DNA from: an uncultured Methanosarcinales archaeon
Lineage (GTDB): Archaea > Nanobdellota > Nanobdellia > Woesearchaeales > DATDXC01
Assembly (NCBI GenBank): GCA_964510025.1
Contig: CAZDZV010000005.1
Coordinates: forward strand, 62,001 to 105,668
Length of the DNA stretch: 43,668 nucleotides
Reading direction: 5' to 3'
The notes under the pieces were generated by a model. That model had not been told where the DNA came from. It saw only the letters and a list, made by a program, of their open reading frames with translations, and searched no databases. This document shows, in pieces, positions 1-43,668 of the stretch; the stretch's first letter is position 1, and each line of letters begins with the position of its first letter. The position numbers were made by a program, and so were the translations under genes.

Positions 1-1
1 A

Positions 2-100
2 AATTTCGCAAAAACTATGGAATTAGAGGAGTTGAAGAAAAAGCTGGAAGAGTCATCACAGGAGCAAAAAATAGAGGTAAATAATGCCAAAAGCGTATAA
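2..100 (+). CDS. Possible 3' end of a gene running in from the window edge
   Basis: Open frame NFAKTMELEELKKKLEESSQEQKIEVNNAKSV* ending at TAA 98-100; frame choice uncertain. Confidence 0.3.
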   Translation, partial: NFAKTMELEELKKKLEESSQEQKIEVNNAKSV

Positions 101-215
101 AGAAGTCAGAACATGCAGGATGTGCAAGAAAAGATATACGTTAAAAAAAGAGCAATGGAGAGAGATGAAGTGGCCCCGCTCATACTGCCCAGACTGCTGC
201 AAAAGATATTTTTAA
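84..215 (+). CDS. Small CxxC-x20-CxxC zinc-ribbon protein (43 aa), not in ORF track
   Basis: MPKAYKEVRTCRMCKKRYTLKKEQWREMKWPRSYCPDCCKRYF*; SD-like GAGGT at 74-78. Confidence 0.6.
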   Translation: MPKAYKEVRTCRMCKKRYTLKKEQWREMKWPRSYCPDCCKRYF

Positions 216-254
216 ATAAGAACCTTTAAATATCCTGTTCACTAGAACAGCTGC

Positions 255-755
255 ATGAACAAGAAAAGTGGGCTTGAAAAATGGATCATATCCGGCATCA
301 TTGTTGCGTTTGCAGTATGGTTTTTTACCCAGACAGGAGACAAGATAACCGGAGCAGTTATTTCTGAAGTGAGTGAAAAGATTGAAAATTTTGTCGGCGG
401 AGATGGCTGCGAGAAAGTGGTCGAAGAAGCTGCAAATAACCTGCGAAAGGAATTCCCGGCCAATGATATTGAGCTAATCCAGTACAGGCGGTTCGATAGG
501 GCAGAGGATGCTAAAGACTATGTTCTGACGTGGAATGAGGAAAAGACGAATAATGTAAAAGGTGCGCTGCAAGATCTTCAGGAAAATTCTGCAGAAAGAA
601 TAGGGGTAGGCATTATAAAAGTTGAAAGAGGTCTAACCAGGGTGATGGTTCTAGGGGAGCTGATAGTCAACTATCCTGTAGTGTGCGCAGATGGGGAAAT
701 CCTGACTGGCTCAAGATATGTGGTGGAACATAAGATTCGCAATGATCTAATATAA
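255..755 (+). CDS. Hypothetical N-terminally membrane-anchored protein
   Basis: Hydrophobic helix WIISGIIVAFAVWFF followed by ITGAVI; TATA-like CTTTAAATA at 224-232. Confidence 0.75.
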   Translation: MNKKSGLEKWIISGIIVAFAVWFFTQTGDKITGAVISEVSEKIENFVGGDGCEKVVEEAANNLRKEFPANDIELIQYRRFDRAEDAKDYVLTWNEEKTNNVKGALQDLQENSAERIGVGIIKVERGLTRVMVLGELIVNYPVVCADGEILTGSRYVVEHKIRNDLI

Positions 756-1414
756 TGGCAAGATCCAAGAGGATAATAACAACAATTATTATCATAATTC
801 TTATCCATATAATTCTAAATTATTCAAAAGTCAGGGTGATAAAGGAGGAGCATGTGAATAAAACAGAAGCCAAAGAGACCACTGTCCAAGAAGAGGTTTA
901 TGTTCCAATAGAAGAGGATTTGTGCTATCAAAAGGATTTTGAATGGAACTAATCATGGGAACCCTGGAAGACCGAAGTCAACAATTCCATATCACCTATG
1001 CTGATACTGAAGAATCTTGAAGACAAACGCGGCAAGTATAGATTACAGTTTGCTTTCTTCGATGAGTCGGTGCATCCGTTCAGCATATATCAAGGCGTCA
1101 ACTATGATTTGGTGAGGCAACAGCTGCCATGGGAATCTGCTGCAATGCATAGCCCGAACTTCAGCTACAATCTTGGCCCTTACGAAGAGGTTTCTGTTTC
1201 CCATTATGTCGAAAAGTCCGACCCTGATGCGGAATATTGGGTCTATGCTGACATCATAGCCCCCACCTATGAGAAGTGCGGAAAGATAGTCAAGAATATC
1301 ACTGAAATCCAAAATGTCACAAAAATAGTAAATCTTACCTATGAGACTAAAAAAAATATAAGTTACAGCAAAAGCCTCTGGAAAATTATAGTTGAACTGA
1401 TAACCTTAGAATAG
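755..1414 (+). pseudogene. Membrane-anchored hypothetical protein interrupted by one in-frame TAA (pseudogene or base-call error)
   Basis: ORFs 755..952 and 998..1414 share a frame; the 15 codons between them are open (..FEWN*SWEPWKTEVNNSISPM..). Confidence 0.6.
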
Positions 1415-1416
1415 GC

Positions 1417-3171
1417 CTATTTGTTTTGGCTGTAGTATATATCCTCTATCATGGACAAAGTAGATATCTCTGAAGGAGTCCTGTCCGACCTTAAGCTCTT
1501 CAGGCGGGGAAATCTTAACGCAAAACCGCTCGAATATGTGGGGCTTTTCTGTATCTCCTCATAGTCAACCTCTACCACCAGCTTCGGCTTCAGTTTAACC
1601 TCTCTGCCTTTTTCAGACAATATCAAAGGCTTAAGCTCCTCTGTAAGTTGTATGAAGCTTATACCTTGCTCAGCTTTTTCCTTTATGCCTGTCCCCATCT
1701 TTCCAATCTCCAGAAAGTTACCTTCCTCATCTATGCAAGCCAGCGTAAATGAGCTGAGCCAGGTTGCTCTTTTGCCCTCGCCCCATTCGGCCCCTATAAT
1801 AACAAGGTCAAGGCTCTCCATCGTGGGCTTCAGCTTGACCATATGATTTACCCTGGCACCTGGCCTGTAGGGTGAATCAAGCTTCTTCAGCATGATGCCC
1901 TCATTTCCAGCTTGCAGACTTTCCCTATAAAATGCCTCGATTTCTGCTTTCTTAGAGGATACCAAATTTTTTACAACTACTATTTTTCTAGGCTCATTCT
2001 TCACGAGTCTTTCTATCAATTTTCTTCTTTTAGTTAGGGGTTCTTCAACCAGGCTTTTGCCGGCGTAATACAAAATATCAAACACGTTCAACTCGACCGG
2101 AAATTTTCTTGACATCTCTTCAATTTTGTATTTTCTTTTTATACGCTGTGATATGCTTTGAAACGGAAGGTAGCTTCCTGTCTTAGGAGAATAACCGGCA
2201 GCTTCTGAGTCAAGGATTAAGCTCTCTCCTTCAACACACTTCTTAACATAGTCCACTACTTCAGGAAACTGCCTAGTGATCTTTTCCAAACGCCGGGTAT
2301 ATAGCTCAATCTTGCTGCCCTTCTTATGGACCTGTATCCTAAAACCATCAAGCTTGTATTCAGCATCCAGTGGTTTTCCGCATCGCTCAAATCCCTCTTC
2401 CACATCTTGCACCTTAAGGGCCAGCATAACCTTAAGGGGTTTGAATAACTCTATATCTATCCTTTTTAATCCCTCAATGCCCTTGAATTTTGCCGTTTCC
2501 GCAACCTTGCCGAAATCATTGGTTAGATCGTATGCCCTTTGAACCGCTTCAACATATCTGCTGTATTCAGACCTGTTGTTCATCTCAAGCTGCATCTCAT
2601 CGTGAAGGTACCTTATACCAAGCTTGTCCCAAAAAAAGGCCCAGACCACAGCATCCCTTAAGCTGCCTTCACCGACACCTACTCGAAGCTCTTCTAAAAT
2701 GGTCCTCACCAGATATTTGGCCTCTTCCGGACCCGCAGATGTGAGAAGTTCAGCGATCAACTTGATCTTGCGGTCCACTGTGCCAGCACCCTCCAGCTCT
2801 GCCAGCTTTCTCATATTATGGACTACCTTACCAACAGTAAGCATTGACCTAAATAATGTTTTCTGCTGTTTTGTCCCAATGAGTTTCTCTGCAGTTAATC
2901 CAAGATCCCCTGTTTTTCTCCAGTCGGACTCAACTTTTGATACAGATGAGCCTGTGGCAACATTTATTGCTTTCAGGACATATCTTGAAGAAACACCGAT
3001 CTTGTGCTCATCCCATGCTGGAAACACTTTGCCCTGGAGCAGGAGGATGACAAGCGGCAGGCTCTGCCTATCGGCGTCTTTGAGCAACCGGGATATTATA
3101 TATGTCTTATGCAGCCTTTTGCTGGTATTTTCCAGTTCCTGATAGATCTCTACCAGTTTTTTGTATTCCAT
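1417..3171 (-). CDS. lig: ATP-dependent DNA ligase (archaeal type)
   Basis: Motif I EYKLDGFRIQVH, EGIMLK, WGEGKR, C-terminal ALRFPR; start trimmed to ATG 3171. Confidence 0.97.
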   Translation of the reverse strand: MEYKKLVEIYQELENTSKRLHKTYIISRLLKDADRQSLPLVILLLQGKVFPAWDEHKIGVSSRYVLKAINVATGSSVSKVESDWRKTGDLGLTAEKLIGTKQQKTLFRSMLTVGKVVHNMRKLAELEGAGTVDRKIKLIAELLTSAGPEEAKYLVRTILEELRVGVGEGSLRDAVVWAFFWDKLGIRYLHDEMQLEMNNRSEYSRYVEAVQRAYDLTNDFGKVAETAKFKGIEGLKRIDIELFKPLKVMLALKVQDVEEGFERCGKPLDAEYKLDGFRIQVHKKGSKIELYTRRLEKITRQFPEVVDYVKKCVEGESLILDSEAAGYSPKTGSYLPFQSISQRIKRKYKIEEMSRKFPVELNVFDILYYAGKSLVEEPLTKRRKLIERLVKNEPRKIVVVKNLVSSKKAEIEAFYRESLQAGNEGIMLKKLDSPYRPGARVNHMVKLKPTMESLDLVIIGAEWGEGKRATWLSSFTLACIDEEGNFLEIGKMGTGIKEKAEQGISFIQLTEELKPLILSEKGREVKLKPKLVVEVDYEEIQKSPTYSSGFALRFPRLKSLRSDRTPSEISTLSMIEDIYYSQNK

Positions 3172-3213
3172 ACAAAAATATAAATATAAGTACTCATATA
3201 AATAGATTGTCAA

Positions 3214-3843
3214 ATGGAAACACTTGAATGCATACGGAAAAGACGCTCGATTAGAAAGTATAAGGACAAGCCTATTGAATGGGACAATGTGGTCAAAATA
3301 CTGGATGCAGCAAGGATGGCTCCATCTTCAGGAAACATTCAGAACTGGAAGTTTGTGGTTTTAAAGGAGCCTGCTAATATAAAGAAGATAAGTAAGGCAT
3401 GCTATGATCAAGACTGGATATCTGAAGCCCCTGTAGTTATTGTGGCAACAGCGGACCCGGAACAAACAGAAAGGTTCTATGGTGTTAGAGGGGAAAGGCT
3501 GTATAGTGCTCAGAACTGCGCTGCTGCCATCGAAAACATGCTGCTGACTGCCACTGCATTGGGATTGGGATCCTGCTGGGTAGGGGCTTTTGATGAAAGC
3601 AAGATACGAGTGCTGCTACAGCTGCCTGAGGAGATAATACCCCATGCAGTTATTACCATAGGATATGCAGATGAAGCACCCCTCCTCCCCCAGAAGAAAA
3701 GGCTAGAATGGATTGTTGGTCTAGAGAAGTACAAGGGAAGAAAGAAATCACCTATAAGGGGATATATAAGTGAGACAATACCGAAGATAGTAGACGGGGC
3801 CAAGCGTACTGTCAACCGACAGATAAAAAATCTAAAAAAATGA
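3214..3843 (+). CDS. Nitroreductase family flavoprotein
   Basis: RRSIRKY, APSSGNIQNWKFVV, ENMLLTATALGLGSCWVGAF motifs. Confidence 0.92.
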   Translation: METLECIRKRRSIRKYKDKPIEWDNVVKILDAARMAPSSGNIQNWKFVVLKEPANIKKISKACYDQDWISEAPVVIVATADPEQTERFYGVRGERLYSAQNCAAAIENMLLTATALGLGSCWVGAFDESKIRVLLQLPEEIIPHAVITIGYADEAPLLPQKKRLEWIVGLEKYKGRKKSPIRGYISETIPKIVDGAKRTVNRQIKNLKK

Positions 3844-3859
3844 ACTATCTATTCTAGAA

Positions 3860-3876
3860 ACGAAAAGCTTAAATAT
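3860..3876 (+). promoter_or_regulatory. Candidate archaeal BRE-TATA promoter
   Basis: ACGAAAAGCTTAAATA, purine-rich BRE plus TTAAATA; no annotated gene starts 25-30 nt downstream. Confidence 0.4.
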
Positions 3877-3910
3877 TAGTTTATACACAATATATAAAAT
3901 AAGAATTAAG

Positions 3911-4050
3911 TTTTTTTGAGTTTTTTTGGCGAAAAACTCAAATAAATGTGGTTTTTTGGCGAAAACCGGTGTTATTTGGCGTTTTTAGACGCTTTGGAAA
4001 ACGATTTTGTGTTAATAAACATGTTGGCGCACGTTTACTAACTTTTTCTT
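3911..4050 (-). ncRNA. Candidate small RNA with repeated CGCCAA-loop hairpins, divergent from ftsZ
   Basis: Three hairpins with loop CGCCAA (minus strand) at 4011-4042, 3950-3967, 3915-3942, plus a fourth CGCCAA at 3976-3981; minus-strand promoter at 4074-4090. Confidence 0.45.
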
Positions 4051-4073
4051 AGGTAGAATAATAATCAAACGCA

Positions 4074-4090
4074 CATATAAATATTTCGGT
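4074..4090 (-). promoter_or_regulatory. Candidate BRE-TATA promoter on minus strand
   Basis: Minus strand reads ACCGAAATATTTATATG; predicted start near 4045-4050. Confidence 0.5.
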
Positions 4091-4141
4091 ACTCTAATAT
4101 TTATATTGCGGTATATATAAGTCCACAAGAGGGGTGAAAAA

Positions 4142-5212
4142 ATGGAGGTAATTGTGAATAACGCATTGAAGCAGACACAGGAACAACCAGCTGGGGATAT
4201 GCAGATAAACCAGGCCAACATAAAAGTTTTCGGTGTTGGTGGCGCTGGTAACAATATGGTTGGATGGCTATACCAAAAAGGGATAAAAGGTGCCGAAATT
4301 ATAGCTGCAAATACAGATATGCAGCATCTGAATATCATTGATTCAGATAGAAAGATTCTGCTGGGAAGAGGTGTTACCAGAGGATTAGGCTGCGGTGGCT
4401 TTCCTGAAAAGGGAAGTGAATCTGCCCAAGAGTCTTTGCAAGAGATAAAAGAATCCCTTAAAGGCTCAGATATGACTTTTGTATGCGCTGGAATGGGCGG
4501 AGGTACAGGAACAGGAGCAGCACCAATAATTGCACAGGTTGCAAAAGACGCAGGATCTATAGTCATCGGAACAGTGACAATGCCTTTCAAGATAGAAAGA
4601 GCAAGAGTGGATAAAGCTGAATTTGGACTACAGCAACTTAGGCAGGTATCAGATACTGTTATAGTGATAGACAACAACAGGCTTGTAAACATAGCCGGAA
4701 ATCTGCCAATACAACAGGCATTTGCCGTGGCTAACGAGCTAATAGCAACGATGATAAAGGGCATTGTAGAGACAATAGCTGTACCAAGCTTGGTCAACCT
4801 AGATTACGCAGATGTAAAGGCAATAATGACAAATGGCGGAGTAGCTGCAATAGGAGTAGGATCATCAGACACAAACAGCAGAGTGGAGGAAGCTGTCAAG
4901 GGAGCTTTAAGCAACCCCTTACTGGATATTAGCTACAAAGGAGCATCCGGAGCGCTGATACATATACATGGAGGGGCAGATATGACTCTTGATGAGATCA
5001 ACAGAGTTGGAGAGCTAGTAACAGAAAGCCTGGATCCAGATGCGAATGTCATTTGGGGAGCCAGGGTAAGTGATGAAATGAAAGGAAAAATGACAGTGAT
5101 GACCATCATTACAGGAGTGAAGTCCCCATGGATATTAGGAAAAGTAGACTATTCAAAGCCTACCCCCCAAGCATCCCAGCTAGGGGAAGAATTAGGAATA
5201 GAGATAGTCTAG
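4142..5212 (+). CDS. ftsZ: Cell division GTPase FtsZ (FtsZ2-like)
   Basis: GVGGAGNN, tubulin signature GMGGGTGTG, T7 loop VNLDYADV, C-terminal ELGIEIV; SD GGGGTG at 4131-4136. Confidence 0.98.
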   Translation: MEVIVNNALKQTQEQPAGDMQINQANIKVFGVGGAGNNMVGWLYQKGIKGAEIIAANTDMQHLNIIDSDRKILLGRGVTRGLGCGGFPEKGSESAQESLQEIKESLKGSDMTFVCAGMGGGTGTGAAPIIAQVAKDAGSIVIGTVTMPFKIERARVDKAEFGLQQLRQVSDTVIVIDNNRLVNIAGNLPIQQAFAVANELIATMIKGIVETIAVPSLVNLDYADVKAIMTNGGVAAIGVGSSDTNSRVEEAVKGALSNPLLDISYKGASGALIHIHGGADMTLDEINRVGELVTESLDPDANVIWGARVSDEMKGKMTVMTIITGVKSPWILGKVDYSKPTPQASQLGEELGIEIV

Positions 5213-5215
5213 GCA

Positions 5216-5338
5216 AGAAATCATTTTCACCCCTTTAGTCTTGTGGTGAGAATTTCTCTGCCTTCATCTTTAAACCACCCCCAACGTTTCAAAGTGAAGG
5301 CATTTATCTCCCGTGAGGGAGATATTTTTTATTTTTTT
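5216..5338 (+). ncRNA. Structured ftsZ 3'UTR or sRNA with anti-SD motifs
   Basis: Hairpins 5223-5253, 5259-5302 (loop CACCCCCAAC) and 5305-5324; 5224-5246 complementary to 4123-4140. Confidence 0.5.
5305..5338 (+). terminator. Hairpin plus oligo-T terminator
   Basis: TATCTCCC-GTGA-GGGAGATA followed by TTTTTTATTTTTTT. Confidence 0.7.
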
Positions 5339-5352
5339 AAAGAAAAAAGAGA

Positions 5353-5502
5353 TAATTCTATAGTTCATATTATTAGTAATATTTATATTATTGTTATTAT
5401 TTATATAATTTATACTATTTATGTTATTATTATTAATTATAATACTTTAATTACTAGTAATATTAATAATATTTTATATGGTTTTAATCCAAATGTTTTT
5501 TA
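5353..5502. other. Extremely AT-rich low-complexity tract
   Basis: About 150 nt dominated by TAT/TTA/AAT with very few G/C. Confidence 0.8.
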
Positions 5503-5526
5503 AAGAAAAAACAATTTTTGTATGCT

Positions 5527-6264
5527 ATGGCGCTTTACTTGATAGGTATTGGGTTGGGTGATGAGAAAGATATAACCCTTAGTGGCTTGGAGGCAGCGAA
5601 GAGATGCAGCGCGCTTTATTTGGAAAGTTACACCTCAAAGCTCGCAGAAGATGTGGATTTGGGGAGATATTACGGGAAAAAGATAATAAAAGCCAAAAGG
5701 GAAGATATTGAAAATAAGGCCAGCGACATAATTGACAGCGCTAAAGACAAAGATATTGGTATTTTGGTGGTGGGCGACCCACTTGGCGCCACAACGCATA
5801 TCAGTCTGCTATTGGAGGCAAAAAAGAAGGGCATAGATGTGCGGATTATACATAATGCCTCTATATTAACCGCTGTTGGAGAGGTTGGGCTGGAGCTTTA
5901 CAAATTTGGGCATGTTACATCCATACCTTTTAACAACAAGGATATCAAAACCCCCATAGAAATTTTCAAAAGAAACTACAAAGCAAATCTGCATACGTTG
6001 TTTCTTCTGGATTTATCTAGCGGCAAATATATGGGCATACCAGAGGCTGCAGATTACCTCTTAAGCAACGGTTTGGATGAAAATCTAAGGGCTATCGGTT
6101 GCGCTGGAATCGGCAGCATAAATGCTGAGATCAAAGCCGGAAATCTAAGGGGATTGCGGCAATATAAATTTACTCTATATCCCCAGTGCCTTATAATACC
6201 TGCAAAGAAATTGCACTTCATGGAGCAGGAAGCTCTTAAACTATTAGACGCAGGCTCCGTCTGA
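5527..6264 (+). CDS. dph5: Diphthine synthase (diphthamide methyltransferase)
   Basis: LYLIGIGLGDEKDIT, YLESYTS, VGDPLGATTH, HNASI, GLELYKFG, HTLFLLDL, LHFME. Confidence 0.95.
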   Translation: MALYLIGIGLGDEKDITLSGLEAAKRCSALYLESYTSKLAEDVDLGRYYGKKIIKAKREDIENKASDIIDSAKDKDIGILVVGDPLGATTHISLLLEAKKKGIDVRIIHNASILTAVGEVGLELYKFGHVTSIPFNNKDIKTPIEIFKRNYKANLHTLFLLDLSSGKYMGIPEAADYLLSNGLDENLRAIGCAGIGSINAEIKAGNLRGLRQYKFTLYPQCLIIPAKKLHFMEQEALKLLDAGSV

Positions 6265-6558
6265 GCAAGCTCCATCACACCTTAGGTTTCTATTTAAAGG
6301 CTTGCTTCCCTCACAATAATACTCTATGAGCAAACCAGCTATGCACCTATCTACAAGATTAAACTGGTCTCCATCTGTCCTTCCGGATACATAACCTTTC
6401 TGTGAGTCGTCGATTCCGTTGTCAGTATCCTCGCATTCATCAAGCTGGGCTGTTTCCTGCTCAGAGTCCAGTACCATATTGCCTGTCATGTCCTTGCTTT
6501 TGCACCCTACAAAAATGAATAAAAGAAATACAGCAAGCAATATTCGCTTCATTTTCAT
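6244..6558 (-). CDS. Small Cys-rich lipoprotein
   Basis: Signal peptide with lipobox FVGC; CEDTDNG..KG..DRC..LIEYYC..C..C.DGAC disulfide module. Confidence 0.75.
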   Translation of the reverse strand: MKMKRILLAVFLLFIFVGCKSKDMTGNMVLDSEQETAQLDECEDTDNGIDDSQKGYVSGRTDGDQFNLVDRCIAGLLIEYYCEGSKPLNRNLRCDGACSDGACV

Positions 6559-6638
6559 AGATGGATTATTTGGGGATTTAAATATTTTTCTAAGAAAAAA
6601 GCAAATTTTATAAATCTCTCAGAAAATCTAAAGGACGA

Positions 6639-6739
6639 AGTCCCGTGGTGTAGTGGTCAAGCATTTCGGCTTTTGGAGTTGGAAAATGGATTTCCGGCAA
6701 AAACAGCCGAAGACGGCAGTTCGAGTCTGCCCGGGACTA
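6639..6739 (+). tRNA. tRNA-Gln(UUG) with 28-nt intron at canonical 37/38 position (intron 6677-6704)
   Basis: Acceptor AGTCCCG/CGGGACT, anticodon stem TCGGC/GCCGA with TTG at 6673-6675, T arm GGCAG-TTCGAGT-CTGCC, strict bulge-helix-bulge; CCA not encoded; TATA TTTATAAA upstream. Confidence 0.95.
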
Positions 6740-8047
6740 TTTTAGCGGCCTAGATTCATAGACTTGATGCATAGCTTTCTTGTCAGAAGATCTTATCCTG
6801 GCCTGCCATCCGAGCACTTGTAAAGCCTTATCAGGATTTGCAAAAAGTGCGGGTGGGTCTCCTGGTCTCTTATCCCATTCTACCACTACTAGGGCCTTCT
6901 CAGGCAGTGAAGCATGCACCTGCAGCAGCGCAGGCCTGCCATTTTCCAAACGCGCTATATCATAGCTATCTCCCCTTTGGTCTTTTTTTAAGTACACCAA
7001 CGGAACACCTGCTCCCAGGGCAATAAGCTTCATCATCTCTGCATTGGATGTTCCTGTGCCTGTTCCCAGATTATAGGCGCCGGCAGGGGCTCCAAGAGCT
7101 GCAATGTGCGCATCAGCAAGGTCAACAACATGTATGTAGTCTCTTATGCATGTGCGGTCCGGTGTTGGGAAGTCGGTGCCAAACAAAGAAAGAAACTGTG
7201 ATTTTGCCAGGTTATCAGTGTTGTGGTATGCATGAACCCTATCCATTGCAAGAGGAATCAGATGGGTTTCAGGATCATGATCTTCTCTTAATCCGGGATG
7301 GACCCCCCATGCATTAAAATAGCGAAGCTCTACAAAATCTTTTCCAAATTTTTCTGCAAAATACTCAAGAGTGAGCTCATTCATAACCTTTGTCCAACCA
7401 TAAACATTCACCGGATGGCGTAGTCTAGTCTGGGCTTCAGGAGCACTAACATAATCGAGAAATTCCTGATTACCGCTGAATTCCTTGCGTGTAAGCTCCA
7501 TAAGATATTGGTGTAAATCCTCTCCGCCTAGTTTTCCTTTATTGGTATCAGCAGGATCGAGAGCAGACTTTTGTATAGGATCAAGCACCCGCTCTTCTGT
7601 AAAACCTCCTGCCGGGTCCATATCACCAAAAGCAGCTGCTGTGGATGATTTTATAATGCGGGGAACATTGCCCCTATAGAGAACTTCAGCCAGCGTATAG
7701 AATTTGGCGACATTGTTGTTGAAATATTCTTCTGGATCATGCATAGATGTTCCTGCCTCTATCAAAGCAGCAAAATCAATACATGCGTCTATCCTATGGG
7801 CAGCCAATATCCTGCCTAATAGATGAGCATCGCCTACATCCCCATCATAGCCCTGGAATCGTTCAGATCCGTAGGGGATTTCTGTCATCCGGGCAATGCG
7901 GTCTATTGTCTTTTGGGTTCCATTGAAACCTTTATCGCTAACCTGATCCAAAAGAACTATGTTGAGCTCAGCTTGCTGAAGCATCCTCAGTACTGTGTGG
8001 CCACCGATATATCCTGCTCCGCCAGTTACCAGTATTGTCCCAGCCAT
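6737..8047 (-). CDS. UDP-glucose 4-epimerase-like extended SDR with insertions
   Basis: TGGAGYIG, SSTAA, YGWTK, LRYFNA, RDYIHVVDLADAH, RPGDP; 436 aa, longer than typical GalE. Confidence 0.88.
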   Translation of the reverse strand: MAGTILVTGGAGYIGGHTVLRMLQQAELNIVLLDQVSDKGFNGTQKTIDRIARMTEIPYGSERFQGYDGDVGDAHLLGRILAAHRIDACIDFAALIEAGTSMHDPEEYFNNNVAKFYTLAEVLYRGNVPRIIKSSTAAAFGDMDPAGGFTEERVLDPIQKSALDPADTNKGKLGGEDLHQYLMELTRKEFSGNQEFLDYVSAPEAQTRLRHPVNVYGWTKVMNELTLEYFAEKFGKDFVELRYFNAWGVHPGLREDHDPETHLIPLAMDRVHAYHNTDNLAKSQFLSLFGTDFPTPDRTCIRDYIHVVDLADAHIAALGAPAGAYNLGTGTGTSNAEMMKLIALGAGVPLVYLKKDQRGDSYDIARLENGRPALLQVHASLPEKALVVVEWDKRPGDPPALFANPDKALQVLGWQARIRSSDKKAMHQVYESRPLK

Positions 8048-8128
8048 ATCTTCCTGAAATTTCCACAGGTTATTTAAATCTTGCTTTTTCTTCAGTAAAC
8101 TTTATAAACAAAGCTGAAATCCTATATT

Positions 8129-8178
8129 GCAAGAGATAGCCCGGTTAGAGCTTGGCTATACTGGAAGCAATTTCTTGT
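8129..8178 (+). promoter_or_regulatory. Candidate structured uS15 mRNA leader
   Basis: TATA TTTATAAA 8101-8108; stems GCAAGAGA/TTTCTTGT and TAGCC/GGCTA ahead of SD AGGTGAT. Confidence 0.45.
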
Positions 8179-8194
8179 TTCCTAGGTGATATTA

Positions 8195-8650
8195 ATGGCA
8201 CGGATGCATTCAAGAAGAAAGGGAAAAGCAGGAAGCACAAAACCTGCTAAGAAAAATGCACCAATATGGCTGAGGTACAAGCCAAAGGAGATTGAGCTTC
8301 TTATAGTTAAACTATCAAAAGAGGGCAAAAGCCCATCCCATATAGGTCTTATACTGAGAGACACATATGGTATTCCTGACGTTACCCTGATCCTAAAAAA
8401 AAGCATCACCGATATACTGGCTGAAAAGAAACTGCTGCCTGAGATACCTGAGGACCTTAGAGCGCTGATAAGGAAGGTGGTAGATATAAGGAAGCACCTT
8501 GAGTCCAACCATAAGGATGAGACTGCAAAAAGGGGCCTTATACTGAGTGAATCCAAAATTAAGAGGCTTGTCAAGTACTATAAAAGAACAAGAAAACTAA
8601 GCTCTGACTGGAAGTACGATCCAGAGAAGGCTGCCCTGTTCACTGAATAA
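8195..8650 (+). CDS. rps15: 30S ribosomal protein uS15 (archaeal S15/S13e type)
   Basis: MARMHSRRKGKAGS, IGLILRDTYGIP, IPEDL, ESKIKRLVKYYK; SD AGGTGAT. Confidence 0.98.
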   Translation: MARMHSRRKGKAGSTKPAKKNAPIWLRYKPKEIELLIVKLSKEGKSPSHIGLILRDTYGIPDVTLILKKSITDILAEKKLLPEIPEDLRALIRKVVDIRKHLESNHKDETAKRGLILSESKIKRLVKYYKRTRKLSSDWKYDPEKAALFTE

Positions 8651-9458
8651 GCCTTATTTTTTCTATTGCTTTCTTTATTACCGAATCCGGGGTAGAGGCT
8701 CCAGCTGTGATGCCGGCCACAGCCTTTCCCCTAAACCAGGCCTCATCTATCTCTGCTCCAGTCTCAATGTGCTTTGTCATCACAACTGAGCTGCACAAAG
8801 CTGCTAATTGCCTGGTGTTAGCGGAATTATGGCCGCCTATGACTATCATAATATCAACCTCTTTTGCCAGATCCAGAGCTGCAGACTGCCTTTCCTGAGT
8901 TGCGTTGCATATGGTGTTTATAAGCCTGACTTCGTCTGCGTGTTGCTTAAGCTCATCGCTAATCTCTATAAAGTGGCCTAATTTTTGAGTGGTCTGTGCT
9001 ACAACACCGATTTTTTTGAAATGCGGCATTTTCCTTGCGTCTTTCAAATCATCGACTATTATGCCCCCCTCTAGGTTTTGCTTTATTGCCTCTACCTCTG
9101 GATGGCCTTTTTGTCCGACTATAATGACCTGGTAACCCTTGCTTTCCAGCTCCTTTGCGTAATCCTGGACCTTCTTTACGAACGGACAGGTAAGATCCAG
9201 CACCTGAAGCCCCTTGGCTTTAATCTCTTTTAAAAGCCTATCAGGGACCCCATGCGTCCTGATCACCACCTTATCTGAATCTACCTGATCTATGGAATCA
9301 ACTGCCTTTATCCCTCTTGACTCTAGATATTTTACGAACTGGGGATTGTGTATCAAAGGGCCCAGGGTATTCACCTCTCCCTTCAATTCAAGCACACATT
9401 CTACTGCTCTTTTTACACCAAAACAAAACCCATGCCTATCAGCTATTCTTACTTCCAT
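8640..9458 (-). CDS. ispH: 4-hydroxy-3-methylbut-2-enyl diphosphate reductase
   Basis: GFCFGV, IHN, THG, TCPFV, GHPEV, QTT, TICNAT, SANT, AGASTP; three Fe-S Cys present. Confidence 0.97.
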   Translation of the reverse strand: MEVRIADRHGFCFGVKRAVECVLELKGEVNTLGPLIHNPQFVKYLESRGIKAVDSIDQVDSDKVVIRTHGVPDRLLKEIKAKGLQVLDLTCPFVKKVQDYAKELESKGYQVIIVGQKGHPEVEAIKQNLEGGIIVDDLKDARKMPHFKKIGVVAQTTQKLGHFIEISDELKQHADEVRLINTICNATQERQSAALDLAKEVDIMIVIGGHNSANTRQLAALCSSVVMTKHIETGAEIDEAWFRGKAVAGITAGASTPDSVIKKAIEKIRLIQ

Positions 9459-10249
9459 TTTGTCCGGGTTGCATATACATATGGATATTTATTTTTCAGA
9501 TTATCATAAGCCTGCATCAATTTTTCTTTATCCTGAAATATTCCAAAGACAGTAGGGCCTTTTCCTGTAATTGAAGCATTTAGGGCTCCTTCCCCATTTA
9601 GGCTGCCTACCATATCCCTGACAATTGGCTTCTGTATATAAATGAAATCGTTATGTAGTGCAGAGCTGATTTCTTCGATATTACCAGCTTTTCTCATCTT
9701 AATGCTCGCTGACTTTCTCTGCTTGTGGACCTTATCCATCTGCGCATAGGCTTCTTTAGTGGAGAGCTGGTATCCTGGATTCACCAATAGGATATTCATT
9801 TTAGCAGCGTGCAGCTCTTCCACCTTATCTCCGTAGCCTGATACAAAAGAGCAGTTTCCTTTAAGAAAAAAAGGAACATCGGCCCCCAATTCACAGGCTA
9901 TCTTTGTAAGCTGGGAGCTGTCAAGGTTGAGATCCCATATCTTGTTCAGGGCCAGCAGCGCAGCAGCTGCATCAGAGGAGCCACCGCCGAGTCCGGCTCC
10001 TGCAGGGATATTCTTCCTTATCTTTATCTCAACCCCCGATTGGACATCAAAAAGCGTTCTTAGCTTCAGGGCTGTCCGTCGGACAATATCATCTTTGAAT
10101 TCTGAAGCTACAACAACATCCTGGTTGCGCGTGAAAAACAGCTCATCAAACAAGTCAATTTTCTGCATAACAGAATTGATATTGTGGTATCCGTCTTTTC
10201 TTTTATCAAGAACGTCTAGGGCGAGATTTATCTTAGCATAGGCCTTCAT
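9449..10249 (-). CDS. ispE: 4-diphosphocytidyl-2-C-methyl-D-erythritol kinase
   Basis: AKINLAL, IPAGAGLGGGSSDAA, LGADVPFF, HNDF; cluster context. Confidence 0.95.
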   Translation of the reverse strand: MKAYAKINLALDVLDKRKDGYHNINSVMQKIDLFDELFFTRNQDVVVASEFKDDIVRRTALKLRTLFDVQSGVEIKIRKNIPAGAGLGGGSSDAAAALLALNKIWDLNLDSSQLTKIACELGADVPFFLKGNCSFVSGYGDKVEELHAAKMNILLVNPGYQLSTKEAYAQMDKVHKQRKSASIKMRKAGNIEEISSALHNDFIYIQKPIVRDMVGSLNGEGALNASITGKGPTVFGIFQDKEKLMQAYDNLKNKYPYVYATRTKWK

Positions 10250-11403
10250 TTTTTATTCAAAGTCACAACCGCCGAAGCCTTAATTCCCTGTCCCTTGCCC
10301 CATGGCGTCAGGTCCTCACCTGATGTCGCAGTTATCCCCACATCAGACCTGTCAAGAGTGCAGAGAGATGCTATGCTTTCCTTTATCTTTTCCTCATATT
10401 CATCTATCCTTGGCTTTTTGGCCTCGATCATAATCCCTATATTGCCGATGGTGTAGCCCCTTTCTGCCGCCATTTTAAGGGCCTTCTCAAGATATTTTTT
10501 GCTGTCAGTTATGCCCTTTTCGTACATCTTATCGGCATAAAAGCCTATGCTCTTGCCCCCTGTTGCCTGGCTTACCGCATTGAATAATGCATGCAGGATA
10601 ACATCTCCATCTGAGTTTGCGTCCAGTCCTTTTTCACCATCTATCTCTACGCCACCAAGCACAAGCTTCTTCTGCTCACTTTCCACGAACCGATGGGAGT
10701 CCTCGCCTAAACCTACCCTTGACGCTTTTGTTATGTTCCTGGCGACTGTTAGATCCACAGGATAAGTTATCTTGACATTTTCAGGGTTTGTCTCTATAAC
10801 CTTAACCTTCCTAGCCATCCTCTCGACCAACGAGACATCATCAGTACCGTAGAATTCTTCCTCGTAAGCTTTCTTAAATGACCTGACGGCCAAACCATAT
10901 TTTATGGCCTGGGGAGTCTGCATCTGCCACAGCTTTTTTCTTTCAAGGGTCTTTTCCACAAAGCCTTTCTCATCCACTTGCTTTATCGTATCCTTTGCTC
11001 TATGGGCGGCGGCAGCTGCCCCATATTTCATGGCTGCGTTTATAGTCTCTGCGATTGTCTTTTTGGTAACAAAAGGATTTACGGCATTGTGGATGACTAC
11101 AATGTCGGATGCCTTAAGCGTGTGAAGATACAGTATGCCGTTGTTCACAGAGTCCTGACGTCTTTCGCCCCCTTCAAGAACCTTCTCAATCTTATCGAGA
11201 TTATGCTCCTGCTTTAGTCTTTCGATCTCAGTGAAATATTCTTTTTTTGCAATTATGATGATCTTGTCGATGAAATCACATTCATGAAAGGTCTTTATGG
11301 AATAGTATATTATCGGCTTGTCATCCAATAATCTGAGTATCTTATTCACTCCGTCGCCCATGCGCCTGCCAATGCCTGCCCCCAAGATTAATGCTACATT
11401 CAT
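10246..11403 (-). CDS. ispDF: Bifunctional IspD-IspF fusion
   Basis: IspD: GAGIGRRM, GGERRQDSV, QTPQ, TDDVS, NVKITYP; IspF: GEDSHRF, SDGDVILHA, GITATSGE. Confidence 0.95.
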   Translation of the reverse strand: MNVALILGAGIGRRMGDGVNKILRLLDDKPIIYYSIKTFHECDFIDKIIIIAKKEYFTEIERLKQEHNLDKIEKVLEGGERRQDSVNNGILYLHTLKASDIVVIHNAVNPFVTKKTIAETINAAMKYGAAAAAHRAKDTIKQVDEKGFVEKTLERKKLWQMQTPQAIKYGLAVRSFKKAYEEEFYGTDDVSLVERMARKVKVIETNPENVKITYPVDLTVARNITKASRVGLGEDSHRFVESEQKKLVLGGVEIDGEKGLDANSDGDVILHALFNAVSQATGGKSIGFYADKMYEKGITDSKKYLEKALKMAAERGYTIGNIGIMIEAKKPRIDEYEEKIKESIASLCTLDRSDVGITATSGEDLTPWGKGQGIKASAVVTLNKK

Positions 11404-12527
11404 CTTTCTTCTGCCTTATCTTTTATTCTCTTATCCACCTCTAGGATCTGGTCTAAGGATGGTTGTTTAATAATTTTATGATTGTCTAGAGTCTCCTTTA
11501 TCCTTTCAGCAATATCCAAGAATCCAATCTTGTTGTCAAGGAATGCTCTTACTGCTACCTCATTGGCAGCATTCATAGCAGCCGGCATCGTTCCCCCTGC
11601 TTTTCCGGCTTCGTAAGCATATCCTAAACACGGAAAAAGATCAAGGTCGGGCTCTCTGAAATCAAGACTCTTGAGCTGAGCTAAATTCAGGCTTCTATGC
11701 TCGCTGGCAAATCTTTTTGGATAGGATAATGCATATTGGATAGGTATCTTCATATCAGGCCACCCTAGCTGCGCTAAAACAGAAGTGTCTTTAAACTCCA
11801 CAAGAGAATGCACTATTGACTGGGGGTGTATAACAACATCGATATCCCCATAATCAACCTTGAATAGGTGATGGGCCTCGATAACTTCAAGCCCCTTATT
11901 CATCAATGTGGCGGAGTCTATTGTTATCTTAGCCCCCATATTCCAGTTAGGGTGCTTAAGAGCATCCTCTTTAGTGACATTTTTCAGTTGCGCTGCTGAT
12001 CTATCCCTGAATGATCCGCCTGAACACGTCAAGATGATCTTCCTGATATCCTTAGAGTCCTCTCCTTTAAGGCACTGAAATATCGCTGAGTGTTCTGAGT
12101 CGATAGGTGTCAGCTGAACACCTTTTTTTTTCGCCAGCTGCATCACTATTCTTCCAGCCGCTACAAGCGTTTCCTTGTTCGCAAGCGCAACATCTTTGCT
12201 TGCTTTTATTGCTTCTACTGTGGGAACAATTCCTATGCTCCCCACCATGGAATTCAAGACAATATCACAGCTATCTAAGCTGGCTAGCTTTGCAAGCCCT
12301 TCCATGCCTGAGAGCACCGGGATATCTGCTCTCAGGGAATCTGCTTTCTCCTTTTCGAAAACAGCGACAGCTTCTGGACTAAATTCCTCAATCTGCTTTG
12401 CCAGCAGGCCGATATTTGAATTGCATGCCAAAGCCTTAACCTGGAATCTGGAAGGATTATTTCTTACAATCTGCAATGCCTGTGTCCCTATACTGCCTGT
12501 TGAGCCCAGTATCACTACGCGCTTCAT
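11400..12527 (-). CDS. dxr: 1-deoxy-D-xylulose 5-phosphate reductoisomerase
   Basis: LGSTGSIG, LANKE, PIDSEHSAIFQ, HPNWNMGAKITIDSATLMNKGLEVIEA, PDMK, NAANE. Confidence 0.98.
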   Translation of the reverse strand: MKRVVILGSTGSIGTQALQIVRNNPSRFQVKALACNSNIGLLAKQIEEFSPEAVAVFEKEKADSLRADIPVLSGMEGLAKLASLDSCDIVLNSMVGSIGIVPTVEAIKASKDVALANKETLVAAGRIVMQLAKKKGVQLTPIDSEHSAIFQCLKGEDSKDIRKIILTCSGGSFRDRSAAQLKNVTKEDALKHPNWNMGAKITIDSATLMNKGLEVIEAHHLFKVDYGDIDVVIHPQSIVHSLVEFKDTSVLAQLGWPDMKIPIQYALSYPKRFASEHRSLNLAQLKSLDFREPDLDLFPCLGYAYEAGKAGGTMPAAMNAANEVAVRAFLDNKIGFLDIAERIKETLDNHKIIKQPSLDQILEVDKRIKDKAEER

Positions 12528-12551
12528 AGACAGTCAGTAAACTGCAGTTCA

Positions 12552-12566
12552 TTTTAAAGGTTTTTA
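12552..12566 (-). promoter_or_regulatory. TATA-type promoter for dxr-ispDF-ispE-ispH
   Basis: Minus strand AAAAACCTTTAAAA about 25 nt upstream of the dxr ATG (leaderless geometry). Confidence 0.55.
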
Positions 12567-12639
12567 TAGTAAAGTAAATTTATATTGTTATTGAAAAGTA
12601 ACAAAAGCTTTAAAAGAAGGGGCTGATTACAGGAGCTAA

Positions 12640-13521
12640 ATGACAGTAACATACTTGACAAAGATATTCAGAATAGCGGCAGATTTGGCTATTAGGCAGA
12701 AAAAAAGAGAGGGTGTGCCATGCCGGCTTGATGATCTGGCAGAAGCTACAGGTATTGGCAAGGCCTATATTTCACAAGTGCTTCACTCAAACAGAAGATA
12801 TGAATCGATGGAACCAGAAAGATTTAACAGTCTTTGTGGTGCCTTAAACCTCGAGCCCGATACATATCTTGTAAAAAAAGTTGAAGCACGGCTGCTTGGC
12901 GGAGAAACAGTAAGCATTGATGATTTTCTGCCTCATTCTAGCCCGTATTATGTAAAGCCACCCAAAGATATTTCAACCAGCAGGGCAGCTTATTTCAGCG
13001 AAATCTTTGCCCTTATCGCAGTGAGGGCTCTTGCCGGAAATAAAAGGATAGGAGAACAGCCGCACAGCCAGGCTGATCTAGTACGCCTTACAGGATACAA
13101 TAAAGGTCAATTATGTCAAATGCTGGATGAGAACAATGAATTTAATCTTGTTAATCCTGAGAAATTCAAAAAACTCTGCAGTGCCCTAGACCTTGATCCA
13201 GATGCATTTCTTGTTAGGGAGGTTGAAGAAAGGCTGCTCAGAGGTGAACGAATAACATATCGGAGCTTTATCCCTCAAATCCAACTTACTGCCTATGAAC
13301 TTCCATCCGAAGTTATGCTAATCGGGGAGCTGAAGGGGGATGCACTTAGATACGCATACGCAGTTCCATCTACAGAGGTCGGGACCTTTGCTGCAGACCA
13401 GGGAATCGGCATATGGGAGGCTGCAAGACAGCTATGGGAAACGGCTGGGCTGAAAGGATTATTCACAGTACGCCCTTTTTCACCTGATAACACTAGGGCT
13501 TATGAATTTAAATCAAGTTAG
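12640..13521 (+). CDS. Hypothetical protein with two internally repeated Xre/Cro-like HTH modules
   Basis: LDDLAEATGIGKAYISQVL..FNSLCGALNLEPDTYLVKKVEARLLGGE versus QADLVRLTGYNKGQLCQML..FKKLCSALDLDPDAFLVREVEERLLRGE. Confidence 0.75.
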   Translation: MTVTYLTKIFRIAADLAIRQKKREGVPCRLDDLAEATGIGKAYISQVLHSNRRYESMEPERFNSLCGALNLEPDTYLVKKVEARLLGGETVSIDDFLPHSSPYYVKPPKDISTSRAAYFSEIFALIAVRALAGNKRIGEQPHSQADLVRLTGYNKGQLCQMLDENNEFNLVNPEKFKKLCSALDLDPDAFLVREVEERLLRGERITYRSFIPQIQLTAYELPSEVMLIGELKGDALRYAYAVPSTEVGTFAADQGIGIWEAARQLWETAGLKGLFTVRPFSPDNTRAYEFKSS

Positions 13522-14535
13522 TCTGCCGACAATCTTATCTATAATCTCCTGCTCTTTGACTTTCTCTACTATCTGGCCTTTCTCATAGAGCAAGCACCTG
13601 TCCTTTCCACCAACAACACCGATATCAGCTTCTTTTGCCTCGCCTGGACCATTTACACAGCAGCCCATTATCGCTATCTTGATTGGATCCTTCAGGCTGG
13701 CTGTTTTTTCTTCGATTTTTTTTGCGATAGCTGCTACATCTATGTCTGCCCTGGCGCAGGTGGGGCATGCAATTACGCTGATGCCCCTTTGTCGCAAATT
13801 CAGGGCCTTTAAAATCTGCCAGCCTGCCTTAACCTCTTCAACAGGATCACCTGACAATGAAACCCTTATTGTGCTTCCTATGCCTTCTGAAAGCAGGATT
13901 CCTATCCCTACAGCATTATTGATGGCCCCTGTAAATACCGAACCTGCTTCAGTGACCCCAAGATGGAGCGGATAGTCATATTCTTCTGAAAAAAGGCGAT
14001 TTGCCTTCACCATCTTATTAACATCTGATGATTTCAGCGAAACAACTGTATCATAGAAATCATTTTTTTCAAGGAAAGAAATCTCTTTAGCTGCAGAGGC
14101 TACCATTGCTTCCGGCGTTAGACCATATCTCCCCTCAATATCCTTATCCAGGCTGCCCAGATTAACGCCCACCCTGATGGGAATAGCATTGTCTTTGGCT
14201 GCCTGGATGACCTTCTTCACTTTCCGCTGATCACCAATGTTCCCTGGATTGATCCTGAGCTTATCGGCAAATTTTGCAGATTCTATCGCCAGCCTATAGT
14301 CAAAATGAATGTCTGCAACCAAAGGAATTGCAATGTTTTCTTTTATCTCTTTCAATGCATAAGCTGAATCCATGTCAGGAACACTTACCCGGACTATCTC
14401 ACAGCCGTGCTCTTCCAGATCATGAATCTGCTCTATTGTAGAAGACGTGTCGGTGGTCTGGGTAGTACACATGCTTTGCACTGTAACAGGAGAATCCCCC
14501 CCTACTGTGATATTGCCCACCCTAATCTTTTTCAT
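13513..14535 (-). CDS. ispG: (E)-4-hydroxy-3-methylbut-2-enyl-diphosphate synthase
   Basis: VQSM, PLVADIHF, RINPGN, IRVGVN, LHLGVTEAG, CPTCAR, MGCCVNGPGEA. Confidence 0.98.
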   Translation of the reverse strand: MKKIRVGNITVGGDSPVTVQSMCTTQTTDTSSTIEQIHDLEEHGCEIVRVSVPDMDSAYALKEIKENIAIPLVADIHFDYRLAIESAKFADKLRINPGNIGDQRKVKKVIQAAKDNAIPIRVGVNLGSLDKDIEGRYGLTPEAMVASAAKEISFLEKNDFYDTVVSLKSSDVNKMVKANRLFSEEYDYPLHLGVTEAGSVFTGAINNAVGIGILLSEGIGSTIRVSLSGDPVEEVKAGWQILKALNLRQRGISVIACPTCARADIDVAAIAKKIEEKTASLKDPIKIAIMGCCVNGPGEAKEADIGVVGGKDRCLLYEKGQIVEKVKEQEIIDKIVGRLT

Positions 14536-16379
14536 GATGCTTGTCTTATGATATTCTCTTTTGATAAACCTAGCTTCTTTCGCAACAAAGAAACAGGACC
14601 ATGGGGGACGAATCGATCTGGAATACCGATCCTTTTCACCTCTGTCCTTATCTTTTTTTTCTCTAAAAATTCCAAAAGCGCAGAGCCAAAGCCCGCCTGC
14701 AGCGCATTTTCTTCAACAGTAATGACTTTTTTTGCCTTTTTTGCGAAGCGGATTATTGTTTTCTCATCCAGAGGCTTGATGAATCTGGCATTTATGACTG
14801 CTGCCGACTTCAAGCTTCTGGATGCCTGTAAGGCCTCTTCCACCATAGAACCAACAGCAAATATGGCGGTATCTCTTCCTGACTTGAGAACCTCATAGCT
14901 ACCTATTGGTATTTTTTTATAGGGGTTCTGGATAGCTACGCCTATACCACATCCCCTAGGGTATCTTAATGCAGCAGGACCACCATGTTCAATCGCGGTC
15001 CTAAGCATATGTCCCAGCTCATTCTCATCCTTAGGGGCCATCACGACCATATTAGGTATATGGCGAAGGTAGCTCAAATCAAAGGCGCCGTGGTGGGTGG
15101 GGCCGTCCTCGCCTACAAGACCTGCCCGATCCAATGCAAAGGTAACTGGAAGGTTCTGAAGAGCAACATCATGCACAATCTGGTCATAGGCCCTCTGAAG
15201 GAAAGTAGAATAGACTGCTACAACCGGCTTCATCCCTTGGGAAGCGAGGCCTGCTGCAAAAGTCACTGCATGCTGCTCAGCTATCCCCACATCAAAGAAT
15301 CTTTGGGGAAATGCTTTTTGGAAGCTTTCCAAGCCGGTGCCGGATGACATTGCCGCAGTGATGGCAACGATGCTCTTGTCTTTTTCTGCCAGCTTCATAA
15401 GACATTTTGAAAAGGCTTGCGTAAATGTTGTTGTGCTGTTGCAGACAATCTTTTTGCCATTGGCAGGGTCAAAGGGGCTTATGCCATGAAATTTTACCTT
15501 GTCTCTCTCTGCATATTTATAGCCATGGCCTTTCTTCGTGATTACATGCAGGATCCTGGGCCCCTTAAGCTTCTTGATATTCTGCAATGAGGTTATAAGC
15601 TCTTTGAGGTCATGGCCGTCTATGGGTCCGAAATAGTTGAAGCCTAACTCCTTAAACAATAATCCAGGAGTCGAGCTAAAGGCTCTTAGTGTCTCTTCCA
15701 TGTTCGCTGCCAATAGTCCCGCCCTGTCGCCTATCAGGGGCAGCTCGTTCAGGAAATTCTTTGCAGTCTTTTTTCTTTCCAGGTAGTTAGGATCTGTCAC
15801 CATCTTTCTGAGATATGTATTCAGGGCACCGATATTTGGGCTTATAGACATCTTATTATCGTTCAATATGACTATGAGATCGGTGTCAAGATCACCTGCC
15901 TGATTCAGGGCTTCGAAGGCCATTCCGCCTGTAAGGGCTCCGTCCCCGATAACTGAGACCACCTTATACTGTTCTTTCCTCAGATCCCTGGCTTTCGCTA
16001 TTCCAAGCGATGCAGAGATAGAGGTAGAGCTGTGCCCTGTATTGAATGCGTCGTAAATGCTTTCCTCTTTTTTGGGAAACCCGCTCAGGCCCTGGTATCT
16101 GCGCAATGAACCGAACTTAGCTGATCTGCCTGTAAGTAGCTTATGGGCATAGGTCTGGTGGCCTACATCCCATATTATCTTATCAGCAGGCGTATCGAAC
16201 ACATGGTGCAGCGCTATTGTCAGCTCAACAACACCCAAGGAGGAAGCAAGATGGCCGCCTGTCTTAGCTACTGTGGATATTATTTTGTTGATTATCTCTT
16301 TCTTCAGCTTAAACAGCTCTTCTATTGTCAAAAGGCGTAAATCTCCTGGTGAGCTAATCATCCCTAAGATATCTGACAT
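14532..16379 (-). CDS. dxs: 1-deoxy-D-xylulose-5-phosphate synthase
   Basis: GGHLASSLG, WDVGHQ, GHSSTSIS, TPP motif GDGALTGG..NDN, IAEQHA, YSTFLQR, DRAG. Confidence 0.98.
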   Translation of the reverse strand: MSDILGMISSPGDLRLLTIEELFKLKKEIINKIISTVAKTGGHLASSLGVVELTIALHHVFDTPADKIIWDVGHQTYAHKLLTGRSAKFGSLRRYQGLSGFPKKEESIYDAFNTGHSSTSISASLGIAKARDLRKEQYKVVSVIGDGALTGGMAFEALNQAGDLDTDLIVILNDNKMSISPNIGALNTYLRKMVTDPNYLERKKTAKNFLNELPLIGDRAGLLAANMEETLRAFSSTPGLLFKELGFNYFGPIDGHDLKELITSLQNIKKLKGPRILHVITKKGHGYKYAERDKVKFHGISPFDPANGKKIVCNSTTTFTQAFSKCLMKLAEKDKSIVAITAAMSSGTGLESFQKAFPQRFFDVGIAEQHAVTFAAGLASQGMKPVVAVYSTFLQRAYDQIVHDVALQNLPVTFALDRAGLVGEDGPTHHGAFDLSYLRHIPNMVVMAPKDENELGHMLRTAIEHGGPAALRYPRGCGIGVAIQNPYKKIPIGSYEVLKSGRDTAIFAVGSMVEEALQASRSLKSAAVINARFIKPLDEKTIIRFAKKAKKVITVEENALQAGFGSALLEFLEKKKIRTEVKRIGIPDRFVPHGPVSLLRKKLGLSKENIIRQAS

Positions 16380-16465
16380 AGTAATTACCCTTATAAAGAG
16401 GATTGAATCTTAATTTATAAAGATTATCCATAATTTTATATAATAATATAAACTAAGTTGCCTAA

Positions 16466-17314
16466 ATGAACAAAAAGACCCAAGTGACGGTATTAGGCAT
16501 ATTTCTAAATGCAGTACTGTTTCTGGCCAAACTTGTTACAGGGATATTTTCCAACAGCCTGGCGCTCCTTTCTGATGCATTCAATTCCTTAACCGACATA
16601 GCGTCATCTGTCAGCGTTTTCATTGCTGTGAAATTCGCCAGCAAGAAAGCTGACAAAGAGCACCCATTCGGACATCGAAGGGCAGAGCCTTTAGCAGGTA
16701 TAATTGTGGCCATATTTTCAGGAATATTGGGATTTGAGATTCTTAGACAAGCAGTGATGAGCTTTTTTGAGCCACCAAGGGAGATCCTGGGGGTATATGC
16801 TATCTATGTATTAGCAGCTTCGATTGTAGCAAAGCTGGCAATTGCTAGATATTTTACAAGATATGGCAGGAAAACGAACAGTCCTGCAATCAAGGCCTGC
16901 GGGATTGATGCCAGAAATGATGTATTGGCCAGCTCCATCGCCATAGTAGGCATCATCTGCTCTATGTTTGGCCTGCCAGTCTTCGACAGTATAACTGCTG
17001 TAATCATAAGCCTATTCATATTTTATTCGGGCTATAGAATAGCCATTGAGAATATTGACTATCTCATGGGGAAATCACCTTCAGCTGAACATATAGAAAA
17101 AATCAAGAAACTGGTCAGGAAAATTAAGGGTGTAAGGGGATTAAATGATGTTAAGGCCCACTACGTCGGAAATTTTATCCATATTGAGATTCATATCGAG
17201 GTCGATAGAAAAATAAGTACAAAAAAATCCCACGACATAGGCAAAAAGGTTGAAAAGGCAGTAGAAGATCTCGGAGATGTTGACAAAGCCTTTATCCATA
17301 TAGATCCGAAATGA
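16466..17314 (+). CDS. Cation diffusion facilitator transporter (FieF-like)
   Basis: SLALLSDAFNSLTD, HPFGHRRAE, DARND, C-terminal HIEIHIE..HDI..IHIDP. Confidence 0.93.
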   Translation: MNKKTQVTVLGIFLNAVLFLAKLVTGIFSNSLALLSDAFNSLTDIASSVSVFIAVKFASKKADKEHPFGHRRAEPLAGIIVAIFSGILGFEILRQAVMSFFEPPREILGVYAIYVLAASIVAKLAIARYFTRYGRKTNSPAIKACGIDARNDVLASSIAIVGIICSMFGLPVFDSITAVIISLFIFYSGYRIAIENIDYLMGKSPSAEHIEKIKKLVRKIKGVRGLNDVKAHYVGNFIHIEIHIEVDRKISTKKSHDIGKKVEKAVEDLGDVDKAFIHIDPK

Positions 17315-17928
17315 ATGAAGAGAAAGAAGAAGAGCCTTGGTGGAAAGGGCCTATCAGGACCATAATCACGATTTTTATATTGCTAATTGTCTTAACCTGG
17401 ACCTATGCTATATATGGGGGGAAGATAGATCCAGAACCAGTTAGAATACCTAGTCCAGAAGAGGTGCTGCCTGATTACAAAATAGGAAACAGAAGCTACA
17501 CTCTAAGCGACTACCAAAGACTGATCAAACCTTCTGATGTTATGATAAAACAAACTGCTGACAGGATTGCAGCTATCAGCTGCTCCGGCAACAGGATATG
17601 CCAAGCTAAGGCCATGTATTATTTCGTCAGGAACTATGATTATATCGCTGACCCGGTGGACGGTGAGTATATAGAGCATCCCAAGGAATTCCTAAAGATT
17701 GGCGGAGGAGACTGTGAATCTGGCGCTATTGCGTTGGCTAGCCTATTAGAGGCGATCGGCATAGCGTCTGATATTGTATATACACCAGGGCATGCGCTGT
17801 TAAGGATAAGGCTGCCTGAGGCTTCCAATAGATATAAGATAGACGGTTACATCTATCTTGATTGGACCTGCAAAAGGTGCAGGTTCGGTGAGCTTGGCCT
17901 TAAAGCAATGGAACAGTTAGATTTTTAA
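17311..17928 (+). CDS. Membrane-anchored transglutaminase-like protein
   Basis: N-terminal TM helix; GGDCES, PGHA, YLDWT give a Cys-His-Asp triad. Confidence 0.85.
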   Translation: MNEEKEEEPWWKGPIRTIITIFILLIVLTWTYAIYGGKIDPEPVRIPSPEEVLPDYKIGNRSYTLSDYQRLIKPSDVMIKQTADRIAAISCSGNRICQAKAMYYFVRNYDYIADPVDGEYIEHPKEFLKIGGGDCESGAIALASLLEAIGIASDIVYTPGHALLRIRLPEASNRYKIDGYIYLDWTCKRCRFGELGLKAMEQLDF

Positions 17929-17951
17929 AAAATCGAAGATTTCTGCGACAG

Positions 17952-18356
17952 ATGCCTTGCTGTCAGTTCGGTGGTGGTATGCCTTCTTTAAGGTCCAGGA
18001 AGCAACCAAGACAATATCGGCCAAGAAACCCATACTATTTAGGGCTGTATAGGGGAAATCATGATGGGTATAACCATACCTTAGTCATAAGGCCTTCTGG
18101 TGAGGATATCAGTGAGCTATTGGACAGATTGGAAGGTAAACAGAACATCCTAGTGGATGACCCCCCTCCTGGTGTGCTGGCCATACAGCTAGCCAGAAAG
18201 CTTGATGCTCTTGGATGGCAGCATGGGGAGCCTGAAATACTATCGAAAAATAGCAGAGTAATTGGACTAGATGTTGAACAATATCAGTATGGCAAAATCC
18301 GAGAACTCCTCACTTATTTCAGCAGGATATACAGGGAAGCTGCAAGCAGACGTTAA
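17952..18356 (+). CDS. Hypothetical protein
   Basis: 134-aa ORF filling the gap before rpl1; no recognisable motif; start uncertain. Confidence 0.55.
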   Translation: MPCCQFGGGMPSLRSRKQPRQYRPRNPYYLGLYRGNHDGYNHTLVIRPSGEDISELLDRLEGKQNILVDDPPPGVLAIQLARKLDALGWQHGEPEILSKNSRVIGLDVEQYQYGKIRELLTYFSRIYREAASRR

Positions 18357-18397
18357 AACCGTTAGTTTTTTAAATAAAAGATGATTTCTAGACCATA

Positions 18398-18426
18398 CCC
18401 GATCAAGACTACTTAATGTAGGAGGG
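18398..18426 (+). promoter_or_regulatory. Candidate uL1-binding autoregulatory site overlapping the SD
   Basis: CCC-GATCAAGA-CTAC-TTAAT-GTAG-GA-GGG: two helices with asymmetric internal loop and GGAG strand. Confidence 0.55.
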
Positions 18427-18430
18427 CAGA

Positions 18431-19129
18431 ATGAACAAGGAAGATATTAAAAAAACATTACAGGCAGCAAAAAAGAATTCTGCTAAAAGGAATTTTAATC
18501 AAAGCATCGATTTAAACGTGGTGCTAAAAGGGATAGATATCAAGAAAAGCGACCAAAACGTTAATTCCTTCGTAACTTTGCACTATCAAACCGGAAAAAA
18601 GGTTTCTGTATGCGCTCTTGTTGGACCTGAACTGAAGGCCCAAGCAGAAGAGGTTTGCGATCATACCATAACTGATGGTGATTTCGGCAAATACCAAAAC
18701 AAGAAAGATGCAAAAAAACTTGCCAGAAAATATGATTTTTTTATAGCACAAGCAACCATAATGCCAAAGATAGCGACTGCTTTTGGCAGGGTCTTCGGCC
18801 CCAAAGGTAAGATGCCGAACCCAAAAGCTGGGTGTGTTGTACCTCCAAATGCAAACCTTAAGCCGTTATATGAGAAGCTGCAGAAAACAGTAAGGCTTCA
18901 GACCAAGAACCAGCCAATTGTCCAGACCAGGGTAGGCATTGAAGACCAGGCTGAAAATGAGGTTGTCGATAATATATTCACTGTCTATGACAACCTATCG
19001 CATAATCTCCCTAACGGCGAACAGAACATTAAGAAGTCCTTGATAAAGCTAACCATGGGCAAATCCTATAGAATCGGCGAGGTTATCAAGGAAGATAAAC
19101 CAGAAAAGACTGATTCAACTAAAAAGTAA
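18431..19129 (+). CDS. rpl1: 50S ribosomal protein uL1
   Basis: KRNFNQSIDL, YDFFIAQATIMP, FGPKGKMP, KLTMG. Confidence 0.97.
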   Translation: MNKEDIKKTLQAAKKNSAKRNFNQSIDLNVVLKGIDIKKSDQNVNSFVTLHYQTGKKVSVCALVGPELKAQAEEVCDHTITDGDFGKYQNKKDAKKLARKYDFFIAQATIMPKIATAFGRVFGPKGKMPNPKAGCVVPPNANLKPLYEKLQKTVRLQTKNQPIVQTRVGIEDQAENEVVDNIFTVYDNLSHNLPNGEQNIKKSLIKLTMGKSYRIGEVIKEDKPEKTDSTKK

Positions 19130-19131
19130 AA

Positions 19132-20412
19132 ATGGCACACGTCTCTGAAAACAAAAAAAAGACTGTAGACAGGATAGCTAAACTAATAGCAGATTATCCT
19201 ATCGTAGGCGCTGTTAACATGGAAAACCTTCCTGCGCCCCAGCTGCAGACAATGAGAGCCCAGCTCAGGGGAAAGGTAGAGATCTTCATGGCGAAGAGGA
19301 GACTGATCAGGATTGCTATTGAAAAGGTAAAAGAAAAGAAGCAGGGCATAGAGGGTCTTGAAAAGCACCTAAAGGGGATGCCTGCCCTGATTTTTACAAA
19401 AGATAATCCTTTTACGCTATTCAAGACTCTTAAGAAAAGCAAATCCAAGGCACCTGCAAAAGCAGGACAGACTGCCCCTAATGATATAATTGTCAAGGCG
19501 GGGCCGACACCCTTTGCACCGGGCCCTATCATAGGTGAACTGGGCAGCCTTGGGATTAAGTGCGGGGTAGAGGGAGGCAAGGTTGCGATAAAAGAGGACT
19601 CGATTGTTGCCAAAGAAGGTGAGAAAATAAGCCCTAAACAAGCTGAACTATTGACCAGGCTCGGAATAGAGCCGATGGAAGTGGGGCTGGGCCTCACAGC
19701 AACCTACGAAGACGGCACGATTTTCACAAAGGATATACTGGATATAGATGAAGAAAAGTTCAGGAAGGATCTAGACATCGCTGCTGTTGGGGCAATCAAC
19801 CTCTCTATCAATGCAGGGTATCCGACAAAAGACAACATCAGCCTAATGATAGGTAAGGCCTTCAATGATGCCAAGGCATTAGGTATCGAGCAGAACATAA
19901 TCGATGAAGGTATAATTGATGAGATACTAGCAAAAGCGGCAAGACAGATGCACAGCCTAAAAAATACTGCAAACATCGAGATAGTGGAAAAGAAGACAGA
20001 GAGCAAACAAAAGATAGAGAAGGCTGAAAAAAAGGAAGAAAAGATACTACAAGAGGAGAAAAAGATAATAGATGAGGAGAAAAAATTAGAAAAGCAGGAA
20101 CAAAAAGTTGAAGCCCCCATAGAAAAGGAAGCCAGGCAGGCTGTGAAAGAAGAAGAGGAAAAAAAGCTGGAAGCTGAGAGGATCCAGAAAGAAAAAGAGC
20201 TTGAGAAAACAGAAAAGGCGGTGGAAACAGATAAGAAAGTGGACGGAATGGTCAAAAAGATGAAACAGTTTGCTTCTGGAAAACAGCCAAATGCTGAAAA
20301 AATCCTGGATGATGTAAAAAAGGAAGAAGAGCCCGAACAAAAGGACAAGGAGCACAAAGAAGCCGAGGAATTAACTAAAGAACTGCTCAAAAAAGGTACA
20401 CTCAGAAAATGA
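19132..20412 (+). CDS. rplP0: 50S ribosomal protein uL10 (aP0) with long K/E-rich tail
   Basis: LPAPQLQTMR, NPFTL, APAKAG, GPTPFAPGP, LLTRLGIEPMEVGL; operon position. Confidence 0.96.
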   Translation: MAHVSENKKKTVDRIAKLIADYPIVGAVNMENLPAPQLQTMRAQLRGKVEIFMAKRRLIRIAIEKVKEKKQGIEGLEKHLKGMPALIFTKDNPFTLFKTLKKSKSKAPAKAGQTAPNDIIVKAGPTPFAPGPIIGELGSLGIKCGVEGGKVAIKEDSIVAKEGEKISPKQAELLTRLGIEPMEVGLGLTATYEDGTIFTKDILDIDEEKFRKDLDIAAVGAINLSINAGYPTKDNISLMIGKAFNDAKALGIEQNIIDEGIIDEILAKAARQMHSLKNTANIEIVEKKTESKQKIEKAEKKEEKILQEEKKIIDEEKKLEKQEQKVEAPIEKEARQAVKEEEEKKLEAERIQKEKELEKTEKAVETDKKVDGMVKKMKQFASGKQPNAEKILDDVKKEEEPEQKDKEHKEAEELTKELLKKGTLRK

Positions 20413-20433
20413 TCTTTAATGGAGGTAGATAAA

Positions 20434-20748
20434 ATGGAATATATATATGCGGCAATGCTTATCCACAAGGCTGGTGGCAAGGTTGATGAAGCCACAGTTA
20501 AGAAGGTCCTGGAAGCTGCTGGTGTAAAAGTGGACGAAGCCAGAGTGAAGGCATTAGTAGCTGCTCTTGATGGAGTGAATATCGATGAGGCTATCGAGAA
20601 AGCTGCGATCCCTGTTGCTGCTGCTGCACCAGCTGCTGAAGCTGCACCAGCTGCAAAAGAGGAAGCCAAGGAAGAAAAGAAAAAAGCCGAAGAGGATAAA
20701 AAATCCCAGGAACAGGCGGCTGCCGGATTGGGATCACTGTTTGGCTAA
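20434..20748 (+). CDS. rpl12: Acidic stalk protein aP1/L12
   Basis: [14 protein letters not shown], Ala-rich hinge, [10 protein letters not shown] end; SD GGAGGT. Confidence 0.97.
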
Positions 20749-20791
20749 TTTTTTTAATTTTTTAGAATGCCAAAAGAGCGCGTGACACACT

Positions 20792-21667
20792 ATGACAGCA
20801 GAAAAAAAAGAGCTATTTAGAAGGCTATCTGAAATAAAGAACGAAATAAGGAATATAAGGCTAGAACTAAACAAAACAGACAGCAAAAAGGAAGAATTTT
20901 TCAAGCAAAAAGAGGCTTATTCTGACAGTATAAAAGAGCTCATAGACAATATCAGGGACATAAGGAAAGAGCGCGATTCGCTTACAAAGAAGGTCAAGGA
21001 AAGCAAAGAGGTAAGGACCAGGTTCAATGAGAATATCAAGCAAGAGATAGAAAAGATAAAGTCTCTCAACAAAGAGAAGAAGGATATTTCTAAAAAGTAT
21101 CATATTACAGACGATCCGCTGAAAATACTGCAGCAGATAGAGGATATTGAGAAGAAAATAGAGACAGAAGCTATGTCTTTTGAAAAGGAAAAGAAGCTTA
21201 TGAAAACCATTAATGACCTGAAGAAGAAATACAACAAGGCAAAACAGGTTAGCTCTATATGGGAAAAATCGTATGACTTGTCAAAAAATATAGATGAGCT
21301 TAAGAAAAAAGCTGAAGAAGCGCATAAAAAAATCCAGGTCAAGGCAAAGAACAGCCAGGATAGGCATGAAAAAATGATAACTTTCTCTAAAGAGATTGAT
21401 GAGCTTAAGAAAAAAGAGGAAGAGGCATTTGCTAATTTTATAATCTACAAGAAAAGGTTTGTAGAGATAAACGATAAACTGAAAGAGAAACTCCTCGAGC
21501 TTAATAACCTAAAAAAAGAGGCTGACAGGTTTGAAAAGCAGAGCAAGAGCAAGAAGGAAACCCAGAACCAACAGCTGCTCCAGCTAAAAAAGAAGGACAT
21601 AGAGCTGAAAATAAAGGAGCGAAAAAAGCTTACAACAGAGGATCTCTTGGTATACCAGAAGAGCTGA
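20792..21667 (+). CDS. Conserved archaeal coiled-coil protein (COG1340-like)
   Basis: K/E heptad-rich throughout; C-terminal KKLTTEDLL. Confidence 0.8.
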   Translation: MTAEKKELFRRLSEIKNEIRNIRLELNKTDSKKEEFFKQKEAYSDSIKELIDNIRDIRKERDSLTKKVKESKEVRTRFNENIKQEIEKIKSLNKEKKDISKKYHITDDPLKILQQIEDIEKKIETEAMSFEKEKKLMKTINDLKKKYNKAKQVSSIWEKSYDLSKNIDELKKKAEEAHKKIQVKAKNSQDRHEKMITFSKEIDELKKKEEEAFANFIIYKKRFVEINDKLKEKLLELNNLKKEADRFEKQSKSKKETQNQQLLQLKKKDIELKIKERKKLTTEDLLVYQKS

Positions 21668-21844
21668 TTACTGCTTCTCCATATAGCTGCACTTGCCACA
21701 CACAAGCCGGTCCTTATGTTTTGCCAGAAAAATACCTTCGCCGCATTTGGGACAGAACTTATTCTTTCTTTTCAATTCGCCTTTGGACTCATATAATTCA
21801 TACCTTTTACTTGTCTTCTTTTTCTTACGCTGCTTTTTAGCCAT
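21668..21844 (-). CDS. rps27ae: 30S ribosomal protein S27ae (eS31), 58 aa, not in ORF track
   Basis: [58 protein letters not shown]; follows S24e. Confidence 0.96.
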
Positions 21845-21846
21845 AT

Positions 21847-22149
21847 TTATTTACCTTCCTCAGTTTTAGCCTGCTCTTTTTTCTTATCTGCCTTTTCGGC
21901 TTTTTTTGGCTCTGCTTTTGCCATCTCCTGTTCGCTTATATAATGATAGGCAAAAATATCTGCGGAATTGTTCTTAAATCTTGGGAAGATCTTCAGCTTT
22001 ATGAGCTTGTCGTTTCCCTTTATCTGGGATGCGAGAGCCTTCTTAATATCTGCTTCAGACGGGACAGCATCTGTAAAAATAACCTTTGCCTTTATCTCTT
22101 CCCGGGACAGTAAAATCTTTTCCTGCCTGTCTATAATCTTAATCTCCAT
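21847..22149 (-). CDS. rps24e: 30S ribosomal protein S24e (divergent)
   Basis: [16 protein letters not shown]; position between spt4 and S27ae. Confidence 0.85.
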
Positions 22150-22153
22150 AGAA

Positions 22154-22339
22154 TCACCTTATCTTAACCGCATATTCTCCTTTTACTGTTATCCCTAGCT
22201 TCTTAGCAATTACTGACTTGTTAGCATCAAGAATATTAATTCGGCCCTGCCAGTTGGTCGTAAACTGATTGCCTTTACAGATCGGACACGTATCTCCATC
22301 CACAAACAGCTTGCACTTCTTGCAGACTTTTTTCTTCAT
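22154..22339 (-). CDS. spt4: Transcription elongation factor Spt4 (RpoE2)
   Basis: CKKC..CPIC, WQG, SVIAKKLGI..GEYAVKIR. Confidence 0.96.
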   Translation of the reverse strand: MKKKVCKKCKLFVDGDTCPICKGNQFTTNWQGRINILDANKSVIAKKLGITVKGEYAVKIR

Positions 22340-22914
22340 TTCTTCGCACCTTTTTTAGCTGTCTTCTTATCAGCTGGGTCCCCGCTTTCGGCTTCTATCC
22401 AGTCCAACCTGCCAAGCCCCTGCTGCCTCATGGTCAATCCCAGCTTGGGATTAGTGACATCCTTGTACGAAACAGCGATTATTCTTGCTCTGCATGAATC
22501 ATTGATCTTAAGCGTTTTCTTGGACTCCTTCCCAGAAAGCACCTTATCCTTGCTAAAACTTACAAAATCATCCATGGTCTGGCTAATGTGTATCATCCCC
22601 TCTATTGGGCCAAGATTAATAAAAGCGCCAAAATCAGCGATATCATTGATATTTCCAAGCACAATTTCCTGCAGCTCAGGCTTAAAGGACAGCAGGTTGA
22701 ATTTTACATCGTAATATGAGGCACCGTCACCTGGGACTATTATTCCCTCTCCTATCTCATTAACAGATGATACATCTATCACGATACCCAGGTCTTTAGA
22801 AATAAATCCGTCATATTTTCTTTTGACCCGCTTAATTACAGCATCCTTGACCGGAAGATCAAACAATGCTGGCGGAACCCTGATATGGTCTTGCAACTCT
22901 AATTTGTAGAACAT
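22336..22914 (-). CDS. rpoE1: RNA polymerase subunit Rpo7 (RpoE1)
   Basis: IRVPP, GIIVPGDG, FGAFINLGPIEGMIHISQ, LTMRQQGLG. Confidence 0.97.
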   Translation of the reverse strand: MFYKLELQDHIRVPPALFDLPVKDAVIKRVKRKYDGFISKDLGIVIDVSSVNEIGEGIIVPGDGASYYDVKFNLLSFKPELQEIVLGNINDIADFGAFINLGPIEGMIHISQTMDDFVSFSKDKVLSGKESKKTLKINDSCRARIIAVSYKDVTNPKLGLTMRQQGLGRLDWIEAESGDPADKKTAKKGAKK

Positions 22915-22955
22915 TTTAGCTTATTGTGTTTGATATTGATTTAAAAAGCTTTCGT

Positions 22956-23309
22956 TTATTTTATTATAAGGTATTTCTTCTGTCTAAGCTGTATCACTGT
23001 TTTACCTGTCTTTTTCAGCCTTCGGATAAGCTCTTTATCCTGCGTTGCGACTATTGCATCCTCTTTTACCAAAAGATCATCCACATTGCCCTCTTCAGTC
23101 TGAATTTTATCGATTCTCTTTGCCCTTATGAGATCCAGGGCAGCTTTTGCATATGGCCTGTTTATTTTTTTAAGTTCGTCAATCGATCTTTCCAGAACAT
23201 AGAGCTTGTAGTTAAATTGGCAGATTCTTTCGATCTCTGCAAAGATATCAACACCAAATTGGAATGGCACAAGAAGGAAGTTTGTGTCAAGTATTATTTT
23301 TTTCTCCAT
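22956..23309 (-). CDS. PIN-domain protein (Fcf1/Utp24-like)
   Basis: IILDTNFLLVPFQFGVDIF, VDD, VATQDKEL; usual position upstream of rpoE1; start trimmed. Confidence 0.9.
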   Translation of the reverse strand: MEKKIILDTNFLLVPFQFGVDIFAEIERICQFNYKLYVLERSIDELKKINRPYAKAALDLIRAKRIDKIQTEEGNVDDLLVKEDAIVATQDKELIRRLKKTGKTVIQLRQKKYLIIK

Positions 23310-23929
23310 TTTGATTGGTATTCGGCAAAGATTATTAATATTATCGCAATAAATGTGCATACCAGGATTATTATTATGAGTATATTGTTGTGCACAACAG
23401 TGCTGAAGTAATCCATCACCACATTGCCTTGCCTTTCTGATGGGGCCTCTGTTAATCGTGGCGGATATTCTTTTTTATTATCAGCATCTGCAGGTTCTGG
23501 AGCAAGTCCTGAGGGGGCCTTTGTTCCAGCTGGTCCAGCATCATCATCCATCCAGCTAACCTTAACCTTATCCTCCATGACCTGCTCTACGTAGATACGA
23601 TAGGACCTATGCTCAGAGATTACACAGTAGCCCTGCCTTTCATAAATTGGAACCTCATCATAGAATTCAGAGATGTGCTTACAGTTAAACTCATAGAGAC
23701 TTTCCTTCCCTACGTTAAACAGACTATCTGTATGCGAAAAGAACCTGTTTGACACGCCCTCACCAAGAAAAGCCTTATCTGCATATATATCGGCATTAAC
23801 TTGGGTGACCTTGTTTTCAAAAAAGAGGAATCCTTCTGGATTTTCCTCCAATATGTTGAGCGTAAATGTCTGAGAAAAAACAATGGGAGACAATAGGATG
23901 AGAAGAGCGATATAGTGCCTATTTTTCAT
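23294..23929 (-). CDS. Secreted, C-terminally anchored protein (paralog A)
   Basis: Signal peptide, shared domain DIYA..GEG..FFS..GKE..EF.C..ERQGYCV, C-terminal TM plus basic tail. Confidence 0.8.
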   Translation of the reverse strand: MKNRHYIALLILLSPIVFSQTFTLNILEENPEGFLFFENKVTQVNADIYADKAFLGEGVSNRFFSHTDSLFNVGKESLYEFNCKHISEFYDEVPIYERQGYCVISEHRSYRIYVEQVMEDKVKVSWMDDDAGPAGTKAPSGLAPEPADADNKKEYPPRLTEAPSERQGNVVMDYFSTVVHNNILIIIILVCTFIAIILIIFAEYQSKWRKK

Positions 23930-24629
23930 TTTTCTTCTTCTCTATAAAAATAAACAACAAGCAGGATAGGGTTAGCAGGGCAACAAACAGGAGCACAAAA
24001 GGGCTTGTCATGATTTCTTGGAAATACTCTTTTGCCAACCGAAAAAATTTATCCCCGGGCTGGTCATACTCCTCTTTTTTCCTGAAATCGAACTCCTTGT
24101 CATGTGGTTCTTCCTCGCTCTCAACCACAGCAGCTGCCACTATCTTCGCATCTCCTTCTGGAACACCAGCTTCACTTTCTTTTTTTGGCGCTGCAGCCTC
24201 CCCGTCTTCAGTGCCTAAATCAGGTGTCCAGCTCAAAGCCACCTCCTCTGACGCAGACTCTACAAATATCCTTATGGGTGTCCCCTGAGATAAGACACAG
24301 TAGCCCTGCCTCTCATGTATCTCTGCCTGCGACACATAGTCTGAGGCAGCCAGATTATTGCACCTAAACTCATTCAGATTCTCCTTCCCTATATTTTTCA
24401 GCGTGTCAAAATAAGAGAAGAAAACAAGAGAAGTCCCTTCGCCGATGTGAACCCTCTTAGCATATATGTCCCCATCATGGCCTGAAGTGAAGGACTGCTT
24501 TGAAAAGCTGAATCCTAGGGCTTCGTCACCTTCATCATATATGCCGAGCAATGTAGTGTATGGACATGCATCATAAACTAGTATAACAGACATAATGGCA
24601 AATAGGATTATCCTAATTTTTCTTCTCAT
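23919..24629 (-). CDS. Secreted, C-terminally anchored protein (paralog B)
   Basis: Same domain and architecture as the neighbour; start trimmed to MRRKIRII. Confidence 0.8.
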   Translation of the reverse strand: MRRKIRIILFAIMSVILVYDACPYTTLLGIYDEGDEALGFSFSKQSFTSGHDGDIYAKRVHIGEGTSLVFFSYFDTLKNIGKENLNEFRCNNLAASDYVSQAEIHERQGYCVLSQGTPIRIFVESASEEVALSWTPDLGTEDGEAAAPKKESEAGVPEGDAKIVAAAVVESEEEPHDKEFDFRKKEEYDQPGDKFFRLAKEYFQEIMTSPFVLLFVALLTLSCLLFIFIEKKKNEK

Positions 24630-25407
24630 TCTGCAGCTTTTCCAGTATCTTCTTGGTCTTAATCGAATCTGCAATTGGATCAGGGCTTTCATTTATCAGG
24701 GTGATATCGGTATGATGGCTAATGAGAAGCAAAAGAAGTTCCCTTATGTCTTTCTCGGAGGTAAGCAGGTGCCTTCTCTCTCCCTTGGGTGTCCATTCTA
24801 TCCCAGAGTAATGCGCATGCATATGGTCCAGCTGCTTCAGCTTCTTGAGCAGCCCCTTATAGTCTGGCTTTCCCTGGTTTCTCGCTTTCTGGTGCGCAAA
24901 ATCTATTGTGATCCCACATCCTGTCTCTGATTTTAGCTCCAGCAGCTCATCAACAGAGCCAAACTGGGATTGCTTTCCAGTCAACTCAGGAGAAATCTTA
25001 GTCCTCCATCTCTTCTCGTCAACTTTCTGCATTATCATCTTTATGCTGTCTACAATTTTTTCCTTGACCTTGGCTGGCTCCTGTCCCTGAAAAAAGCCAG
25101 CATGAAAAACTACAGGTGATGCCTGCAAATGATGCGCCCTTTCGCAGCTGTCCAAAATCCTTTTTATGGATGCTTTTATCTTTGACCTGTCCTTTGATGC
25201 CAGGTTAATGTAGTAAGGAGCATGAACAGATAGCTTGATCCCATTATTTCGGGCTATCTGCCCTACCCTGGAAGCTTCCTGATTTGACATTCTAACACCA
25301 TAGGTAAATGCCACCTCCAGTGCACCCAGGCCAGATTCTGCCACCTTTGGGATGCCCTTATCATACCCCAGTCCTGATGTCCCTGCCGGGCCCAGAGTTA
25401 TCCTCAT
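24613..25407 (-). CDS. nfo: Endonuclease IV-like AP endonuclease (archaeal type)
   Basis: HAPYYINL, VFHAG, ELTGK.SQFGS, IDFAH, HAHYSGIE, RHL, INESP. Confidence 0.9.
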   Translation of the reverse strand: MRITLGPAGTSGLGYDKGIPKVAESGLGALEVAFTYGVRMSNQEASRVGQIARNNGIKLSVHAPYYINLASKDRSKIKASIKRILDSCERAHHLQASPVVFHAGFFQGQEPAKVKEKIVDSIKMIMQKVDEKRWRTKISPELTGKQSQFGSVDELLELKSETGCGITIDFAHQKARNQGKPDYKGLLKKLKQLDHMHAHYSGIEWTPKGERRHLLTSEKDIRELLLLLISHHTDITLINESPDPIADSIKTKKILEKLQNEKKN

Positions 25408-26599
25408 TTTTCACCACCAAGAAACTATCTGCAAACCTTCTTATAATTGTGGAAAGTATTATCGAATAAAGCATGAAGACAAGGATCAGATTCAAGATTA
25501 CGTCTACCCCCCCTATATCCAGTGTTATAAGTGTGAAAGTGACGACTGCAACTGCTATGCCCTTCTGTACATTGAGCGTCATAAATATCTTCTCTTTGAG
25601 GGAATAGTTTACCCTGGGGAAGGACAAGTGGATAGACAGATATCTTATTACAAGATATATTGCAAACAGGGATATTGATTTCATGAAAAAAGTTAGGCTT
25701 AATGGGATGTTAATGATCAGGCCTACCAGAAAGAAAACAAGAATTTCAAGCGAGTTGGCGAAGATTGAAGAAAACTCAAACAGGTTGCTTTTCTCTTTCA
25801 GATAAACATTACCAATAAATATGCCCATCGCTGTTATTGCGAGAACACCGTTCCCCCCCAGGTTTTCCGCAAGAACATATGTCAGCAAAGCTGATGTTAT
25901 GAGCGCCAATGGCGACAAGGTTTCCGAATAGGCTTTTTTCATTATCCTAAAGACTATCAGGCCCACGAAGACTCCGGAGCCTATGCCCGCAACAAGCCTA
26001 AGGAAGAAAGCGGGCATAAAAATTATAACCTGGTTCAGAATATGGGAAAGCGTGATATTATCGGCCCCTACTTTGCTGATCAGGTCAATGACTATGAAAG
26101 GCAGTATTACTATCAAAGGTGTATTCAGTACAGACTCGATCTCCAGGAGCTCGATAATCCGGTTTTTAGCATTCTTAAACATAACCATAACCGCAGCTGG
26201 GTCTGTGCCTGACATGAGAAAGGAAAAGATCAGCGCCAAAAAAACTGATTCGATCTGAAATATGAGCATTGAAGAGATAGTAAGGATAATGGTGTTAAGC
26301 AGCAAGAAAACACCAGTGAGCTTCAAGGCTTTCATTGAAAAGGCATCAAATTCCTTTATCTTAAATCTCACTACAGAATCAAAGACTATCATGACAAGCG
26401 CCAAAACACCCATGGATGTAAGAAATACAGGGGAAAATTCCCTGAATCCCAGGCCAGGGACATCCAGATTTGATGCAAAAAGCCCTGCCAAAAGCAAAAG
26501 CAATATGTTTGGTATCTTTATTTTTTCAGAGATAATCGTGCATAGGATACCGATCAGCAATATTATTGCCAGATAAGTCAAAAAACCCAAAGCTTCCAT
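25361..26599 (-). CDS. CPA1-family Na+(K+)/H+ antiporter (NhaP-like)
   Basis: Many TM helices; GTDPAAV, LEIESVLN, GNGVLA motifs. Confidence 0.88.
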   Translation of the reverse strand: MEALGFLTYLAIILLIGILCTIISEKIKIPNILLLLLAGLFASNLDVPGLGFREFSPVFLTSMGVLALVMIVFDSVVRFKIKEFDAFSMKALKLTGVFLLLNTIILTISSMLIFQIESVFLALIFSFLMSGTDPAAVMVMFKNAKNRIIELLEIESVLNTPLIVILPFIVIDLISKVGADNITLSHILNQVIIFMPAFFLRLVAGIGSGVFVGLIVFRIMKKAYSETLSPLALITSALLTYVLAENLGGNGVLAITAMGIFIGNVYLKEKSNLFEFSSIFANSLEILVFFLVGLIINIPLSLTFFMKSISLFAIYLVIRYLSIHLSFPRVNYSLKEKIFMTLNVQKGIAVAVVTFTLITLDIGGVDVILNLILVFMLYSIILSTIIRRFADSFLVVKNEDNSGPGRDIRTGV

Positions 26600-26688
26600 T
26601 TGTAACCTCTTTTTCAAAGTCAATAGGGTGGAGTATTTATTAAGTTTTCCATAAGGTTTTTAAATATAAACGATAAATGGTGCTAATA

Positions 26689-27918
26689 ATGAAAAAGATA
26701 CTGCAGCAAGCCTTAAAAGACATAAAACCAGACCGAAAGCAGCAAAAAGAGGTTGCCGCAAAGATAAATTCAATCATCTCTAGGATAAACCTGAAAGACG
26801 CTGAAGCCATATTGGGCGGCTCCGGTATCAAAGGGACATGGCTCAAAGACTCCTATGATGCTGATATTTTTGTATGCTTTGACTACAATAAATACAAGAA
26901 TAAGCACGACGAACTGCCAGATATTCTGGAAAAACACCTTAAAAGGAAGTTCGGGAGCATTACACGTCTGCATGGAAGCAGAGACTACTTTCAGATCGAC
27001 AAAAAGGGCTTCAGTTTTGAGATAATACCTATCTTGAAGATTGATAAAGCAGACAAGGCACAAAATATAACAGATGTAAGCCCTCTTCATGCCAGATTCA
27101 TAGAGAAGTACAGTCATTTGGCAGATGAGATGAGGCTGCTGAAGCAATTCTGCAAAGCAAATAATATTTATGGGGCTGAAAGCTACATAAACGGATTTTC
27201 AGGCTATGTTTGTGAGCTCCTTATTGTACATTACAAGTCTTTCCGTGCTGCAATAAGAAATGCTGCGAAATGGAAAAAAAAAGTAGTAATTGATACAAAA
27301 GGCTACTATAGAAACAGGAACATTTTCATGGAGCTCAACAAAAGCAAGCAGCAAGGTCCGTTGATAATAATAGATCCTGTGCAGTCCAGCAGAAATGCGG
27401 CAGCGGCCGTAAGCCAGGAAAAATTCGATCTTTTTAGAAAAAAAGCCATAGAGTTCTTGAAGAATCCTTCTATAAGATTTTTCAGAAAAAAGGATTTTTC
27501 AGTCTTGGAAATCAGGAAAAAATTCAGAAATGCCATCATACTGAAGATGATGCCTTTGAAAGGAAAAAAGGATGTAGTAGGATGCAAATTAGTCAAGGTA
27601 CTGAACCTACTGTATCGTGCTCTAATCAAGAACGATTTTCATGTAGACAAGCATGGCTGGAGCTGGAACCATGAAGCTGTCATGTATTTTGTCACAAAAG
27701 AGAGCAGACTCCCATCTACATCAGTCAAGGAAGGCCCGCCTATACAGAGGAAAGAGCATGTTAAAAGGTTCAGAAGGAAGTATAAAGCAACATATATGGA
27801 AGATGGCAGAATAAAAGCTAAGGTAAAACGAAAATACCTGAAGCCGGCTAAGTTGATCAAAGACAGGATAAGGAAGAAGGACATCTTAAGCAAAGTTGCG
27901 AAAATAGCTGTGATCTAA
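26689..27918 (+). CDS. cca: Archaeal class I CCA-adding enzyme
   Basis: GGS..KGTWL...DADIF, YGAES..GFSGYVCELL, IIDPV...RNAAAAVS. Confidence 0.93.
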   Translation: MKKILQQALKDIKPDRKQQKEVAAKINSIISRINLKDAEAILGGSGIKGTWLKDSYDADIFVCFDYNKYKNKHDELPDILEKHLKRKFGSITRLHGSRDYFQIDKKGFSFEIIPILKIDKADKAQNITDVSPLHARFIEKYSHLADEMRLLKQFCKANNIYGAESYINGFSGYVCELLIVHYKSFRAAIRNAAKWKKKVVIDTKGYYRNRNIFMELNKSKQQGPLIIIDPVQSSRNAAAAVSQEKFDLFRKKAIEFLKNPSIRFFRKKDFSVLEIRKKFRNAIILKMMPLKGKKDVVGCKLVKVLNLLYRALIKNDFHVDKHGWSWNHEAVMYFVTKESRLPSTSVKEGPPIQRKEHVKRFRRKYKATYMEDGRIKAKVKRKYLKPAKLIKDRIRKKDILSKVAKIAVI

Positions 27919-28386
27919 ATGGAAATTCTAGATCTAATAATCATTACCCTGATACCCGGTTTAGAGCTAAGAGCTTCTATCCCTTATGGCATTATCCAAG
28001 GAATGAACTGGTTTTTGGTTTTTTCAGTATGTGTGGTCACAAATATAATACTAGGGGTCATAGTCTTCAAGCTTATAGACGGGATAATTATGATAGTAAA
28101 AAAAATACATGTGATAGACATGTTCTGGAGCGTATATGTTGACAGAACACAAAAAAGGATAAGAAGTGCTGTCAAAAAATGGGGTGAATTTGCTGTAGCT
28201 GTCTTTATAGCTATCCCCCTGCCCGGGTCAGGGGTCTATTCAGGAGCGCTTGCTGCTTATCTAATCGGGCTTGATTTCAGAAAATTTTTAATAGCTAACG
28301 TAATAGGGGTCATAGTTGCAGGTGCCATAGTAGCGGCTGTCTCAGTAACAGGTGCAGGCATATTTAGTCTCTTCACTGGCGCATGA
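27919..28386 (+). CDS. COG2426 / small multi-drug export family membrane protein
   Basis: PGLELRASIPYG and FIAIPLPGSGVYSG motifs. Confidence 0.85.
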   Translation: MEILDLIIITLIPGLELRASIPYGIIQGMNWFLVFSVCVVTNIILGVIVFKLIDGIIMIVKKIHVIDMFWSVYVDRTQKRIRSAVKKWGEFAVAVFIAIPLPGSGVYSGALAAYLIGLDFRKFLIANVIGVIVAGAIVAAVSVTGAGIFSLFTGA

Positions 28387-28955
28387 AATACCGAAACAAT
28401 ATCATCATCTTTGCTGTCGGCCTAGTTCTAGCTTCATTTAGCTTTTACTTTGATAAGGCAGCATTTCTGATCATGGACAGAATCCGGAACCCGGTAATAG
28501 ACTACCTGATGGGTGCAGTCACACACTTTGGCTCTGTTATTGTTGTCCTCATATTCATGACAACACTCTTCCTGTGGGGCGAACGTAAAAGAGAGTGGAT
28601 CCCTGTACTTTGGCTATCTTTCCTCATTTCAAGCGCTGCCTGCATCGGGTTAAAGATGTTAGTTGCAAGGCCAAGGCCTTTTGAGCTTTTGATTATAAGT
28701 TTTTTTGGGGCTGTAAACTATTCTTTTCCGAGCCTGCATACAACAGCCTCATTCACTGCAATAGAGGTCCTAGACCGGGAATTTCCAAAATTCAAATGGT
28801 TTTGGGTTCTGTTCGCGTTTATGGTTGCGTTCAGCAGGGTGTATCTTAAGCTCCATTATCTCAGTGATGTAGCATTTGGGGCCTTATTGGGCTACACCAT
28901 TGGATTCATCCTGATCAGGTTAGAGGAAAGATTCAGACTGTTCAGGAGGCTATGA
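28383..28955 (+). CDS. PAP2-family membrane phosphatase
   Basis: K...ARPRP, SFPSLH, SRVYLKLHYLSDV. Confidence 0.93.
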   Translation: MKYRNNIIIFAVGLVLASFSFYFDKAAFLIMDRIRNPVIDYLMGAVTHFGSVIVVLIFMTTLFLWGERKREWIPVLWLSFLISSAACIGLKMLVARPRPFELLIISFFGAVNYSFPSLHTTASFTAIEVLDREFPKFKWFWVLFAFMVAFSRVYLKLHYLSDVAFGALLGYTIGFILIRLEERFRLFRRL

Positions 28956-29557
28956 CTGTGTTATCCAGAAAAGAGATAAAGAGGCAGATTTTTCATCTCT
29001 TGTTGGGCCTTATCTTAGCTTTCTTAATCTATGTGGGGCTGATCAACAGGCTTACAATGGGCCTGCTGCTAGCTGCAGCATATCTGGTGCATATCATCAG
29101 TAAAAAGAAGAAGATCCCGGGGATCTACTGGTTTTTGGATAAATTTGAGAGAGAGGAAGACCTAATTAAAAATCCTGGTAAAGGGGCTTTTTACTATCTA
29201 GCAGGCTCTTCTGTAGCTGTTCTGCTGTTTCCGAAAGACATTGCCATAGCTTCCATACTGATACTGGCTATCGGGGATTCCATCAGCCATTTGATAGGAA
29301 AGTTTGGGAGCATAAAACATCCGTTCAGCGACAAGAAATTTTTGGAAGGATTTATTGCAGGCGTAATCATGACATTTATCAGCTCATATGTTATCTTGGG
29401 CAGCGCTATTGAGGCTGCTCTTGGGTCAGTGACTGCTATGGGTATAGAGGGGCTTGATATACGATTAAAAGACCAAAAGATCGATGACAACCTTTTAATA
29501 CCGGTAGTTGCGGCCTGCGTGATATGGCTCACAAGATTTATAGTGAACTTCTTATAA
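28952..29557 (+). CDS. Dolichol/phytol kinase-like CTP-dependent membrane kinase
   Basis: RQIFHL, LAIGDSISHLIG, KKFLEG, DDNLLIP. Confidence 0.85.
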   Translation: MTVLSRKEIKRQIFHLLLGLILAFLIYVGLINRLTMGLLLAAAYLVHIISKKKKIPGIYWFLDKFEREEDLIKNPGKGAFYYLAGSSVAVLLFPKDIAIASILILAIGDSISHLIGKFGSIKHPFSDKKFLEGFIAGVIMTFISSYVILGSAIEAALGSVTAMGIEGLDIRLKDQKIDDNLLIPVVAACVIWLTRFIVNFL

Positions 29558-29594
29558 GGTTAAATTTAAATAGCATGGTTTGTTCCCAAATCCA

Positions 29595-30605
29595 ATGATA
29601 GAAAAATCAAGGCTTCTTGAGACAAACCCGTTTAAGGATATATTGGGGCAGATTGACATCAAGAAGCAGATTAAGTCTGCATTACTGGCTTCAAGACACA
29701 TAATCATCGTAGGTCCTCCAGGCATAGGGAAAACAACATTAGCCAAAAATATTGCCAAGCTGCTGCCGGACATCGTAGTGGCGAAAGGGTGCGACTATCA
29801 CTGCCTGCCAGAAAATCCCATCTGTCCGCAGTGCAAGTCTTCAAAGAATAAGGAATCTGAAAAAATTAGGGGAGAGCAACGTTTCATAAGGATACAGGGA
29901 AGCCCCGACCTTACTGCTGAGGACCTTTTGGGCGATATCGATCCCATAAAAGCCCTGAAATTCGGGCCACTAAGCATGGAAGCATTCACCCCTGGGAAGA
30001 TTTTCAAGGCAAACAACGGTATCCTGTTCTTTGATGAGGTTAATAGGTGCCCCCAGAAGCTCCAAAATGCGCTTCTACAGGTTCTTGAAGAAGGCAAGGC
30101 AACATTAGGCAGCTACGATGTGGATGTACCTAGCAACTTTATTTTTATAGGTACAATGAATCCAGAGGACAGCTCAACTGAAAAGATATCAGATGTCTTC
30201 ATCGACAGGTTTGACCTTGTGTACATGAATTATCCTGAAGATACTGCCATAGAAAAGGAGATCCTGGAAAAAAATGGGATGGATCTAGAGGTAAAGTTTC
30301 CTGATCAGCTGATGGAATTTATGATAGAATTCATCAGGAGCCTGAGGACTGATGATAAGATTGAAAAGAAACCAAGTGTCAGGGCGTCTTTAGGATTGTA
30401 TGAAAGAGCCCAGGCAAACGCCCTTATCAGGGGTAAGAAGGAGGTAAAATTTGAAGACATAGAGGAATCTATAGTCTCTGTCCTTAGCCACAGGATAAGC
30501 CTCAAGCCTTCTGTTAAATACCTTCAGGATACGACGGATTTCATAAGGCATGAATTTTCTAAATTCAGTGAAAAAAATGATGCAGACCGCGGTGATTCAC
30601 TTTGA
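29595..30605 (+). CDS. ChlI/MoxR-like AAA+ ATPase
   Basis: Walker A GPPGIGKT, Walker B FFDEVNR, LQNALLQVLEE, GTMNP, DRF. Confidence 0.92.
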   Translation: MIEKSRLLETNPFKDILGQIDIKKQIKSALLASRHIIIVGPPGIGKTTLAKNIAKLLPDIVVAKGCDYHCLPENPICPQCKSSKNKESEKIRGEQRFIRIQGSPDLTAEDLLGDIDPIKALKFGPLSMEAFTPGKIFKANNGILFFDEVNRCPQKLQNALLQVLEEGKATLGSYDVDVPSNFIFIGTMNPEDSSTEKISDVFIDRFDLVYMNYPEDTAIEKEILEKNGMDLEVKFPDQLMEFMIEFIRSLRTDDKIEKKPSVRASLGLYERAQANALIRGKKEVKFEDIEESIVSVLSHRISLKPSVKYLQDTTDFIRHEFSKFSEKNDADRGDSL

Positions 30606-31776
30606 CAGGCAGACAGAGATAAAGAAAATAAAGACAGGCAGTGAAAGAAAAGGCAAGCTTTCTTCTCAGGAAAAGGAAAATAAGCTAATGAGGACTGTGC
30701 TCAATAATGACAAGAATAAGATCAAGGAAGGTACTATAATAAAAGAAGCGCTTAATGTGGGCCTGAATGCTTTCACCCCTGACCTTCTGTTTGAGCAGAT
30801 CACAAAAAATTATTCTGTTGCGAAGAAACTCTATGGGCCTAAGTTAATAAGGGAACTTACTGATTATAATCCTGGTTATGTAGACAGAAACATAAAGATA
30901 CCGGAATTTCAGCGGGAAGTGCGGAAGAATATAACAAAAAATGTGGAGAAGCTCAAAAAAGAGGGAATCTTAGAAAAGGATGGAGCAATTTCTGAGATGG
31001 GGTATAAGCTAGCTTCACTCATACTTTATACAGAGGAGCTTGATAAGCTAATACCTAAGGGATTTTTCGGAAGGAAGGTGCATAAGGACAGCTATATATA
31101 CGGAGATAAGGAGGACATTAAGGATTATAAGAAAGGGGACAGGTACAGAGACCTGGCTATCAAGAAATCAATAACACTTGCTATACGCAGGGGAAGCAGC
31201 CAGATCAGCAAGGATAACCTTAAAAGTCACGAAAGGCAGTCCAAAGGGCAAATCTATCTGATTTACGCTCTTGATTCTTCCGGCAGCATGAAAGGAAAAA
31301 AGATTGAGGCTTGCAAGAAAGCAGGAATTGCCCTTGCGTTTAAGGCTATAGACGAAAGAGACAAGGTCGGGCTGATGGTTTTTGGATCTGAAATTAAAGA
31401 GAAGATAATGCCCACTCTTGACTTCAGGATGCTCCTGGACAGGATAACAAGGATCAAAGCAGCTAAAGAAACAAATCTCGCAAAGACAATAAAGGAGGCT
31501 GTTAATATGTTCCCGCGTAAGGAAGCGACAAAGCACCTGATGCTCATCACGGACGCTATGCCTACTGTGGGCAAAAATCCTGAAAAGGAAACATTGGAAG
31601 CTGTATCATTGGCCAATGCCAGCGGCATCACCATATCGCTTATAGGCACCGGAGTAGATAAAAAAGCGGTTGAGCTGGCCAACAAAATAACATCCCTTGG
31701 AAAAGGAAAATTGTATGTTCTTAAGGACCTAGAGAATCTTGACAGGATTGTCTTGGAGGATTACTATAGCATTTAG
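30577..31776 (+). CDS. VWA-domain protein (ChlD-like partner)
   Basis: MIDAS DSSGS, ETNL, LITDAMPT; overlaps the ATPase 3' end. Confidence 0.9.
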   Translation: MMQTAVIHFDRQTEIKKIKTGSERKGKLSSQEKENKLMRTVLNNDKNKIKEGTIIKEALNVGLNAFTPDLLFEQITKNYSVAKKLYGPKLIRELTDYNPGYVDRNIKIPEFQREVRKNITKNVEKLKKEGILEKDGAISEMGYKLASLILYTEELDKLIPKGFFGRKVHKDSYIYGDKEDIKDYKKGDRYRDLAIKKSITLAIRRGSSQISKDNLKSHERQSKGQIYLIYALDSSGSMKGKKIEACKKAGIALAFKAIDERDKVGLMVFGSEIKEKIMPTLDFRMLLDRITRIKAAKETNLAKTIKEAVNMFPRKEATKHLMLITDAMPTVGKNPEKETLEAVSLANASGITISLIGTGVDKKAVELANKITSLGKGKLYVLKDLENLDRIVLEDYYSI

Positions 31777-31811
31777 AAAACTTTAAAAAAAAACTAAGTC
31801 TAAGGTTTGCA

Positions 31812-32420
31812 ATGAGAATACTGGCGTTTGTGGACATGCATGGGAGCCATGATGCCCTGAAGAGACTAAGAAAAAAGTCTAAAAAAGCAGATTTAGTGGT
31901 TTGTGCAGGTGACCTGACAGTATTTGGGAACAAGCTGAGTGAGATATTATCCCAATTAAGCAAACTGAAAAAAGATATACTCATAATACCCGGCAACCAT
32001 GAAAACAGCGAAGAGCTGAAAACATTGTCCAACTCTTTCGATAAAATTGAATTTATCGACAAGAGGAGTGTAGTCTTAGACGGCAATCTATATCTTGGCT
32101 ATGGGGAAGGCGCTTTTTCAACTGTTGATAAGGAATTTGAAAAGATATCTAAGCGATTCAAAAAAGACATTAAGGATTTCAGGAAAGGCAGTAAAGATGG
32201 GAAGGTAGTGCTTATTACGCATGCACCCCCCTACAAGACAAAACTTGATATGATAGTTGATGAGGCTTGCGGAAATAAAAGCCTGCGGAAGTTCATTAAG
32301 AAGGTATGGCCTGACCTTGTGATTTCTGGCCATCTTCATGAGAATTCAGGTAAAGAAGACAAGATTGGAAGGACTAGGCTAGTCAATCCTGGGCCTTATG
32401 GGAAGATGTTGAGATTATGA
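31812..32420 (+). CDS. Calcineurin-like metallophosphoesterase
   Basis: DMH, GD, GNHE, THAPP, GHLHE, NPG. Confidence 0.93.
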   Translation: MRILAFVDMHGSHDALKRLRKKSKKADLVVCAGDLTVFGNKLSEILSQLSKLKKDILIIPGNHENSEELKTLSNSFDKIEFIDKRSVVLDGNLYLGYGEGAFSTVDKEFEKISKRFKKDIKDFRKGSKDGKVVLITHAPPYKTKLDMIVDEACGNKSLRKFIKKVWPDLVISGHLHENSGKEDKIGRTRLVNPGPYGKMLRL

Positions 32421-32472
32421 CCACTTGTAGATAACAAAATCTTTATAAAAGATCATAAATCACCAATAAACC

Positions 32473-33300
32473 ATGCCTGCAATATATCAAAGAGCACAAC
32501 CTGGCATAGGACGGTACTTTGAAGAAACTTTAACAAACTTTGTTAACTGCTCACCTAATGGGGGCCTAGTAGACTGTCTTCGAAGCTTAGATGATTTCGG
32601 CCCAGAGGGAGCTCCGCACAGATTTCGAGTTAAAGTAGGTGAGGCTAGCAACTCTATTGAGACTGTGCTTGACTACAATGGAGATTCAGGAGGATTTAGC
32701 CAGAACGGATTAGAGCAAGCTAAGGCTTTTTTTGAAAGCAGAGGTTTTAAGAGAGATGGATCAACATACATAAAAAAAGACTATACAGTAAGAATAGAAG
32801 AACAAGGTATAAGTATAAGAAGAGAGCAGGATGATGCACTGGCTGACACTACGGTGAGGCATTATATTAGGACCTGCGGCGCTCTTTTTGAGCTATTGGC
32901 TGGCGGAAACGGACAGCAGACTAAATTAAGCTACAACGGCAGAGCTGTCAGCTATAGCCAGGCTGCGACGCTGGTGCAACAGGAAGTGGTGGAGCAACCT
33001 GGCAGACTTGAGCTATTATATGCAACTGGTATCAAAATAACAATAGAAAGGATGCAGGCAAGGGGGAAGAATTATGTTAAAGCGCAGATTATACATGACC
33101 TGGACCTGACAGCAGTCGAGGCATACAATGAATCGCAAGACAGTGAACGCAGCTGGTTTGATGAAGCTAATGCACTTGCTATGAGAAACCTGCTGGAGAT
33201 AACTGAGGGGCTTGAAGCAAGAGAGATAGCACAGTTGATAAGGAGAACAGAAGCCTGCATAACTGATTATCTTGCCTTCAAAAAATCACCGAGCCAATAG
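32473..33300 (+). CDS. Hypothetical protein
   Basis: 275-aa ORF with TATA CTTTATAAAA at 32441-32450; no recognised motif. Confidence 0.7.
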   Translation: MPAIYQRAQPGIGRYFEETLTNFVNCSPNGGLVDCLRSLDDFGPEGAPHRFRVKVGEASNSIETVLDYNGDSGGFSQNGLEQAKAFFESRGFKRDGSTYIKKDYTVRIEEQGISIRREQDDALADTTVRHYIRTCGALFELLAGGNGQQTKLSYNGRAVSYSQAATLVQQEVVEQPGRLELLYATGIKITIERMQARGKNYVKAQIIHDLDLTAVEAYNESQDSERSWFDEANALAMRNLLEITEGLEAREIAQLIRRTEACITDYLAFKKSPSQ

Positions 33301-34200
33301 CACTACCCTGCTCTCTTTTTTCTCATCCTTAATTTGGTATTTGCAATGTTTGCAGATCTCTTTGGCAAATTCTTTTACCTCTTTATGTGAAGGCATATTC
33401 TCCTGTTTCAAACGCCTTTGTGAAAAACCCACCCACATATACGCCTTGCACTCAACATAATCAGGAGCTGCTTTCTGGATTAGTCCCGCATAAAGCTCTG
33501 GTTTTATCATGTTTCGATGTTTAACCAAGGTTAATCTTATCACAGATCTTCTGAATTTCTTGAGGAGAGTTAGTGATTTCACTATGCGGCTCCAGCCATC
33601 CTTGATGAGGGGCCTACAACATCCATGATATGTATCTTTATCAGGGGCAGGCAATGTGACATAAATCTGTGTTGGTTGTGCTTTTTTGTCCAGCAGTTTT
33701 TTGAGCATAGCTGGCTTTGTACCGTTTGTCACAAGAAACTGGTTGATCTTCCGTCTTTTCAGTTCAAGCATAAGTTCTGGAAGCCTTGGATACATAGTAG
33801 GCTCTCCTGTAAGGGATATAGCAAACTGTTGGGGGTTTTTCAGTTCTGAAAATTTTTTTTTGTCTGTCTTCTTGTTTCCCCCGAAGCCAAGAAGGTATTG
33901 GCAATTCTTCTCGATACACCCATCAACAATAAGTTTGGGGTCTTCTGACGGCCCTTTCCATTCTGGTTTGGTGAAGTCTATATCCCGCCAGCACCATATG
34001 CATCTATGCGTGCAGTTCTCCAAAGCAGGAGTCATCTGAACACACCTATGCGTGATAGTATCATAGAATTTCTGCTTATAGCAATCGCCTTCTTTTTTCA
34101 AAGATTTTTTTGTCCAAAGGCATGCTTTCACCGCAGAATGCCTTCCGACCAAGCGGTACCCCTGCCTATAGAGATCCTTCTGTTTTTTGCCAGATACCAT
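33286..34200 (-). CDS. taw1: 4-demethylwyosine synthase Taw1/TYW1 (radical SAM)
   Basis: HSAVKACLWTKKS, CYKQKFY, HRCVQMTP, CTHRCIWCWR, SLTGEPT, KAYMWVGFS. Confidence 0.95.
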   Translation of the reverse strand: MVSGKKQKDLYRQGYRLVGRHSAVKACLWTKKSLKKEGDCYKQKFYDTITHRCVQMTPALENCTHRCIWCWRDIDFTKPEWKGPSEDPKLIVDGCIEKNCQYLLGFGGNKKTDKKKFSELKNPQQFAISLTGEPTMYPRLPELMLELKRRKINQFLVTNGTKPAMLKKLLDKKAQPTQIYVTLPAPDKDTYHGCCRPLIKDGWSRIVKSLTLLKKFRRSVIRLTLVKHRNMIKPELYAGLIQKAAPDYVECKAYMWVGFSQRRLKQENMPSHKEVKEFAKEICKHCKYQIKDEKKESRVVLLAR

Positions 34201-34251
34201 TGAATTTTCGTAATACAAAGATATTTAAATTATTAGTGTTTTTTATGGAGT

Positions 34252-34740
34252 ATGCTTGAAAAAATAGAGATGCTTGAACAAAGCAAGCTATTCAAGGAAT
34301 GGAAGAAAGCCAATGGATCTTCATATTTGGTGCATGTTTTCAAGATGTTCGATCAGGCAAATAAGGATGAGATACAAGTAGGTTACTACAACAAGGATGA
34401 GACAATCACTACGTTTATAGTAGGAAAGGAGATCAAAAAAATTGGCAATGAAAGAATTTTTAAGAAGCCAAATACAAAAGTAATGGAGCTTAATCTAGCC
34501 AAGGTCAAGCTGGACATCTATGATGCGCTGAAAAAAGCAGCGGAATTCCAGAAAAAAGAGTACCCGGGTGAAGAGCCCCTGAAGCAGATACTCATACTAC
34601 AAAACATCGACGTGGGACAGGTATATAACATCACCTTTGTCACAAAAAGCTTCAAGACACTGAACATCAAGATTGATGCCAAAAACAAGAAGATTGTCAG
34701 GCATGAGCTCATGTCACTGATGGACCTTAAAGCTAAGTAA
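34252..34740 (+). CDS. Hypothetical protein
   Basis: 162-aa ORF, host-like composition, TATA-like ATTTAAAT about 25 nt upstream. Confidence 0.75.
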   Translation: MLEKIEMLEQSKLFKEWKKANGSSYLVHVFKMFDQANKDEIQVGYYNKDETITTFIVGKEIKKIGNERIFKKPNTKVMELNLAKVKLDIYDALKKAAEFQKKEYPGEEPLKQILILQNIDVGQVYNITFVTKSFKTLNIKIDAKNKKIVRHELMSLMDLKAK

Positions 34741-34826
34741 TTTTTTTCATATATCTTTAATATATATTTTTAATCTCAACATACTTTAAATATAAGCTTG
34801 CCCAAAAATAATCTATTCTTCTAAAA

Positions 34827-35087
34827 ATGGTGGCAGTAAAGATACAAATAATTAAGGAAAATGCAATCATCCCAAAACTAGCACATGAGGGGGATGCTGG
34901 TGTAGACCTGTATTCTACTGAGGATTATGAGCTGAGTCCTGGAGCCAGGACCCTGGTATCCACTGGAATCAAGATAAGCCTGCCCGATGGATATGAAGCA
35001 CAGATCAGACCCAAATCAGGGCTTGCTCTGAAAAATGGCATCTCTGTTCTAAATACACCGGGGACTATCGATTCAGGATATAGGGGG
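34827..35087 (+). CDS. dut: dUTPase, 5' part only (cut at junction)
   Basis: Motifs 1-3 [22 protein letters not shown] present; motifs 4-5 absent. Confidence 0.93.
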
Positions 35088-35095
35088 CGAGCTCA
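35082..35095. other. Archaeal/alphaproteobacterial junction (probable chimera)
   Basis: Abrupt switch from AT-rich to very GC-rich sequence; dut and alr both truncated. Confidence 0.92.
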
Positions 35096-35529
35096 CGCGC
35101 CCCGGCATCGGCCTGTATGGCGGCGCGCCCTTCGCCGAGGCCGAGCCGGTGGTCGCGCTGTCGCTGCCGGTGATCCAGACCCGCCTCGTCCGCCCGGGCG
35201 AGAGCGTGGGCTACGGCGCCACCTGGACGGCGCGGCAGGACACGCTGGTGGCCACCGTCGCCGCCGGCTACGCCGACGGGCTCGACCGGCACCTGTCGAA
35301 CGCGGGCACGCTCTGGTCCGGCGGCACGCCCTGCCCGATCCTCGGCCGCGTCTCGATGGACCTCATCGGCTGCGACGTCACCGCGCTGCCGGAGTTCCCC
35401 GAATGGCTGGACGTGCTCTGCCCCGCCCAGGGCATCGACGCGCTGGCAGAGGCCACCGGCACCATCGGCTACGAGGTGCTCACCACGCTGGGCCGCCGCT
35501 ACGCGCGCCGCTACGCCGGGCCCGCATGA
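35089..35529 (+). CDS. alr: Alanine racemase, 3' part only
   Basis: [37 protein letters not shown]. Confidence 0.95.
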
Positions 35530-36299
35530 GGGCGCTGGCCGCCATCGGCGCCTCCACGCTCGCCCTGCTGGCGGGCGCGGGGCGGGCGACGCTGTTCCTG
35601 CTGGCCGGCCTCCGCGCGTTGGTCCTGCCGCCGTTCTATGTCCGGGAGTTCGCCCGTGCCCTCGCGACGATTGGGTATTTCTCGCTGCCGGTCGTCGGGC
35701 TGACGGCCTTTTTCACCGGCGGCGCGCTGGCGCTGCAGATCTACGACGGCGGCGCGCGCTTCAACGCGCAGTCGGTCGTCCCCTCGATCGTCGCCATCGG
35801 CATGGTGCGCGAGCTCGGCCCCGTCCTCGGCGGGCTGATGGTGGCCGCGCGCGTGGCCTCCTCGATCGCCGCCGAGATCGGCACCATGAAGGTGACCGAG
35901 CAGATCGACGCGCTCGTCACCCTCTCCACCGATCCGATGCGCTACCTCGTCGCCCCGCGCCTGCTGGCCGGCACCCTGGCCGTGCCCGCCCTGGTGGCGG
36001 TGGGCGACGCCATCGGCATTCTCGGCGGCTGGATCGTGGGCACCTCGCGGCTGGGCTTCAACTCCGCGGTCTATCTTCAGACGACGGCCGATTATCTGGA
36101 AGCGGCGGACGTCGTCTCCGGGCTCGTGAAGGGGGCCGTCTTCGGCCTGATCGTCGCGCTGATGGGCTGCTTCTTCGGCATGACGTCGGGCCGTGGGGCG
36201 CAGGGCGTGGGCCGGGCGACGAAATCGGCCGTGGTCTCCGCCTCCATCCTCATTCTGGCTGCCAACTACCTGCTGACGGAGGTTTTCTTCTCGGCATGA
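35526..36299 (+). CDS. mlaE: MlaE-family ABC permease
   Basis: [36 protein letters not shown] overlap with the alr stop. Confidence 0.95.
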
Positions 36300-37042
36300 T
36301 CGCGGTGGAGGGGCTGTGGAAGGCGTTCGGCGACACGCCGGTGCTCCGGGGCGTGTCGCTGCAGGTCGCCGCGGGCGAAAGCTGCGTCGTGATCGGCGGC
36401 TCGGGCACGGGAAAATCCGTCCTTCTCAAGTGCATCCTCGGCCTCGTTCAACCGGATGCCGGGACCGTCTCGTTCGAGGGAAGGCCGCTGACGCAGGGGA
36501 ATCGCGCGGCGTTCCTCGACCGGTTCGGCATGCTGTTCCAGGGCGCGGCGCTGTTCGATTCCCTGCCCGTCTGGCAGAACGTCGCCTTCCGCCTGCTGCG
36601 CGGCGCGGCGAAGCGCCCCCGGGAGGAGGCGCGCGCCATCGCGCTGGAAAAGCTGCGCCGGGTCGGCCTGTCGGCGGACGTGGCCGACCTGTACCCGGCC
36701 GAGCTGTCCGGCGGGATGCAGAAGCGCGCGGGCCTCGCGCGCGCGATCGCCGCCGATCCCGAGATCATCTTCTTCGACGAGCCTACGACGGGCCTCGATC
36801 CGATCCTCGCGGGCGTGATCAACGCGCTGATCCGCGAGATCGTCACCGAGATGGGCGCCACCGCGATCACCATCACCCACGACATGACCTCGGTGCGCGC
36901 CATCGCCGACCGGGTGGCGATGCTGCATGACGGGGTCGTCCAGTGGCAGGGGACCGTCGCAGAAATGGACATCACGCCAGACCCTTGCGTGTCGCAGTTC
37001 ATCCACGGCCGGGCCGAGGGGCCGATCAGCGCGCTGCGCTAG
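36296..37042 (+). CDS. mlaF: MlaF-family ABC ATPase
   Basis: [34 protein letters not shown]. Confidence 0.95.
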
Positions 37043-38520
37043 TTCTCGTCCGGCAGGGCCGGCAGGTCGAAGATCTGGCCGGGATAGATCAGGTCGGGGT
37101 CGCGGATCTGGTCGTCGTTGGCCTCGAAGATGTGGACATAGTCGAAGCCGCTGCCGTAGCGATCGCTGGCGATGCCCCACAGCGTGTAGCCCGGCTGCAC
37201 GGTGATCAGGCGCGCGCGCAGCGCGGTCTGCCCCGGCGCGTCGACGGCGCCCGTTTCGAGCCGGGCGAGCCCCGCCGGATCCTCGCGCTTGAAGGGCGTC
37301 TCGAACCGCGAGACGACCCGGCCCGACCGGTCGAGCTGGTCCACCCGCAGCGTGTACAGGCCGCTGCGGAGCTCGGCGATGGGCAGCCGCCAGGTGCCGT
37401 CGGCACGGATGGGCGCGCTGTCCACGGGCGCACCGTCGAGATACACGCGCACCGAATCCACAGGCGGCGGGGGCGGCGCCGAGCGGCCCTCCAGGAGCAC
37501 CGCGCCGTCGGCGGCGTAGCTGATCACGTCCACCGTCACCCGGTCCGCGGGCTGCGCGCCCGGCGCTGCGGGCTGCAGCATCCGCACGCCCTCGCGGTCG
37601 GCGAACAGCACCGCCGGCGCCGCCCCCCCCGGCCGGGGCGCCTCCGCCGACGCCTCCGGACGCGGAAGCGGCGGCTCCGCGCCGCCGGTCGGCCGCGCCG
37701 CGCGGGCCGATCGCTCCGTCGCGGCCCCGGTCGCGCCGGTCCGCGCCGGAGCCGGAACGGCGGCGCGCAATTGCGGCGGCGCTGCCGCGCCCTTGCCGCT
37801 CGCCACGCCGGATCCGCGTGTCTTTCCCGGCAGATCCGCGACGGTGTTCGGCCGTGCGGGCCGCACCGGCGAGGCGTCCACCGCGGCGGCCGTTTCCGGC
37901 GCGCCTTGCCGGGGGGCGCGGCCGTTCCTCGCCGGGGCAGCCGGCGCCGAGGCGGCGGGGCGGGCCCGCGCCGCGCCGGGCGACGGGGCGATCACCACCG
38001 CTCCGGCGGCACGCCGCTCGGCGCCGTCGGGGTCGCGCGCGACGAGTTCGAGCACACGCCCGCCGTCGTCCCGCGGCAGATCGAGGAAGAGCACGAAACC
38101 GCCACGGTCGTCCGCCCGTGCGGTGGCGGCGGTGGCCCCGTCGACGTCGACGCGCACCGCCTCCCCCGGTTCGGCCCGGCCCGCCACGAGCACCGAGCCG
38201 TCCGCCTCGGCCCGTACCAGCTCGAACCGCGGCGCGGGCCGCGCGGCGGTCGCGTTCGCGAGGCCCGCTCGATCGCGGAGGGGCGCGGCCGCCACGTCGT
38301 CCGCCAGGTCCGCCCGGGCCGGGCCGTCCGAGCCCGCAGGCGGCGCGCTGGCCGCTTCGCGCCCGTCCGAGGGAGGGGCAGCCGCCTCCGGGGCCGGAAG
38401 CCGAGGCGCGTCGCGGGGGCCTGCCCAGAAGACGGCGTGCACGACCCACGCGGCGGCGGCGATGCTCGCCCCGCCCCCCAGGACCATGCCGGTCCGGTTG
38501 CCCCAGCTGCGCCGTGCCAT
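37039..38520 (-). CDS. LysM-domain protein with two Ig-like repeats and Ala/Pro linker
   Basis: C-terminal TVQPGYTLWGIA..IFEAN..IRDPDLIYPGQ; repeated DG.V...GR..VRV..DG. Confidence 0.9.
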   Translation of the reverse strand: MARRSWGNRTGMVLGGGASIAAAAWVVHAVFWAGPRDAPRLPAPEAAAPPSDGREAASAPPAGSDGPARADLADDVAAAPLRDRAGLANATAARPAPRFELVRAEADGSVLVAGRAEPGEAVRVDVDGATAATARADDRGGFVLFLDLPRDDGGRVLELVARDPDGAERRAAGAVVIAPSPGAARARPAASAPAAPARNGRAPRQGAPETAAAVDASPVRPARPNTVADLPGKTRGSGVASGKGAAAPPQLRAAVPAPARTGATGAATERSARAARPTGGAEPPLPRPEASAEAPRPGGAAPAVLFADREGVRMLQPAAPGAQPADRVTVDVISYAADGAVLLEGRSAPPPPPVDSVRVYLDGAPVDSAPIRADGTWRLPIAELRSGLYTLRVDQLDRSGRVVSRFETPFKREDPAGLARLETGAVDAPGQTALRARLITVQPGYTLWGIASDRYGSGFDYVHIFEANDDQIRDPDLIYPGQIFDLPALPDEN

Positions 38521-38624
38521 CGCCTTCCCCCGGCAGGCCAGTCGAAAGATGCTGACGCCGCTTGTGAGCGTCGGTCAAGATCGCTACTCCACCACAAGAT
38601 ATAGGTGAAGCGGATGTGACTGCC

Positions 38625-39200
38625 ATGCCCCACGGCCCGTTCTCGGTCTGCGTCTATTGCGGCTCGCGCGACGGGGCCGATCCCGCCTTCGCGGCCGACG
38701 CCGAGGCCGTGGGCCGCCTGCTCGCCGGCCGCGGCTGGCGGCTGGTCTACGGCGCGGGCGATGTCGGGCTGATGGGGCGCGTGGCCCGGGCGGCGCAGGC
38801 GGCCGGCGGGGCGACGTTGGGCGTGATCCCCGAGCATCTCATGGCCCGCGAGGTGGGCAAGCGCGACCTCGACACGCTCGTCGTCACCGAGACGATGCAC
38901 GAGCGCAAGAAGGTGATGTTCATGAACGCCGACGCCATCGTCGTCCTGCCCGGCGGCGCGGGCACCCTCGACGAGATGTTCGAGGCGCTCACCTGGCGCC
39001 AGCTCGGCCTACACGACAAGCAGGTTTTCCTTCTCAATACAAGCGGTTACTGGACACCCTTCACCGAACTTCTGAAAAGCGTCGTGGCGGGCGGCTTCGC
39101 CGCGCCGGATCTCGTGCGCATGGTCACGGTGGCGAGCAGCGTGGCCGCGCTCGGCGACGCGGTGGACTTCGTCGCCGCCTCGCGGGGGCACGGCGGCTGA
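38625..39200 (+). CDS. LOG family phosphoribohydrolase (TIGR00730-like)
   Basis: VCVYCGS, LVYGAG..GLMG, MHERK, PGGAGTLDE. Confidence 0.95.
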   Translation: MPHGPFSVCVYCGSRDGADPAFAADAEAVGRLLAGRGWRLVYGAGDVGLMGRVARAAQAAGGATLGVIPEHLMAREVGKRDLDTLVVTETMHERKKVMFMNADAIVVLPGGAGTLDEMFEALTWRQLGLHDKQVFLLNTSGYWTPFTELLKSVVAGGFAAPDLVRMVTVASSVAALGDAVDFVAASRGHGG

Positions 39201-39231
39201 ACGCCCGTGGCCCTGCGGGCCGCGGCCCGCC

Positions 39232-39855
39232 TCAGCCCTCGGCGCCGGCCTCGGGGGCGCTTCCGTCGCCGGGCGCGGTCGCGGGCGGCACCTCGCCCTC
39301 GCCGCAGGAGCGGGCGATGAGGTCCTCGAAGCGCTGGGTGAGCCAGGTCAGCGCCTGCTCCTGATCGGCGATCTCGCCGGCGATCTGCTCCTGCAGCGAC
39401 TGGAAGATCTGCTCCGAACGGCTGTCCTCCACGATCGGCAGGCCCTCGGTGCCGGCGACGAAATCGTAGACGATGAGCGCGATCACCACGAGCAGCATCC
39501 CCCGCAGCGCGCCGAACAGGAAGCCCAGCCCCTGGTCGATGGCGTTCAGCGCCGAGCGCTGCACGAGCGAGGAGAACAGCGGCGCGAACAGCGCAACCAC
39601 GATCAGTACCACCGCGAAGACCGCCGCGAAGGCGGCGATGGTGGAGGCCGCGCAGTTCTCGAGGAAGTCCGAGACGACGGGGATTTCGCGGATCAGCGGC
39701 TCGGCCCGCGGCGCGAACATGTAGGCGAGCACCGCGGCCGCCACCCAGCCCGCGATCGCCAGCGCCTCGCGCACGAAGCCGCGCGCATAGGCGAGGATCG
39801 CCGAGATCACGATGACGACGGCGACGCCCGCATCGACGAGAGTGAAGCCTTCCAT
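39232..39855 (-). CDS. cvpA: CvpA family membrane protein
   Basis: RGFVREAL, IDQGLGFLFGALRG; downstream of radA. Confidence 0.92.
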   Translation of the reverse strand: MEGFTLVDAGVAVVIVISAILAYARGFVREALAIAGWVAAAVLAYMFAPRAEPLIREIPVVSDFLENCAASTIAAFAAVFAVVLIVVALFAPLFSSLVQRSALNAIDQGLGFLFGALRGMLLVVIALIVYDFVAGTEGLPIVEDSRSEQIFQSLQEQIAGEIADQEQALTWLTQRFEDLIARSCGEGEVPPATAPGDGSAPEAGAEG

Positions 39856-39952
39856 GCGTCCGCCTTCCTGCCCCCCGCGGGGCCGGGCCCCGCGCCCCAT
39901 CCGGTCGTCCGGGGTCGCCGCGCCGCGGCGGGGACCCGCCCGGTCCGGCGCC

Positions 39953-41347
<1,395 letters not shown>

Positions 41348-41387
41348 GTCTGCGCTCATGCCCTGCCCGCGCCCGGGCGGCAAGGGC

Positions 41388-41441
41388 GGGTGCGGGGGCC
41401 AGCCCCCGCACCCCCGGAGTATTTGCGCCAAGATGATGGGG
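41388..41441. repeat. REP-like palindromic intergenic element
   Basis: GGGTGCGGGGGC-CA-GCCCCCGCACCC followed by CCGGAGTATTTGCGCCAAGATGATGGGG; single copy in window. Confidence 0.55.
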
Positions 41442-41554
41442 CAGCAGAGCGGGGGCCGGGCGGGCGCGGCGCCCTGCGGCGGGCCGCCCGGCCCCGAAGG
41501 CGGCGGTTGCGGCGTGCTGCGACGCGGGGCGCTGTCCGGTGGGGCGCGTGCCGC

Positions 41555-42334
41555 TCAGATCGTGGCGTTGGTCGCCCCGCCGTCGGCGAGGATGTTCTGG
41601 GCCACGATGAAGCCCGCATGGACCGAGCAGAGAAAGGCGCAGGCGGCGCCGAACTCGTCCGCCGTGCCGTAGCGGCGCACGGGGATCGTGGCCTCGCGCC
41701 GGGCCCGCGCCTCGTCGATCGTGATGCCCTCGCGCTCGGCCACGCCGCCGTCGAGCGACACGGCGCGGTCGGTGGCGTGGATGCCCGGCAGAAGGTTGTT
41801 GATCGTCACCCCGTGCTGGGCGACCTGCCGCGCGGTGCCGGCCACGTAGCCCGTGAGCCCCGTGCGCGCGGCGTTGGACAGGCCGAGCGCGGGGATCGGC
41901 GCCTTTACCGACTGCGAGGTGATGTTGACGACCCGGCCCCAGCGCCTGTCGATCATCTTCGGCAGGAGCTCGGTCATCAGGGCGATGGGCGTCAGCATGT
42001 TGGCGTCGAGCGCCGCGATGAAGTCCTCGCGCCCCCAGTCGGACCAGACGCCCGGCGGCGGCCCGCCCGCATTGGTCACCAGGATGTCGACGTCGCCGGC
42101 GGCCGCGAGCACCTCGGCGCGGCCCTCCTCTGCGGTGATGTCGGCGGCGATCGTCGTGACGGTCACGCCGTGGGCGGCGCGGATCGCCTCGGCCGCCTCG
42201 GTCAGCGCCTCGGCCCCGCGCGCGTTCATCACGAGATCGACGCCCGCGGCGGCGAGCGCCTCGGCACAGCCGCGCCCGAGCCCCTTGGACGAGGCGCAGA
42301 CGAGCGCCTTTCTGCCGGCGATTCCGAGATCCAT
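41555..42334 (-). CDS. Short-chain dehydrogenase/reductase
   Basis: ASSKGLG, LVTNAGGPPPG, LSNAAR, NILADGG; start MDLGIAGRK with SD AGGGAG. Confidence 0.93.
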   Translation of the reverse strand: MDLGIAGRKALVCASSKGLGRGCAEALAAAGVDLVMNARGAEALTEAAEAIRAAHGVTVTTIAADITAEEGRAEVLAAAGDVDILVTNAGGPPPGVWSDWGREDFIAALDANMLTPIALMTELLPKMIDRRWGRVVNITSQSVKAPIPALGLSNAARTGLTGYVAGTARQVAQHGVTINNLLPGIHATDRAVSLDGGVAEREGITIDEARARREATIPVRRYGTADEFGAACAFLCSVHAGFIVAQNILADGGATNATI

Positions 42335-42510
42335 GTGCGTGCTCTCCCTGTTGCGGTCGCCCCGCGCCTTAGCACCGGGGCGCGCGGGCGGGAAGGCGGG
42401 TTGCCGCCGCTCGCCCGCGGCAGCCGCCCGCCCGTTGCCCCGCGCCCCCGGCGCGGCTATCGGAAGGCGACACGGGGCACCGGGAGCGGCGAGGGGGCAC
42501 GGGAGGGCCG

Positions 42511-43545
42511 ATGACAGACGAGCCGACGACACGACGGCCGAGCTATACGTGCCGGGTGCTGCCGGGCGCGGCGATGCAGGCGGTGGCCGGCGTCAACCAG
42601 GGTGACGCCGTGGGCACGACCGAGCCGCTCTGCCCCGGCGACATCTATCGTCTCGATGCCGGGGCGGAGCCGCTCGACCTCGCCATCGCCGATGCGGCCG
42701 TGACCGCCGGGGCCTCGGGCGGCGTGCCGGTGCTGTGCCCGGGTGCAGCGCATGCCGTGGCCGCGGAAAGCGAGATCGGCACGCCGGGCGCGGCCCTGCG
42801 CCTGGCCGCGCGGCTCACCTTTCTCGCGCCCGACGGGCACTCGCTCGACGTGATCCTGATCGAGGCGCAGCCACCCGACGGGGAGGCCGAGCCGCTGCTT
42901 TTCCCGCTCGGCCCGGTGGAGGCCGGCCTCGACTACGTGCTCGCGGGCGCGGGCGCGGCAGAGGAAGTGCGGCTGGCCGAGGTCGTGCCCTTCGCCTTCG
43001 CCGCCGGCACGCGCGTCACCGCCGCCGACGGGCGCATGATCGAGGTCGAGCGGCTCGCCCCCGGCGACCTCGTGCTCACCCGCGACGGCGGCAAGCGGCC
43101 CGTGCGCGCGGTGCTCCCGCGCACCGAGCGCGCGCTCGGCGCTCACGCGCCGGTGGTGATCCCGGCCGGCACGCTGGGCAACGCCGGCGACCTGATCCTG
43201 AGCCAGCACCAGCGGCTGCTCGTCTATCAGCGCGGGCCCGACCGGCTGACCGAGACCCCCGAACTGCTGGTGCGGGCGGGCGATCTCGTCGACGGCGAGA
43301 CGGTGACGCTGCGGCGCGGCGGCTTTGTCGACTACGTGAGCCTTGCGCTCGACCGCCATGAGATGCTCTTCGCCGAGGGTGTGGCGGTGGAGAGCCTCGA
43401 GGTCAACGCCGCCACCCTGCCCCGCCTGCCGGACTCGCAGGCGCAGGCGGTGGCCGGCCTCGACCATGCGCCCCACCATGGCACCGAGGCGGGCCGGGCG
43501 CTCGCCGCCGAGGCGCGGGCGCGGCTCTTCGGCGGCAAGGCGTGA
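42511..43545 (+). CDS. Hint-domain protein (Rhodobacteraceae-type bacterial intein-like)
   Basis: FAAGTRV..DG..VERLAPGDLVLTRDGG, PVVIPAGTLGN, FAEGVAVESL. Confidence 0.88.
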   Translation: MTDEPTTRRPSYTCRVLPGAAMQAVAGVNQGDAVGTTEPLCPGDIYRLDAGAEPLDLAIADAAVTAGASGGVPVLCPGAAHAVAAESEIGTPGAALRLAARLTFLAPDGHSLDVILIEAQPPDGEAEPLLFPLGPVEAGLDYVLAGAGAAEEVRLAEVVPFAFAAGTRVTAADGRMIEVERLAPGDLVLTRDGGKRPVRAVLPRTERALGAHAPVVIPAGTLGNAGDLILSQHQRLLVYQRGPDRLTETPELLVRAGDLVDGETVTLRRGGFVDYVSLALDRHEMLFAEGVAVESLEVNAATLPRLPDSQAQAVAGLDHAPHHGTEAGRALAAEARARLFGGKA

Positions 43546-43565
43546 TCGCGCAGGAGGAGACAGGG

Positions 43566-43668
43566 ATGCAGACCGATTTCGACTGGACGCGCGCGCAGTT
43601 CCACCTGCCCGAGGGCGTCACCTATCTCGACGGCAACTCCCTCGGCCCCCTGCCCCGCGCGGCGGCCG
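43566..43668 (+). CDS. kynU: Kynureninase, 5' fragment
   Basis: MQTDFDWTRAQFHLPEGVTYLDGNSLGPLP; SD AGGAGGAG. Confidence 0.88.
   Translation, partial: MQTDFDWTRAQFHLPEGVTYLDGNSLGPLPRAAA

Follow-up and report, generated by a model that had tools for sequence, protein, structure and literature searches.

A covarying array of TTGGCG-loop hairpins between converging promoter motifs upstream of archaeal ftsZ2: a candidate cis-antisense switch

The region upstream of the ftsZ2-type gene in the window (the whole stretch of 43,668 nucleotides analysed here) carries a series of hairpins that present the same loop, and the array is larger than first described, with hairpins from 3915 to 4042 lying between two converging BRE-TATA motifs, P1 and P2 (Table 1). 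As judged by strong covariation of the stems, the array is a real RNA family, and it has no Rfam match. It is likely transcribed in both directions, giving an ftsZ2 leader with UUGGCG loops and an antisense RNA of ~150 nt with CGCCAA loops. The reading put forward here, with confidence a little above even, is that the array would act on ftsZ2 as a cis-antisense kissing-loop switch, in archaea from which the regulator CdrS is reportedly absent. An earlier note on this DNA had interpreted the array as a sponge or multi-target RNA divergent from ftsZ, and that interpretation is partly supported.

Table 1. Features of the ftsZ2 upstream region (window coordinates).
Feature	Position	Strand	Remarks
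Nitroreductase-family gene, upstream of array	3214..3843	+	3' end toward array
P1, BRE-TATA motif ACGAAAAGCTTAAATA, predicted ftsZ2 promoter	3860-3875	+	Motif matrix
Predicted ftsZ2 5' leader, ~240 nt, UUGGCG loops	3900..4141	+	Predicted start near TAAGAA at 3900
Predicted antisense RNA, ~150 nt, CGCCAA loops	3900..4050	-	Predicted start ~4050, U-rich end ~3900
Hairpin 1, 11 bp	3915-3942		Loop TTGGCG 3926-3931
Hairpin 2, 6 bp (GGTTTT/AAAACC)	3950-3967		Loop TTGGCG 3956-3961
Unpaired TTGGCG copy	3976-3981		Overlaps 4-bp hairpin 3979-3992
Last hairpin, 13 bp	4011-4042		Loop 4024-4029; first hairpin of predicted antisense RNA
TTTTTCTTA with conserved TTCT	4043..4051		Minus: predicted antisense start; plus: U-tract, possible terminator
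P2, antisense BRE-TATA motif CCGAAATATTTATATG (ACCGAAATATTTATAT in the earlier note)	about 4074-4090	-	Matrix score 16.2
ATATAT-type element	4095..4108		5' of P2; mirror counterpart 5' of P1
Shine-Dalgarno-like GAGGGGTGA	4129..4137	+	~80 nt downstream of predicted antisense start
ftsZ (TIGR00065), assigned FtsZ2	4142..5212	+	

The four TTGGCG copies of the window array start at 3926, 3956, 3976 and 4024, as had been reported, and three of them occupy the loops of different stems, which are 11, 6 and 13 bp long. Also as described, the 13-bp stem has two A-C pairs on the plus strand that become G-U pairs on the minus strand. The unpaired copy at 3976 recurs, exact or degenerate, at the equivalent place in close relatives, and loop geometry does not explain this recurrence. 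The array is no chance occurrence: nowhere else in the 1.70-Mb genome do at least three TTGGCG/CGCCAA copies cluster within 150 nt, and it holds 3/4 of the genome's CGCCAA-loop hairpins with a stem of at least 6 bp. Folding of the array gave z = -5.19 on the minus strand (0/200 shuffles as good) and z = -3.15 on the plus strand (1/200), and six tracts of U4 or longer lie in the array portion of the predicted leader. A contig assembled from DNA run X1 matches window positions 3834-4150 with zero differences, though X1 may be the very sample that the window comes from. The ftsZ gene that follows is assigned to FtsZ2 because the other ftsZ of the genome precedes secE-, spt5- and L11-like ORFs, which we take to be the ftsZ1 context.

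For the promoters, a BRE-TATA matrix of canonical shape was learned from plus-strand P1 sites and then run on the minus strand. The minus-strand BRE-TATA from which a transcript had been proposed to start just before the 13-bp hairpin is present (P2). With a score of 16.2 it ranks within the best 90 of the 3.4 million positions scored in the genome, and it is conserved in relatives with a fixed start geometry. The layout described as divergent from ftsZ has to be revised, as the plus-strand motif P1 faces into the array and the two promoters converge. When an array is present, the distance from P1 to the start codon is 199-375 nt, and in most array-less ftsZ2 copies the same motif is found closer to the start codon as a proximal promoter-like site. 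This makes P1 the likely promoter of ftsZ2 and places the array, in all likelihood, within the leader. The idea of a free-standing sponge that merely shares the ftsZ promoter region is not upheld by this position downstream of an ftsZ2-type promoter, nor by the identity of the next gene, which is ftsZ at nearly all assessable metagenome loci (see below).

The matrix detected P2 in 30/31 arrays as compared with 5/35 regions without TTGGCG (median scores 13.0 and -1.2, respectively), and several of those five regions bear variant loops. AGAA occurs at a distance of 21-25 nt from P2 in 31/31 arrays. As judged by the motif, the ftsZ2 leader thus contains a putative promoter for a counter-transcript. 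P2 is kept in at least 15/31 arrays in which the upstream gene is co-directional, i.e. where there is no divergent gene, and in the window P2 likewise has no such gene to drive, because the 3' end of the nitroreductase-family gene faces the array. P2 abuts the ribosome site in the other-order loci L207, L218, L220 and L230, where a further promoter would hardly fit downstream of P2. The ATATAT-type element of the window may be an operator common to both promoters or, alternatively, a weak TATA on the plus strand that lacks a purine BRE, and through a weak plus-strand TATA at 4100-4107 ftsZ2 could be transcribed in this genome without the array.

Interference between the converging promoters might by itself account for this arrangement, the hairpins serving only to stabilise, pause or end two short RNAs and any kissing being incidental. 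A P2 score of at least 8 in 14/35 other-order regions, several of them without TTGGCG, makes the antisense promoter more widespread than the loops, although some of these motifs may just drive a divergent gene. Interference would also agree with the ATATAT-type element mirrored upstream of both promoters and with an antisense RNA that falls short of the ribosome site, but it leaves unexplained a fixed, oriented loop of the U-turn type that is identical to plasmid recognition loops, and it is considered quite improbable.

Two further features of the upstream regions were recorded. A highly conserved CAGTATACAAAAAC-type motif, possibly the operator of a regulator, directly precedes the BRE in array-less ftsZ2 copies (e.g. 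L031, L039, L046, L054, L068 and L070). Loci with an array have an ATATAT-type counterpart of it upstream of each of the two promoters. The diphthine synthase gene dph5 is often the divergent upstream gene (L012, L013, L021, L024, L025, L035, L036, L042, L043, L047 and L060) and might there also be driven by P2; dph5 of the window follows ftsZ2 at 5518-6264.

The distribution of the array was assessed in upstream regions of ftsZ2-type matches from a search of 61 genomes, with three truncated loci excluded and a few weaker or contig-edge matches left out. The array is present in 31/67 of these regions, corresponding by our own count to 31/52 same-order genomes, with L063 and its two atypical copies counted apart. 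Exactly one array-bearing copy was found in 13/16 of the examined genomes with two FtsZ2-type copies. In a class-wide set of 40 matches, about one per family, at least two TTGGCG were present in 3/5 further same-order regions and in 5/35 regions from other orders of the class. Orientation is nearly invariant, with 115 sites in 44/107 regions against one reversed site. The latter belongs to L194 (genome G153), where the element is reduced to a single long, bulged hairpin that shows CGCCAA on the plus strand and has a shape like that of CopA or Inc.

A scan of a genome collection with a loose pattern covered 120 of ~6000 stretches. Five of the 120 include ftsZ, and three of these pass the array filter, namely L096 and L127 (Woesearchaeota) and L121 ('archaeon ARS102'), where the same element precedes an ftsZ 73-78% identical to that of the window. 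These matches suggest a host of Woesearchaeales type. In metagenomes, where elements were picked by their first two hairpins and partly coincide with those of the genome set, ftsZ follows in 35/36 loci that have P1 and extend far enough downstream, the exception being a tandem repeat. P1 is lacking from 54/118 metagenome matches, mostly simple tandem repeats among the matches listed, and a viral scan gave 0/23 matches with ftsZ or both promoter motifs. Sequence conservation among the compared genomes, which are kin, does not extend beyond P1. The upstream genes vary.

The proposed RNA architecture of a fixed loop on variable stems was borne out in the ftsZ2-upstream regions of relatives, where the stems covary and the loops stay fixed. 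At least 5/6 Watson-Crick pairs flank the loop at 70/115 TTGGCG sites, compared with 6% when arms were swapped (maximum 13% in 2000), and these 70 sites display 48 distinct arms; a good stem is absent at the other 45/115. For the last hairpin, an alignment of 14 relatives chosen for alignability has 96% of cells paired and 8/11 pairs changed on both sides. The latter count was reached by 61/500 shuffles and the other four measures by 0/500, with 38 both-side-changed cells as against 11.2 in shuffled alignments.

The minus-strand polarity of G-U wobbles noted earlier for the 13-bp hairpin extends to the last hairpins of relatives (16 on minus versus 3 on plus in the 107-region set), and first hairpins lean the other way (7 plus versus 4 minus). 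In 48 metagenome elements, which are kin and pattern-selected, the corresponding counts are 63 minus versus 6 plus and 14 plus versus 5 minus. The wobbles favour the strand of the nearer promoter and therefore argue for RNA, strongly on the minus strand and more weakly on the plus strand. Median fold z values are -1.45 for plus and -2.44 for minus, with minus better in 30/35, and evidence for a structured RNA is weaker on the plus strand than on the minus strand.

A search of positions 3840-4145 with Rfam covariance models gave only chance-level matches, both at the gathering score and at E 10, in line with the earlier note, which did not recognise the array as a described family. The models for CopA (RF00042), PK-repZ (RF01087) and RNAI (RF00106) match their own plasmids and have no match in the array even at E 10.

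A DNA element, whether a double-stranded operator array, cruciforms or a ColE1-like RNA-primed origin, is very improbable given these data. Its mirror-image flanks and the likeness to the ColE1 RNA I loop in one lineage could be read in this way, but the stems covary without sequence conservation, G-U polarity tracks the nearer promoter and nothing is conserved beyond P1. Furthermore, the 71 spacings lack helical phasing (Rayleigh p 0.33 at 10.5 nt, 0.06 at 10 and 0.08 at 11), and cdc6 is encoded on another contig of the genome. Hence, the plain double-stranded operator that had been named as a refuting case finds no support.

The loops themselves conform largely to YUNR, the U-turn motif of loop-loop antisense systems according to PMC4485353 and PMC10798244. 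The motif fits 187/195 six-base loops within two changes of TTGGCG, and there are exceptions in some other-order lineages. Within a genome all loop copies change together, as in L211 (TCGGCTA in three copies), L225 (TACGGCT in three copies) and L216, L217 and L224 (TTGGGC), and some of these concerted variants lose YUNR on the sense strand. In the relative L038, two loops read TTGGTAG, which is the loop of ColE1 RNA I.

Concerted loop changes, some of them without YUNR, are explained no less well by a protein that binds all copies than by loop-loop pairing, and they are the best argument for such a ligand. In this main rival, which is judged rather unlikely, a sequence-specific RNA-binding protein would read the loops, with the minus-strand RNA acting as a CsrB-like sponge or the antisense RNA stripping a protein off the UUGGCG loops of the leader. 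CsrB and RsmZ are protein-titrating RNAs that carry a repeated motif in the loops of unrelated stems and in unpaired copies. The ftsZ2 array likewise has its motif in loops and single-stranded linkers; it differs in the motif, in being fixed in the leader of one gene and in having promoter motifs on both strands. The many identical loops on unrelated stems, their change in concert by lineage, the retention of unpaired hexamers and the better folding of the minus strand in 30/35 would suit a protein ligand. On the other hand, no regulon of the CsrB/RsmZ kind sharing the motif was detected, since the hexamer lies near only 24/1742 ORF starts where ~40 would be expected by our own arithmetic. The proposed multi-target RNA is likewise not borne out by this lack of enrichment at other start codons, and the genome has a single cluster. 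Strict linkage to ftsZ2 (35/36) and variable upstream genes, with no partner gene travelling with the array, also count against a protein. Repeated loops, moreover, need no protein ligand, as ColE1 RNA I has identical loops in a pure antisense pair.

A protein of ~180 aa with a weak winged-helix match (TrmB/MarR-like, below the cut-off) is a frequent ftsZ2 neighbour in either orientation, with or without an array (L007:2851-3387, L017:676-1212, L014, L037, L040 and L049), and is a candidate transcription factor for ftsZ2. As a partner of the loops it is disfavoured, since one query did not find it in the window genome and it also flanks array-less copies.

Pairing of the CGCCAA loops in trans with 16S rRNA, in which TTGGCG occurs in a conserved stretch, or mimicry or binding of tRNA NCCA ends is scarcely credible. 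AATTGGCGGGGG is present at the 16S site in 4/10 genomes searched (no such site was detected in the remaining 6), but the loops have changed with the 16S site unchanged in all three informative genomes (G022, G076 and G082). Many loop variants keep CCA on the minus strand; the likeness to a tRNA NCCA end pointed out earlier nevertheless fails in TTGACG, TCGGCTA and TACGGCT, which break it, and neither form of trans pairing explains the ftsZ2 linkage.

The array would work like plasmid countertranscript control, yet is not a member of the CopA, PK-repZ or RNAI families of Rfam. In the plasmid sequences, the R100 CopA loop is CGCCAA, the ColIb-P9 repZ leader loop is UUGGCG and the loop UUGGUAG occurs twice in ColE1 RNA I. 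The polarity of the array is that of repZ and CopT, with UUGGCG on the sense leader. This holds for ColIb-P9 Inc RNA and the repZ leader (RF01087) and for IncB/K RNAI-SLI, which likewise have CGCCAA on the counter-transcript. These plasmid systems use one long hairpin, whereas the ftsZ2 array has 2-5 short ones and lies on an archaeal chromosome at a cell-division gene. Neither a pseudoknot partner nor a conserved leader peptide, as in ColIb-P9 repZ, was found in the ftsZ2 arrays. Asano et al. (1998) reportedly described a kissing complex between ColIb-P9 Inc RNA and repZ. That work is cited in PMC3753616, PMC9977716 and PMC4374534. For RNAI-SLI a kissing complex forms first, according to PMC10724649.

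The CopA/CopT pair of IncFII (RF00042) shares the CGCCAA loop of R100 CopA with the antisense strand of the array. It has a single recognition loop and the Tap leader peptide, which CopA blocks, whereas the ftsZ2 array has no conserved upstream ORF and no homology in its stems. For CopT, a YUNR U-turn on the target and CCG/GGC first contact are described in PMC10798244. ColE1 RNA I/RNA II (RF00106) resembles the array in that its promoters converge and that several of its hairpins have similar loops. ColE1, however, carries the UUGG loops on its antisense RNA, which targets a replication primer, whereas the array has them on the ftsZ2-sense strand and gives no evidence of an origin. The gene downstream of the array in the 35/36 assessable loci is a chromosomal ftsZ and not a plasmid rep gene or primer.

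In the antisense switch favoured here, P1 would produce the ~240-nt leader and P2 the ~150-nt countertranscript. The UUGG U-turn loops would nucleate kissing, with several identical loops speeding the pairing, and loop-loop pairing would pass into a duplex and turn ftsZ2 down. The duplex, or a collision of polymerases, would stop or cut the nascent leader within its U-tracts, so that the P1:P2 balance would set the FtsZ2 level. That the leader would end early or be cleaved, perhaps with the help of polymerase collision, is the most likely output and the weakest step of the scheme. Sense U4 tracts number 2.29 per 100 nt in arrays, as against 0.80 in leaders that lack an array and 0.34 from P2 to the start codon, an excess that is partly due to stems made of U/A runs. 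The genome encodes aCPSF1, a protein that binds terminator U-tracts according to PMC8716108. Given this excess and the presence of aCPSF1, premature termination or cleavage is therefore favoured.

Two other outputs appear less likely. The Shine-Dalgarno-like site lies outside the predicted antisense RNA, because it is ~80 nt downstream of the predicted start, and the RNA cannot simply cover it; in folding, the predicted duplex barely alters the accessibility of the ribosome site (0.58 to 0.68). A ribosome-site switch is disfavoured on both counts. As for a leader peptide or small ORF, the 31-codon ORF crossing the window array is unconserved, and none is present in 11/29 loci.

The array holds the same place, directly upstream of ftsZ2, as the gene for CdrS, the ribbon-helix-helix protein of the cdrS-ftsZ2 locus in Euryarchaeota and others, and would control the same gene. 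According to Darnell et al. (PMC7439475), who also describe that locus, DPANN was the one archaeal clade among those examined in which CdrS was not detected. No ribbon-helix-helix ORF is present at 3844-4141, the RHH_1 matches of the genome being on other contigs, and the antisense switch would do the job of CdrS in DPANN. More tentatively, and on balance doubtfully, this DPANN class may run division by a chromosomal multi-loop countertranscript switch that replaced CdrS and independently reached both plasmid loops (UUGGCG/CGCCAA and UUGGUAG). A constitutive, unstable antisense RNA, as in plasmids, would then be a gauge of gene dosage or cell volume that times FtsZ2 synthesis.

In the 2024 review PMC7617429, the terms 'antisense' and 'small RNA' do not occur, and no report of an antisense, leader or hairpin non-coding RNA at ftsZ of Woesearchaeota or DPANN was found in a literature search of mainly open-access papers. 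A class-wide structured RNA at the cdrS position makes ftsZ2 control in DPANN testable. If the switch is real, it would represent archaeal chromosomal loop-loop antisense control with loops convergent with plasmid motifs. Even with a protein ligand, the array would be a covarying RNA family without an Rfam match, and its natural loop variants could identify the partner.

Several observations concern other parts of the window and genomes. The contig is chimeric at window positions 35088-43668, where GC rises from ~0.42 to 0.74. Contigs from runs X1 and X2 match the window up to 35087 and then diverge into other sequence. The window after 35087 looks alphaproteobacterial, and the ORF at 34827-36299 is an artefactual dUTPase fusion. 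An AT-rich intergenic region at ~1500-1900 of contig C6 in genome G000 contains several near-identical repeats of ~30 nt and adjoins a 51-aa ribbon-helix-helix-like ORF. A tRNA match from Rfam at window 6639-6739 (101 nt), which is not in the ARAGORN list, likely contains an intron. Finally, ORFs of this archaeon at window 8640-16379, which form a cluster and were named by reading their translations, resemble those of the bacterial MEP isoprenoid pathway (ispH, ispE, an ispD-ispF fusion, dxr, ispG and dxs).

Follow-up and report, generated by a model that had tools for sequence, protein, structure and literature searches.

The C-rich loops of the staphylococcal RNAs RNAIII and RsaE seed on Shine-Dalgarno (SD) sequences and make two-site contacts, and the ftsZ-DE RNA motif is a bacterial motif downstream of ftsZ. 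In Actinobacteria, the 6C sRNA is a hairpin with a C-rich loop that pairs with G-rich mRNA sites of many targets, including dnaB, and is chaperone-independent, according to two reports (PMC6486639; PMC7308464). The cuckoo RNAs of Alphaproteobacteria (PMC4615179) consist of 2 to 4 adjacent hairpins, each with CCUCCUCCC, and have an anti-SD-like loop and a variable stem sequence. In the aapA3 and hok type I toxin mRNAs, a far-downstream anti-SD sequence can close over the ribosome-binding site of the full-length mRNA (PMC6733600). The transcription factor CdrS is reported to control ftsZ2 in other archaea and to occur in all major archaeal groups except DPANN (PMC7439475).

The window (the whole stretch of 43,668 nucleotides analyzed here) contains an ftsZ gene; among the nearest named relatives of its protein, most carry the label Woesearchaeota. 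The second ftsZ paralogue of this genome is followed by secE-, spt5- and rpl11-like genes, a neighborhood that we take to mark FtsZ1, and the ftsZ of the window is therefore assigned to FtsZ2. The features of the locus are as follows.

3926..4029, plus strand: four TTGGCG repeats (at 3926, 3956, 3976 and 4024), upstream of the ftsZ2 promoter
4046-4051 and 4076-4083, plus strand: TTCTWA box and TATA box, conserved as judged by eye over aligned upstream regions
4123..4130, plus strand: 5'-UTR box CCACAAGA, which complements the hairpin-1 loop and is restricted to one clade
4130..4140, plus strand: G-run SD AGGGGTGAAAA of ftsZ2
4142..5212, plus strand: ftsZ, 356 aa, FtsZ2 type (Pfam Tubulin and FtsZ_C, TIGR00065)
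5216..5256, plus strand: hairpin 1 (variable), in which 5224-5246 holds the 18-nt complement of 4123-4140
5259..5302, plus strand: hairpin 2, the conserved core, with stem UGCCUUCAU / GUGAAGGCA and a C/A-rich, G-poor loop
5276-5282, plus strand: CACCCCC in the loop of hairpin 2
5305..5338, plus strand: predicted terminator-like hairpin (5305-5324), then a U-run

Hairpin 2 behind ftsZ2, hereafter the element, was compared with the described systems. Like 6C, it is a hairpin whose C-rich loop matches G-rich mRNA sites; unlike 6C, it is archaeal, has a single C-loop hairpin with a stem of its own, and is carried by its likely first target, in the 3' UTR. Like the cuckoo RNAs, it has a stem that varies in sequence and bears an anti-SD-like loop, and it occurs in tandem in some loci (4/134). 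The loop, however, reads ACCACCCCC or AUCACCCCC, which suits a G-run SD rather than canonical GGAGG, and a tally of loop motifs did not find the 2 to 4 hairpins with CCUCCUCCC by which PMC4615179 defines that family. Unlike aapA3 and hok, the gene concerned is an essential division gene of 1.07 kb and no toxin, no antitoxin was seen, and the long duplex is clade-restricted. RNAIII and RsaE, which gave no Rfam match here, differ in size, structure and lineage, and the ftsZ-DE motif is alike in its position behind ftsZ. Control by CdrS is alike in being dedicated to ftsZ2 and unlike in being exerted by a transcription factor, one reported absent from DPANN.

At the gathering threshold, Rfam 15 yielded a tRNA alone in positions 3800-6800 of the window and no match in seven element loci; the 6C, cuckoo, RNAIII and RsaE families were not matched in this search. 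The tRNA gene (6639-6739), missed by ARAGORN, has about 31 extra nucleotides in the anticodon loop, likely an intron. The element would work like the C-rich-loop sRNAs, and by the tests run it is a member of none of these families. A literature search confined mostly to open-access papers, supplements excluded, found no published description of the element; a motif table in PMC5737381, the main text of which does not contain "ftsZ", or a similar survey may hold it. Neither "sRNA" nor "post-transcriptional" occurs in the accessible part of PMC7617429.

The plus strand from 3843 to 4142 contains no ORF of 60 aa or more. From the usual archaeal spacing, transcription of ftsZ2 would start near 4105, and the conserved TTGGCG-TTCTWA-TATA promoter thus places the paired 5' region within the predicted transcript. 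An earlier reading of the sequence alone (the sequence-only reading) had made its proposed pairing depend on a start that does not lie downstream of the paired region, and the promoter indeed puts the expected start upstream. The TTGGCG repeats are probably transcription-factor sites: at least two copies were present in 73/103 element-bearing ftsZ2 loci versus 1/21 element-less loci, and ftsZ2 is the sole gene of this genome with at least two copies, three contig-edge script artefacts aside.

Several other observations were made on the layout. The TTGGCG array is specific to element-bearing ftsZ2, and one sister-order TBP promoter (L544) has it too. Second ftsZ2 copies (L187, L189, L190, L192, L195, L196, L197, L201) share another promoter motif, of the form AGTATAC-AAAAACG-TAACA-TTTATAT. 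Between the terminator and a diphthine-synthase-like methylase gene, positions 5345-5500 are very AT-rich. MEP-pathway gene clusters are unusual for archaea; by eye, 8640-14535 and the region upstream hold an MEP-pathway-like cluster, the genes of which are presumably ispH, ispE, ispD/F, dxr, ispG and a dxs-like gene. At 35085-43668, the GC content, about 40% before, climbs to 70-78% partway through a dUTPase gene and does not fall again before the contig ends; foreign GC-rich DNA has probably been joined on here in a chimeric assembly.

The sequence-only reading had proposed that the segment behind ftsZ2 can pair with the ribosome-binding region of the same gene. The 11-nt reverse complement (5224-5234 with 4130-4140) and the 8-nt reverse complement (5239-5246 with 4123-4130) are both exact, and since A4130 sits in both blocks, they form an 18-bp duplex with a 5-nt bulge over the SD. 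When whole predicted mRNAs were folded from four start points, 4123-4139 paired with 5225-5246 at a probability of 0.57-1.0. Folded alone, the 3' region forms three hairpins (-40.3 kcal/mol, z -4.5; 0/200 shuffles as good), and the local structures that had been pointed out were recovered: the alternative stem ATTTTCACC/GGTGAGAAT, a second hairpin with the anti-SD loop CACCCCC at 5276-5282, and behind it, on the plus strand, a U-run preceded by a terminator-like stem (5305-5324). The two-block exact complement (18 bases) is the longest among 1495 called genes of this genome, the next being 14, and 0/1000 dinucleotide shuffles exceeded 15. By net binding energy, the pairing of ftsZ2 with its own 3' flank is less extreme, ranking 40/1490, and the ftsZ2 ribosome-binding site as a target of the element ranks 5/1490, among gene calls from a simple ORF caller that gets some starts wrong. 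The own 5'/3' pairing of SepF (rank 3/1490 here) was set aside; its 3' flank resembles the coding sequence of a convergent gene.

A fold-back of this kind could act as a strict lock in cis, in which the 3' end of the complete ftsZ2 mRNA covers the ribosome-binding site of that mRNA and the element has no other target; translation would then occur only during synthesis or after 3' trimming, as in the aapA and hok toxin mRNAs. The 18-bp duplex and the whole-mRNA fold of this genome favor such a lock, and so do the separate long complements directly after the stop codon in several lineages (L070, L090, L095, L101, L105). In the clade of this genome, the GTGG loop of hairpin 1 accompanies the CCACA partner box, with 17/21 loci versus 3/113, nearly all of one clade. 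Under a wider definition, 30 loci have the hairpin-1 loop, and in these its pairing with the box ahead of the SD reaches -12.2 kcal/mol, versus -6.2 kcal/mol in 79 others; 6/8 tree pairs agree. Second ftsZ2 copies without the element also fit a lock, as they mostly have a canonical SD, even where the genome holds the element elsewhere.

Across the relatives, however, the conserved complementarity and 5'/3' compensatory changes expected from the sequence-only reading did not appear. An exact complement of at least 13 nt was present in 7/110 loci versus 11/330 shuffles, and cognate flanks paired no better than swapped flanks (26 versus 27 of 55 and 44 versus 40 of 91 tree-independent pairs). In whole-mRNA folds, the SD was paired to the 3' UTR in 17/31 loci and in 34/62 runs with a shuffled 3' UTR, so that real and shuffled 3' UTRs take up the SD equally often. 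The idea of a switch found no support. This shuffle control ruled out whole-mRNA folding as order-wide evidence, although among other G-run genes such folds paired the SD to the 3' UTR in only 10/60. An all-against-all advantage of cognate flanks (-1.07 kcal/mol, 0/10000 permutations) was set aside because kin are not independent, and it was gone in tree pairs. Given the shuffles, the swapped flanks and the rarity of long complements, the fold-back outside the clade rests on C-richness. The fold-back is thus plausible from the folding models in this genome and its clade, where cognate 5'-3' pairing of the hok/aapA type is seen, while order-wide the cognate flanks equal the swapped ones. A strict lock would also leave unexplained the element copies without ftsZ and the G-runs of PCNA and TBP, and we consider it unlikely. 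Of the ftsZ 3'-UTR control first proposed, what stood is a conserved structured RNA with an exposed anti-SD loop. Its conserved core does not lie in the 18-nt fold-back of hairpin 1.

The conserved core is hairpin 2. Initially 110 ftsZ2 loci were fetched, further matches and hand-picked second copies were added, and 9 loci were dropped (2 duplicates and 7 with cut flanks), giving 134 ftsZ2 loci. Hairpin 2 was found behind ftsZ2 in 110/134 loci, 8-232 nt after the stop codon. In an alignment of 86 loci, 96.2% of cells were paired, and the stem had 56 double changes, whereas shuffles gave 9.5 (0/500 as good) and slid controls no more than 16, counts that are inflated by kinship, as the tool warned. 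The primary sequence of the stem is nearly invariant within the order and the loop length is variable; together the loops contain 1062 C and 159 G in 2738 nt. The element thus has the conserved stem with an unpaired C-rich loop of a C-rich-loop anti-SD RNA. A U-run follows within 80 nt in 108/110 loci, and the terminator is, by prediction, common with the parent mRNA, as in 3'-UTR-derived sRNAs. A TCA-type motif precedes hairpin 2 in 62/110 loci, and a U-rich stretch lies between ftsZ2 and hairpin 2 in 34/110.

A covariance model of hairpin 2 (R1) gave a single strong match in this genome (60.2 bits) and 28 strong matches in 41 genomes, all behind ftsZ2; many of these had served to train the model. 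When 149 genomes were drawn from the whole class, R1 matched 15 of the 20 same-order genomes listed; the 10 same-order matches new to this draw were all behind ftsZ, and 7 weak matches in other orders were not. A metagenome scan blind to ftsZ gave at least 119 pattern loci; among those listed, 86 had ftsZ upstream, and of the rest 6 were cut too short, 21 were GC-rich with no or a weak model score, and 6 scored well without ftsZ. The element is a real, class-wide RNA behind ftsZ2 and apparently undescribed.

Some loci differ from this picture. Just after the ftsZ2 stop codon, L053 and L054 have other inverted repeats and no element; their proteins group with those of element-bearing L044-L046, and replacement by an insertion is possible. 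The GC-rich metagenome contigs L778, L788, L798 and L840 carry a related hairpin with a CACCCCC loop, a low R1 score and no ftsZ, which may be a separate RNA motif. A gene starting with MKA(R/K)K (S-layer-like) was rejected as a target of a hairpin-2 arm, the pattern matching the element itself save in one place in 41 genomes.

The element was also considered on the opposite strand. There, an SD followed by ATG AAG GCA could encode a small peptide, or the G-run could act as a decoy that mimics a ribosome-binding site, and a start codon indeed lies 3-17 nt after the G-run in 93/110 loci. The remaining 17/110 loci have no start, however, and in the 110 loci the minus-strand ORFs range from 2 to 417 codons and share no peptide beyond the MKA imposed by the stem, so that the conserved start, length and peptide of a small protein are not seen. 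The polarity of the flanks likewise points to the plus strand, with a U-run after hairpin 2 in 108/110 loci versus an A-run before it in 3/110, and the alignment contains 69 G-U versus 37 A-C oppositions. A function on the minus strand is therefore very improbable.

On the plus strand, the loop faces a G-run SD. A GGGG SD was found in 101/110 element-bearing ftsZ2 genes versus 8/24 element-less copies. In unconstrained duplex energies, the loop out-pairs the 16S tail on its own ribosome-binding site in 101/110 loci (-13.1 versus -10.4 kcal/mol), and one fixed loop beats the 16S tail at 95/110 element-bearing versus 8/24 element-less ftsZ2 genes and 340/951 SD-led genes of this genome. An altered 16S tail as the cause of G-run SDs was rejected: the tail is canonical in 10/12 loci of relatives, the 16S of this genome not having been found.

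The coupling of SD and loop was then corrected for kinship with FastTree trees, the traits having been defined after looking at the data. In a tree of 134 proteins, just 5 independent pairs bore on the coupling of SD and C-run (p 1). With 182 proteins, tree-independent pairs agreed in 5.5 versus 0.4 cases, with a median p of 0.0625 for CCCC and 0.22 for CCCCC. After tree correction, the coupling is only suggestive.

The absence of significance would fit a hairpin that binds a protein or serves ftsZ2 mRNA stability or termination; C-rich loop and G-run SD would then each be kept for a reason of its own. Such a role would also agree with the near invariance of the stem within the order and with a G-run SD that persists on TBP in 15/29 sister-order genomes. 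It agrees less well with the joint loss of SD and C-run in separate clades (L576, L579, L188, L190, L627), or with loci in which both sides changed, namely L578 (GGAGGG with CCCTCC) and five GAGGTGG loci, most of which have the loop ACCACC. The sister order, moreover, altered the stem and kept the C-run loop. Other orders of the class contributed 49 ftsZ2 loci, of which 34 have both a G-run SD and CCCC within 70 nt of the stop codon, 8 have neither and 7 have one alone; the CCCC background in this genome is 15/186 and 78/1317 genes. A GGGC...CCCC...GCC stem pattern occurs in 21/49 of these loci, mostly as AGGGCA...ACCCCC...UGCCCU, with a U-run in 20/21, and R1 does not detect this sister-order stem. 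Since the stem differs and the layout is kept, the C-run loop is the conserved thing. A purely protein-binding or stabilizing hairpin is, in our judgment, quite improbable, although the near-invariant stem sequence, which base pairing does not explain, suggests a bound protein.

We lean, with somewhat better than even confidence, toward a 3'-UTR anti-SD RNA that limits ftsZ2 translation and possibly acts on a G-run regulon. The ftsZ2 3' UTR contains a non-coding module that runs from a variable hairpin 1 through a U/C linker to hairpin 2, whose ACCCCC loop is unpaired, and ends in a terminator. By stronger pairing, the ACCCCC loop would out-compete the 16S tail for GGGGG(U) ribosome-binding sites and so block initiation. 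The first target would be the ftsZ2 mRNA itself, so that every completed transcript, or a 3' piece cleaved from it, would damp FtsZ2 synthesis in a negative feedback. In the clade of this genome, hairpin 1 would touch the mRNA at another place as well, the CCACA box and the SD. Together with the TTGGCG promoter array, the module may fill the place that CdrS control of ftsZ2 has in other archaea.

The anti-SD RNA would probably also act in trans on other mRNAs with a G-run SD, for example those of PCNA and TBP. G-run SDs are common in this genome (172/1503 genes). That other mRNAs have such leaders, as the sequence-only reading had suspected, was borne out across the order, where the G-run is kept in 27/30 PCNA and 26/30 TBP genes, two genes chosen because their copies in this genome have G-runs. 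By comparison, a G-run SD was found in 7/30 SepF and 6/20 FtsZ1 genes, the 20 FtsZ1 loci coming from 41 genomes, and SepF keeps GGAGG across the order in the PCNA/TBP/SepF survey (L454-L513). Across the order, each gene thus inherits its own SD type, G-run for ftsZ2, PCNA and TBP and canonical for SepF and FtsZ1. A 3' C-run of their own is nearly absent from PCNA (2/27) and TBP (1/29). In the sister order, the G-run SD is found in 6/29 PCNA and 15/29 TBP genes, though ftsZ2 usually keeps the C-loop there, and genome G023 (96% complete) has no R1 match, yet carries G-run SDs on PCNA and TBP. A G-run regulon is suggested by these leaders.

Copies of the element also occur without ftsZ. In a 34.7-kb tailed-virus record with terminase, portal and capsid genes, hairpin 2 and a terminator follow a small hydrophobic gene (39.8 bits); the record is 88% complete and contains no ftsZ and no tyrosine integrase. 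G-run SDs precede 3/51 called ORFs of this record, and its capsid protein has 30-41% relatives in 3/301 genomes of the order, which points weakly to a host in the order. At least four metagenome loci are clearly without ftsZ (L772, L830, L805, L845), and L860 and L863 are uncertain for their short flanks. The L772 copy lies behind a head-tail adaptor and the L830 copy near a serine recombinase; with the virus copy there are at least five ftsZ-free copies, three of them beside virus or integrase genes, and several lack a terminator. Looser viral scans gave no further strong R1 match among 48 loci and among the 80 of 119 loci that were scored, and the sister-order pattern gave 120 mostly chance matches, of which one passes the AT/U-run filter.

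Judged from their neighbors, the ftsZ-free copies are consistent with a trans-acting RNA captured by viruses or with integration remnants. Copies near a serine recombinase (L830) or a head-tail adaptor (L772) or within a virus contig, several of them without a terminator, could be taken to mean that the element is mainly a DNA site at which viruses integrate and that its conservation follows from this use. The covariation agrees instead with an RNA stem whose loop varies in length, the 88%-complete virus record holds no tyrosine integrase (the only type searched), and an attachment site would bring the host no benefit in most genomes. Such a site may explain the mobile copies only and is hardly to be expected as the main role of the element.

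For the anti-SD RNA that we favor, these findings would bear directly on division control. The one known regulator of ftsZ2, CdrS, is reported missing in DPANN, and the element is a concrete candidate for division control there. For this candidate a seed and a target site are predicted, and loci that lost the element provide natural controls; the gene-by-gene SD type can be tested in vitro without culturing the organism. The viral copies suggest host takeover or an integration hotspot. More broadly, and as a possibility that we regard as doubtful, the ftsZ2 transcript of Nanoarchaeia may release a C-loop RNA that serves as a cell-cycle regulator and reads a second class of SD, the G-run of ftsZ2, PCNA and TBP, so that division, replication and transcription factors would be damped jointly, and viruses may have captured this RNA to stall the host cycle.

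Follow-up and report, generated by a model that had tools for sequence, protein, structure and literature searches.

For 52 Woesearchaeota genomes that form a clade, Castelle et al. (2021; PMC8204110) stated that the genes of the MEP pathway are co-located, and a fused ispD/F gene as well as the absence of GGGP and DGGGP synthases have been described for subgroups F and J (Huang et al. 2021, PMC8421398). The neighbours given in Supplementary Table 4 of PMC8204110 include rps15, a cis-prenyltransferase and GGPP synthase, and the main texts of the two papers make no mention of undecaprenyl, dolichol or glycosylation. Pathway, fusion and clustering are already published for Woesearchaeota (2018, 2021), so the original prediction overstated the novelty of the cluster examined here, which is one more genome with a published trait; the likely sink of its products is the new addition.

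Gene content and catalytic residues of the MEP cluster

The window (the whole stretch of DNA analysed, 43,668 nucleotides) was predicted to hold dxs, ispG, dxr, ispD-F, ispE and ispH, and indeed all seven MEP steps are encoded by six minus-strand ORFs, each exceeding its NCBIfam cut-off (bit scores are given before the cut-off):

17311-20412 (+), a transglutaminase-like gene and a short ORF followed by archaeal rpl1-rpl10; conserved anchor beyond dxs, opposite rps15
14532-16379 (-), dxs; TIGR00204, 855/466; motifs present
13513-14535 (-), ispG, HMBPP synthase, 340 aa; TIGR00612, 421/280; 4-bp overlap with dxs; cluster Cys and Glu present
12640-13521 (+), orphan double-HTH ORF; two weak Cro/C1-type HTH matches, PF13443 E 5e-7
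11400-12527 (-), dxr, DXP reductoisomerase, 375 aa; TIGR00243, 523/316
10246-11403 (-), ispD-ispF fusion, 385 aa; IspD TIGR00453, 205/181; IspF TIGR00151, 148/116
9449-10249 (-), ispE, CDP-ME kinase, 266 aa; TIGR00154, 183/139; aligned to solved IspE
8640-9458 (-), ispH, HMBPP reductase, 272 aa; TIGR00216, 271/188; three Cys and the His/Glu motifs present
8186-8650 (+), archaeal rps15 (uS15); NF006331, 204/154; convergent to ispH

The MEP ORFs are full length with 4-10 bp overlaps between neighbours, and the 3' ends of ispH and rps15, the conserved downstream anchor, overlap by 11 bp (8640-8650) as had been noted. In relatives a trans-prenyltransferase gene often ends the MEP operon; here ispH is the final gene and nothing of that type follows it. 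The description as one cluster holds for the linkage of the genes but not for their continuity, since the orphan HTH ORF lies antisense between ispG and dxr and divides them into two blocks. This ORF has a GC3 of 0.36 and no homologue but itself among 1948 candidates, and the same gap also carries ORFs in the five relatives checked. A role as regulator of the cluster was unsupported, as no homologue was found; a sigma-70 scan is uninformative for an archaeon.

Catalytic motifs had been called intact throughout. Judged against their characteristic patterns, this was so for DXS, DXR, IspE, IspG and IspH, whereas IspD-F departs from it. In the IspD motif H-D-x-x-R-P asparagine replaces both Asp and Arg (Asn106/Asn109), a pair of substrate-binding positions; a literature search on this pair found no paper. 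In the IspF domain Asn263 and Ser285 stand where the E. coli enzyme has His34 and Asp56, residues with substrate-binding roles (PMC2151065), and the metal ligands Asp235, His237, His271 and Glu363 are retained. In alignment columns of 120 homologues, the Asn/Asn exchange in IspD was present in all 120, His to Asn in IspF in 115 and Asp to Ser in 116, and none of these substitutions occurred in the 5 bacterial IspD and 6 bacterial IspF domains compared. Conserved substrate-binding positions of IspD-F have changed across the lineage, and the near invariance of the new residues suggests selection.

Linkage and ancestry of the cluster

Judged by its sequence, the contig carrying the cluster appears chimeric at about 35.09 kb, where GC content rises from ~42% to 70-78% inside a dUTPase gene; this gene continues into part of an alanine racemase, followed by bacterial mlaE/mlaF/radA; composition alone could therefore not settle the linkage of the cluster. 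This jump on the same contig would favour bacterial DNA wrongly assembled into an archaeal contig, as would the fact that, among the pieces listed (18 more exist), no single contig extends over the full cluster and none bridges the junction of the HTH ORF with ispG. Against this, both outer borders are spanned by separately assembled contigs for which neither differences nor joints are listed: the border between dxs and the archaeal flank by one covering 15406-18910 (run X1), and the ispH-rps15 junction by one covering 8546-9062 (run X3). Furthermore, the MEP genes have a GC3 of 0.46, against 0.45 for nine archaeal genes, in agreement with the base composition first reported, and their codon usage correlated with that of the archaeal flanks (r = 0.89) but not with that of the high-GC tail (r = -0.25). 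Genomes of other genera and families show these neighbours as well: among 32 relatives, rps15 was on the same stretch as MEP genes in 12, the complete order dxs-ispG-dxr-ispDF-ispE-ispH was found in 6, and the transglutaminase-like gene and/or rpl1-rpl10 lay beside MEP genes in 6. Together with the archaeal affinities described below, these data largely rule out misassembly, which we regard as extremely improbable; the cluster is real, and the linkage originally proposed stands. Run X3 also contained three single-contig loose ends, at 6617, 7017 and 9560.

In a DXR tree 30 of 32 archaeal rows formed one clade (SH-aLRT 99) that includes the DXR of this genome, and the best identity among 77 bacterial loci was 57%, in a partial bacterial sampling (19 of 64 parts scanned). 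The named closest homologues of IspD-F were Nanoarchaeota/Woesearchaeota. IspD-F, IspE, IspH and rps15 each grouped with the genome's own family, whereas DXR joined the sequence of G200, a genome from another family (SH-aLRT 97); gene replacement was not adopted, as an own-family clade was not rejected by the AU test (p 0.105). The ancient transfer from bacteria proposed at the outset is supported by the bridged borders, the archaeal DXR clade, the limited bacterial identity and codon use: the MEP genes have a common origin within the order and were not copied recently from a bacterium. Complete and of bacterial type, the set has a fixed place between archaeal genes for ribosomal proteins and is found in related Woesearchaeales too.

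That the cluster is a decaying relic left after loss of the trans-prenyltransferase is very improbable. The orphan gene inserted in its middle, the lost terminal gene and the presence of dxr in only 31 of the 201 genomes of the order would fit decay; full-length, overlapping ORFs above their cut-offs argue against it, as do the apparent selection on IspD-F and two members of the same family (G001 and G004) that keep the abutment to rps15 and intact genes at 51-75% identity.

Candidate sinks for IPP and DMAPP

The fate of IPP and DMAPP had been left unresolved, and MVA genes, GGGP synthase and prenyltransferases were named as what to look for. The assembly is 97.7% complete in 33 contigs. No HMGR or mevalonate route was found in this genome, and HMGR occurred in only 2 of 60 panel genomes. 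Searches of the genome for a UbiA-family protein (DGGGP synthase), G1P dehydrogenase, MiaA and squalene/phytoene synthase found none. GGGP synthase scored over its cut-off in none of the 60 genomes, this one included; a weak PcrB match has the motifs of a HisA-like barrel and was rejected as a GGGP synthase. For trans-prenyltransferase, PF00348 and tblastn gave no match in the genome and our own HMM run on 28150 six-frame segments gave a best E of 2.3. A cis-prenyltransferase was present (contig C16, 18143-18784) with all catalytic positions, 11 of 13 catalytic sites being invariant in 50/50 orthologues, and a second paralogue on contig C8, unlinked to the intact copy, is catalytically degenerate. 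The genome also encodes AglB with the WWDxG motif and, directly upstream of aglB (contig C3), a GGR-like protein (TIGR02032, 156 bits, just below the cut-off of 159; PDB 3oz2); in 29 of the 43 genomes having a GGR-like gene it lies within 3 kb upstream of aglB. An AglJ/PpgS-like GT2 adjoins aglB, a GT1/4 enzyme is also in the neighbourhood, and a PF02397 (PglC-type) transferase is present in the genome. The SufBD match was partial. One further candidate lies in the window, outside the cluster:

28383-28955 (+), PAP2 phosphatase, candidate polyprenyl-diphosphate phosphatase; PF01569

The first use proposed for MEP products in Woesearchaeota was archaeal ether membrane lipids (Castelle and Banfield 2018, in the form in which PMC8421398 cites it). 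This proposal agrees with the GGR-like gene here and with UbiA-family genes, which 29 of the 60 panel genomes carry and which have been described close to MEP genes in some genomes (PMC8204110). The lack of GGGP synthase throughout the panel, and of a UbiA-family gene, G1P dehydrogenase and trans-prenyltransferase in this genome, argues against it, and the presence of four acyltransferases of PlsC type suggests ester lipids instead, although a search for PlsY gave no match in the genome; we give ether lipids only a slim chance. With neither a mevalonate route nor enzymes of ether-lipid synthesis found, with UbiA, MiaA and squalene synthase likewise missing, and with a cis-prenyltransferase and the GGR-aglB pair present, the MEP cluster probably makes IPP/DMAPP that feed a dolichol-type phosphate carrier for N-glycosylation and surface glycans. 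Gene content and context in this way narrow the sink to a polyprenyl/dolichyl-phosphate carrier.

In the proposed route, pyruvate and glyceraldehyde 3-phosphate would be converted to IPP/DMAPP by flux through all seven MEP steps, and IPP would be elongated by the intact cis-prenyltransferase. The diphosphate would then be converted to monophosphate, perhaps by the PAP2 protein, a weak assignment (its best NCBIfam match, undecaprenyl-diphosphatase SepP, reached 48 bits, far below the cut-off of 250). The chain would be saturated by the GGR-like protein, a candidate polyprenyl phosphate reductase that falls just short of its family cut-off; GGR deletion in Haloferax led to loss of saturated dolichol phosphate (PMC10821996). 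The GT2 and GT1/4 enzymes encoded near aglB, together with the PglC-type transferase, would load the sugars, and AglB would move the glycan to protein.

Carrier synthesis as proposed is weakest at the allylic primer, because no trans-prenyltransferase was found. The usual primer of cis-prenyltransferases is FPP/GGPP (PMC13586052). The enzyme may tentatively be suggested to start from DMAPP, a reaction which the literature consulted describes for short plant products only; scavenging of FPP/GGPP from a host is possible if doubtful, a trans-prenyltransferase gene lost in assembly is unlikely, and an unrecognised enzyme is more unlikely still. One Trp residue of the cis-prenyltransferase, close to its allylic site, was considered as a marker of the trans enzyme: it occurred in 14/19 genomes with and 0/7 without that enzyme among dxr-positive genomes, and in 22/31 and 7/19 among all 50 rows. 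Independent pairs gave no support (median p 1), and the link was rejected.

Downstream machinery is also widespread in relatives lacking dxr: of the 32 dxr-negative genomes, 27 have the cis-prenyltransferase, and STT3, found in 57 of the 60 panel genomes, does not track MEP. Since HMGR is rare, many relatives run the carrier route on IPP for which no source is known, and co-occurrence by itself is little proof. It is conceivable, though improbable, that the pathway works while a partner receives its product or an unrecognised prenyl-using enzyme consumes it, the carrier lipid being scavenged as in dxr-negative relatives. These relatives retain the cis-prenyltransferase, the GGR-like gene and AglB, the primer enzyme is missing both here and in 9 of 30 ispH-positive genomes, and the lineage-wide IspD-F substitutions could be read in the same way. 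However, 12 of these 30 genomes have a prenyltransferase gene, trans or cis, no more than 500 bp from ispH, and ispH is fused to a trans-prenyltransferase in two relatives, which points to internal use; the families searched revealed no further sink.

If the products do feed a glycan carrier, MEP gives part of the lineage host-independent surface glycosylation, and initiation from DMAPP by the cis enzyme would mean that a long glycan carrier can be built by a primer-free route. On the unlikely side is a fuller scheme in which a re-tuned IspD-F makes MEP serve the glycan carrier solely, a DMAPP-started cis enzyme would yield a long all-cis polyprenyl phosphate without FPP/GGPP synthase, a GGR dedicated to AglB would saturate it and the bulk membrane would consist of ester lipids. 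How Woesearchaeota use MEP products if ether-lipid synthesis is beyond them becomes testable with only three enzymes, all small and soluble: IspD-F, the cis-prenyltransferase and the reductase linked to aglB.

Comparison with known systems

The cluster resembles canonical bacterial MEP in its seven enzyme families, in the motifs of DXS, DXR, IspE, IspG and IspH and in the IspF metal ligands, and differs in the fixed IspD and IspF substitutions, in having no FPP synthase downstream and in forming one cluster, whereas the bacterial genes are scattered (0 of 77 bacterial dxr loci had more than 3 of 6 MEP genes within 8 kb). One active-looking and one degenerate paralogue recall the heteromeric cis-prenyltransferases (DHDDS/NgBR, Methanosarcina MA3723/MA4402, Archaeoglobus Af1219/Af0707). 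Known accessory subunits give a C-terminal RXG motif to a partner without RXG (PMC12998183); here, in contrast, RXG is on the active copy and absent from the degenerate copy (0/21), and the genes are unlinked. The orphan HTH gene and an assembly without UbiA and trans-prenyltransferase set the locus apart from the published Woesearchaeota MEP/DOXP cluster, with which it shares the whole pathway, co-located genes, fused ispD/F, a DXR near Bacillota and the lack of GGGP/DGGGP synthase. In Haloferax volcanii GGR reduces the omega isoprene. Although the present genome would draw on MEP rather than mevalonate precursors, with no GGPP synthase for the primer and no ether lipids for GGR, its cis-prenyltransferase, GGR-like protein, GT2 and AglB, the last three encoded by adjacent genes, parallel the dolichol-phosphate/AglB system of Haloferax volcanii.

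The MEP cluster and the apparently chimeric tail of its contig

Six open reading frames on the minus strand (8640-16379) encode DXS, IspG, DXR, a fused IspD-F, IspE and IspH, and each of the seven MEP domains scored above its own NCBIfam cut-off in a profile search. An orphan frame divides the genes into two blocks, dxs-ispG and dxr-ispDF-ispE-ispH, within which adjacent genes overlap by 4-10 bp, and ispH overlaps the convergent archaeal rps15 by 11 bp. In five relatives checked, the ispG-dxr gap is filled by ORFs of differing number and size, which suggests an insertion hotspot. The flanking genes are archaeal (Dph5, rps15, rpl1-rpl10-P1, RpoE, CCA enzyme, TYW1). Adjoining rps15 is the gene of a long GalE-like epimerase (6737-8047; 436 aa) that contains insertions and has a lower GC3 (0.38).

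Features of the window
12640-13521, plus strand: orphan ORF with two weak HTH matches, between ispG and dxr
~35088-43668: bacterial tail genes, 70-78% GC (alanine racemase C-terminus, mlaE, mlaF, LysM, cvpA, radA, SDR, Hint)
40372: tRNA-Gly call inside the high-GC tail

The risk that the MEP cluster was bacterial DNA misjoined into an archaeal contig was real, given that the same contig carries a high-GC bacterial tail. At ~35.09 kb the GC content leaps to 70-78%, the sole such jump across the genome's 33 contigs, and an archaeal dUTPase is truncated after residue 88, followed by the C-terminal part of an alanine racemase and by bacterial ABC genes. The contig looks chimeric at this point, and findings in the tail are therefore not to be counted as archaeal. 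The MEP genes, however, have a GC3 of 0.46 compared with 0.45 in nine archaeal genes and 0.92 in the tail, and their codon usage correlates with that of the archaeal genes (r 0.89) and not with that of the tail (r -0.25), in line with the match in base composition originally described. Both cluster borders, at which the original prediction had proposed a check of linkage, are bridged by separately assembled contigs from three runs of one study (one of these runs, X1, possibly derives from the source sample): dxs to rpl1 is covered by a 3505-base piece with zero differences, and a 517-base piece from a different sample spans rps15-ispH. No assembly joints are listed in the bridging contigs of the three runs; among the matches listed, no piece covers the entire cluster or bridges the HTH-ispG junction. 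We conclude that the MEP cluster is genuine and of an already known kind.

Ancestry of the pathway and its variant IspD-F

Counting the genome under study, 16 of 61 relatives have dxr; across the order the gene was found in 31 of 201 genomes (28/198 without three unpublished genomes). Among stretches fetched from 32 relatives, many of them ended by contig ends, rps15 occurs together with MEP genes in 12, a transglutaminase-like gene and/or rpl1-rpl10 lies beside them in 6, and the full dxs-ispG-dxr-ispDF-ispE-ispH order is seen again in 6. A DXR tree (109 rows, quick LG+G4, midpoint root) unites 30 of 32 archaeal sequences in one clade (SH-aLRT 99) within a group otherwise mostly of Bacillota; the exceptions are the relative G008 and G192, which sits on a long branch. 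DXR and IspG each reach at most 57% identity among 77 bacterial loci (three of 80 returned were excluded; 19 of the collection's 64 parts were scanned). The ancient transfer that had been proposed is supported by the DXR clade and this identity. IspD-F (support 100), IspE (100), IspH (86) and rps15 (92) group with their own family, while DXR was placed with a different one, an own-family clade not being rejected (p-AU 0.105). Those IspD-F homologues that are named carry the labels Nanoarchaeota, Woesearchaeota, Nanoarchaeia or just archaeon. These data fit an old acquisition after which descent was mostly vertical and loss patchy.

Records labelled Riflebacteria and Gastranaerophilales (L136, L143, L144, L162, L163, L189) carry near-related DXR and a trans-prenyltransferase-ispD-ispE-dxr-ispF cluster, whose transfer between the two groups is possible. 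In one dxr-positive relative, an HMG-CoA reductase domain lies in a 1036-residue open frame (G138:C8:9809-10912; L105).

The catalytic motifs had been called intact. This holds for DXS, DXR, IspE, IspG and IspH, in which every one of what we take to be the catalytic patterns is present, but not for IspD-F. Alignment with solved structures revealed that Asn replaces both Asp and Arg of the IspD H-D-x-x-R-P motif, and that IspF carries Asn and Ser at the sites of His and Asp in others. The Asn residues of IspD were found in 120/120 and 120/120 homologues, the IspF replacements in 115/120 (Asn) and 116/120 (Ser); relatives' loci have the IspD pair in 21/23, the IspF Asn in 20/23 and the Ser in 23/23. 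All bacterial domains compared (5 IspD, 6 IspF) are canonical at these sites. In the available text of PMC2151065, IspF His34 stabilises a loop and binds the 2-phosphate via its backbone, and Asp56 binds ribose; the metal ligands named there are all retained here. On sequence grounds we read IspD-F as a presumably working variant under selection. G043 and G068 encode a fusion of IspH with a trans-prenyltransferase (L031:3825-5708, L093:6232-8133), and G027, G096, G142 and G173 an IspE-IspH fusion (L018:6058-7692, L085, L088, L089).

The proposed product sink and the missing primer enzyme

Searches of the 97.7%-complete assembly for mevalonate genes, GGGP synthase and prenyltransferases, as originally suggested, found no HMG-CoA reductase, GGGP synthase or trans-prenyltransferase and two cis-prenyltransferase homologues; G1P dehydrogenase, UbiA-family genes, MiaA, squalene/phytoene synthase and PlsY were likewise not found. 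Four PlsC-type acyltransferases may agree with bacterial-type ester bulk lipids. The cis homologue on contig C16 retains all catalytic positions and the terminal RXG. The other (G000:C8:42283-43029; L034:1402-2151), in divergent orientation to a gene for a FlaK-like prepilin peptidase, is degenerate at every catalytic position and lacks RXG; with 21 copies of this type aligned from the order, it is a predicted conserved pseudo-enzyme. A PglC-type transferase is located on C6. A GGR-like gene lies immediately upstream of aglB:

G000:C3 ~86.7-91.9 kb (L101:8681-13859): GGR-like gene, aglB (C-terminal FKBP domain), AglJ/PpgS-like GT2; GT1/4 genes also follow aglB

We compared 28 dxr-positive with 32 dxr-negative genomes, the latter picked from those listed and mostly at least 90% complete; kin in this panel are not independent. 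A GGR-like gene occurs in 43 of 60, in 29 of these at most 3 kb upstream of an STT3 match, and 12 of 30 ispH-positive genomes have a prenyltransferase gene no more than 500 bp from ispH (8 trans, 4 cis). Because saturated dolichol phosphate is missing from a Haloferax mutant in GGR (PMC10821996, available text), the simplest reading is that MEP products would yield polyprenyl diphosphate, this a dolichol-type carrier, and that AglB would use the carrier. The fate of IPP/DMAPP, initially left unresolved, is narrowed to a probable carrier of this type by gene content and the GGR-aglB context. Against the link, the cis enzyme is found in 28/28 dxr-positive but also in 27/32 dxr-negative genomes. 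STT3 is present in 57/60 and HMGR in 2/60, so many relatives must obtain prenyl precursors elsewhere, and the presence of downstream genes is no proof of a link to MEP. The dxr grouping is imperfect, since four dxr-negative genomes carry ispH. Near-closed G020, G029 and G032 keep a motif-intact cis-prenyltransferase and AglB; dxr, ispH, HMGR and trans-prenyltransferase were not found in them.

The trans enzyme occurs in 20/28 dxr-positive vs 14/32 dxr-negative genomes and in 21/30 ispH-positive ones. In G003, of the same family, it sits between ispH and rps15. In the genome under study (G000), G001 and G004 ispH abuts rps15, and G000, G001, G002 and G004 (98, 60, 92 and 79% complete) gave no match, making a real loss more likely than four assembly gaps. 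FPP or GGPP is the normal starter of cis enzymes (PMC13586052), and DMAPP is described as starter for short plant products (PMC8131916), both in excerpted text; no sequence feature predicted primer use by the cis enzyme.

Comparison with known lineages

That MEP genes in Woesearchaeota are rare rather than unprecedented agrees with the published record, as far as the available portions of the following sources go. Woesearchaeota subgroups F and J have MEP, a fused ispD/F and no GGGP/DGGGP synthase (PMC8421398, citing Castelle and Banfield 2018), and a clade of 52 genomes has co-located MEP genes with listed neighbours including rps15 and both prenyltransferases (PMC8204110, Supplementary Tables 3-4). 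MEP extends to some Micrarchaeota (PMC12892359) and is reported in marine DPANN genomes (PMC10936187); heteromeric cis enzymes are treated in PMC12998183. Neither a MEP-to-dolichol link nor GGR-aglB adjacency was found for the lineage in the main text of PMC8421398 and PMC8204110 or in a literature search covering few subscription journals. Relative to these systems, the new elements are the inferred sink, the missing primer enzyme and the variant IspD-F.
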